NCBI GenBank assembly: GCA_023213395.1
Contig: CM041465.1
Location: 199,275,741 to 199,339,740, forward strand
Direction of reading: 5' to 3'
From: Cycas panzhihuaensis
Taxonomy: Eukaryota; Plantae; Cycadophyta
DNA: 64,000 nt
The position numbers and the translations under genes are program-made. This document shows positions 1 through 64,000 of this stretch, piece by piece (positions within the stretch are counted from its first letter, which is position 1; each line of letters begins with the position of its first letter). The notes beneath the pieces are model-generated. The model ran no database searches. It was not told the origin of the DNA and worked only from the letters and a program-made list of their open reading frames with translations.

Positions 1-1370
1 ATATAAATATTTGATTATGTACATCATGTTTTCCGTTACAAGAACAAAACAAATAGAAATATTACACAATAAATCTTTTTATTTTTTACACACAATATTA
101 AATATTGGAAATAACACATAATCACTTCTCACAACTTGTCCCATGGTCTTTTGGCATACTCTTGACACCTTTATTTAAGAAAATAATCATGACCTAATGA
201 AATTGTGATGAGCATTTAAAAAATCTCCCTTTTAAGATAGAAATAATTCGAAAATCTCTACAAAAATATCTTCCAAATTATGTTTCAAAGAATCTTCCAC
301 CATTACATAATTCTCCTATTTTTTCCAATCTTTTTAAAACATGTTTTTTTTTTAATCACAAGAAACTAACCAATATTCCATCAATTTGCAACCCAAGGTT
401 GCTTACCCTTTCTAAAATGAAATAGAGATTGTTAGGGGCGGAAATAGTGAATATTTCCCCAAGTGTCAATATCTAAGGGTTACTTAATAGAAAATCTTCT
501 GAAATTTCTTGAATAGAATATATTCTTAAGATTCTTGTCCACTTCATGGGGCCAAGTTGTGGAGTCACAGACTTGCGTGCTACATAGGGCAGTTCTATTT
601 AAAAAGGAATATCACGTTAATATTTTGACTGTCAGCGGGTGTCATGGATGCTTTTTGATTGCCCTTTCTGCAACCCAAAAAGTAAAAGTAACCCTAATCT
701 TAGAGCAGTTATAAGGAATGGATGGGTATGGGCATCCAAAGGGACGACATCAGACTTTTGGCAGGTTCTGTCACCCTTCCACTGAGCCGTCACACTTCCA
801 CTTGTCTTCTTTATGTACCGTCAGCTTTTACGTGTCTCAAATACTGTGGATACGGTTTGTGTTGAATCTTATATTGCAGACCGTCAATTTCTATCCCTCT
901 CAGGCACCACGCCAAGCTTATGAAAATATCTGAAATTTCAGGTCTTGGACTTGTGAAATTTGTGTGGCCAGCTTGAGTTTCATTTTCGGAGTTGTCGGTG
1001 ACATAATATCTTCTCCCTGAATGCTGTAATATAATCAGTTTCCAGTAGCAATCTAATAATCCGCCATTATAGTTAAAACAAATTTGTGGCTTGAATCGAT
1101 CAATAAGATTACAGAGCGAATGCATGGATTTATATCATTTGATTTGGTTGCAGGGAGCGTGTTATCGAATCTGGTTTTCCCCTCGCCACTGTATGTTCAC
1201 TTTATAATTATAATTAATCGGTGCGTCGAAATTGTTTGGGATATTCAGTTTAGATGTATGATGTGTTGGTGATCCGGTTGCACAGAACAACTCTCTGGCG
1301 GCAAATCGAAAGAGAATTTCAGAGGATAACCTTACGTCTTCACGTCGCTTAGCACCTCAATTTGAACGTA
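1..1370 (+). repeat. Diverged duplicate of ~59072-60448 (SWEET upstream region to mid exon 3); may extend left of the window
   Basis: Collinear matches, e.g. aataatcatgacctaatgaaattgtgatgagcatttaaaaaatctcc (182-228) vs 59258-59305. Intron-1 text gattacagagcgaatgca[t/c]ggatttatatcatttgatttggttgcaggga is near-identical in both copies. Confidence 0.93.
964..1370 (+). pseudogene. SWEET: Truncated SWEET16/17-like pseudogene (exons 964-997, 1154-1190, 1286-~1370)
   Basis: ATG replaced by GTG (964), then ASLSFIFGVVG and SVLSNLVFPSPL with GT/AG sites kept. Exon 3 has an 11-nt deletion (atagtgaagaa) plus TTA>TAA and TGG>TGA stops. Homology ends at ~1370. Confidence 0.9.
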
Positions 1371-3931
1371 AAAATCACAGTACAATTATTAGACTTTGGC
1401 AAATTTCGAGATTCGAGGTTGGTGTATGCCAAGGAGGAAGGGAGATGGTAGCTCAATTTACAATGAGCCATGATTGTTTGTCATACTTTCATTAATGGCG
1501 CTCTAAACCTTCGGTTGGGTTTGGCAGCTTCTAAGCTTCTTTCAACTTCTCTCCCATTGATTTTTTTTTTTTCGGGCAATTCATCCATCTTGACATTGTA
1601 TTAGGATGAGTCTTACAAAGTGTGTTAGGGTTCAAATGGGTTGCAACTATGTTGCAACTTCATTCTAGCTCACATTCATGTCAACCACCTATCCACCTAT
1701 CGCTTAATCTCTTGGTGATTGTTTGAGGTGGAATTTTAGTGCAAGTAAACTTTATGTGATGATGATGGAGGGTATGGAAACTCACTCATTGGTCCATATG
1801 ATCAATGAATGTTGTTGTGAGGCTTGTGATGGTTGTGCTTCAAGGTAATGAACTTTGTATTTTATTAAGTTTGAAGTACATGATTATGAAATATCCTTTA
1901 TTACATTTATGTTGGCACTATATTTTCTCAATCATATTCCTTCTACACTCCATCCTAGGTAATGGATGTAGGTTATTTGGGGGGAAAGAGACAAATAAAA
2001 TCTATAGAATTTCTAGGGTAAGATTGGATGGCTTTCTAGTTTGAGAACTTATCTCAAGGATATTTAGTCTTAAATCAAGGTTCTTGGCCTTATATGGGGA
2101 ATCTATTTATTTTCAAATAGTGGTTAGTAGATTTTTTTGGGGGATGTAACAATCACTACAAGTTTCCCAATCTAGTTTGAAATCCTGAATCTTCTATTGC
2201 ATTTGTGGCCTTTCCTTAATAGTTTGGTATCTTCATTAGGGAAGTTGTATTATAAGGCAGTAGAATATTTGTTTAATAATCATTCACATCTTTATGTCAA
2301 TGTAGAATTGAATCTTATCCAATTACTTACTAAAAAATCTCTATTTATATTTGTGACAAGGTTTTTGTTCAAAAGGTTTAACATCTTAATCTACTTAGTG
2401 ATTACGTTTGGTGCCACTATTTAGACCATTTTGATAAGTTTTTCCCTATGGCTATCCAAACCCCTTGTTTCCTCAATTTTAGGCCTCATTTCCAAGATTT
2501 AGGAATCTTATGTTTTCAATCTTAATAGTAAAATACGCATTAAATCACACCTTGTTGCTTGTTTTCTACTTGATATTGCATTTAATTTCTTATATTTGCT
2601 TGTCATTTCGCTTAACATTACATGTGATTAAGCATTTACTTATATTTGTTTAGTTTTTTTTGTGCATATTATATCCCCCTTACAAGTGATTATATAGGAA
2701 CTGTTCTTTATAATATCTTTCTCGCTGTAAAGATACAGCTTTGTAGGCCATCCCTTTAATTATATAACAAATACTATGATATAGTTTTTCCATTGCAATT
2801 TCTCTTGATTATTATTATTATGCACACTTTGTCATTATTTTATACTTGTGATTCTTTGTTATCGTTTTGCATTCTCTTAACTCCTCTAAGTATTCATTTC
2901 ACATTGATATGAGCCATACTCCTCTAATTTGGCTTATATAATCTAAATGTGAATTAAGTTCCCATATGAGTTAGTTATCTTATCAGTTAAATAGGAGTCT
3001 ATACTCCTTTAAGTAATTCATCTTAGACAAGACGAATGCTTTTATTGGTTTTTTATTTATGTTTATTTTTATTTACATATTTCCATGTGATATTGAAAAT
3101 AATCACTTCTCTCGCATGTCTTATTATCTAAATTACTTCAAGTAGATATGAACTAAGTATTTGTAAGTAAAAACCGAATATTATATGAGGAAATTAAACC
3201 CTTTCTAGAATTCTTCCTTTTTGCATGGCTATGTTTCCCACTTTTTTAAGTTGACTTCATAATTACCCCTAGAAAAATAGCACTTTTTTTTTAATAGACT
3301 TCATAATGTGCATTTTTTCTCTCTATTTATTCACTTTAAATATTAATTTCTATTTTAAACCCTAACCAATGTTCTTGACTTTCTATAGTGGTGAGTTACT
3401 TCTTTTGTTTATTAATGCTCAAAAAAGATATTATACATCTAAATTTATTGTTAGGCTAAGGATTAATATATGCCCCACTCATAGTACTTTAGATTTAGTA
3501 CCTAATTCATTCTTTTGTTGATTTTCTATAATATTTTACCATATTATATGTTGTTGTGTTGTATTGCATGTCTTTGTTTATGTTTTGAAGATGATATTGC
3601 ATATCTACTTACATTACCTATGGTATCACACCTGTTATACCATGTATTTTATTTTACCTTCTATGATATGGTTGATTGATCTATTACAAATGTCTACAGT
3701 ATTAGTCTACTTATATGACGCCTCACCTTTATTAACTAGGTGGTATTACCATATACTTTTTTAAGAGTTTCAACGATATTATTTATGCTAGAATTTAATC
3801 TCAAACAATATTGATCTTTTAGATACAATATGTATTTAATCTATTTTTATTCTTTTTAGATCAATATTCTTACTATTTTATTGATGTTTGATGGTCGTTT
3901 ATTGTTGGATTGTTGTTATCTTATTTTACTC

Positions 3932-6900
3932 TTTTTTTTTTTAATAAGATAAAATAATATTAGAAGGGGTTTTAGCTAGGTCCCCAAACCCTATACAACA
4001 AAGTCATCTGGCTTAAGAGAAATGACCATGACAAGCCCATGGTCTAGACCTAATTAAAGGGAATTCCTCTCAACCTCCCCTGTCTGCCTGCCCAATGTGT
4101 GCATTGATTCTTACGAGACTTAGAAGCTCTTCCGGATAGTCCTCCTTCCATATCTTGGTTCTTTTATTTGAAACTGCCCAATTTGCCAGCCAATCTACCG
4201 CCACGTTCCCTTCCCTATAGGTATGCTAGATCCTGGCCCCCTCTTTGGTTCTCAGAGTATCTTGCGCATCTCTAGTGATCTCCATATTGTTCCACCCTGG
4301 CTCTGCTTCCCCCCTTAAACATCTAATCACATACATGGAATCACCTTCAACGATCATCTTTTGATCCTCCTCTTCATCCATCAAAGCTATCGCCCTGTGA
4401 ATAACCCGCACCTCAGCTCTCTGGTTCGAATGGATGCCTAGATACTCTTCAAAGGCCCACTTTAAAACACCCATATGGTTCCTACAGAGTCTTCCTGCTC
4501 CCGCCTCTCCAGGGTTGCCTTTAGCGGCTCCATCAAAGTTAATTTTTTCCTAGGTTTCTTCTGGAGGGTTCCATTTGATTGCTCTCCTTTTCTCGCTGCC
4601 CCCCTTCGTATGAACTATACCCCAGTCCTCAAAGATCCTCTCTTCTCTTTTGGAGATCCTATTCTCTTTAAGGGGACTCATCATTTCTTGAATACTCTTC
4701 TTGATCTCAGCGACTAGTATGGCACTGGCTGACTCTCTACCTTCAAAATTTCTCATATTGTGTTCCTTCCAAATAATCCAAGTACTTACTGGAAGGATCA
4801 TCTTCCAGCATCTGCCGAGCGTTTTACTCTTAAAAGGAGAGTCCTATGCTATCTACTGGTCTTTCAAAGAGTTAGGAGAAACCCAAGCTAAACCCAGCCT
4901 GGACCAGATATCATCCCAGATTCCCTTAGAATAAGGATAGTGAATCCCAAGGTGGTCCAAGGTCTAAGCATCTTCCTTGCATAATACACACCTGTTAACC
5001 AAATGAAAACCCCATTTCATGAGGTTATCCATTGTAAGGATTTTGTTTTGAAGGCATAACCACCAAAAAGCAGCTATCTTCGGAAGCAACCCCAGTTTTC
5101 AAACCCCAACAAGCATGTCATTCCTGGCCCATCCTTCCCTATTCATTATCAAATTATAACCTTCTTTAACTGTGTATGAGCCCGAAGATGATTGGGGCCA
5201 TACCAAAGAGTCAGAAGAGGGTCGCTTCAGAATATACTGATCTTCTAACACCCTCTTCACTCTCTGAATCTCCTCTTCGAAGCCTTGCAGCTCCTGAAAC
5301 GATCTCCATCACCCGTCCCTGCCCTAGCCCTGCCAATAATGCCTAACTAGATAGTCGAAACTATTCTCATATGCCCTCTTCATTCTGCCTATATTAGGGA
5401 TCTCCTCTAACCTAGAGGGCCCGCACCACTTGTCTTCCCAAAACCTTATGCTTTCTCCATCCCCCAAACTCCATCGGAATCCTTCACATAAGATAGAGTG
5501 TGTGGAGCAGATAGCTTTCCAAATGGGGGATCCCTCAGAGCTACAGTCCTCCTCTAGTAGAAAGTGTTTATCCCTTAAATATTTCCTTGATAGAATTTTC
5601 TCCCAAACAGACCCAGCTTCTTTGGTAAGTCTCCACCCTACCTTGGCTAGAAGGGCTTCATTAAAAAGGCCCAGCCTTCTAACATTAAGACCTCCTGCCC
5701 ACTTAGGTTTGTAAACCTTCTCCCATGATACTGGATGGATTCTGTTTTTATCTTTGACCCCTGACTAAAGAAACCTCTTCATAATGCCCTCTAGGGTAGA
5801 AATCACCTTACCTGGCATCCTAAAAACGGACATTTGGTAAATAGGAATGCTCTGGAGAGAGGCTACCACCAGTTGAATCTTCCCAGCCCAGCTTAGAAGC
5901 ACCCCTTTCTAGCCCGCTAGCTTCCTATTAAATCTACTCACCACGTGGTCCCACAGATTCTTCACCATCTTCCCCACAAAGAGTGGCATTCCCAGATATG
6001 AAGTGGGGAGGGGTCTACTAGGAATCTCCAAAACCCTACTGATCCTTCTCTGCAGCCCTTCCGCTGCATTGATATAGAAGATTGAGCTCTTATCCCAGTT
6101 GATATTTTGATTGGTGGCCCTCTCATAAGCCTCAAGACCTTCTTTCAAAGCCCTAGCCTCCTCCATGGAGGCCCTACACAGAAAGATGTTATCATCAACA
6201 AATTAGTGATGGGTGATATTATCCAAATTAGAAGATGCCTTCAAACTAGATATCCATCCTAGCCTCTAAGCCTCCATTGTTACCCTCCCAAGTAGTTCAG
6301 CCATAATAACGAAAAGGAAGGGAGAGAAGGGGTCACCTTGTCTCAAACCCCTAAAGCCGAGAAAGAAATGTATCGACCTCCCATTAAGAATCACCGAGAA
6401 TGAAACCCTGGATATGCAGCATCTCATCTAATCCCTCCAAACCTCCCCAAAATCTAACGCTTCTAGACAGTCCAACAGACAATCCCAAGCCACCCGGCCG
6501 TAGGCCTTAGACATATATGTTTTGATTATCATGCCAGCCTCCTTCCTATGAAAAGTTGAATGCATTATTTCATGGACAGTAATAATGCCATCCATGATTT
6601 GTCTACCCTTTACAAAGTCATCCTGATTAAGAGAGATAATAGCCGGAAGGCACTCTCTTAGACAGTTTACCAGCATTTTAGCCAGAATTTTATATTTTAC
6701 ATTACAAAGACGGATCGATCTGTAATCTTCCATGGCTACCGCACCCTCCTTCTTCGGGATCAACACCAAGAAGGTGGCTTGCCATTCTTTCAAAATTGTC
6801 CTTCTAAGAAAGAATTCATTTAAAGCCAAAATTAAATCCTCCTTGATAATGTCCCAGAATTCCTTAAAGAACCTAGGAGGAAAACCGTCTGGGCCCGAGG

Positions 6901-7088
6901 CCTTATCCCTACCCATTTTGAATAGGGCTTTCTTCACTTCATCCTGGGAAAAGGGTTCTGTCAATTTTCTGTTATGAGCCTCAGATATAACCTTCGGTAA
7001 ATACTGCATGAAGCCCACCCTAAGATCTGGATCCTGACATCTAGGTTCTGCATACAACTCCTTAAAGTAGTCCATCGCAACTCCTCCG
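3932..7088 (-). mobile_element. 5'-truncated L1-clade LINE (degenerate ORF2: RT, zf-RVT, RNase H)
   Basis: Poly(A) tail seen as T11 at 3932-3942. TSD atcttattttactc(ttt) at 3918-3934 and 7089-7105. RT motifs ASGPDGF, LIPKK, GRQIMDGI, YLGMPL; RNase H motifs INFDGAAKGNPGEAGAG and IVEGDS. Confidence 0.95.
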
Positions 7089-7642
7089 ATCTTATTTTAC
7101 TCTTTATATATTATTATTTCACTTTTATTTTCTTCTTGCTAACTTTTCTTTTATTGGCTTGGAGAAACTAATCATATGAGCTACTCTCAAATAAATGAAT
7201 GTATGTATTGTAATATACATATGAATAAATAATTAGCTTATCTTTATACTTAGATATTCTTGCTTATCCATCTTTTCTATATATATATATATATTGATTT
7301 TCCTAATAATTGGTAGTCGCTTGGTAGTTTTTTCCTTATCATATTGATAAATAGGTAAGAAGGAAAGGCATCACACAAATATCAATAAGGTTTCATCATT
7401 AAGAAACTCTATATCAATATACACATCAAATAAGTACTCTCAAGTTTTATTAAACTTTTTTTTTATTGAATTGATTATTATAAAAGGAAAATTAGATAGA
7501 ATTCAATTAATTTACTTTGGGAGAATATACAAAATGAATTAATATGGTTGAAAGAATCTAAAAACCTCTAATTAAAAGATAATTTATCCTTTACACAAAA
7601 TATTTATCTTTTATTTCTCATGAGGATAGTATTGGTTTAAGT

Positions 7643-10600
7643 TGTTAGAATATTAATGTACATTTGATTTATCCCACATGCAAGTGGGTCCTACTCTTCC
7701 ATCATAACTTATATTATAAATACACAATTTTGTGTATCATATAAAAATGATGTTGTTGTAATGATATTTTCTTAATACAATGGAGGTACCTTAAGGGTAC
7801 CGTTCGATCCTCTGAACGTGTTCTGTTCTATTTGCGAAGATTATTTGTGCAGGTTGATTTCCAACATGGTATCAGAGCCAAGTTGAACAAGAGAGTAAGG
7901 TGAAGAGAGCCAAGTTAAACGAGCTTAGGCGAGATGAAGCTAGTTTGAGCGAGGAAGGATTTGATCATTATAGTTTGGTTGATGAAACCCTAGTTCTATG
8001 AAGACTAACATTGATGTGGTTATGGAGAAAACCCTAGTTATTGATTTATCCTCTATCGTGACTATTTGTTATCTGCTAATCCCTATTCCATGCATGAGAC
8101 TTGCAAGAGACGCAGAGATCAAGTTTGCCACGAAAGAGATGACCAAATTGCATATGCGAGAACCAAGTCTAGATAATGTATATACTCTGGCTTCCATAAG
8201 GTAATTTAATAATATATTTTCACCTAGATTTAGCTGCCTCTCTTCAATTCCTTTAATCGCTATAAATATAGCCAGTCGTTATCATGTGGAACCATCGATA
8301 AGCTGCCACTATTTGTTGATTTCTAATGTGTTATAGGCATCGTTTTCTTTGTATTTTCTGTGCATGCTGACTGTTAATTTCCTGATGCCCTTGTGTGGGT
8401 AAACGATTATCGTTTCCGTTGCATCGCCTATGTGATGATAGTTAATCATCTGGTTAATTGAAGACATCCATCCATGATGATTATTTTGTTACTGTGATAA
8501 TGTGGTATCAGCGTGCGTGTTGATGTAACCGTCTACATGATTCGTGTCTGTCTGTGATGGGGTGTTTTAGTCATCGATTGTCAACATAACATCGCCATGA
8601 TGATTTACATTCTGCAGAGTCATTAGTTCCCATCTGAGTAATGATAAACTATCTCCACCGATCTGCGTATCTGTTAGTTGCATAGTGTCTCGTCTTCAAT
8701 CTATGCATTTTGATATAACGCCGCTAGTCTGTGAAAATTTATTCACTATTGTGCATATTTCAAATCGCTCTTAATATATTGATATGTAAATATGTTGTGT
8801 AGTTGCTAATTTATAGTTTGTAGTTATGTGTTGATTCGTTCATGCGTGATACACCCAAGTCGCTTGGGTGATATATACGCCATCTCTCTGCGTACTGTTT
8901 TTGCGTAAATTTTGTCGACTTTGACTGCGTGTTGATATGTCGTTTCGATATAGTTATTCAGCCACCTGCAGATAATTTTATTTGCGCCAACCATTTTATT
9001 GATTTATTTAGAGGCGTCCTATGACACTTTATAATTCACCATTATATTATTCACCTTTTGATTTAACTAAAGTCGCCCTTTTTAATAAAGTTCACCATCG
9101 ATTTAATATTTGGTATTACCTTTTATTTTTTGCCCTTTGTTTCTCTCATATGAAGTTGCTTATTAATACTTATTTTTATATTTCATCAAATTCATATTAA
9201 AATAATATATTTATCTTTAAGGAGATCTTTCTTAAAATGTTTTGATATGGAGATTTGCAAAGGTGGGTATGCATATGTAGCATATGGACTTTATTCAACG
9301 TATTTTTGGGTATGTTTTAGTGGTGATGTATGCATGGGTTGGATGGCAACATAAGGTGTATTTGAGAGGTACGTTGGTGATATAGATAACTCTCTATCAT
9401 GAATCTTTATGAGAGAGTTTTATGATGATGTAAATGGGTGATTTTGAGGCCTTGGATTGTTCTCTTATAAGTGATTGTGTGATAGGTGAGGTTGCCAATG
9501 TTTGATGCTCTCTAGCATGAAAGAGTAATTTGGGTGATGTTGCGATATGAGGTATCTATTTGAGGCTATCATACATGGGCTGCACATGAGAGAGTGAGTT
9601 GGGTGAAGAGACATCTATTGTTTCTCTTGTTTACATGAGTAAGTTGGGTGACTTAGTACTCTTTGGAATGTGATCTTTATGGGCATGATAATTTGACATA
9701 TTTTGATCAATTCGACGGACAAAATTGAGGGCATATCAAGGGCATGAACAAGGTAATAAGAGGGCATTACGATCAAGGTAATGATTGATGAGCAAGTGAG
9801 CTATTGTTACAAGGAAACAATCTTTGGCATTGAGTTGATAGTGGAGTCCTTAGAGTTATGGCCTTATGACGATATGAGTGAGTGATTTTTGAAGTAAGGT
9901 CTTGGTTGATGTGTTGACATGATGACATGAGACGAAGTTTGAGGTTTTCATTATTCATTTGTATGCGATTGCATGAGAATACTTTGATATTGATGAGGTG
10001 ACTGTTGAGGCTTTCTTGTATATATTTCACATGGGAGAGTACCTTGGTAATATGAGACGACATTAACTCATATTTCACACTCTATTGACTTGATGCTTAT
10101 TGTGGATATATGATGAGGTGAGTATGGTCCTTATAAGAGGCATGCAGAAGATGATTTAATAGTGAGAAGAGACGTCTATTATTTCTATTGTATGTGTTTG
10201 CATGAGAGAGTTGATTATGAACCTTGTAACATATGAGGTTACATGACACTTTGTTGGGTGAGTTAAGGAAGAAATTAGGTATGTTTCATGATGTGAACAG
10301 GCAAAGAAGGATGAGTTTTATTAAGGTTAAATAAGTTGCAAGTGTAATGGCATGAGTTGTGTGTTTTGGGTAATCAAGTGAAGTGTATGTCTTGGTAGCA
10401 ACATATGGCATGTATGATCATCATGAGATTTATGAGGCATTGATTTGGTGAAGTGAGTGTTTGGATTCTACGTGACTGGTTTGTGATATGTGAAATAGAT
10501 AAGGCAATGATGCGGTAATAAAGTCAATGATGTGAGATATGAAACATGAGGAAATTTGTTGAGAGTGATCAATAGGCAAGTTACCAATGATAAGTAAGTG

Positions 10601-11922
10601 TATTGACTGAAAAAGGGACGTGGCATGTGGAAATGACATTTACAATCATGGAGGATAATGATGTGGTTATATATGCTCTTGAAACAAATGAATATTACTT
10701 AAGGGATTCATTTCTTCTAGTACCTAAGTGTAATGGTGAAGACTACTTCTTTTGGACAATTAAAATGAGATGTCTATTCATAACTAGAGGTTTGCGGAAG
10801 ATTGTTACTAATGAATATGATATTCCTAAGGATGAAGAAGAAAAGGAAATACTTGATAAGAAAGATAGAAAAGCATTCATTATGATTTGTGCTACATTCA
10901 ATGAGGTTGATCTTCCTTCTAAATTCCATTTTGTCATTCCTATGATTCTACATGCAGGTAATGCGAAAGAAGCTTGGGATTTTCTAAGGGAAGTATTTGA
11001 ACAAACGCTTGAAGAAACACAACGAATGATTGAAAAAGCAATTAAGACTAGTTATGGTACATGAATGAAGAAAGTATCATCAACACTGATGAAACATCAT
11101 GTCAAGATGAAGAATGTCTGAGTACTGATGAAACTTCTACTGTTGAATGCATTGATGAGATTACAGATAAAGACATTGAAAGTGATGAATTGATTTCAAG
11201 AGAAATTGAATCTAATGATCCTATAAAGTATGAGTCTTACATTGATGGCGTTCCTTCTTTAAGCATTAATTCAAGTTCAAAGAGTATACAAGTTGATCAA
11301 GACTCCACTCCTAAGATTGAAGAATTCACTGTTACTCATGGTGATTAAGAATTTATACAGGATAATGATGATAGGCAAGTTGTGATTAAAGATAGTTACT
11401 TACAGGATCTTCATCATACTAGACCAGTCACAATAAGGAAACAACATTTATACTTACTAGAGCAGCTACATTAACATCGTCACTACAGAATTGAAGATGG
11501 AAGTCAAGCTGAAGATATCATCTTACAATGGCATTAGTATAGAATTAAAGACAAAAATCAAGATGAAGACATCATTCTGCAGCAAAGACATCACTACAAG
11601 ATTGAAGACAAGGATCAGGTTGAAGACATCATTCTCAAGACATTTCCAAGGACAAAGCGTTGCAAATACAAATGACCCAAATGTATATTAAGGGGGAGTG
11701 TTAGAATATTAATATACATTTGATTTATCCCACATGTAAGTGGGTCTTACTCTTCCATCATAACTTATATTATAAATACACAATTTTGTGTATCATATAA
11801 AAATGATGTTGTTGTAATAATATTTTCTTAATACAATGGAGGTACCTTAAGGGTATCGTTTGATCTTGTGGAGGTGTTCTGTTCTATTTGCGAAAATTGT
11901 TTATGCAGGTTGATTTCCAACA
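7643..11922 (+). mobile_element. Non-autonomous gag-only LTR retrotransposon (TR-GAG/LARD-like, Copia-type gag)
   Basis: 224-bp LTRs at 7643-7866 and 11699-11922 (TG..CA, ~13 differences by hand count). TSD taagt, PBS tggtatcagagcc at 7867, PPT aagggggag. No pol motifs found. Confidence 0.93.
10603..11698 (+). pseudogene. gag: Copia-type gag N-terminus followed by an acidic, repetitive tail; frameshifted
   Basis: VPKCNGEDYFFWTIKMRCLFITRGL..KKDRKAFIMI..NAKEAWDFLREVF matches Copia gag DUF4219/UBN2-type motifs. The downstream frame has three HHYxIEDxxQxEDIIL repeats. Confidence 0.75.
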
Positions 11923-13209
11923 TAAGTAGTATACACATATTCCTTTTCTCTAGGGTTAATTTCTATCTTTAAGTTAAAAGAATAAAGACTTAGCTATTAA
12001 CACTAAATATTTTAGTGAGTAGACTAGAGAAACCACTCTCTCACTTATCATATTTCTTTCTACTTTTTTCTTTTACTATTACTATTGACTATTCATTTCT
12101 ATGTCATGCTTATCATAAAGTCTTAGAGGTCTCACTCAAAAGTTCCCATTTGTTACAATAAAAGAAAGTCCTTTTGGCCCTCTTGAAGAGAATGTCTTCA
12201 TTTGAGATATTCTTATGTAAATAACTCTTCCTCTAAGAATTGTAGATCAAAAATCATTACCTTCATTTACTTCCATTCATCAATGAATAGAAAGTGATGA
12301 CACTTCATCTTCTTCTTAACCCTCTACATCTTATGAACCACCTCCTTAGGGTGTTATTACTAGATCTATTCTTAATTCTACCTTTGGTTCTAGTTTGTCT
12401 TTATCGGTAGCTCATTATTTAGGTCTCCATCTATTTTTTAGACCCATATTTTCAACAATAATTAATCAATCACATACTCATGATGTTTCTTCTCTGTTAT
12501 GATCTAATAGTTATGGAAAGTTGATATTTTGTTAAAAGTATATTTTATTATTATTATTAGGAAGTGATACATTGAAATTAATATGAATCCAATTTAAGAA
12601 GTCATTATTTTATTATTAATATGATTATTAAAGTTAGTTTTTTAATAAAAAGCTATATTGGCACCTATAAATAAGGGAAACCCTTAAATCATTTTGTAAG
12701 TTTTATTTCTAATTTAATCCTAGCTTTATTTGGCACTTGGTGCCTAAGGTAATTTGTCTATTTAACTTTTATTTTAGTTTTCTTTTTATGTTTTTAGAAA
12801 TAGACCCAATTTAAGATTGTTTCAAGTGGTATTAAAGTTTCATTTTTTGTATACCAAGGACCTACATTGTTGGGAGTATAAACATAAGAATTTTAAAAAG
12901 ATAATTATTAATTTAAGTCAACCAAGTTTGTTGTACAAATTTTAAGTGGTTATACTATAAGTATTAAAGGGAAATTATAAAAATTATAGGGAATTTAGTT
13001 TTGGTCTATTATCCATCACTATCTTTAGGATCTAAAATCTATTACCACAACTTCAAATAGTCATAACTTTAGCTATAGATGTCTAATTAACCTCAAATAT
13101 TTTTTGAATCATGTACCTCGATGTCTACTTTCTATTCGAAGTGGTTTTAGATTAATTAGATATTCTAGTAAAAAGTTATTAGCATTTTAATAACTAGTAC
13201 TACTATAGT

Positions 13210-16200
13210 TGTTAATGTTTCACATAGGACTTCTATACATTGAGGGTCATATTCCCTCTTTTCATACTTAGTGATAAGTATGTGACACATGTTGACAGCA
13301 TATGTATCAGTTACATTGTATTTTATGTATATATGTACTTGTTGTATCTAATACAATTCATCTCTTGAAGAGATTTATTTCTATGTTTGCGCAACAAGGA
13401 GATTCATTTCTATGTTTGCTCAACATGGTATCAGAGTAGGGTCATTCTACTTGATTGAAGAATATTCTTGATCTGCGAGACAAAAATTAGTATTACATCT
13501 AGTGTCTAATGGAAATTAACATCATAAAAAGCAAATTCAAGCCTTTTGATCTTGAAGATATTCTCAGTGACCTCTATACGGACTATGTACAGATCTATAC
13601 AGTCGTACGAACCTCTAAATTCAAAGTTGTCATAATTGCCTCAAATTTTACTAGTTTGTAGATCTCATCCTCCTCATTAATCTTTGCTTCTACACTGAGT
13701 TGATCTGAGCTCATCTCAAGGGAATTTCAACCTCCTCTTTAGGTGCACGGATTTGAGGTTTAATATCTCATTTTTTTAAGAAATTCATTAATAAAACTGG
13801 TGTTTATCTCATCAAATCCATTTCTCAAGTAATTTTAAAGGATTTAAGACTAGTCATGCTAGTTATTTTTCCATTTTTTATGGATTTTCCCTCTTAAAAT
13901 GTCAAACCCTAGCTGTGTAGGTTTTTTGCTTTCCTCTAGCATTTCTCTTAGATTAGAGTTAATCTTAGGAAAATATTTATATTTTTGGATACCCATCACT
14001 TTCTTTCTCTTTGTATAACTTTGATACCATATGAAAATTCATATAGTTATATAGACAGGTCTGCTTCAATCTTTAAAATTTTAGATTTTTATTAATAAAA
14101 AAATGGCCTCCTTTATTTTAGCTCTATTTGATTAAGATAAACTAACTTCCAATAATTATCATATTTGGAAGATAAAAATAGAAACTCCTTTTAGAGCAAA
14201 AAATACCTAAAAATTTACTACAAGCAAGGAACCAAAGCCAGATGAAGATGACTTGGATTATCCTAATTAGGAGGAAAAAGACAATGTCAAGCTAATCACT
14301 CTAAAGCTCTCCATTTTAGATCCTCTTCTAGTTTATGGTAAAAACATAAACTCTTCCTCAGAAGTGTGGCAATTGTTTGAAAACTTATATGGTCAAAAAA
14401 ATAAGGCTCGCATCATAGCTCTCATAGAAGAGTTGTTTAAGTTGTATATGAGAGAATTTGAAATAGTTTCTGAATTTCTTCATAAAGCTACCTCCATTAG
14501 AAATAATCTATTAAGTGCAGGTGCCGAAATAGAGGAACAAGAGTTAGTCAAGATGATCATAAGCAAACTGCCCAGGTCCTTTGATGTCACAATTAATACG
14601 ATCATTAATAATGATCAAATCAATTACATGACTCTTAATACATTGACAAGTCTTCTCTTTAAACAAGTGCAGAGAAACAAGTAATACGAGGACACAAAAA
14701 AATTTGAAGATGCATTTGTTTCTAAACTCCATTTGGGACCCAAAAGTAGATGCCAATCACGAGGATGTAGTAGAACATCTAATCTAAGGAGGATGACCTG
14801 AGGAAAAAGTCAGGATAATCTTGGGAGAGGTCATAGTATACCCCCCATAGAAGCCAGAGTTTGCTTTAACTATGGTAAACTTGGGCATTGCTCTAGTAAT
14901 TATAGGGCCTTCAATGTATATTCTCACTATGGCAGATCAAGATATTATCCTTATCAATATCCTCAAAGTAGAGCTAAAATTCATAAAGGTAAGCAACCTG
15001 GTAGAAACTTTAGTAAAGAGCGAGACGATGACGATGAGGAAGAAATAACATTCTTAGTAGCACTCACCGCTCATCTCAGAGATGAAGAAATCTAATACAT
15101 TAACTCAAGAGTGTCAAGACATATAACCAGAAGAAAAGACTAGTTTAAATTATTAAAACCTTTTGCTTTTCATAAATTAGTTAAACTTAGAGATAGACAC
15201 CTCTTGCATATTAAAGGAATTGGTACCATTACCATCAAAATAAAAGAGGGGATAAGAAAATTGGTAATGTTCTATTTCTTCCAGGATTAAAAAAGATCTT
15301 TTTTTCTGTTTCTTAACTAAGGAAAAAAAAGTTAAGAATTGTGTTTGATGAAAATGGTTTTTGCTACATTGTAGATATGAAAAATGGAGGTACATTAGTT
15401 GCTAAAGGTATTGAAAGTAACGATCTCTATTAGTTCCTTTTAAAATCAATCTACATTAATGAAAAAGCATGTACTATTGTTAATAATGATGATAATAAAC
15501 TGTGACATTTGAAGTATGAGCACATCTCCTCTGATAGGTTGTTACAGTTTAAAAAAATTAAAATGGTTAATGGTCTTCCAAACATCTCCTTTCAACATCT
15601 TATGTGCAAGAGTTACATGCTAGGAAAATAGCATCACCTTCCTTCTAAAACCAGTGAATGGAGAGCTCAAAATAAACTGGAATTAGTCCACAATGATCTC
15701 TGTGGTCCTCTTACACCCTACTCCATCAATGGTGTAAGATACTTCCTATCCTTTATTGATGATTTCTCTAGGAGAACTTGGATATATTTTTTGTAGTACA
15801 AATCTAATGTGTTTAAAAAATTTAAAGAATTTAAAGAAGAAGTCAAATTAGAATTTGGAAAAAAAAAAACAAATGTATCAAGTCTTGATGGTGGTGGCGA
15901 ATACACATCAAATGATTTTTAGCACTTCTACAAGACTTACAGGATCAAGAGACAAATAACTACTCCTTACACTCCTCAGTTAAATGGAGTTGTTGAATAG
16001 ATGAATAGGACAGTCATGGAGATGGCCAAATGCATGATTAAATAAAGTTAGGTTTCAAAAATCTACTAGACAAAAGCCGTTAGTGCAGTCATATATCTAA
16101 TAAATTGGAGTCCTACAAGAATACTAGATCACATCAATCTAGAAGAAGTTTAGACAAATATCAAACCAGATGTAAATAACCTAAGAATTTTTTGATATAA

Positions 16201-18443
16201 AGCCTTTATTCATATCCTAGATAAAAGGAGGTCTAAATTGGATTCCAAAAGTATAGAATGTATTATGGTTGACTATAACAAAAATTCTAAGCCTTACAAA
16301 TATATAGACCCTAAAACAAATAAGATCTATATTAGTAAAGACATTATTTTTGATCTGCATGAATACCTTAAAAGAATAGAAGTACAATAATTAATAGAAG
16401 AAACTCCAAAAGGGTCAGTTCAACCTCATCTTCTAGTTGAAGAAATTTCTGAAATCACCTCAGAGAATACAGAGATAGATGATGTAGAGAGGGAATCTCA
16501 AGACTCTCATGTTAATAGAGAAAGAGAAACATCATCTAATGAGGTTGGAAGTATAAATAATGATGAAGAAGGCACAAAAGGAATAGGATGCCTAAGTGGT
16601 ATCTTAAGACCATTGAAGAAAAAAAAGGAGACATATATGTTCATAGTACAAGGAGTCAAATGTATCGTGCTCTCCTGACATATGTAGAACCTCAATTATT
16701 TGAAGAAGCTGAAGATCACTAAGAATGGAAAGCTACTCTGAATGAAGAAATGGAGTGAATCACCAAGAATCAGACATGGGATCTAATAAGTCCACATCCA
16801 AGAAAACCCATAGTCAACTATAAATAGGTATACAAAATCAAAGAAGATGAAGATGGAAGAATAAACAAATATAAAACCAGGTTAGTTGCTAAGGGATATA
16901 CTCAAACTCATGGAATAGATTACGAAGAAACTTTTTCTCCAATTGCCAAACTTGATACTATAAGAACTATTTTAGCAGCTCAAAATAATTAGAAAATATA
17001 TCAATTAGATGTAAAAAGTGCTTTTTAAAATGGTGATCTCAAAGAAAAAGTATATATAAACTAACCAAAAGGTTTTATTCAAGCTGGTAAAGAAAATCTT
17101 ATATGCAAATTAAAAAAGGCTTTGTATGGGTTAAAATAAGTCCCCCAAGCCTAGTATGTGAAACTGGATAAGTATCTCATCAAGAATGGGTTCAGCAAAT
17201 GTAGTTCAAACTCTAACTTATATACAAAAAAAAGGTAAGGTTTGATTACAATCATAATTATTTATGTTGATGATATGATATTCACTAGTAATAACACTAA
17301 ATCAATTGAAGATATAAGAGATCAACTAAAAAGGGAATTTGAAATAACTAACCTACGGTTATTGAATTATTATCTAGGAATCAAAATAGGATAAGAAGAA
17401 AATTTAGTCTACTTATCCCAAAATAGATATATCAAAAATTTATTAATCAAATTCAAAATGGAAGAAAGTAATTCTTGCATCACACCTATGGACGTAGGTT
17501 GTGATCTCACTCCCAGTGATAATGATCAAAATATTAATGAGACTCTCTATAAGTAGTTAATTGGCAGTCTCATATATCTTACTATAAGTAGACTAAACAT
17601 CTCATATGTAGTAAGTTTGGTCTCGAGATATATGTAAGGTCCCAAGATCAAACATTAGAAAGCAGCAAAAAGGATTCTCAAGTATCTAAAGCGTTAGGTC
17701 AAATTTAAAACTCATTTATTCAAAAGATAAGATAGAAAAGTTATTTGGTTATTGTGATTCAGACTAGACTGGAGACAAAGAAAATAGGAAATCTATAAGT
17801 GGTCATTGCTTCTTTCTTGGGCTAACAAGAGTCTCTTGGAGTAGCAAAAAATAAGTTACAGTTATCCTTTCATCTATATAAGCAAAATACAAATCAGTTG
17901 CCAGTGCAACATGTGAAGCAATATGACTCAGATAGCTTTTATTAAATCTAGATCAAAAACAAGCAGGACCAACAACTCTCTTTTGTGATAATCAGAACAC
18001 CATCAAATTAACAAAGTATCATGTTCTTCATACTCGAACAAAACATATTGAGATTCACCATCATTTTATAAGAGAAAAGGCGCAAAACAAAGAAATTAAT
18101 TTGGTATATTGTTCATTGACTGAACAAATTTTAGATATACTAACAAAACCTCTCAACAAAGATAAGTTCATGTTTCTTATAGATAAACTAGGATTAAAAG
18201 AGTGAAACATTAAGAGAGGGTGTTAGATTATAATGTTTCACTGAGGACTTCTATACATTGAGGGTCATTTTCCCTCTTTTCATACTTAGTGACAAGTGTG
18301 TGACACGTATCGACATCATATGTGTTAGTTACATTGTATTTCATGTATATATGTACTTGTTATATCTAATATAATTCATCTCTTAAGGAGATTCATTTCT
18401 ATGTTTGCTCAATGAGGAGATGCATTTCTATGTTTGCTCAACA
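13210..18443 (+). mobile_element. Full-length degenerate Ty1/Copia nested in the chromovirus 5' region
   Basis: LTRs at 13210-13425 and 18221-18443 (~90% identical), TSD atagt, PBS tggtatcagag, PPT aagagaggg. Order gag, zinc knuckle, integrase (LVHNDLCGP), RT (QLDVKSAF, YVDDM), RNase H (TKHIEIHHHFIRE); many stops. Confidence 0.95.
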
Positions 18444-18910
18444 ATAGTCCTCAAAAAATCCTAACTGTAACCGACCTTAAAAGGGCAATAATTTTTGTTA
18501 TAAGCATTAGAATTCGATATCGTCTAAAGCATTAAAACCTTGGTTTAGAGAGCATCATTTTAAGTTATACCCTATAAATTTTTTTAACTAAATTAGATGT
18601 TAAAAGAGATTAAAGCAATTACTGAATTATTTACAAAATTAGAATCTTACATAGGATATAAGAGACCAAAAGTAGTTTCATCTATTAGAAGAATGATTCA
18701 TAACATTAAAGAGATCTAAAACCTTAGAGAACCTCTTAAGGAGCTATGAAAATAACTAACAAGGATCTTATCAAAATCTTAGAATGTACAGCTAAAAAAT
18801 TCAATAAGTTTAAGAGTTCATACACAAAAGGGATCTCAAAGAATAGATAGATTTGAAGGATTCAAAAGCAGTAGTAATGAGGAAGATAAAATAGAAAATA
18901 AAATACAACA

Positions 18911-21900
18911 TGAGGCTTATAAGCAACTATTTCCCAGCTACTAGGAATGGACATAGATGACTCACCTCAGGTAAGTGTAGGTATATTTCTATCCTCACTT
19001 TCATTAGCTTTAGGATGCTATTTGATTGTTGATAGATGCATGTTGCATGTCGTTAATTGATTACATGATTATTATGTTTAGCTTGCCTGTATACTTATAT
19101 TTGCACCTAATACTCCAGCCTATGACGACTTAGGATAAGGATCCCATGGCATGATATGACCCTCTACCATGTTTCCACATCATCTTCAAGTACTCTTGGC
19201 TCCTGTAGCCCATTCTTTATCACTTCTTAGTGTGACATGACCCCTAGCAACCTGTTTAGGCCTAGTTGTCATCTTTGTTCGCCACTTATCCTTCTTTGGG
19301 GCCTTGTTGCACCTTTTTTTCTTATCTATCATGGTCCCTCTAGCTCCTAAAACCCCCTAGACACCTAGGCAATGTATTATTTAGTCCTTTTGGGGTCTAG
19401 GGGCTCCTTTTTAGGGAGCCTTATGGGCTCCCATTTTTATTTGCACCTATTTTTTAGTGCACCACTGTAAATTCTGTAGTACCATTGCAAACTCCATGGT
19501 ACCATGAAGTTTGTCATGGTACAACTGTTCAAATTTATTTTTTTTGTCTAGTCATTACCAATTTCACATAAAATGTGAAATTGACATGTGGTGTTGGGTT
19601 GTTTCCCACCTAGGGCAAACCCTAATCACTCATTAGGTTAGGGTTGGGTTTTAAAACCCAAAATTAACCTTATTCCTCCTCTTCTCTCCTCTCCATTCTA
19701 AGAAATTTTTTGAAAAAGAAGGTACTCTCTTGTTGTACCTATCCTCCACTCCTGCCATCTTCTTCCTTATGGTTAAACCCTAATTTATAGGTCTATAGTA
19801 GTGAGTTTTGGGATAGATCTTCTCCACAAGCACTCCACCAAGGCACAAACATCAAGTTTGTTTGCATGTTATACTCTCTCCTCATGTCATTATAGGGGTT
19901 CTTCACCAAACTTTCAAGGCAAACCTTTCTCCCAACCAACACACAAGGTAGATCTACTTCAAATCCATTTTAGTAGTTATTTTTAGGCCTCCACATTATT
20001 CTTTTCCTTAAGCATAAGAGTTTTTCTTGCTTACTTCTTAGTTTGTTGTGTGTAACTACATCTTATTTCTCCATTATACAAGACAAACCCTTCCCTTTCT
20101 CTAGCTTGTTCCCTCACACCTTAAGGTTTCCCTCTGGTCCACTCAAGGAGGTAAAGAGAAAAGAGTCTAGTGAAGAGAGAAAGGAGTTTCAGGTAGGGTT
20201 CTGTAGCCTTTTTCCATCTCCTTAAGGGTAGCCCCCTACTCTTCGCTCATTCTCCTCTCCCAATACTTCTCCTATACACCCAAAAATCCTTGGGGTAAGG
20301 AACCTTGTTGGTTGTAGCATTGGTAGCACCTTGTTACGCCTACAACCAGCCTTCATAGCTCTATAAAATATGGTTTTAGCAACATCTCCTTTGATTTACA
20401 TAGCCTTACCTCTTCCTTTGCAAATCTTGCAAAAGTTACACATTACAACTTTTACATCTTTTTTGCAACACTTTTTTACATACAAAATTTGTTTCCCTTT
20501 TTATTGTTAGAGGAACTTGGCTCCTTTCTTGATTTGTCGTTTAAGTGCTTAGGTACGTGGAGACATCCCACTGGAAGGGTTAGCCATTCTGAGGCTACCA
20601 TTCTTTCCTCCTTTTATCCCCCCTTTTCCTATAATTATTGATGCATTGCACATGTATAAGAGGTAAAGTTAACTTTGTGTATGATGCTTATTTAAAGGAT
20701 ATTTGCATCACTTTCTTGTTTTTCTTGATAAGCATATATATACACTTGCTCATATATATGTGTAGTGCCCTTGGTAAAGGGTAAGTAGCTTGTTGTGCAA
20801 GTCTCACCCCTTTTGGAGCAAACAAGAGTCCTCACAAAGGTATGCATGCCTCTCTTGTAATCATTATGTTATTTTAAAATTTCATTGTAAGTAATTCTTC
20901 TTTTTCTTTTAGATCTTTCTGCACTTTGTCTTTGGGGATGGTAAGGAAGCCCCACTAGTATTCCTCTCACAACATCAATCACGACAAGGAGCATTAGGTG
21001 GATGAAAGTGGATTGCATGGAAAGAGAAAGGGCCTCTACACCAACCATCCCGGTTCTAGATGCACTCCGTTCACTCTATCTTCTCACCCATTCCTTTTCC
21101 CCTTACTCCTAAAGAAAAAAAAGTAAGAAGAAAAAAGAAAAAGTAGTTTTGTGTTTTATTATTTTTTCCTTATTTGGTTTGATCATATAGGGGGAAGGGT
21201 AGTGATTTTGCACATGTAGGTATTGATCCCATAAGTTGCATCTGCATCCCCCTCTCCTCACTTGACTCTTATGTTCACTTGGGTTAGAGTGTAAAAGGTT
21301 GTGAGTCCCTCTACTCCAACCTATCCTCTTTCCCATGTGTTACTAGGTTAGCTTGTATTAGCCCTTGCATTATTTATCTATGATTCTTATTTGCTTATTT
21401 TCTTTGGCACTTATAAAAGACAAAGAGAGAGAGGCTAGGATCAAGAAAGAAAGAGAGTTGTTGCTTCTTTTCCTTCTCCTTTTTTATGAAAATATAAACT
21501 AAAAGTAATAATAATTCACAACACTACCCCACTTACTATAAAACAAAACAAAAGACATATTGCACAACACTTGCACACCTAGCCATCTATTTTAGGTATA
21601 GGCTCCTTAGGGACACCCTCCCTAAGGTCCTTCTCCTCTTCTTTGTTAAGGCACCCCTTCAGCTTACCTCTATTTGGAAGTTGCTCCTTTCCGACCCAAC
21701 TTCTTCCTTGCACCTTCATTACCAACTACCCTATTTCTTAATTGTAAGTACCCTTTTCTCTCATTAGATAGGTGTCCCTCGTTTCAATCCTCCTTCCTTG
21801 GCCATCTAGGATAGGAGGGTCCCTTTGAGGCTACTTAGCAAACACAGGAAGCCCTCTTGCTCATCTCGAATCTCAGAAGGTACTCATCATATGGGAAGGC

Positions 21901-22060
21901 TTATGTGCCATTTGCGAGTCCTTGAACCTATATTTTAATGCACAAATGTCCTTTATGGGTAATCCTTTTCCTTACTTCCAAAGATCCTTAGCCATGTGAT
22001 TGTTGATTATATAGTCTTGATCCCCTTGTATCTGGTGACCCCTCAGAGGTGTGCTTCTAG
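18911..22060. mobile_element. ~3.15-kb non-coding insertion interrupting the chromovirus gag; possibly a long solo LTR
   Basis: Abrupt switch from A-rich coding-like to C/T-rich sequence. Starts with TG. Flanks caaca/cagca may be a mutated 5-bp TSD. Gag-like text resumes after 22060. Confidence 0.45.
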
Positions 22061-25000
22061 CAGCATAAAAGATATGATAATTTCCAACTAATACGTTTTT
22101 AACATAGTTTTAAGATGCCAACCTATTCATAGAATGGTGAAATTGAAATAAATGAATGGATAAAAAAAATAGAAACTGCTATTAACTCATTATGTATCAA
22201 TGATGCTAAGGAATAAATCAACTTTGTTATTGACCATTTTGGAGGATCTATGTACACATAGGCTACAATATAAAAAAGGGAAGGTAAGACTCACAATTTC
22301 AAATATTTTATAGAAGCCTTAGTAAACATAAGAAATTTTGAGTGATTCCTATAATGTCTAATTAGCACACTCTTTCTAAAAGGAGTAATTTATCAAACAA
22401 TACATAGATAAATTTTAAAAAACTTTAATATAAGGCTATAATCACTTCTCTTAAATCACTCCCCTATTATATCCGTAATATATGGCTCAATATTCAAGAA
22501 AATATATATCGATTTAACCCCATCATCTTTGTACATTTTATCAAATTAGTAAGATAAATTAAATCTTCCATCTAAACTACTCAAAGGAGGTCCCATATAA
22601 CAATCCATCAACATGAATATAAACTACAAGGACCAAGGAATCGGGGGTTTTAAAGGTGCCAACACATGGATTCTAGTGTAATCAAGTCAGTAAGTGTAAC
22701 ACAAAAAGCTAAATTGATAGAGAGGAGCAAGGAAAGAACACTCAATATATACCACACCTATAAGAAACTTTGGGTGAGGGGGCATCAATTTATAGAGAAA
22801 AAATTATATAGTGCAAAGGTTGGCATTAAGGATTATGAAGATAGGGAATATCAACAAGATACAAAGGAGGAGCCTATCAAGGAGGAATTACCTTATGAAG
22901 AAGAGTTGGATGATGACCAACCAAAAATATTCCTTTCAACCATGTTAGGAATAACACCACCCAACACTATTAAATTCATAGGATACCTTAGGAAAAGGAA
23001 GTTATTCACTCTTGTTAACTTAAGGAGCACATATAACATCATCAATACTAAAGTAGCTAAAAATTTAAGGATGAATATAAAGAGAAAAGATTTTAGTATC
23101 TCCCTCCTTAGAGAGTAGGTCTTAAAATGTTAAGATGAGGTGAAGCATTAATGATTACACAATAGTAATTATGAGTTCTCAATAGATTACTATGCTTTTT
23201 ATATTGGAAGCTTTAATATAGTATTTGAGGTTGAATGGTTGAGGACATTAGGGACTTGTACCCTAAATCATGATAAAAACTTCATTAGATTCAAATGGGA
23301 TGGAAGGAAGTATCAATTAAATGGTATTGATTCTCCAAAATCAAGAGTGATATCTATAGAAAGGATGGAAAAAATGTTATGGAAATGACATGTTAAGTTC
23401 ATCACCATATTATTCTCCATACAAGTAGAAAGCCTAAAGGAAGAACTACTGCCTAAGCAAAAAAATGAGATAAATGAGCTCATAGACCATTACCAAGATG
23501 TTTTTCAAGAACTACAAAGAAATTCACCACCTAGTTAAAACATAGAGCACATTATTGAATTAGAACCAGGTAAAGGGCCTACTATCATCTGTTTATATCA
23601 CTACATACATAAGAAGAAGATAAAAATTAAAAGATTCATGTAAGAATTATTAGATTTGGGTGCCATAGTACTAAGTAAGAGCCTATATATAGTATCCGTC
23701 ATCTTAATTAGAAAAAAGGATGGGTCATTTTAAATATGTATTAATTATAGAGCCCTAAATAAGATAACACAAAAAAGTAAATATCCCATTCCACATATGG
23801 GGGATATCATAGATGAGTTGTATATAATTAAGTATTTTACCAAAATTAATTTATGCTATAGATATTATTAGACACCAATATGACATCAAGACATAAAAAA
23901 GACAACATTCCAAATGTATTGAGGATTATATAAATTCAAGTTAATTCCATTCGAGCTAACTAATGCTCTAACAATCTGTTAAGCAAATATGAACTATATA
24001 TTTGCACCCTTTCTAAAGAGGTTTGTCATGATTTCCTTCGATGATATTCTTATTTATAGTAAAATATGACAAGAGCATTTGGTGCACATTCAACAAATAT
24101 TTTAGGTTCTCAACAAAAATAAGTTCTTTACAAAGAAGTCTAATTGCTAATTTAGCAGGATAACCCTAGAGTTCCTTAGACATATCATCTCAAAAGAAGG
24201 AATTAAAATTGACCCTACAAAGACACAAACCATCTTAGATTGGCCCATACCTAAAAATGTATCAAAGCTTAGAGGATTTCTAAGGATGACAAGATACTAT
24301 CAAAAATTTATTAATGGACATGTTGACATAGTTGGACCCCTAATAGATCTTACTAAGAAAGATAATTTTAACTAGGACAAGAATGCTAACACAAGTTTTA
24401 GGAAACTAAAAGTAACTATTATAACCTCCCCAATTCTTATCATGTCATATTTCTCTTAGCCATTTATAGTAGAGTGTGATGCATCAGGAATAGGTATAAG
24501 AGCAATTATACTATGAAAGGACCATCCCGTTATATATGAGAGTGAAAAGTTAAACTTACGTGAAAGGGCTAAAATCACATATGATAAAGAGATATTAGCC
24601 ATTCTACATACCTTAGCAAAATAGAGGCAATACTTATTAAGGACAAATTTTACTATCAAAACAGACCACCATAGTCTAAAGTACTTTTTAATACAACAAA
24701 ACATATCATAGGAGAAACAAAAATAGGTCAAAAAAATTTAAGACTATAACTTTGAAATCTCATACAAGAGAGGAAAAGAGAACATTCTAGCTAATGCATT
24801 ATCAAGAAAATTTAAAGATACTAATTGGTTAGCCATCATAGCAATTGTATCTATATGGCTTAAGGAATTATGCCAAGAATACTTATAAGATAAGGAGGTG
24901 AATTCCATTATAGGCAAAAGTCCTGAAAAACTAAAAGAGACTCCTTAAACAAAAAAAAAGAACACCCTTCTTTATAAGAATAAGATCTATTTACCCAAAA

Positions 25001-26900
25001 GATCACAGTTTAAGGAGGTAGTCTTTAGGGACCATCATGATCTACTAATAGTTGGGCATTTAAGGCTCCTTAAAACCTATGAAAGTATAAAGAGATCATT
25101 CTATTAGAGAGGGATAAAGGTAGATATAAAGAAGTTTATCTTTAAATGTGAGTCTTTTTAAAGATAAAAGGTAGAATTAATATGAACTTTACGAATGATA
25201 CAACCTCTAAATTAACTTGAGTAAAAATTAAAAGAAATTTCTATAGACTTTATAATTGGCCTTCCAAAATCAAGAATAAAGGATATTATATTCATAATAG
25301 TTAATTGCCTAAAAATATATGCACATTTTATCCTTATTCAATCATCTTATAAGGTATCTTATAAAGCTAAAATATTCATGGAGAATATCCATAGATTATA
25401 TGGGTTTCCCAAAATATAATCAGTAATAAGGATCCTAAATTTTTAAGCTACTTTTAGAAGGACCTATTCAAATTGGCAAGAACCTAACTTGCCATGAGTA
25501 CAACATACCACTCCCTAATGAATAGATAAACTGAAGTAGTTAACGAAGTTTTTGTTGGGTAATATAACAATAATGGTTGGAGGCTAAAATTTTGGCATGT
25601 TGGCAGTGTGATTTCCCCCCTAAACCTTCCTCAGGGGGTTCCAAGGGGGGTGGGAGCCCCCCTTATCCAAGGGGATGCGGGGGTTGTGGAACGCCCCCTA
25701 CTAAGAGGGGGTTCAGGGGTGATATCCCCCGACCTAAAAAATTAGCACTAGAAACTATATTAAATTGTAAAGAGAATCAAGGTCGTTTGATAAAAATACC
25801 TTAGATTCTATGCTCTAGATTTATGCCTTGTATGACTCTCTCATGTAGCCCAATTTAGGGTATATTTCTTTATGTTGAGGTTATTCAATGTACAGTGAGG
25901 AGTTGGTCGACTTGTTGTTGTTGTTGTGAGCACTATGCTATAAGATTATATACATTTTCTCCATTCTGTGACAATAAATATCAATACCTTTCCTATATGG
26001 ATGTTGCCCTAGCACACTGCTAAGATTTTACCACGTTATATTAGGTGTATTTTTGTGCTTGGCTTTCTTGTTCCTTTTATTGTTATATCTTTGGTTTAAG
26101 AACTTGCATGTAATTTTTAGTTTTGATTTCTGTAACTAGTTGCAAGAATAGTCTAGATCTTGGTGGCGATTTAAGGGTTGGGACCTTGTCTTCTCAACAG
26201 TTTTAGAAGTATTAGAGATAACCAATCCATGTGGTAGAATGGATTCACTTGGCTGCATATTGTTTTAATACTAATTACCATACTTCCATCAAGATAATGG
26301 CCTTCATGGCATTGTACGATTATCTACCACCTACACTAGTAGATTATATTTTAAATATAATAAAAATAATAGTAATAGAGGAGCTAATAACACAAGTTAA
26401 GAGAATATTAGAGGAACTCAAGAAAAATGATGACATCTCAAGGAATCAAATGTAGTAATAGATAAACTAGAAGAGAATTAAAAGATAATTCAAGCAAGGA
26501 GATTGGGTTTATATAAAACTAGAACCATATGAATAAACCTTTCCTAAATAATAAGGTAAATATAAACTAGCATTAAGATTTTATAGCCCATACAAAATTT
26601 AGAGATGGGTTGGAGAGAAATCTTATGCCCATAATCCACCATGAGGAAGTAAGATTCATGATGTCTTCTATATGTCTAATATTAAAGTAAAAGTAGGATA
26701 TCACATCGAGACAGTGATAGAACTACCAATGTTAAAATGAGGAGGGAAAGCTTATGATTAGACCTAAAGGTATTGTAAATATTTATCAGTGTGCACTTAG
26801 ATCATGGAACATTAAAGAATACTTGATTAAATGGAAAGGGCTACCACAACAAGAGTCAACTTGGGAAAATGAATAATTCATCTTATATCACCCATCATTA
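22061..26900 (+). pseudogene. pol: Chromovirus gag-pol remnant (PR-RT-RH-INT-chromodomain)
   Basis: Protease TLVNLRSTYNII; RT SFDDILIYSK (~24034); RNase H FIVECDASGIG; integrase at ~25000-26450; chromodomain EYLIKWKGLPQQESTWENE (~26817). Confidence 0.9.
25553..26199. mobile_element. 647-bp solo LTR inserted in the chromovirus integrase
   Basis: Termini TGTTG...CAACA with an exact TSD gtttt (25548-25552 and 26200-26204). Confidence 0.9.
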
Positions 26901-28545
26901 CTAAAACTTTATGGGCAAAGTAATTTTTCTAAGGGTAGGTACTTGTTATGATTTAATATTAATTTGAAAAGTTGGTATTTTATTAGAAGTTAATTTTATT
27001 ATTATTGTTATAAGAAAGTAATACTTTTAAATTAATATAAAATTAATTTTTATATTAGGAATTTGATATTTTATTATTAATATAATTATTTGAGTTAATT
27101 TTTTAATAAGAAGCCATATTAACACCTATAAATAGAAGATACATTTAACTGATTTTGTAAGTTTTATTTTTGGTTTAATCCTAATTTTATTTAGCACTTG
27201 GTACCTAGGGTAATTTGCCTATTTATCTTTTATTTCAATTTTCTTTTTATGTTTTTAGAAGTAGATCCAATTTAGGATTACTTCTAGCGATTCACATGAA
27301 TATTGTTACAACTATGGTGCTTGGGGTACCCAAATGCCACAAAAAGAGAGGCTAAGTAGGGCTAGTCAATTCAACCCATGGGGGAGGTAATAATCTACTT
27401 AGTGAGGAGTCATCTCCGCTAAGACTTCAAGGTTTTAATGTGATAGTTTTGAAATTGGTTAATGCCACAAGGTCATTATATTAGTTTATTATTCCTAAAA
27501 GGGTTGTAAATAAACTTTAAATTAGATCACTTAAGTGAAATACAATTTTATATGCATTATGTGTAATTTCATCTAATTTTAAAAAACCCTAACCCTAATG
27601 CACTCTCTCATTTATATAAAGCAAAGCTCAATGGAGGAGGCTCATTCTTACCTCCCTATTTTATGAGAGTTATTCTTTTTCTCTTAAGTTTCTCTTACTC
27701 CTATATTTACCTTTATATATAGTGCATGGAGATAAAGGCTAGATCCTTTCTTTTCAATTGGTATCATAGTTAGCTTGCATCATATTCCTCACTTGCACTT
27801 GTAATAGATCCATCACTTCCTTCTTCCCCACAATTTATGTGGTTAATGGAGATTGTGTAAGTGGATTTAGAAAAATTTTTAAGTTTTTATTTAGTATTAT
27901 TTGCTTTCCCTCCTTTCACTTTTATAAGTTTTGGAAGCATAATACAAGGGATTGTAAGACTCAAGAATTCTAATCCTTTGGTAGCTATTTCCTCATTTCC
28001 TATTATTCTTTTCTTTCACCTATTTTTGTCTATTTGATAAGAGGAAAAGTTATCAAAATTTTTCTATCATTTAGATTTGTAAAGGAAAATGTTTGTGTTA
28101 GAATGTTAATGTAATCTTTATGTTCTTTTCTAAAGTTCATATTTAAGTCACATGTCTAAATGTATATTTAAGTGATCATAACGTTTAAACTTTAATGTTT
28201 ATTAATTAACTTATGTGAAAGGTGGTTGAAATGTAGAACTGCATTTCAATGAACCTTTTGTTGTATAAATTCATCTCCTAGATTCAAGGAGATGGTTCCA
28301 GAAATCTAGGAAGGTTGTCTATATCTCTTTTCAAAGGTTGGTTTAAGTGTTAGGTGGTTTACCTGTTTGGTATTCTGTTCACAATAATTCTTAATAAAAA
28401 TAGAAATTTAGGAGGTGGTTTTTCTTCCCTAGAAGGGGTTTTCCACCTGTCAACCTGTGTACATGTGTAATTTCATTTGCTTTCCTGTGGTTTTATATTT
28501 AATCTGATCCTATGATGTTATGCATGTGCCTATTCTCACATGGTA

Positions 28546-28796
28546 TCAGAGCTAATATCATTGCCATTCTCATCTAAGAGCACAACCCAGTCTTTTGGCA
28601 TGATCCGCTGCAGTATTTTGATATCTTCCCCTTCAATCCGCAACATCACATCATTGGTTTTCTTTGGATTTGATCTGATCTGTATATCTTCAACACTACA
28701 CTACCACTAGAGCTTCTTCATATACTCTTGAACTACCATTTGCACACTAGTAGTCCTGTTTTTACCAACTATTAATAGTCTAACTATAAGCACCCT
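28546..28796 (-). pseudogene. rlmH-like: Captured uninterrupted fragment of an RlmH-like SPOUT rRNA methyltransferase, antisense to the element
   Basis: Translates RVLIVRLLIVGKNRTTSVQMVVQEYMKKL*W*CSVEDIQIRSNPKKTNDVMLRIEGEDIKILQRIMPKDWVVLLDENGNDISS, matching plant RlmH-family motifs (TVGK..EY..KL..RSNP..DWVVxLDExG). Confidence 0.85.
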
Positions 28797-29214
28797 ATTT
28801 TTAAATGATGAAATTAATTTTTACCACGGATCAATCCATGCTTGTCAAATTTGCCTCTCTGTGAATGGGGTAATTGGAACCGTTTGAACGAGAGGACCTT
28901 GAATTTCTTTTTCTGGCCAATGCATTGCTCCCCATAATCTAATTTATGGACATCAACGCCTATATATTCTCGAGCTCTACCTGTCAAACTCAAAGCCTAC
29001 CTACCCGGTCACTGATGGACCGTTACAGTGGTGCAGTGTACCAATACCCTGTTAACATAATATGCTTAAATACGGTTGATCTAACTGCTACAACGTTTTC
29101 CAAAACTCTGGTAAGCTTTATGGCCCTCGGCCTGGTTGCATTATAGTATAGCCTGCAGAGTTTATTGTCCACCCTCCACAATTCTGACACTACTGTAAAT
29201 AGTCACGACACTCA

Positions 29215-29391
29215 TTTACCACTAGTATTTCTTCTGTGACGGCTCTTTCTTTGGCCCTTAGTTATCCAACACTGGCAGTTGCTCCACATGTTTTCATTAA
29301 TAGTTATAAGAATGTTCTAATTGTTGCAATTGCAACAGAGTATTCATTCCCATAGGCTGAGCAAGTTAAGGAGTTCTTGAAGGATCTAAGT
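29215..29391 (+). pseudogene. RPLP0: Captured fragment of 60S acidic ribosomal protein P0 (uL10), C-terminal-side segment
   Basis: Translates [58 protein letters not shown]; plant P0 reads ..[52 protein letters not shown]. Confidence 0.93.
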
Positions 29392-29392
29392 A

Positions 29393-29506
29393 CTCAACTT
29401 GATGCCATTACTCATGGGAAATGTTGGGCTTATTTTTACAAAAGATGACCTTAAAGAGGTTCGAGAGGAGGTGGCCAAATACAAGGTGGAAGCCCCAGCT
29501 CATGTA
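29393..29506 (+). pseudogene. RPLP0: Captured fragment of ribosomal protein P0 (uL10), N-terminal-side segment, placed downstream of the C-terminal piece
   Basis: Translates [38 protein letters not shown]; plant P0 reads [38 protein letters not shown]. Confidence 0.93.
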
Positions 29507-30293
29507 GTCCCAAATATGCTCCTACAAAATGTAAGAGACCTATAGTGAAGGACTCAGATGTTATGTCTGCAAAGAGGGAACAGACACCTGCAAATACCTG
29601 TTACCAGGCTCCGGAGGTCTAGCTTCTGCCTAACATTCCCCATAGGCATGATGATGGGAATCGAGATTTTGGAGTCGATTTGTACCTTATATTGAAGATC
29701 TACAAAAGATCTATCTCCTCCGTCCATCGCATGTTCTCCGGAATGCCATTTAGATCTTCATCCTCGTCGTCTAGCCTGTATACAAAGCACCGTGACCATG
29801 GAAATTACCAGGTAGGGTTTCTTACGCCCTTACCCCCCTCGGACCCCAATCGATTTTTTACTTTGATTTTATTTTTTCAAAACTAATACTCCGTCGGGTC
29901 TGTCTGCCCAATTCCTCTTTTTTTTTTTTTTTTTTTTTTTAAATAAAACCTAACCACCCCTCCTTTATCAAATTTTGATTTAAATAAAGCAAAGACCCCC
30001 TTTTACATTAAGATACAAACCCCCCTTTACCTTATAAACTCTCATTTACAAATCAAAATCTATATCTCCCCCTTTTAAATAACCTTTAGTACTTAAAATC
30101 AACATTTCTTTAATGTATGACATTTAATTAATCATTACAAAATCCTTTCCCCCCTTATATAGTATCACATTTATTTATAAAATTAAAATAAACTATTCCC
30201 CCCCGACTAATATCTTACTTTATATTCTATTTGTTTATATGTCATATATAAGGTATATATAACCTTTAAAACACTCATTATAAGATTATTTAT

Positions 30294-30405
30294 ATACCTT
30301 TCTCAGTTTTTTAGCTAAGATCAAATGTAGCATCTATTCTTATCAGTTTAATATATGATATGTGGATTATTAAAACTCTATGATATTAAATTCAATACTT
30401 TTTAA
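30294..30405 (+). ncRNA. U2: U2 snRNA 5' half (pseudo-copy) inside the Copia leader
   Basis: ATACCTTTCTCAGTTTTTTAGCTAAGATCAAATGTAGCATCTATTCTTATCAGTTTAATATATGATATGTGG matches 64/72 positions of the plant U2 5' end, starting at nt 1. Degenerate stem IIb and Sm region follow; stems III/IV are absent. Confidence 0.9.
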
Positions 30406-30857
30406 TTCACATTTATATACCTTTTTTTTTTTAATAAAGCTTAATTATTTAAGGACAATTAATATTTTTATAAATATCTTAAAAATTAGTTTGATATCTT
30501 CAAAATTATTACCATCTTAAAGTATCTAACTAAATCAATTGCAATATATAATTAAGTGCTTTAATTTCATATTCTTAGTATTTAAACTTTTTAAGTGAAC
30601 AATTTTTTTATAAAGGGTGACTTTTTATTTTAAAAGGGATTGGTTATTTCTCAGATCAAAGAAGGATTATTTGCTTAAGAACATGTGATTCTTTTCTTAA
30701 GGGAAAAGCAAGTAATGTGTATTACAATGCTTTCTTTTTCATTTTTTTAAAATTATGCTTGTTAAATTAATCTAATGATTAGTACTGTTAGTAAGTGATT
30801 ATTCTTTTAAATCACCTTCATATTTTTCATCTTCAATCAAATCTCATAACTCCCAAT

Positions 30858-33800
30858 ATGGCATTAATGCTAGGGACAATCACCTGTATTTCAATTCCAG
30901 TATTAATCGGCTCAAACTATGCCAACTGGAGGAATTGCATATCCCATCAGTTCAAACAGCAAAAGATATGGAGATATGTGAGAGGTGAATTTCAAAAACT
31001 AAAAGTAGATACTACAGATAGTTACATGGTATATCTAATGAACTCAAATACAGCCTTAAGTACCATATTAAACTCACTCTCACCAGAAATCAGTAGGCAG
31101 TTTTCTAAAACAGATGACTTGGCCAGTGTCTAGAAAACCTTGCAAGAAAAATATGACAAGGTAGATACACATCAAGTGGTTGTCCTAGAATAACAATTGT
31201 ATAACCTTACTTTTGACAATTTTTTCAATATTGAGGATTTTTTAATTAAAATTTAATTAATTAATAAAGATCTAGGAAACTGCATCAAATCTAAAACTAA
31301 AGAAGGTGATATTGAGAAAATAATCACGCATGCTAGAGAAGACGACACACTCGTATGTCTTACAGTAAACAAACTACCAAAACACTTTAATTTCTACAAA
31401 ACTACCAGATAACAAGCTAGCAACCCACCTATAACATTCAATCAGTTGACAAACCAGCTGATTGAACATCAGACAATGTTAATTTAAACAGGCGTATTAA
31501 AAGATCCTTCACAGGTTTTGTTTTCTAAAACTAAGCCACAATTTAAAAATAAGCAATAGAATAATTTTCATAATAATCCAAAATTTTAGAAACTTCATAA
31601 AGGTTCACCATCTAATTTACAAAACAATGTAAAATATTCTAGTCCAACTAAACACCAGAATACTTCCAATCAATTCTTTCATAATAGAAACAACACAACT
31701 TCTTCTCAAAACACTAGTTGTGCCTATTATCATAAAAAAGGCTATACTATTGATGTCTGTAGAAGTAGAATAGCTTTAGAAGCATGGAAAGCTTCCAAGG
31801 GATTGCAAAATAGACCTCAATCCCATTTCCAATCCCATTCTCAATCACGAACCTGAAATCGTCAATCTTATAATCGCTCTTTAGTAGTAACAACTTTTGT
31901 ATTTATTGCCCCTTCAAATCAACCATCACAGTGGATCCTTGACTCTGGTGCATCCCATCACATGACTGGACACCAGAAAAATTTAACCACTTATCAATCT
32001 AATACGAACTCTGAAGAAGAGATTTCTTTTGGAAGTAGTAATCAACTTAAAGTTAAAGGATCAGGTGATGTTATCTTAAAAGATGGTTCAATCAAGGATG
32101 TTTTTTACGTACCTGGTTTGTTACCAAACCTACTCTCTATCTATCAAATCTGCTAGAAAGACCTTATCGTCAAATTCTAGAAAAATAAATTTATCATTAA
32201 GGAACCATTAAACAAATTCAAACGTATTACCTTAGGACCCGTTGATCATAATACAGGTCTCTATAATCTAACAAGTCTTCAAAATAACAAAACAAAATCT
32301 TTTAGTACCTTTATTGCCAAATCTGACTCAATCAATAAACTTTGTCATGCAAGATTTGGCCATACAAGTTATGGTAAACTGTAATATTTAAAGAAGCATG
32401 AAATGGTTCATGGTCTACCACCCTTAAACACTGTTTATGGTGTTTGTGAAGCCTGTGTGACAGGTAAACAATACATGGATCCATTTCCACATAAAACTTA
32501 ATTCAGAGCAACTGCTCCACTTGAACTTGTTCACTTTGACATATGTGGACCCTCTCATGTAACATCATACTCAGGTTCTTATTATTTTGTTACATTTATA
32601 GATGATTATTCAAGAAAATGTTGGGTTTATATGCTCAAAATACGTAGTCAAGTATTTGACATTTTCGTTGAATATAAAATATTAGTTGAAAATTAATCAA
32701 ATTCAAAAATCAAAATATTTCGATCTCATAATGCTAATGAATATTTAAGTGGAAAATTCACTTCTTTCTACAAATCATATGGAATTAGGTTCCAACATTT
32801 TGTTGCATACACACCTCAACAAAACAGTGTTACTGAACGAAAAAATTATACTCTTGTTGAAATGACTCGTTGCTTGTTACATGCAAAGAATCTAGATTTA
32901 AAATTATGGGCAGAAGTAATTAATTGCTCTAACTATTTATTAAATTATTTACTTAGTAAATATCTATAGAACATTACTCTAGAACAAAAATGGTCTGGAA
33001 AAAAACCATCTGTCAATCATTTACGAATCTTTGGCAGTATTGTGTGGGGACATATCTCTCATGAAAAACATAAAAAATTAGATCTAAAAAGTCAAAAATA
33101 CATCTTCGTGGGATACAGTGAAGAGAGTAAAGCTTATAGACTCTTGGATCCAATCATGCATCAAATTTCTATTTTATGTGACATAATATTTGATGAAGAA
33201 GGATCTTCTTCAACATCTACTTATGTAGAACTTCTTGTTAAAAGTTTGTTAACCAACACCTGTTTGGTTGACCCCTCTAATAAACAAGTTGATCTAGAAG
33301 TTATAGAATCTTTATCAACTCAAGTCTAAAATTAGACTCTATCTAAACCCACTGAAATAGATCCTTCCTTTCAAGCTAGTTCATCAAATCAACCTGCATC
33401 TTCAGATATAGTTACTCACAAGCAACCTGTTTGGGCAACAAAAACGTTTGCTGATGCTAGATCTGATGTAGGTAATCCTACTGATACTAAACGCACACAT
33501 GCATAAAAACTACATGCTAATTTTGCCTTAATAGTAAAAATAATGGACAACAATGATCCCAAAACATTTAAATAAGCTAGCAACAATCTTGTATGGCAGG
33601 ATGCTATGTAGACTGAATTTGATGCCTTAATTAAAAATTTAATCTGGGATCTTATTCCTCTCCTACCTGGGAAAAATGTCATCGACTGTAAATGGGTATA
33701 TAGGACAAAATATAACTCAACAGGCGCAGTTGAAAAATATAAAGCTCACCTTATTGCAAAATGATTTTCACAAATAGATTGCATTAATTATAATGAAACC

Positions 33801-35090
33801 TTTGCCCCTATTGTAAAGATGAATATAATCAAAACAATTATTGCTCTTGCAGCCAAATTTGATTGGGAAATCCACCAAATGGATGTTAAGAGTGCTTTCT
33901 TAAATGGTGATCTCAAAGAAGAGATCTATATGTCTCAGCCACCTGAATTTATTAAAAATCCTAATTTAGTTTGCAAACTTAAAAAATCCATTTACGGTTT
34001 AAAACAAGTTCCTCGAGCTTGGTATACCAAAGTCGACAATTATTTAATTCATATTGGATACACTAGATGTATTAGTGATCCAAATCTTTATTTTAAACGT
34101 AAAAATAAAAATCTTACTATTCTAATCCTCTATGTTGATGACATTATCATTACTAGATCATCAACTCATAATTTAAAATCTACTTTAATGAATAAATTTG
34201 AAATGACCGATTTAGGTCTACTACATTACTTTCTTGGTTTACAACTTCATCAAAATCATTTAAATATAACTATATCTCAACTTAAGTATATTCTAGACTT
34301 AATTCAGCAGTTTAACATGGAAAATATTAAACTCGTATCTAATCTGTTACAATCAAGAGTCAAACTATCTACTGATTGTTCATCACCTTTATGTGATCCT
34401 ATATTATATAGATAACTGATTGGCAGTCTTATCTATCTAACTCACACCCGCCCTTACATTTTCTATGCTATCACTTTATGTTCCCGCTATATGCAACAGC
34501 CACATTAATCTCATTGGAAAGCAGTTAGATGTATCTTACGATATCTAAAGCATACTGTATTTTATGGTTTAATTTATAATTTTTGTAATAAACCTCTAAT
34601 GTTAACTGGATATATTGATTCTGATTGGGTAGCTGATATAACTAATTGTAAATCTACTTCAGGTTATATATTTTTTATAGATTCCTCACCTATTACTTGG
34701 TCTAGTAAGAAAATGCAGGCACTTACTTTATCCACAACTGAAGTAGAATATCGTGCACTTGTTGAAGCTGGTAAAGAAGCACTTTGGCTCAAATCTTTAC
34801 TAAATAAAATTGGGCTGTCTCTAATCTCTTCCATTGAACTTAAAGTTGATAATCAAGGTACAATTACTATAGCTACAAATCTAGTTTTACATTGTAAGAC
34901 TAAGCATATTGAATTACATCAACATTTTATTCACAATTTAGTTACTGATAATCTTATTTCTTTGTCTTATTATCCAACAGATCTACAAATTATTGATATT
35001 CTTACGAAGTCTTTAACTGAAGCAAAGTTTTTAAATCTCAGAGATTTATTGCAGATAAAAGAAGTCTCTATCAAATGGGGGTCACCATGA
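30858..35090 (+). pseudogene. gag-pol: Copia gag-pol remnant of the cargo-carrying element
   Basis: IPVLIGSNYANW (gag), WILDSGASHHMTG (PR), LELVHFDICGP (INT), HQMDVKSAFLNG and LYVDDII (RT), GYIDSDW and TKHIELHQHFI (RH). Stops are mostly TAA/TAG. Confidence 0.93.
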
Positions 35091-38000
35091 TGAAGACCTT
35101 CTTTTTCCACAACACAAAAGTTTACATTAAAGGAGGATGTTAGAATGTTAATGTAATCTTTATGTTCTTTTCTAAAGTTCATATTTAAGTCATATGTCTA
35201 AATGTATATTTAAGTTATCATAATGTTTAAACTTTAATGTTTATTAATTAATTTATGTGAAAGGTGGTTGAAATGCGGAACTACATTTCAACGAACCTTT
35301 TATTGTATAAATTCATCTCCTAGATTCAAGGAGATGGTTCCAGAAATCTAGGAGGGTTGTCTGTATGCCTTTTCAAAGGTTGGTTTAGGTGTTAGGTGGT
35401 TTACCGATTTGGTATTCTATTCACAGTAATTCTTAATAAAAATAGAACTTTAGAAGGTGGTTTTTCTTCCCTAGAAGGGGTTTTCCACCTATTAACCTGT
35501 GTACATGTGTAATTTCATTTGTGTAATTTTATTGTTTTAGCGAAAACTATTTTTTTATTAAAACAAAAAAAAAAGAAGAAAATATCTTCCTTTTTTAAGG
35601 CTTTAAATCTCATTGTAAAAGTGAGTGGAAAACACTTAGATTAGAGTAATATCTAGTTCATTCACTTTACTTCTTAGTATTTCATTTTAGCACTCCAAGT
35701 AAGCACTCTAAGCAAGTACTCCAAAAGCACTCCATTTCCAATTACATGTACGTTTGATATAAATTTGATAATTTTTTCACTATTTCTAAAGGAACACATC
35801 GTGTACATTATTTTCTACTATCTTATGCATATACACCTACTCACCAAGGTTGAAATACCTTGGTTGGTAGAATGTCATACCATAAAGGAGGTGTAGGTTT
35901 CAAGTGGGGACTAGACTTAACCAGAATATTGGTGAGGCTTAGTTAACCATGCCATCATGCCCCAATAAGGGATCATTCTAATAACTAATTAGGAAAACTA
36001 AAACTTTAATATAAAATTAAAATATACCCACTCAAATATCTATCATAGCCATAGCTATATACATATGAATCTTTGAAAGAGGTATATTACTGCTTATTGG
36101 TGAACAAGATTGGGATTAGAAGTACATGGGCTCCATTATGACTTGGATTTCATCATCAAGCATAATTACAAGTATCACATGTGAATGCTAACTTAATTCT
36201 ACTAGAAGCCTAAACATCCTTTACCAACCTCATCTACATGTTGGACACAAGTTAGAGGTTATTGGGTTAACTACACATCATATATTTGAGTTTCACAATT
36301 ATGTACACCCATTAATGTTAATATAAATATTGGTCTATAATCTTGTATATTGACCATTCATATATTTGTAAATAGTGATCTATAGTACAATCACAGTACT
36401 TCATTCCTGTTACGTCAGGATAATTTTGTCATAAGTGTTAGTGGCTAATTTTTATCATAGTGTTTCTCATATTCCTACCACATCAAGTTAATATTTGTCA
36501 CAAGTATTGGTGACTTTTCTCTAAGTTGCTCCCTTCATCTTTGAGTAACCATTCTTACTTCTTTATTCTTCCTTTTGCTACACTATTTCATTACACCTCC
36601 TATTTGTAAATTATGATTAGTCATTTATTGCCATCACTTTCATAGTCTCTTATTTATTTCGTTCCTTCTCAAAAGGTACCTTGTCTTCATAGTTCAAGCA
36701 AAAGGTGAACTACATTTTTAAAAGGAAAGAAAATTAGGACATGCATTTCATTGGTGTCAGAAATGCTATAAAGTATAAAGGTCTTTAAAGAGATCACCTA
36801 TAGCTTACACCAATTATTGTTGCCACTACCACACCTGCCTTTAGAGTAACTCCTCTAACTCCTCCTACCGATGCTTCAGGCAAATGCTAATGAGAACTTT
36901 ATGATGGTAAAATCTATACAGGGATACTTCTTATCACTAATTATTCCTTATATAACCTCATTGATCAAGCTATATATGATATAGTATGAAAAGTTCTTGA
37001 AGTTCATAAGAAGAACTTTAACACTAAATCAACCTTAGAATTTGTTTAATTGGTGTTGAAGATGAATAAATCAAAAATACAGAAAGAATACACAAACGAG
37101 ACAATAAATCTCCTTCATCCCATTAAGTAAGTTATCGATAAAGACTTCAAGACTCAATGCATTACATGGGCTTTCTTAATTCAGTCATGTCTCCATATCC
37201 TAGATTACAATAATATACTCAGAAGTCTTCAATCTAGTGGCACTTTGAATACCCTAAACTTTAAGGATCTTGTTGATAAGTTTATTAAATTTAATAAGAC
37301 CTTTGATACTAACTTTGACACTACATCAAATCTTATCGATGCTACTTTTGAAGTGGAAGAAGATCTTTTCTATACAAAAAATCAAGGTCAACCCTCTCAT
37401 AGAGGTGGTAATTCCTACAGAAGTGTTAGAAGTAGATAAAAGGGGCAATGTCTTAATGGTCAACAAGCTCTCTAACACCAACAAAAATAGTCTCAAGGCC
37501 AAGGCTAAAATAATCAACTTGGACCCAAATCTAGCAATCAGAGATAATCTAACTAGCCCTGAACTTCTTATGGGACTAGAAATCAAATAATTGTATATGA
37601 AAGGTGTCATACAAAAGGACACTATGTCAAAAATTATAGAACTACCACTAAGAACCTACCAAACTATCAATAGTGCCATGGTGTACATAATGTTAATGAT
37701 ACTTCTTTTGAAGATGCTTTTAGTAGAATGTAATTTGCTCGTGTAAACCTTCAAAGAATTAGGGCTACTTCATCAAATATTATTAATAAATTCACTAAGT
37801 ATATTGAGGCTCATTATGGTTATGCTTATTTACTTTTACCTCCACCACTTAGAGTTTTTAATAGTACCATCTTAAATACTTCATCTCGGATCATGGATAC
37901 TGAAGCAACACAATATATGACTTATCATCACCAGTTCTTTTAGGATTTTAACTCTAAAGTTCATGGTGTTGTACACATGGATGAAAAATCATCTCATCTA

Positions 38001-41000
38001 GTCAAAGGACTTAAAACCATTCACCTGAAATTCCTAAGCCTTCTAAATTTTACCCTTATTGATGTTTTGTATATTCCCGCTCTGAAACAGAACCTGCATT
38101 CCCTATCCACCCTTATTTCTTGTGGATTTGATCTAAGTGTAATTATAAATACTTAGAATCTTTGAGTCATTCACCCTCTTTTAAATGTTATGGTTATGAC
38201 CAAAATTATTAATGGCATTTTTTTTTGCCTAACTGGCTGGTCATCTTATAAATCCAATTATGCTGATAATGACATTGCTTTTACCGTAACCTTGACTCCT
38301 TAAAACTTGTCCCAAGAAGCCCTATGACATGCTAATATGGGCCATATCAAAATTGATTACTTAAGAGAACTACATGCCACCATTTCCAATATGCCTAGGT
38401 TCTCTTCTAAGACCTTCAATTATGAAGCATATATCATTATTAAATCCCAAAGATAACCCTTTTCTCATAGTCAGAGGAAACCTAGCTAGCCTTTGTAGCT
38501 TATACACTCATACATATATAGTGTTATGCCCATCCTTTCTCTCAAATAGAAGTAGTACTATATTACTTTTATTGATAATTTTACCAAGTATGGGTTGTTG
38601 TTTTTATAAAGAAAGATGAAGCTTTCACCATGTTTGAAGCTTTCAAGGCCTGCATGAAAAATGATTTAGGATTCAAGATCAAAATACTCAGGACTACTAA
38701 TGGTGGTGAGTACACCTCTAATAAGTTTGAATCATACTTGTGTGACCATGGGATCAAATATTAGACTACTATTATAGGTATACCCTAGTAGAATGAAGTT
38801 GCTAAGCATATCAATAGGATCATCATGAACATGGCTTATGATATGCTGGTATACAAGAACATCACTATCTATCTTTGGACTAAGGTTATCTAGTCTATCA
38901 TGTACTACATTAACACTCTTAGTCCCTCTAATCTCAACCCCTCTCTACATGAAATGTGGTATGGACAACCCCTCTCTATCTCCCACTTCAAAATTTTTTG
39001 CTCTACTTATTATACTCATATTTTAGAGGAACTCAAAAATAAGCTTTAGAATAGAACCCTCAAAGGTATCTTTGTCAAATACCCTATGGATAAAATGGGT
39101 TACAAGGTTTTCCTACCTTCATAACAAAATATCATCATCACTAGAGACATTGTGTTTACAGAGACTAAAGATCAATTGCTCAGCTTGACTCTAAGATGCC
39201 TTTGTAACAATTTAATGATGCTACAAAATTTGATATCTAGGGGAGATGCTCAACAATTGATTAAAATCTTGGAATCTGATAATAGAGCCCTAAAGGATAC
39301 AAGTTATGACTCTCAATTAATGTATACACATCTAGTACTATCATTTAAGAATATCCAAGTTGATAAAGGCAAAGCTATAATAGAAAGATCACCTTCTCTA
39401 ACATTAGTAGCTGGCCCATCTTCTCCAACATTATCAACTTCCTCCATACCAAACATTTTATATGATCTTTTTTAAGATCAAAATGAAGACTAAGAGTCTA
39501 TGGAAATTAAAATCTTATTACCAACTCAAGATTATCGTGAAATCTACTAACTACACAAGGATATGCGATAAGATGAGGTAAGAAAAACTCACACCAGAAG
39601 TGCCCATAGAGTAAGGATGCACGAATCACTTTCCATTGAGCTTGAGCCAACAGAAATATACCTTACTTTTAATGAAGAGCCCCAAACATACCAAGAAGCT
39701 ATAAAGCATGTAGCTTAAAGAAATGCCACGAATAAAGAGTACTAATCTTTTATCAAGAATAGTATATAGGAGCTCATCGATCTACCACTTGGAAAAAAGG
39801 TAGTTCAAAATAAATGGGTATTCAAAAATAAGTACAGATTAGGCAACACCTTAGAAAAACATAAGGCAAGGCTAGAAGCAAAAGGATTCACACAAAGGGA
39901 AGGAATCAACTATACCAAATATTTGCACCTACAACCAAGTAGCTCACAATCAAAACTCTTATAGCCTTGGCTACTCAATATGGCAAAAAAATCCACTAGC
40001 TTGATGTTAAGATTGTGTTTCTCAATGGGGACATTAAAGAAGAAATTTATATGGCTTATCTAGAATGATATGAGATTATCAGTCAAAAGCATAAGGTTTG
40101 TAGGCTCAGAAAGTCCTTGTATAGCTTGAATTAAGCCCCCCATGCTTGGTTTACTAAGTTATCTAAAAGAATGAGGTAACTTAGATATAAGATTTGTGAC
40201 TATCAAGATATTGATGTAACATTATTCATCAAGCACCAAAAAGATAAAGTCACTTACCTCGTAATCTTTATGGATGATATGCTAATGATGGGAAATAGTG
40301 AACAGGTAATCATCCATTTGAAGAAGGACCTTACTAAAACTTTTAAATTGTTTGACCTTAGGTTGATAAAATATTACTTGGGTATTGAAGTAACTCAAAA
40401 GAATGGCAAAATACTTCTCTTCTAAGAAAAATACATCAACAGTCTTCTAATAAAGTTTTAATTAGAAGATGATCGACCAGTGGCTATACCTATGGAATCT
40501 AATATTAAACTCTCAACTGATGATAACACTAGGGAGGTAGATATAATACTCTACTTGTAGGTAGTTATATCTATACTACCAATATAAGGCTAGATATTAC
40601 ATACACTGTCAACATTCTTATATGATTCATGACAATCCTAAGCAAAATCACTAGCAAACTATAGTATGAGTGTTGAGGTACCTAGAGGTGACCAACAAAT
40701 ATGGTCTATTGTATAAACCTAATGCAAAATTTAGACTTTATATATACACAAACTCAAACATTTCAAGAGATAAAGATATATGAAGATCCGCATATATATA
40801 TGTAATGTTTCTTGAAATAGCACCAATATTATGGAGATCTAAATGACAGAAGATAGTTGCAGACTCAACTGCCGAAGCTGTATATATTACTTCTTATGAG
40901 AGAAGTAAAGAGGTTATATAGCTTAGAAATTATTGAATATATTTAAATGTCACCCAAGTAAGTTCTACCAGCCTATGTGTGGTTAATCAATCTACAATCC

Positions 41001-42599
41001 ACATGACTAAAAATCTTTTATTTCATGATCATACTAAACATATAAGTATGAAAGTCCATAGGATTAAAGAATTAGTTCATGATGACATGATTTAATTGGA
41101 GTACTACCCTATAGTAAATCAAGTGGTTGATATCTTCACCAAACCACTATAAAAGATGAAGTTCGAATAGTGTTGAAGGTAGCTCAGTCTTAAAGTCTCC
41201 ATTTCCAATTGATTAAAGGAGATAACAATAGGTCTCATTTGTGAAAACTCCTTGTAGATGTAAAAGGACAAGAGCAAGTCTCTACTCTATCCCATTTTAT
41301 GCAAACCCTTTATGGTCATGAAGGGATAAGGGTTGTACCATTTAGAAAAATCAGAACCTATGAAAACCAGAAAGGGCATGGAGGATGACCAAATGGTATA
41401 TAGAGACTTAGTAGATTATAGCTATAAAACTCATTATATTGATTAGCTATCTAGCTTGATTCAAAGAGCCACTTAAGTCAATTTAGTAGATTAGAAAATC
41501 TGTGGGTTTCCATCTCCATAAGGGTTTCCCATAAAAGTATCATAGTAGTTTGCTTTATAAGAGGCTCAAATGAAGACCTCATAAGAAAGAATAAAATAAG
41601 ATGAAATGACCTTATACCATTAAGGTGGGGATTGAAATGGGTTAATCCCATAATGTCATTACATTAGTTTATTATTCTAAAAAGGGTCTTAAATAAACTT
41701 TGAATTAGATCACTTAAGTGAAATACAATTTCATGTGCATTATATGTAATTTCATCTCATTAGGGAAACCCTTAACCCTAATGCACTCTCTCATCTATAT
41801 AAAGCAAGATCAATAGAGGAGGATCATTCTTACCTCCCTATTTTAGGAGAGCTACTATTTATCTCTCAAGTTTCTCTTGCTCTCATGTTTGCCTTTGTGT
41901 ATAGTGCATGGAGATGAAGTCTAGATCCTCTCCTTTTAGGTTCATCACAAGTGGTATGAGAGCCAAGACTTGGGTTCAAATCCTATTTAGGACAATTCCA
42001 CTTATAGAGGTAATAGGGTGATGTGTATAAATGCCACTAATATGTATGAATATTCTATAGTTGGGGCCTTTGGAGTGCCTAAATGCTAGTGACAGCAAGG
42101 TTAGGTAGGGTTACCCCATTCGAGCTATGGGAAAGGTAATTGTTTATTTAGTGGGGAGATATCTCCATTAATACTTCTAGGTTTTGATATAACAATTTGG
42201 CATATTCTATATTAATTATAATTTTTATGTGTACTAGCTATATAGGACTATTTTTTAAAATAACACCTAACTCTAATTTATAAATTGATTCATAATTTAT
42301 ATCTTAATAATCAATATATTAAACTTTTAATAATCTTAATTATTTAAATCAAAATATTAGTACTATATTGGCATTGATTCAACAACAATAAAGCATCCAA
42401 TAATCCATATAAGATTCTCAAGCTTCTTAATTAGGTGTCGATCCATAACTTTTCTAGCATTTAAATTCACTTAATCTAAGTTATCAGTTAGGTTTATCTT
42501 CTTCTTATTTAAAGTTTTCATCTCAACTTATTACATTATAAGTTGTTCTTTCATAAAACCCCTTGGGGGTACTTAGCCTTTAAATATTACAACAAGGGT

Positions 42600-43700
42600 A
42601 ACCATCATAATAAACATGACCAATTCAAACTCAATTGATTCAATCTCAAACTCAAGCAACTTTATTTTCTACATCTTTATACACTTCTAGTATATAAAGG
42701 TATAGAAAAAGTATTTAACTAAGTAGGTCTAAAGTTGGCCTTTAATAGTCATCATTTGTACAATAAAATTCTCATCTTAAATTTCTCATTTTAAAAGTAA
42801 TTAAGTGTTACCAAATATTTTATATCTCCCTATAGGTTTATTTACCCTTGTACAGAGCTATCGTAGATCCTATATGGAATATATGAATAACCCTCTTATA
42901 ATCAAATGACTTCTCTTTCCCTATTGATTCCTACATTGCCTTACTTTGAAGGAATATAAGGATAGGATCTACCAAAACATATTCATACTTTTTTACTGAC
43001 ATCTTCTTAATGGAAATAGAATAATAATTTACTTTATCTCCTCTTTTCACATATTCTTTTCAACAACACTCTCAAATAATTTTCTTGATTGCCTATTTGT
43101 TGGATATATGCCTTTTAATAACTTGTAGATTAATTTGTCACCTACTTTAATATAAGGAAGTCTTCTTATTTAAGTGTCAAAGTGCTCATATCTACTAAAT
43201 AGAGTATTGGAGAAATTTGTTATTAATTTGTCAAATGATCTCAAGACCAAACCTTTGTATCAAAATATCAATATTATTATAGTCTTCCTATAGATTTATT
43301 CTTCAATGCTCTTAAATCTCAATTACATTTTGAAATGATAAAGATGAATATTACCTCTTATTAAGATGCTCTTAATGAAGCCCTAGCTCTTAAAACATTT
43401 GAAACTCAAGTAGGCATAAAGTCAATTCCAAGACCTTCTATTTACAAATTCAATAAATATAAATCTTCTCAAAACTATAACCTTGCCATATAAAATAAGT
43501 TATGTGGCCCTCTTATATTTGTAGTGCAAAGATTGGATCATAAGTTATGGGAAAACACTCATTATATTTCTAATTAAGAGGAGGAATAATCATCTCAAAA
43601 CATTATAATTACCAAAAAAGGCATTCCTCCACTTGAAGGTTATACTAGAAGGTGGTACACTCTTCATAGAATTAAGTTTTAGTCTGATGATGAATTCTAA
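42600..43700 (+). mobile_element. Highly decayed LINE RT remnant
   Basis: Traces of EKAFDRV (tagaaaaagtatttaactaagta, ~42703) and SHILFADDTL (tcacatattcttttcaacaacactct, ~43047) in the expected order. Boundaries are approximate. Confidence 0.5.
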
Positions 43701-43867
43701 ACTTTGTAAAAAAAATAATAAGAGTAAGTTACCAATAATATCAAACTAAGCTTAATCTTGATAAACCTATTTACAAAAATCCATTTCCTGATTGTAATAA
43801 TAATAAAAATAGAAGGAGATAACCTCAACAATAAAAACCCAATGATGATTATTCTAACCAACCTTTA

Positions 43868-46800
43868 TCTTAAGATTTGTGTATATACATGCTACAAGTT
43901 GAATGTTAAGGCAACCAAAGGTAGAGACTATTACATACTAGAAATAAGTACAAAGAATACTTGAACACCAAATTTATCATGGGAAACTTTCAAGAGAGAA
44001 AACCCACCAATACAATATTTATTATATTAAAATATTAGAAGTTAACATAATGTTTAATGAGATGGTAAGATAGAATATGAGTAGATTCGATGATATTATA
44101 TTGATCCAAGTTGATGGTTGGAATACCAAAGGGAAAATGGATTCGTAACCCTTTATGTATAGACATGACTTTTCATTGTACCTATTTATGTAGGGACACA
44201 TCCCTTCATTATACCTGCTCGTGATAACTATCCTCTAATAAAACATTAAGTATATAGTTAACCTAAGTTAACTATTGCTAACATCACCTCTTAATGTGAA
44301 TAGGGGATGAAGTAAAATTAATTACTCCCCTTAAGGATAATCTTGTTGAGTGTTAACTAGTGATGTTTATCCAACAACTTCGTAAATCAGTTTGCAACCT
44401 AGTTAGTAGTTGAAGTATATTCCACTTAAAGCTTACTTTCATCATACACCTCTTGAATAATCGATTATAATCTCACTTCTAATACCAATACTTTATCTTA
44501 TAGGTATTGTTCCCCTAAACTAAGAGTTTCTTTCATAGGTTATAATATTTCATCAATTGAAGAAGAGTCTAAATTAAACATAGTGCATTTACCTTTAGCA
44601 TAATTCAATTAGCACAATAGTTTATCTTGTCCTTCCTTAATAACCTCAAAGTTTTGCACCTAATATAATCTCCTTAAGTCTAGGTTAAGGAATGCAACAT
44701 TATTTTGATGTAACCCTCCACTAAGTATAGTTGTTATATTTGACCTATTTATTAGCTTTTGAATAATGGGTATAATCATTGTCCAAAGGTCAATTCAAAT
44801 AGAAGGAATATTTTCATGTAAAGAATCTTTGTCCTCCTCCATAGCTACTCTCTAGGAAGGACTCATTTGCCATAATGAATTAGGAACATGGGAGTGGATG
44901 ACTTTTCCTATTTGAAGTCAACTAGCATCTTAAGTTTCAATCAGCCTTTTTGTTACATCCTTAGTTATGACCAACAAGGACTTAGAGGAGGTTGTCATCT
45001 CCTCAACAAGTAACTAGTGTTTTTTATTATCTTTTATTTCATATTCCTCTTAGAGCTTGACCTTTTCAAGATTAAAAGATTTCATGAAAGGGGGGTAATA
45101 AACATTTGATAGCAGATTCTTATCAAACTGGTATGTCAATGCTTCATCAATCTTTATATCCTAACAATGAAGAAACTTTTGCATCACCAAATCCGATAGT
45201 CTATATATATGTCTATTTCCATAATATCCCACAAAAGAACTTTTGTGACTGTGATTAGATTTCTTCAACTATCTATTAGGGATTAGTGCATTTGTAATGC
45301 ATCCAAAGATATTTATTTTTGTAATGGAAGGCTTTCAACCAGTTTATTTTTCATATGGCATTACATTTTGAACTACAGAGTTGGAATTTAGTTCAAAGTA
45401 TGAACAACAATTCTTACAGCTTCTGTCCCAAAATTATATGGCATGTGTTGTATTTACACCATACACAATGCCATGTCAATTAAGGTATTAACTTTCTATG
45501 TGGAAACTTTATAATGTGGGATTAGTTTAATACCATGATTAGAATAGAACTTAGAAATGTAATTATTGTAAACTTTTCTACTATTACTCCTTAACAGTTT
45601 TATTTGATTTTCATATATCTTTTTAGCTGATGCTTCAAATTATCTTACTTCTAACTTATCTTTGGGAAAGTATACCCAAGTATCTAAGGTAGAAAGAAGA
45701 TTGTGATTCATTCTAGGTGTATGGTATACCTTCTTGAGACAACTACCTTTCAATGTGACTGTTTAAGTATTTTTTACTAGTACCACATTAGTATTATTGA
45801 GTATGATATTTGTTTAGCCATGATTTTAGTTTAACGCGTCAAAACTCTCCTTAGTAGAAGAGATATATCGTTGTGCCCCTGAGTTGGTCACCTAATATTC
45901 CTTTTTATCTGACAACTTTCGAGTTGATATTTGTATATAATAATTTATAATCTTCTCCTTTACATTGCCCTATCTTAAGTTCTTTTTCTTTACCCAATAG
46001 TCCTTTTCCTTGTGGCCCATCTTTTTATAATAAGTATATGAATCATTATATATATTCGTCTTCTTCCCTTTATTGGCACCCTCTTCATATGAACATTTAT
46101 CCTTATCTTCCTCCTCATTTTTCTAAATTTTTTAGGGTAGGGCATGACTAGTATCCAAAGGACCTACAAACCCATGATGTTTAATCTTAGCTTCCTCCAC
46201 AAGAAGAAGCTCCTTTAGCTTTTAAAACAAGGTATATTACAACATCTTATCAACATTATATACAGTTTGAAATGTGTTGTAAGCCACTAGTAAATTGTTC
46301 ATGACAATTACAAATAGAATTTTATCACTAATAAGGTCTTTTTCTATTCCCTCCAGCTTATTCCCGATATCAATCAACTTATTTAAATAGGTCTTGATAT
46401 TACTCTCATCTTCAATTTAGGAATTGAATAATTCAACTAGTAAGATGACTAAATGGTTTTTGTTTTTCTTTTTAAATGTGTCACAAAGGGTCTTCTAAAT
46501 GTCATGTGGTATATTCAATTTATGGATGAGTGCCCTCTAATTTAGGGCAAGCTAGAGCTTTAGTAGACCAGTGGTATAAATTTACTTTCTTCATGTGATT
46601 TTATCTTATTTAGAATTAGATTTCCCTTTTTCTTTCTTGGGTGGAAGCCTCATAAGTTAGGTCCCAAAGCTCTTGGACCATTAGCATGAGTTCTATATTA
46701 GGCTTCCACTCATCAAAATTATTGTCATTAAATATTGCTTATGGCAATAAGGTAGTTATAGCATCCATTTATCTAACTTGTCTACAAATACTCTAGATTT

Positions 46801-48446
46801 ACTTCCACTTGATTGACAAACATGATTATAGGTCTTAATTTGTAATAATTGTCACTTTACGAAGCTTGAATATCTATTTTGTATGCCACTCCACTAAGAA
46901 ATAGAGGTATATAATATGTGTTTTCCATAAAGAATATAATTTTTAACATCAATTAAAGGTATTAAATGTATCAAAATGCTCTTTAATACTAAATAACTTC
47001 TTCAGCAAATGCAATATGATGTATGTTGGAGATATCACATGTTACTGGGTCAATTCTAGGTGGAATATCACCAAACAACTATTATAATATGCTTAAAAAA
47101 GGATTGATCACTTTTCTTTAAAGGTTATAAGCTTATATTCATATTAGAATATTCAAAAGTAATATTCTCTTTAATGGGCCACTACTTTAAATCTCATGCA
47201 ATTCGTTCAAATGGTAGCGACTGATTAATAATTGATCTTCATTATTGAAGGTAATGCAACCTTAGAAATAGATCAAAAATATTAAATTGACTTAATTGTT
47301 GATTAATGAATTATTTGGAATGGTTGTGGTTATGGTGTGAGTTCATCAAACTATGCATCCTTCACCCAAACTTTCACTCCCTTCAAACTACTTCCAATCT
47401 CAATGGATGCCAACTCTGGTTGTACATAGGTTATTTGTAGGCTTCTATCAATGATTACCACTTTAGAATGAAGTTAGATGAAAGAACATTCTTCCTCAAA
47501 CTCACCCAATTTATGCACCAACCAATATATATCAATAAAATTCTGTTTAACAACACTTAATGCTACCTAACAATCATTCAATGGATAAAAAAAATTCTAA
47601 ACAAGGATATAATCTTTCCCATAGATGAGAAACTTAAATTTCTTGATGAAAATGGTTGATTTTTCATGCCCAACTCTATTGTATGGCTTTAATTTATGAC
47701 CAACACTATCAAATGATGTCTAACATCTTTAAATCTTTCCCAACACTACTTTATAATATCTAATCTAATCCCAATATCATTATATAGCTTGAATTGATGT
47801 CCAACATTGTTGTATAGCTTTCAATGTTGGTTCAACAGGCATATAAAGTACCCAATGTGTTTTGGCAACTCCAAATGACCTCTCTTCTCAGTGTTAACAT
47901 GATCTTTGGATCTCAAATCTTCGAGTTAGACCAATTAGTGACAAATGCACTTGTCTCCAATCTCAAATCTAAGTTCTAATGTGATTTCCTACTTTCCTTA
48001 GCTTTGATACCATGTTAGGATTTATGTATGTACATGTAAGTTGTAGGTTAGGTGTTAAATTAATTAGAGGTAAGGACTATTACAAGCCAAGAAAATGTAC
48101 AAGCAGTACTCAAACACCAAATTTATCATGGAAAACTCTTAAGAGAGAAAAACCACCAACATAATTATTATTATATTAAAATATTAAAAAATTAACATAG
48201 TATTAAATGAGATTGTGAGATGGAATATGAATAGATTTGATGAGAATATATTAATCTAAGTTAATGATACCAAGAGGGTACATATAAATACACCCCAAAA
48301 TAGTGTTGTAACCCTTCACATATGGACACAACTCTTTATCATACCTATTCATATAAGGACACATCTCTTCATCACACTTGCTTCTAATAACTATCCCCTA
48401 ATGAAGCATTAAGTATATAGTTAACCTAAGTTAACTATTACTAATA
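43868..48446 (-). mobile_element. Internally deleted Ty1/Copia lacking RT
   Basis: LTRs at 48013-48446 (5') and 43868-44283 (3'), TSD cttta/tttta, PBS reverse complement gctttgatacca (48001-48012), PPT ttaagaggtga. Gag (NNFDEWK), zinc knuckle, protease, partial integrase and RNase H tail are present. Confidence 0.85.
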
Positions 48447-48522
48447 TTTTAAAACCTACTTATATTTATTTATATTCAAAAGAAGATAACTCTTTGTTTG
48501 ACAAACAATAAAAGGTTTCTTC

Positions 48523-51500
48523 TGAAGGAATGATGGATCTAGAAGATAAATCACTCACATACATACAATGGCAATGGAGAATGAAAAAGAAGATGAAACA
48601 AGATATGAGAGCAAGCTTAGAGGTGAGAATGAATAATAACTCCCTTCTTGAGATTTCACCTTTTATTATTGAGGGTGAGCATTAGGGTTAGGATTTTCCT
48701 GCCTAATGACATAAACTCAAAATTATATCTAAATGTACATAAAGTGTATTTCATTAAGAGACTAATGCTAATAATATATCCTAAGGTCACATAATTAATC
48801 TACACAAATTACCTTGATACATTAACCTCTTTCAATCCCCCCCTTAATGGTTGAAGGTCATTTTCAAAAAATCTATTCTATGAGGTCTTCATTTAAGTCT
48901 CATTATTACATTGAAATTCTAAATGACACTTTTGTGGGAAAACCCTCATGTAGAATAAAAACCCACGAACTTTCTAAGATCTATAGCCCCTTTTATAAAT
49001 CAAAATGGCTAAGTTGGCTCTTTGATATAGCCTAATAGCTAAGCAGCTTAAATATGTAACTTAATCTGCTAAGTCTCCATATATTGTTTGGTTATCCTAT
49101 ATGCCTTTTTGGGTTTTCACAAGTTCTGATTTTTTAAAACAAGTACAATCCTTATCCTTCCATGCCCACATGGGGTTTTCACAAAGAGGATAGAGCAGAG
49201 ACTTACTCTTATTCTTCCACGCCCACAAGGGGTTTTCATGAATAGAATAGAGTATGATGATCCTATTACCATCTTTTTTGATCAATTAAAAATGGAGGCC
49301 TTAAGGCCAAGCTGCCTTTGAAACTGTTCAAACTTCACCCTTTGTAGCGGTTTGGTGAAGATATTGGTTACTTGATCTACTGTGGGGCAGTAATCCAATT
49401 GAATTGTGACGCCATGAATAAGTTCCCTAATCCTGTGGACTTTCATACTTATATATTTGGTACGATCATGAAATACAAGATTTTTTGCCATGCATATTAC
49501 TGATTGATTATCCACATGAAGACTTGTAGGACTTGTTTGGATGATATTCAATGTTTCCAATAATTTTCTTAGCCATATCATCTCTTTACTGGTCTTAGAA
49601 GTAGCAATGTATTAAACGGCTTGAATCAGAATTATCTTCTGTCATCTCGATCTCCATGATATTGGTGTTATTCCAATTAACATTATATACCAAGACGTAG
49701 ATCTTCGTGTATCTTTATCTCATGCAAAGCCTGAGTCTGTGTATACAAAAAGCTTGAAGTCTGAATTAGGTTCATATAATAGACCATATTTATTGGTAGT
49801 CTTAAGATATCTCAACACTTGCTCTGTTGTCTGCTAATGATTCTGCTTAGGATTTATCATGTAACGAGCAAGAATGCCGACAGAGTATATAATATCTGGC
49901 CTTGTATTGGTAGTATAGATTAGACTACCTATAAGTTTCTTATAAAGTGTTGGGTCTACCTCCCTAATGTCACCTTCAGTTGAGAGTTTGGTGTTAGGGT
50001 CCATAGGTAACATCACTGGTTGAGCATCTTCTAATTAAAACTTGGTTAGAAGATCGTTGATATATTTTTCTTAGGAGAGGAAAATTTTCCCATTCTTTTA
50101 TGTTACTTCAATTCCTAAGTAATATTTCATCAAACTGAGGTCAGATAATTCAAACATTTTGCCAAGGTTCTTTTTCAGCTGACTTATTACCTATTCACTA
50201 TTACCCGTTACTAGCATGTTATCCATAAAGATTATGAGATAAGTGACTTTATCCTTATGGCGCTTGATGAATAACGTTGCATCAATATCTTGATAGTCAC
50301 AAACCTTGTATCCAAGTTACCTCATCCTTTCAGATAACTTGGCAAACCAAGTGTGAGGGGCTTATTTAACGCTATACAAGGACTTTCTGACTCTGCAAAC
50401 CTTATGCTCTTGACCTTCGATCTCATATCCTTCTGGCTAAGCCATATAAATTTCTTTTTCAAGATCTCCATTGAGAAACGCGGTCTTAATATCGAGTTGG
50501 TGGATTTTCCAACCATGTTGGGCAACCAAGGCCACAAGAGTTCTAATTATAGGCCACTTAGTTATAGGTGCAAAGACTTTAGTGTAGTCGATACCTTCCC
50601 TTTGTGTAAATCCTTTAGCTACCAACCTCACCTTGTATTTTTCAAGGGTGTCGTTTGATCTATATTTATTTTTGAACACCTATTTATTTTGAACTACCTT
50701 TCTACCAAGTGGTAGATCAACGAGCTCCCATGTACCGTTCTTGATAAGAGATTAGTACTCATCATTCATGGCATTTCTCCAAGTTGTATGCTTTACAGCT
50801 TCTTGGAACGTTAAGGGCTCTTCATTAAGAGTAAGGTGTAATTCTGTTGGTTTAAGCTCAGTATATAATGATTCCTGCATCATTTCTCTATGGGCACTTC
50901 GAGTGTCAGTTTTGCCCACCTCATCTGGTCGTATGTCCTTACTGAGCTGGCGGGCTTCTTGAGATCCACGAGTTGGAAATGATGTCCTCATTTCCCCAAC
51001 TTCTTGGTTCTCATCATGTTCACTAAAATGATTATTTTGTAAGGAGGATGTTGATGTGCCTGAGAAAGATGGTCCTTCTACCACTATTTTGCCTTTGTCA
51101 ACTGAAGGTAGAGAGGATGGTTCTTCTATAATGGCTTTGTCTTTGTCAACTATGTTATCTTCAAAAGATGGTATTGGATGTGCACTCATTGGTTCAGAGT
51201 CACAACTTGTATCCTCTAAGGCTCTATTGCCAGCTTCCAACATTTAGAGTAATTTATGTCTATCCCCCCCCTCCTCCAAATTTTAGAATTTGAACATCAT
51301 ACTTGATAACATTATTGTAGTGGCATAAGGGTACTATAGAGTCTAATTTAAGTAACTGATCATCTATCTCTGCAAAAATGACATCTCTGGTAATAATGAT
51401 TTTTCATTGTAAAGGAATGAAGACCTTATACCCTTTCTTATCCATAGGGTATCCAACAAAGATGCCTTTAAGTGCCCTTGGATGGAGTTTATTTCGATCT

Positions 51501-53047
51501 GCATCTAGAATGTGGGCATAGCATGTAGAGCTAAAAATTTTTAAGTAGTGAACAATGGGGACTTGTCTTGACCACTTTTCATTAGGTGATTGTATTTCCT
51601 TTGATGGGCTAATAACATTGATACAATAAATAATTGTTCAGATTGCTTCATCCCATAGATAGACAGGTACATTTTTGTATATTAACATAGCACGAGCCAT
51701 ATTCATGATTGTCCTGTTCATATGCTCAGTAACTCTATTTTATTGTGGGATACCTGCTACTATTATTTGATGCTTGATGCCATTGTCTCGAAGGTAGCTT
51801 TCAAACTCATGTGAGGTATATTCACCACCATTATCAGTTCAAAGACATTTGAGTTGATAACCTAACTCTTTTTTAGTGAGGGCTTTGAATTCCTTGAATA
51901 TACGAAATGCTTCATCTTTCTTGTGTAGAAAAGCTACCCATACTTTTCTAGTGAAATTATCAATGAAAGAGATGTAATATAGCTTGTTCTTCAGTGAAAG
52001 AATGGGTATTGGTTCGCACAAATCAAAGTATACTAATTGTAATGGATGGCTCGATTTCCACTGACTTTTGGGAAAGGGCTGTCAATGAGATTTGGCAATG
52101 ATACAAGCTCCACATTTAAAGGGCTTAGAGGAAAACTTTGAAAGGTTTGGAAGAGTGTTAGAAAGATCTCTAAGTCTATCAATGTGAACATGGCCCATGT
52201 AAGCATGCCAAAGAGCTTCTGGTGATAATGTTGGATGGTTCAAGATGGAATTAAATATAAATTCTTCATTGGCACAAGGGCTTTGGGAACAATGGGCTTC
52301 AGAAGATGGAGAGCCATTCAGTCAAAAGAGTTTACCAGAGAGATGTCTAATCAAAACCACTTGATTAGTTGGAGGGTGAATGACCTTGAGAGTCTGGTCA
52401 TTTGTAATTACACTCATATCAAATCCATGAGAAATAAGTGTAGATAAAGAGAGTAGGTTTTATTTGAGATTGGGTATTTATAAGACATCAAGCAATGTAA
52501 AATCTTCTACGCTTGGGAGTTTCAGACGAATGTTGTCAATTCCTTCAATAGGTTGTTGTGATTTATCAGCTATGTGAACAACTCCATGAACATTTGAATC
52601 AAATGTTTGATATAGACTATAATTATATGCCATATGTTAAGTTGCTCATGTGTTTATGATCCACTATCCATCGATTGAAGCCACAGTATTGGCAATTCCA
52701 ATAGGGCTTGGCATTGGTGAAGGGAATTCACAAGTGATATATCCACACCAAGCTTCAAAGTATCTCTTTAGTTGGTCAATGGTATTTGATGCTGAAGATC
52801 CCTTAATTTTTTGAATGTGTGCTTGTACAAAACCTACACCACTAAAGGATTCTTCACAAGTTTTTTCAACATTGTGAGCTTCATGTTTTGGTTGGAACTT
52901 GGCCAACTTATAAGTGGTAGTTCTGCAATCTTTTACTAAGTGTCCTTTATAGTTACACCGATCACACATAATAGTTTGATTACCAGTCCCTAAAGAAGTA
53001 CTAGTTTGGCCTGACTATATCGCTCTTTGTTGAGGTGGCCCTTGGCC
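48523..53047 (-). mobile_element. 5'-truncated Ty1/Copia of the same family as 27450-41938
   Basis: 3' LTR 48523-48834, PPT taaggggggga. RH, RT (HQLDIKTAFLNG), INT and zinc knuckle CDRCNYKGHLVKDC. Shares the family-specific linker NRALEDTSCDS..DKGKA with 39280-39380. Confidence 0.92.
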
Positions 53048-55885
53048 AGATGGTACTTGAAGTGTTAAGGAGAAGGAAGTTATATGCAAATATGAAGAAG
53101 TACAGGTTTATGAAAAGGAGCCTAGTATTCCTAGGCTTTATGATTTCACAAGAGGGATTATAAATGGATGAGAAGAAGATCAAGATAATCATTTAGTGGA
53201 TAATACCTAAGACTATGAAAAAGGTAAAAAGTTTTCATAGTCTAGCTCAGTTTTATAGAAAGTTCATTAGGAAATTTAGTAGAATTATTACACCCTAATA
53301 GATTGTATAAAGGGTAAGGAACTGGCCTAGATTAGGGAAGCAGAGAATAGCTTCAAAATCTTAAAGTAACTGAGGTACCTATACTCATACTACCAAACTT
53401 TCAAAAAGTATTTGAGGTTGATTATGATGTTTCACATGTTGCAATTGGAGCAACACTTAGTCAAGAAGCAAGACCTATAGCATTTTACAGTGAGAATCTG
53501 AATGAGATAAGAAGATGGTATTTAACTTATGACTTAGAATTTTATGTGATTATCCAAGATTTGATGCATTAGAGACATTACCTCATACTTAAAGAATTTA
53601 TCCTATTCATTGATCATCAAGTCTTGAGGTATGTAAATACCCAAAGAAAATTAAATGCCATATATGTTAAGTGGGTATCTTATCTACAAAGCTTTATATT
53701 TATTTTGAAACATAAATTAGGTAAACATAAGCATGTTGCTTATGCATTAAGTAGGTGAGTGGCATTATTTACCACCATGGAAAATAAGGTGGTAGGATTT
53801 GAAGCCATTAAGGGTTGGTATGACTTAGACCCTAACTTTAGAAAAATTATTAAGCATTATAAGAATCCTATAATTGAGGGGCATGGTCTTTTATGTGATG
53901 ATTACTTTATGTAGGACGACTACTTATTGAAGGAAAGACAATTTTACATCCCAATATGCTCCATAAGAGAGAACATCATACAAGAGCTTCATAGTGGAGA
54001 TCTTGGAAAGCATTTTGGTTGAAATAAGACCATAGCATTAGTAGAAGAAAAATATTTTGAACCTCGAATAAAGAGTGATGTGGCAAGATTTGTGGCATTT
54101 TATATGATATACCAAATGGCTAAGGGAAATGCACAGAATACTAACTAATATATGCCCTTACCAGTACCTAAAGGACCATGGATAAACTTGAGCATGGACT
54201 TTGTATTAGGATTATCACATACACAAAGAGGTCATGATTCTAGTTTTATCATTATTGATCATTTTTTAAAAATAGTTTATTTTATTGCATGCAAGAAGAC
54301 AAATGATGCAATTAGGAAAATAGATTTATTCTTTAATGAAGTTACAAGATTTTATGGTATTTCAAAGACTATCACTTTAAATTAGGACACAAAGTTTTTA
54401 AGTCATTTCTAGAAGACTCTATGGAAGAAGCTTAAAATAAAACTCCAATTTAGTAGTGCCTAATATCCACAAACTAATGGATAAACTAAAGTTTAAAAGA
54501 CTTGCTAAGGTACATTATTAGGGAAAGCCCAAATAGTAGGATTTGGCATTAGCATAAGCAGAATTTATATATAATAGTTCTATGAATAGGTCAATAGGTA
54601 AATCACCTTTATAGGTTATATATAGTAGAAACCCAAAGGGTGTGTTGGATTTAGTACACCTACCCATTGGGGAAAAGGTGAGTGATGATGTAGAAGCTTT
54701 TATAGAGCATATACAATAGGTTCATGAGGAGGTGAGAAAAACGTTATAGGACAATAATAAAAGGTACAAGGAAGCAATAGACATGACTCACAGATATAAC
54801 ATATTTAAAGAGAGAGATTTAGTGATGGTTTACTTGAGGAAAGATAGATTTTCCTAAGGGACCTATAACAAACTTAAATACAAAAGGTTGGACTATGTCG
54901 AGTTATAAAGAAGATAAATGACAATATGTATGAGGTGAATACACCTAAACACTTAGATATATATCCTACTTTTAATGTTTCAGATCTATATATATATATA
55001 TATATCATAAAGGAGATGAAGAGGTAGGTTATGAAGTTGAAGTGGCAAGTTGGGAACCCTAAATGCCAAAGAAGAAGTAAGAAGAAATTGAGCAAGTATT
55101 AGATATAAAAATAATGAACACATGGTAGGAAAATTACAATAGGTACCTAATGAAGTGGAAAGGTCTACCACAAGCAGACAACATCTAGATCACCAGATCA
55201 CTAAAGAAGAACTGAAGCAATTAAATATTAATAAATGATAAGAAATTCATCATAATAACTTACAGGGGTAGAGCTCTTTTCAACCTAGGGAGAATGATGG
55301 AGAAGCATCTAAACCTTCATCATCACTCTATTTATTTTTCACTTTTTTAGTCATTTTTCTCTAAATTTTAGGGTCTATTAATTGAAACATAACTTTTGAC
55401 TCAGTGCTCAAAATTTAGTCCTCTTAGTGCCAAATCAAAAGTCTATTCAAGTAAAATAAATGAAAATGGCCTAAGATAAGACCAAAGGGCCATCCGAAGG
55501 CCATAGGTTTTTAGCCAAAAAATACTGCAAAAATGCTAAAATTTCAAGATTTATTTTATATGTCTAAAAATAGTAGTCAATTTTTTACTAGTTTTTACTT
55601 TTATATAATAAACGTTAATGGTCTAGTTTTTCTTAGAAGGACTTAAGTTAGAAATATGGAATTATATACTATTTTACATAATTAAGAAGTTTTTAGGATT
55701 AGGATTAGAAATTTCTAAACTTCTTGCTTTCACTTATATAAATGCAATTTTAGATTATCTTTTGGTATATTAAATGGAATGGAATGGAATTAGAAGTAAA
55801 ATTACTCTCTTTATTCTTTGGCTCTTTCTTGTTTTAAGTTTATATATGTAAGATTAAATGTTTTCCTTATAAGTTGTACTCATCA
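53048..55885 (+). mobile_element. 3' half of a CRM-lineage Gypsy element with its 3' LTR
   Basis: RT end VLEVLRRRKLYANMKK; RH FEVDYDVSHVAIGATLSQE; INT PLPVPKGPWINLSMDFVLGL; chromodomain-like YLMKWKGLP; PPT agggagaa; LTR 55295-55885 with TGATG..CATCA termini. Confidence 0.88.
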
Positions 55886-56168
55886 AGATGTTTGTTGTTT
55901 TGTTAATTCTAGTTTATTTTTATAAGGTGGACAATTTTTGTGTAAATATTCTTGAGTTTAAATTTATAGAGCAAATAATATAACACTTGGAGTAATCCTT
56001 TAGGATTCTGTCTCCATTCCTTATAAAAGAAATATTTGATAAATGAAAAAAAAAAAAAAGGTGTAACCATTATTGTTTTAATCTCCTTGGACTGTCTTAA
56101 AAGTGCTAATTTACAAATTGGTTTGAAGGGTTTGGATTGAGGATTTCCCATTCCCTCAAGGTCAGGGA

Positions 56169-56171
<3 letters not shown>

Positions 56172-56209
<38 letters not shown>

Positions 56210-56227
56210 AATATATATATATATATA
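56172..56227. repeat. Compound (CT)n/(AT)n microsatellite
   Basis: (CT)18 followed by (AT)8. Confidence 0.95.
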
Positions 56228-59200
56228 GTAGGAATATGGGATTGATTCGGCAAGGGCTGAGGATTCCTCTCTGTTTATTTATGTTGATAGGAATTTAGGT
56301 TGAGAATTTCCCACTTCTTGTAAGGGTTGAGGATCCCCCTTCTTTATTTTTATATGCATGAGTAATACTTGTATGATACGCATTTGCTACCACATGCTTG
56401 GATAGGTTAATTGATATGAATCACACTCCTCATAGAGATAAGAGCCAATGATCCTATATGTAGCTGAGTGCGGTATGAAGCACATGACCCATTATCTTCA
56501 TGTGTTATGTGCCAGGGAATATGCATCGTTACAGAGAGATAACTTATAGATATTAACTTAATGGTGGTGTAAGTATAGTTGGAATTTCCAAATAGAGTGT
56601 AAGAATTGATTTACAATATAGAATGTAGAAAAATAATCAAGTAATAATTGTTATATTATCATTTTTAGACAAGAATGCCTAAATTATAGTGCAACCTATA
56701 ATTTAGAAATATACCATTAATGTTTGAATTACAAGAAAGTGTTCAGAAATAAGATAACTTAGTAGTGTTTCAGGCGGAACATAATATTTATAAACAATTA
56801 GCATTGTCTAAATTTTATTTGTTATTAATTAAGTCATTTGGAATGGTTTTCAGTAGAGAGTTGAGTGAAATACTAATACTCCAACATTCATATCATGTGC
56901 TCCAACTTGGGGGGAGCTTCTTTCTCGAGATTGCTATTGGTTGAGCAATGAATCCACCTAAAGTAATTTGGTTGTCTTCTCATTTTAGTTGAAATGATTA
57001 TATACAAGATGCCTTAATGATGATTTGTATTGCTATGTTTCTTATTATATTGTTTAAATTTTAGGGTTGTCATATTGATGCATGAATTCTACTTGGAAAC
57101 ATTACATAACTCTTGTACTAAACCTCTTTGGGCATACAATTTTCTACTATGCACAATTTGTAAAAACTCTAATTTTAGCTTCCTTAGTTCAAGTAGTTTA
57201 TCAAATGTGGCTTAATTTTAAAACTCAGATAAGTCATAGCTAGGAGGCCATGACATGCTACTCATTTCACTAATACAAACTCTCATGGGTTTATTCTCAA
57301 GCTAACTTTTCTCTAGCACTGAATCCCTAATGGGGCTACTTATAAATGCCTTTGGAGTACTCTAAAGTACACCCCTTCTTCATCAACTAGCTTATAGATG
57401 TACTAATAGATTTTATTTACTACTTTCTTTCTTAGTCTTGTAAGGTGATCAAGCTTATTGGCGAGCTCAATTTTGTGGATAAATCGTCAACAACTACTTG
57501 GTTAATATAAGGATCCCTCACGCATATAAAATATCCACAAATAACTCATCAAAAGAATATTAACATCAATTTCTCATGTGTGACTTTTATGATTATGACA
57601 TGAGTTACTTCTTATACAACTTCTACTTCTCTTCTTATACAACTTGCTTTTCATAGACATATATGCTAGATTTGCCTCAAAATTAATATAATCACTTATC
57701 TATTAGGCATTCATAAGTTAGTTCCATAATTTATAATATCCACTTGTTCCAAAAGAAACGGTCTCCAATTAATTTTGTAGGTTCTCACATCATATGCCTT
57801 TAACAATCTTGAACATACTCCATAGGATCACACCATCTTGCTCTAATACTCTGTTATAAAAATGGATCAAAATCACTTTAATACCATGTTAGAAAAAATT
57901 AATCAAAATTGCTCTAATACCATAATAGAAATATAGTTGTAATATACATATGGACATATATAATGGAAAATACATATATCAATGAGGTGATCTAAGAGAT
58001 ATAATAATAAGCATATAAAATATGAAGCATGCATAAACACATAAGACAATAAAATTGGTAGGAAATTATCATCTCAAAAAATTGTATTTCTAGAGAAGCA
58101 TACTTATAGATACATAACCTCATAAATGTCCAATCACATTTGAAAACATTTCTAGAGACCTATGAGGGTGTATGTGAGAAAGTAAGCTTTGCATAACTCT
58201 CCATAGGCTCATATTTTTATAACTATATAAGAGACACATCTTAAGACCTATTGTTGTTGAGGAAGAGCCTAAATATGATGATAGGGATCTAAGTCCTAGC
58301 ACACATCATGCAACTAAAAAATTCAAGACAAATTGATCTATTAATGCTCTTGATTCTCGCATACTGTTGGGATTTTAGTTATATAGCCTTTGGAAGATTT
58401 TGAGTATGTTTAGTCAACCATTTTATGTATGTTCAAAGTTGAGGAGCAGTTACTTTTTGGGTAATTTTTGTCAATTTATATAATAGGGTCTATCCTGATC
58501 TTGTTTTATATATATTTTAAGGAACTCCTTGACATGTACTCAATCTTTTTTAATATTGTAATATAGTAGATGGTTCATTCAAGAAAAATAATAATAATAC
58601 TTAGGTGGTTCCTTCAAAGATTTTTTTCCTTGTAGGGTTTTACCACTTGAGGATTTTTTTCGTCCATGCCTCACTCATTATCCTTACACCCCTGTATTAG
58701 GTTTGTTTTATTTGTTTGATAGTGGTAAACTCTATTAGAGGATACATTCATCTCAAGATCCTGATTCTTTATCACATCAATGAATAGATTTAACGGTTTT
58801 CTAGTACTAGCATATATGTAATACCTTTTTACATGTGGAAAAGGATTTAATATATCTACTTGATATAAGTATTTATGTAGTGATTGTCATATTGTGCACA
58901 TTAATACAGGGATGAATGGGTTGAATGTCTCTCTAGTAGAAGCGTGTATGTACTAGTTGCTATATTATACACGTTACCACATAGATGAATGGAATCATCT
59001 ATCTAGTGCTTGTTATATTATGCAAAACTACATGCCTTTTCCACCTAAATGAGAATGACCTAGATCGAAACGTATAAATATTCCATTAGGTACATGGCCT
59101 TTCCCATTTAAGAGGACAAAATAAATAGAGATTTTGCAGAATCAATCTTTTTGTTTCTTACACGTAAAAATTCAAATATTAGATATCATAACACACGATT

Positions 59201-59561
59201 ACTTCTATCAAGTTTTGTATGATTATTTGGCATATTCATGATGCCTTTATTTGTGAAAATAACCATGATTTAATGAAATTGTAATAAGCATTTAAAAAAA
59301 TCTCCATTAAGATAAAAGCAATTTGGAGTATCTCTACACCAAGATCTTTTCATTGTGTTTTCAAATAATCTTCCACCATGTTCTAGTCCTCCTATTTTTC
59401 CAAATCTTTATGAAGCTCTTTCTTCTTGGAGATAGATAATAAGAAGAACTCACGGGAGACTAACCAATATTCCACCCATCCATAACCCATGGTTCCAAAG
59501 CTTTCGAAAATGAAGTATAGATTCTCGGGAGCCAAGTTGCGGACCGGATATTCGCATGCTA

Positions 59562-59851
59562 CACGTGACCTCCAGCTACAGGGTAACCCTATTAAAAAAG
59601 GGTACATGTCTGTATGTATCCCCGGGTAAATTCTCCCGTTAATATTTCGACTGGTATGTGGGTCTCACATCCCGACTCTGGTTGTCCTTTCTGCCGACGA
59701 AAAAGTGGCCTAATTACAGAGCAAATTGAAGGAACAGAGACGGGATGACCATCCAAATGGGCGACATCTGGACTTTTGGCAGAGCCTGTCACCCTTCCAC
59801 TAACCTGTCACACTTCCACTTCTCATTGCGTACCGTAACCTTTTACGTGTC
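59562..59851 (+). promoter_or_regulatory. Candidate SWEET cis-elements
   Basis: G-box CACGTG at 59562; TATA-like tattaaaa at 59590; tandem ctgtcac[c/a]cttccact at 59786-59820; ABRE ACGTGTC at 59845. The last three have counterparts in the duplicate. Confidence 0.35.
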
Positions 59852-60023
59852 CCAAATTCTGTGGCCACAGTTTGTGTTGGACGATATGTTGCAGAGTGTA
59901 TTTTATCCCTCCAATCCACGGTACCAAACCACCACCAACACACCTCTGATGCATTCGCCAAGCTTCTGGTAATCTCTGGAATTTCAGGCGTTCGACTCGG
60001 CCAGAGCTTCTCAAATTTGCGTA

Positions 60024-61652
60024 ATGGCGAGCTTGAGTTTCATTATCGGAGTTGTCGGTGAGATAATTTCTCCTCCCGAAATGCTGTAATAATCGGCTTC
60101 TGTTAGTATTCCGGTCCGCCATTATAGTTAAATCAAATTTGTGGCTTGAATGGATTAATACGATTACAGAGCGAATGCACGGATTTATATCATTTGATTT
60201 GGTTGCAGGGAACGTGCTATCGATCCTGGTTTTCGCCTCCCCAGTGTAAGCTAAGTCTATAATTATGATGAATTAGTGCACCATAATCGTTGTGTATGTG
60301 GTTTGGGATATTGAATTTAGATGTATGATGTGTGGGTGATCTGGATGGACAGAACAACATTCTGGCGGATAGTGAAGAACAAGTCGACCGAGAATTTCAA
60401 AGGATTACCTTACGTCTGCACGCTGCTTAGCACCTCACTTTGGACATATTATGGATTAATTAAGCCCGGCGGGTTGCTGATAACTACAGTCAATGGCGCT
60501 GGTGCTGCACTAGAAGCGATCTTTGTGACTCTGTATCTAATCTATGCTCCCCGGGAAACTAAGGCACGGAATAGTTACTTCACGCGTAATATTATTTTTT
60601 GCGATTTAAGAAAGAAATTTGTTTCATTCCCAATTCATGGATCTCTGCACTGCAATGTCGCATTTGTAATCTGGAAACCTTAATATCGTTCTAATCTAGT
60701 GTTTTTAATCTGTTTTGTAGGTGAAAACCGCTCGATTGGTGGTGCTTCTGAATGTAGCATTTTTGGGGAGTGTATTTTTGGTCACATTTCTGGCAGTTCA
60801 CGGTAAACTGCGGATAAACGTAGTGGGAGCCCTGTGCGCTGGGTTGACCTTAGGAATGTATGGCTCTCCCATGGCTTCCATGGTACGCCTACATGGCTGA
60901 TTTATCCCAAAGTCCATCTGATAATATACGGGAATTATATAGCAAAAACGTATAGTTCATAATATAAATTTAATCGTACTCAATGTCCACTATGATTTGT
61001 ATACGTTGGCTTCTTATTGATTCATGACCGGTGACTGACAGAGAACTGTCATTGTAACAAAGAGCGTGGAGTTCATGCCCTTTTTTCTATCGTTCTTCCT
61101 GTTTCTGAACGGAGGAGCTTGGAGTACATATGCAGCACTCGTCCGAGACTTCTACGTCGGGGTTAGTAATACACAGGATCTCAAATTTTCCCCTGTACAG
61201 ACTACAAATTATTCAATCTGCAACCGATTTAAAGCTAAGTTTATGTAAAAATTAAATACTGTCGCTAATGAATATTCACGCAGATACCAAACGGCCTTGG
61301 GTTCGTCCTGGGAGCTGCGCAGCTAGTTCTGTACATAATATACAGAAAGGGGAAGCCCAGCAATGAACAAGAGGAGGGAGACGATCGAAAGGAAGCAGGC
61401 ACCTTGGATGTGGAGATGGCAGGTCGTGCAGAATTAGACGGCATGAAGACGTCCTTCAATAATGGTCTGCAAAAGGAATCGATTCTGCCCGAACAGCCCC
61501 TGGTAAAACAGAATAGACTGCAAAATATTATAAAAACCGTGCCAATCGAGTTGAAGAACGTCTCGCCAGACCGTGAGAAACCATCGCACCATCACCGCCA
61601 AGGTTTCGAAGCAACAGAAGACGAAAATACAGAAGATCGACGAGAATATTGA
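60024..61652 (+). CDS. SWEET16/17-like: Bidirectional sugar transporter SWEET16/17-like (clade IV), 310 aa; join(60024-60057,60209-60245,60353-60563,60721-60882,61042-61161,61284-61652)
   Basis: [99 protein letters not shown]; two MtN3 repeats. Internal exons of 37/211/162/120 nt are typical of SWEETs. The 933-nt spliced frame is open. Confidence 0.96.
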
Positions 61653-64000
61653 ATTTGGGATAATGCTGTAGTATGGCATCCCAATGCTATTCTCTCCTCT
61701 GCATAGTTTAGATTATGATTTGATGCTCCATAAGTCAAAATAACCAGGACGAATTGAAGCCATACGCAGATTTCGTGTGTAAAGGCCCGTATGCGCACGG
61801 AAATGGCTTTTTGAAAAGTATAAATCACGGGACGATGATCAGATTTCAGAAAAATCTCCATTGAAACGATAGGGTTCGATGGAGTACGTTCCCAGAGTGG
61901 ATGTGACGCAGTCGCTTGTGTAGAGGTAATTCAAAGTGGTACCCTCAGCATTCCTTTGTAAATTTGCCGCATTGGAACTACAACATTACAACATAAAATG
62001 CAATTGTAGGTGCTCCAAACTACGCTTAAATTACAGAAGGCTTGGGCTATATACTAAATATCATACTCATTGCTCTGTACGGTAATATTTCCTCCTGAAT
62101 TTCCACCGAATCTAGCGAGGTAGGTGTGATGCCAAGAGGATTTTTTTATGGAAAAAAAATCTCCTCTTTATTTAAGGTTTTCTTTGGAGTGAAACAAAGT
62201 AATGAAAAATATCCCCAAAATAAAAATAAAGAAATATCATTTCTAATTAGTCCATAGTTTTTGTTACTTTTCTTTAGGTATGTTGTTGACAAGTTTCATG
62301 TGATGCCAAACTCTATCTTTTATGTAAGGCGTTCTTATGAATGTGAAGCATTTAAAGATTTAATGTAAACTATTTAAAAATTGCAAATAAATAATGATTA
62401 ATGTATGATTTAAATCTATTATAATGGTTATTATAAGCTTGTAATAATTTGTGTAATTTAAAAAAAAAAAAAATCATATGCACCACTATTGCATAATACT
62501 AATTTAGTAATGTGATTGTGATGCCACTTTTTTTCAAATGGATCTCTTCAAAAGAACAACAATATATAAGTACTGTAAATAGTAAAGTCATTACTATAAT
62601 AATAATGCATGATACAAAAGTTTGGATATTTAATAATAACTACCCAAATAGGTATATTAATTGTCAAAATCCTATTAACATCAAAATTAAGAGATGGCAT
62701 AATTTTCAACACTCAATCATCTTAAGTTATTTGCAAGTATAATAATGCATGGTAATAGATCTTTCAATCGATAATTAAATCACAACTATCAATTTCAATT
62801 TGGTAAAATTGTTGTGACACAAAACAAAAGAATGTCACATTAAACACTTTATATTTTAAAAGAACTTCTAAAAGTATTATGATATTTTATATTTTGAAGG
62901 ATCTCTAGATTCTAGGCAAGGCTTGTAATGTAATCTTTAATTAATAGATAGTTATAATTTTAAAAATGAAGTCATAACACATTCATCACTCTCATAAAAT
63001 TCTCATATAATAAAATCTCATAATTCAATATTGTAACATGTTATATGTATCACACTATAAATAAAAGACTTAATTTTTTAAATATTCCCATAAATACAAT
63101 CATTTCAGTTGGGTTGGTTGTTGATACCATTTTCATCTCAAAAGACAACCCAAATAATTTCTTTCACTTTTGTTTATTCCTTTAAATCTAGGTCCAAAGG
63201 AAGCCTCCAAAAGAAGTATATTTAATTCATTTAGGCCAATATAAATTTAATAAAAAATTTCTAAATAAAATAGTTTAAAATAGAGTGTACACATATTTAA
63301 ATTTATATAAACACGCACACATACAAATACATAAACGCGTGCGCGCACACACAAACATAAAAGAAAATTGTATGCATTTCCATACACTTTGAAGCCTATC
63401 AATATTGAAGACCATTTAATTAATGCCCTTAATAATAAATTTCCACATTATCTCCCACTTTAAAACATTTTAATTTAATCAAATATTCTCATAAACCCAC
63501 TTGAACTATATGGTAAGACTTAAACCCCCTTATAGATTATTAAATACCCTTAAAAATAGTTTAATACACATAATTTCATTATCATTAAATAATTTCAATA
63601 TCATATAACCAACCTTAGAGAATTGATGTTATAATAAACTAAAATATTAATACATGTTTAATTAGAGAAGTTGGCTCCATAAGAGATGCTTATATATGTG
63701 CAAAGCCATCAAGAGAACACCAACATTATTATTTTGTTTTCATTATGGATTAATTTCCACTAGCACTTTCATGCCTAGCCTTCATGTCAATATTCTACTA
63801 TCACATGTGACTATGTTAATTATTTCTATGGTTATTAATTTACGATATCTAAATTGTTGAATCCTATATTAAGTATTTGATATTAACTAATTGGGCCCAT
63901 TACATGTGTCATCAAACACAATCCCAATGTTACTATCGTTATGCTTTCCTTTACACCATGGCTTAAAGATCTTATTTCTTCAAATTTAAACCTTACATCT

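Follow-up and report, generated by a model that had tools for sequence, protein, structure and literature searches.

An inactivated Ty1/copia element with host RNA in its leader

The window, the 64,000-nucleotide stretch of Cycas panzhihuaensis DNA analyzed here, contains an old, inactivated and once autonomous Ty1/copia retrotransposon on its forward strand, in whose 2.3 kb leader, from the primer binding site (PBS) to gag, lie pieces of host RNA. The element opens with a 445-bp 5′ LTR (28096–28540, TG…CA), the CA end of which directly precedes a PBS that matches the initiator tRNA-Met exactly (TGGTATCAGAGC, 28541–28552). A single gag-PR-IN-RT-RNase H frame of 1410 codons extends from the gag ATG at 30858 to 35090, with Pfam domains in the order Retrotran_gag_2, Pol_BBD, rve, SH3_retrovirus and RVT_2, and is followed by a polypurine tract (AAAGGAGGA, 35129–35137) directly before the 3′ LTR (35138–35521). 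The LTR pair, the initiator tRNA-Met PBS, the polypurine tract and the gag-PR-IN-RT-RH order are together those of Ty1/copia. The frame carries 22 internal stops (TAA, TAG and TGA) and not one frameshift, and the LTRs align in direct orientation (28096–28479 with 35138–35521) at 94.3% identity over 384 bp, 18 of the 22 differences between them being transitions.

The initial annotation had described an originally autonomous, otherwise complete Copia enclosing the cargo. Its former autonomy is borne out by the single-frame gag-pol with full domain order, and its completeness by the LTR pair, PBS, gag ATG and domains, with the exception of the 3′ LTR, which lacks its last 61 bp, so that the right flank, and hence any 5-bp target-site duplication (TSD), is not readable. 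Sites for tRNA-Met priming occur six times in the window versus 0.21 expected by chance. The leaders of the five other elements with such a PBS gave no Pfam match, a weak negative, and neither a second copy of the leader nor a tRNA gene was found within the window.

Spliced mRNA, antisense mRNA and snRNA pieces

Two adjacent pieces of the leader derive from P0 (uL10) mRNA. Piece A (29212–29391, sense) encodes amino acids 217–276 with one in-frame stop and has 388 library matches, piece B (29393–29506, sense) encodes amino acids 79–116, and each matches wheat P0 in the PDB with an E value of 9e-15, in agreement with the two P0 fragments recognized at the outset. Piece A crosses the EYLK|DPSK site, and piece B the PLLV|GNVG and AKYK|VGAP sites, without an intron; these predicted intron sites were placed with the help of mis-modelled proteins that belong to other plants, and not with the host's own P0 gene, at points where independent gene models skip, start or turn unlike P0. 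Piece B follows immediately on piece A in a permuted order, and the A|B junction is tight (0–2 nt); contiguous genomic DNA cannot be the source of such a junction. A back-splice (circRNA) origin of the permutation was considered and rejected, as piece A ends three codons beyond the predicted exon edge.

The piece nearest the 5′ LTR (28542–28700, reverse strand) is an antisense coding fragment of an RlmH-like SPOUT methyltransferase. Its sole Pfam match is PF02590 (SPOUT_MTase, positions 31–82, 53 aa) with an E value of 1e-4 and 22.8 bits, which falls below the family cutoff of 27 bits; we treat the piece as a fragment of a family member and not as a gene. The best PDB match is the RlmH-family protein TM0844 (E 0.17), in an alignment that reaches the SS(D/E) residues. 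The antisense RlmH-like fragment proposed earlier is probably correct. A protein-relative search with this piece returned no match, and SH3-like look-alikes from the ESM Atlas were discarded as fragment noise. Read in reverse complement, the PBS 3′ end together with one further base gives the last three codons of the fragment (S-S-D), and the frame appears to overlap the PBS by 8–9 nt, as judged from the protein alignment alone (three residues). A frame that runs into the PBS in this way suggests a microhomology junction.

The adjoining block (28701–29064) has no Pfam or PDB match, and contigs of other organisms cross its left edge at 28700 (28598–28775) and stop at 29066. It may continue the RlmH-like mRNA upstream, likewise in antisense, given an IVGK-like motif seen by eye at 28710–28790. 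An extension of the RlmH homology itself to ~28790 was rejected as a by-eye reading that no tool supports.

Closer to gag, a decayed sense copy of U2 snRNA from nt 1 to ~115, through the Sm-site region, occupies 30294–30408. Rfam RF00004 matches 30294–30401 with 63.6 bits against a gathering score of 46 (E 6e-11), starting at model position 1 and covering only the 5′ half (to about 98–115, the 3′ limit of ~115 at 30408 being read by eye), which confirms the half U2 snRNA that had been noted here. A 14-nt exact direct repeat brackets the block; the left copy (ATTTATATACCTTT, 30288–30301) ends with 8 nt that are U2 nt 1–8, and the right copy lies at 30411–30424. The U2 stems are mutated, and the branch-point-pairing GUAGUA is GTAGCA here. 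A U2 snRNA gene was rejected, as the block is not full length (about 190 nt) and its stems are mutated; no convincing upstream USE was seen by eye.

The leader cargo includes real host RNA: P0 mRNA in two pieces, an antisense part of an RlmH-like mRNA, and U2 in its 5′ half. With P0 in spliced form and U2 beginning at nt 1, the cargo comes from cellular RNA and not from genomic DNA, as had been supposed. The further supposition that all cargo belongs to translation or RNA processing is drawn from three donors, with ~1 kb of the cargo lacking any match, and carries no statistical weight.

Parts of the mosaic in related organisms

In three related organisms, several distinct contigs per run match the cargo at 88–90% identity. 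One of them spans 29004–29248, and with it two junctions, exactly as in the window, and another crosses 28700; at least part of the mosaic therefore exists elsewhere. At differing sites the window mostly has A/T where the contigs have G/C, which indicates that this copy decayed by itself. Among the contigs listed, none bridges the PBS|RlmH junction. We also considered whether the leader could be an assembly artefact, a chimeric join of unrelated reads in a region that is dense in repeats. Given that the joins at 28700, 29065 and 29215 recur in independent contigs of other organisms, and that the frame, LTRs and PBS are coherent, such an artefact is barely credible.

The summed contig depth of the cargo is ~1000-fold below that of the LTR and gag-pol, in depths that are explicitly not copy numbers, and most relatives therefore lack the cargo. 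Identical junctions in other copies, named at the outset as support for inheritance, are seen in part, as two joins in one contig and a third that is crossed. Within the leader, an AT-rich part with six C5-7 runs (29941–30293, sense, summed depth 200–1400) is in more copies than the cargo, and the AT-rich part that continues to gag (30409–30857, sense, 21% GC, no CpG) reaches the leader maximum (summed depth 600–5000) and is presumably native to the element. Abundance climbs between the cargo next to the PBS and the part of the leader with U2, and serial capture is suggested by this climb only, with the same reservation that depths are not copy numbers.

A protein-relative search with the gag piece found no match and one with the protease piece found proteins of 41–54% identity only; two metagenome scans, one using the PBS|RlmH junction and one the LTR core, gave no match; and none of the RNA runs contains the stretch.

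Decay and the remaining leader blocks

The P0 pieces have CpG observed/expected ratios (o/e) of 0.16–0.19, compared with 0.34 for gag-pol and 0.10 for the LTR, and most of the amino-acid changes in P0 are of the kind that G>A and C>T produce. The claim that cargo and pol underwent the same G>A/C>T decay holds in qualitative terms, with 29650–29920 exempt: here 11 CpGs are kept (o/e about 1.1), the number also counted in a CpG-rich block at 29686–29917, while the rest of the element has lost most. A later arrival at the DNA level, or gene conversion, would account for this CpG-rich stretch better than capture together with the other pieces.

The cargo blocks outside P0, RlmH and U2 have neither a Pfam match at E values up to 1–10 nor a meaningful PDB match. 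A pseudo-frame of ~140 codons (about 28830–29236, sense) had been read as coding; its 4 stops in ~135 codons, versus ~8 expected for this base composition, are within the range of chance, and neither Pfam nor PDB gives a match. Another supposedly coding-like piece (29504–29918) is equally without one, including its first part (29504–29685), a block that is abundant in another organism, where a 388 Mb run has a 207-nt contig of 88% identity at depth 39.5. Within the CpG-rich block, a short stretch near 29824 is high-copy, with a depth of about 1000 versus 12–30 at 29887. The T23 run at 29918–29940 (sense) does not adjoin any identified piece. An extended homology between 29880–30300 and 30400–30860 was tried and rejected, its transition-tolerant score of 70.5 being below the shuffle mean of 75; the T-run plus an AAATAAA similarity is all that remains of it.

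Several of these observations bear on a DNA-level origin of the mosaic, in which a double-strand break or nested insertion occurred in the leader of one copy after integration and was filled with short pieces of DNA or cDNA, either as filler DNA of break repair or from a Helitron or Pack-type transposon with previously acquired gene fragments, and the result was then amplified or simply decayed. The discrete 151-bp block at 29065–29215 is the sole matched part of two contigs (918 nt and 592 nt) in which both flanks are unlike the window, and hence occurs in other sequence contexts. The 29650–29920 stretch is far less CpG-decayed than its surroundings, as a later arrival would be, both orientations occur among the pieces, whose sizes (115–180 bp) resemble those of exons, a T23 run sits inside the leader, and the cargo is missing from most relatives. 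Against this origin, spliced P0 and a U2 that begins at nt 1 imply templates of RNA or cDNA, and the repeats found around the cargo include no TIRs, TSDs or Helitron-like ends. Diverged copies that share junctions with the window suggest that the mosaic was propagated, and a cargo that is flush with the PBS, with an in-frame overlap, would be rare for random insertion. On balance we regard a DNA-level patchwork as rather unlikely.

Two specific vehicles of this kind can be set aside. Pack-MULE and Pack-CACTA transposons capture DNA and have TIRs; here the cargo is spliced and there is no TIR or TSD, so the Pack-type label of the initial annotation is an analogy only. A Helitron with gene fragments is disfavored by the spliced state of the pieces and by a general repeat search that found no bracketing hairpin among the inverted repeats. 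No TSD, TIR, poly(A) or tandem structure belonging to the cargo pieces themselves was found, in line with the original reading.

The decay of the cargo also bears on the idea of a working "Pack-Copia", in which the host RNA serves as an adaptive device, as a source, through antisense or hairpin transcripts, of siRNAs against housekeeping genes or as a shield from silencing, or in which the U2 half binds splicing or Sm factors or has a packaging role. The greater abundance of the U2-bearing part of the leader relative to the cargo would suit this idea. However, decay in the cargo keeps pace with that in the remainder of the element or exceeds it, the stems and branch-point motif of U2 are mutated, the window copy is dead, no RNA run contains the stretch, and the three identified donors have no significant functional theme. 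In addition, TEs with captured fragments in Platycladus have no methylation advantage, according to a gymnosperm survey (PMC13477047). We therefore consider an adaptive device very unlikely; no present function is implied for a single dead copy without evident function.

A proposed route for capture during reverse transcription

Pickup of the cargo by template switching in reverse transcription is the most likely explanation: the suggestion of microhomology at the PBS, the intronless P0 pieces and the nt-1 start of U2 all point to RNA templates. We favor, as probable though well short of settled, a scheme in which the leader patches are cellular RNA gained during reverse transcription in the virus-like particle of a Copia sub-lineage. 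For the sense patches (P0 twice and U2), reverse transcriptase would, while making the minus strand, switch from the element RNA to a host RNA packaged with it and then return to the element RNA via short homology. In the case of U2, the enzyme would reach the 5′ end of the RNA and re-anneal on the ATACCTTT motif of the leader, leaving the 14-nt direct repeat.

The RlmH patch may have entered by a different step. The 3′ end of plus-strand strong-stop DNA (…ATCAGAGC) could anneal to GCUCUGA(U) in an mRNA, which corresponds to the RlmH-like codons Ser-Ser-Asp/Glu, instead of to the minus-strand copy of the PBS, and the annealed strand would then be extended toward the mRNA 5′ end. Such mis-annealing would explain the antisense orientation of the RlmH piece, its flush position at the PBS and the placement of N-terminal-ward codons farther from the PBS. 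As P0 and U2 are in sense orientation, this plus-strand model cannot account for the whole mosaic. Insertions would survive in the leader only, because elsewhere they would ruin the LTR, PBS or gag-pol. For a while the chimeric element would have gone on transposing, giving rise to several copies with the same junctions, and the window copy would then have decayed at its site through C>T and G>A transitions.

A broader version of the plus-strand step is speculative, and we would not expect it to prove correct: Copia lineages of this genome may load host RNA at one point, immediately 3′ of the PBS, by mis-annealing of strong-stop DNA to mRNAs with GCUCUGA-like sequences, each event adding an antisense patch that reaches to the mRNA 5′ end and pushing older patches toward gag. 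If true, capture would be specific and recurrent, would explain the 5′-exon bias of TE cargo in gymnosperms and would create antisense transcripts of host genes.

Comparison with known systems

Capture of host sequence by LTR retrotransposons is already documented, in Bs1, in LTR-mediated retroposition and in gymnosperm surveys, and since template switching to host RNA is a known process, the window element is a detailed example and not a new kind of system. Small structured RNAs have also been joined to retroelements by template switching and then inherited, as in U6/L1 chimeras and in Cassandra TRIMs, which carry 5S rRNA in their LTRs. These involve other retroelement classes and positions than the window Copia; U6/L1 chimeras place a full-length U6 on a 5′-truncated L1, whereas here the 5′ half of U2 lies in a Copia leader. 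U6/L1 chimeric retrocopies are covered in bioRxiv 10.1101/2025.02.02.635956.

Plant examples of captured host sequence include Bs1, Veju and BARE-2 (PMC13317346). Like the window element, maize Bs1 contains partial, intronless pieces of several unlinked host genes in a chimera that was propagated (PMC13317346, PMC5131818). Unlike it, Bs1 has three transduced gene fragments, no pol and a hybrid ORF, whereas the gag-pol of the window Copia was complete and its pieces, one of them antisense and one an snRNA, lie in the non-coding leader from the PBS onward. LTR retrotransposons can also form multi-donor chimeras via microsimilarity-dependent template switching (PMC5131818). In this LTR-mediated retroposition (Tan et al. 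2016, PMC5131818; Ty1 in yeast), retrotransposon-flanked mRNA pieces from multiple donors have, as in the window element, no poly(A) or TSD of their own. Short homologies occur at the switch points there; in the window, such homology may exist at only two junctions (PBS|RlmH and the U2 5′ end). There, the mRNA replaces part of the internal ORFs, whereas the window Copia loses nothing coding.

Retroviruses package pre-snRNAs, those of U2 among them, and their recombinants can take up patches of host RNA through microhomology (PMC4997597). The resemblance of this packaging and "patch repair" to the window element extends to the U2 cargo and perhaps to chance-microhomology patches at the junctions (PMC4997597, PMC4752605), with the difference that those cases concern animal retroviruses in culture, and the present one a plant Copia, fixed in the genome, with several patches in a row. 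For gymnosperm giga-genomes, PMC13477047 describes LTR retrotransposons with intact domains and ancient exon fragments, about 400,000 such fragments per genome in TEs with a bias toward first and second exons, and at least two fragments in 13.7% of host TEs; the survey appears not to cover PBS-relative position, orientation, junctions or snRNA cargo.

Seen against these systems, the window element is a clear junction-level case of the shuffling of host RNA by LTR retrotransposons, which combines spliced mRNA, permuted mRNA and snRNA, and in which the first cargo junction lies on the PBS itself. Should the PBS overlap recur in other copies, it would point to plus-strand transfer as the entry point for antisense gene fragments and so offer a mechanism by which gymnosperm genomes came to contain exon fragments in such very large numbers.

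A decayed copia element in a stack of Copia-type elements

The element carrying the cargo, as we call the host-RNA-like pieces of its leader, is a Ty1/copia retrotransposon that was complete at insertion and later decayed by transitions, in agreement with the initial annotation. Its LTR direct repeats (28096-28479 and 35138-35521, + strand) are 94.3% identical, with transitions making up 18 of the 22 differences. The 5' LTR extends to 28540, ending in a terminal CA, and is followed immediately by an initiator tRNA-Met primer-binding site (PBS; TGGTATCAGAGC, + strand, from 28541), and a polypurine tract (AAAGGAGGA, + strand) lies directly upstream of the 3' LTR. Because the 3' LTR lacks its final 61 bp, the target-site duplication (TSD) of the element is unreadable. 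A single gag-pol frame (+ strand, ATG at 30858 to 35090) encodes Retrotran_gag_2, Pol_BBD (protease), rve, SH3_retrovirus and RVT_2, then an RNase H-like tail, and is interrupted by 22 internal stops (TAA, TAG or TGA) and no frameshifts.

The window is AT-rich (~33% GC) with abundant LTR retrotransposons throughout, and is a stack of Copia-type elements. Six tRNA-Met PBS sites with 0-1 mismatch are present against 0.21 expected (7867, 13426, 28541 and 41952 on the + strand; 48001 and 57911 on the - strand), most adjoining LTR pairs (7643/11699, 13206/18224, 43875/48024 and 27449/41632). Direct repeats of 83-88% identity (27449-27754/41632-41936 and 12594-12826/27055-27287) flank the element, and since the copy at 41632-41936 has a PBS 3' of it at 41952, the studied Copia sits between LTRs of other elements. 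A 4.3-kb element at 7643-11923, with a PBS at 7867 and LTRs of 94% identity, lacks pol and has a gag-like ORF at 10594-11061 only; its ~2.8-kb leader carries a CpG-rich, G-skewed stretch (8350-8950, 9000-11000), and its open frames gave no Pfam match. An open frame at 54149-54382 (+), resembling by eye a Ty3/gypsy integrase core, lies antisense in the long leader of a minus-strand Copia (PBS 57911-57922) and had no Pfam match at E up to 0.01. Further CpG-rich, higher-GC stretches at 1000-1350 and 59450-61850 could be genes or young insertions.

Host-RNA-like pieces in the leader

Between the PBS and the gag ATG, the initial annotation had described a mosaic of captured host RNAs, of which the two P0 fragments and the half U2 snRNA are borne out, and the antisense RlmH-like fragment is probably right, its score being below the cutoff. 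P0 (uL10) piece A (29212-29391, +; aa 217-276, one stop) matches wheat P0 at E 9e-15 and has 388 matches among 1.84 billion representatives, the canonical plant P0 being P0032; piece B (29393-29506, +; aa 79-116) matches P0 at E 9e-15. The two are permuted in order, with a gap of 0-2 nt at their joint. Many mis-modelled plant P0 proteins in the representative library share three break points: after PLLV, where two models drop the next ~23 residues and one begins; before VGAP, where the same two resume and another begins; and after EYLK, where five continue into unlike sequence. Read from these protein models of other plants, the breaks would mark P0 intron sites. Piece B spans the PLLV and VGAP sites and piece A passes the EYLK site by three codons (KDLS versus KDPS of P0, a C>T change), with no intron at any of the three. 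A back-splice (circRNA) origin of the permuted order is not supported, as the end of piece A lies beyond the exon edge.

The sole Rfam match in the 64 kb is a U2 snRNA (30294-30401, +; 63.6 bits versus a gathering threshold of 46), represented by its 5' half from model position 1; by eye it extends to ~nucleotide 115, taking in the Sm-site region, and GTAGCA replaces the GUAGUA that pairs with the branch point. This block lies between two exact copies of a 14-nt direct repeat (ATTTATATACCTTT, at 30288 and 30411), whose final 8 nt are U2 nucleotides 1-8. By our own estimate, ~0.05 such 14-mer repeats are expected by chance in the leader, and the position of this one is suggestive, not proof. 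Taken together, the missing P0 introns, the permuted joint and the U2 start at nucleotide 1 point to processed RNAs as the templates.

The RlmH-like fragment (28542-28700, -; profile positions 31-82) matches PF02590 at E 1e-4 with 22.8 bits, below the 27-bit cutoff, and its top PDB match is TM0844 (E 0.17); the assignment is probably right. The alignment stays in frame through S-S-D, residues whose codons are reverse-complementary to ATCAGAGC(T), the PBS 3' end. Since SS(E/D) is conserved in the RlmH family, donor and PBS probably had 8-9 nt in common at the junction, judging from the protein alignment.

Long open frames in the remaining blocks (28701-29064, 29065-29215, 29504-29685 and 29686-29917) matched nothing in Pfam or PDB, and a ~140-codon pseudo-frame proposed earlier, with 4 stops versus ~8 expected, does not exceed chance. 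The CpG island-like block 29650-29920 has 11 CpGs in 233 bp (o/e ~1.1, top 1-2% of the window), unlike the CpG-depleted remainder of the element, and could be a later arrival or the product of later conversion. A short stretch within it, near 29824, has a contig depth of ~1000, with flanks at 12-30. A contig of depth 39.5 from another organism's small (388 Mb) run matches block 29504-29685 at 88%; the block is relatively far commoner in that run than in the 6 Gb ones and thus represents, in that organism, either a high-copy repeat or sequence at organelle level.

Distribution of the cargo among related copies

Close relatives were not found by protein searches or by two metagenome scans. Outside copies were therefore represented by Logan contigs of four runs matching 28000-33999 at a likeness of at least 85%. 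Summed contig depths were 6,000-61,000 for the LTR, 12,000-110,000 for gag-pol, 600-5,000 for 30200-30799 (U2 and AT-rich leader), 200-600 for 29800-30199 and 6-130 for the cargo at 28600-29799; these are not copy numbers, and only the three-orders-of-magnitude contrast is used, from which it follows that the cargo is absent from most relatives of the element. The gradient is compatible with, though not proof of, stepwise gain with U2 oldest and the PBS-proximal cargo youngest. Within the LTR, a 42-nt core (28412-28453) stands out by its extreme abundance in each of the four runs, with many contigs diverging just before and after it; some copies skip 28454-28522, and the U5 end of the family is variable.

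The cargo itself is covered at 88-90% identity in three organisms, by several different contigs per run, and these independent contigs make an assembly artefact unlikely. One contig (29004-29248) crosses the joints at 29065 and 29215, one (28598-28775) crosses 28700 and one stops at 29066; two longer contigs contain only 29065-29215, set in a different context, and could represent a donor locus or a further mosaic. At differing sites, A or T usually stands in the window against G or C in the contigs, indicating that this copy decayed independently. A functional siRNA or shield system, entertained in the initial annotation, has no support here: the stretch is absent from every RNA run looked at, cargo and U2 are decayed, and three donors make no theme, of translation and RNA processing or otherwise.

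Proposed mechanism and comparison with known captures

No TIR, TSD or tandem structure was found around the whole cargo; TSDs or poly(A) tails of the single blocks had been named beforehand as marks of later insertion. A DNA-level patchwork or nested mosaic transposon would suit the 11 CpGs kept by block 29650-29920 inside an otherwise CpG-lost element, but is weakened by the spliced P0 pieces, the cargo start flush with the PBS, the lack of recognisable transposon termini and the apparently propagated junctions. Under capture from RNA, the sense patches (P0, U2) would arise by copy-choice onto co-packaged RNAs during minus-strand synthesis, with return via short homology. Such patching of host RNA into recombinants, along with packaging of pre-U2, occurs in retroviruses (PMC4997597), and animal and yeast LTR retrotransposons form multi-donor chimeras via microsimilarity-dependent switching (PMC5131818). 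For the antisense patch, the PBS sequence at the 3' end of plus-strand strong-stop DNA would anneal to a complementary mRNA stretch, and the DNA would be extended toward the mRNA 5' end. Such annealing would account for the orientation, position and polarity of the RlmH fragment, and the antisense patch at the PBS is better explained by this route than by minus-strand copy-choice.

Transduced sequences are usually sense, according to one review (PMC7264820), and we found no description in the literature of a PBS-proximal capture route, a PBS-overlapping antisense junction or snRNA cargo. Gene-fragment capture by LTR retrotransposons is already established, with plant cases including Bs1, Veju and BARE-2 (PMC13317346) and surveys in rice and sorghum, as cited in PMC13317346 and PMC7264820. 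In a 2026 survey, captured exon fragments number ~400,000 per gymnosperm genome and are biased to first and second exons, with at least two fragments in 13.7% of host TEs (PMC13477047). The element is a well-resolved further example of such capture.
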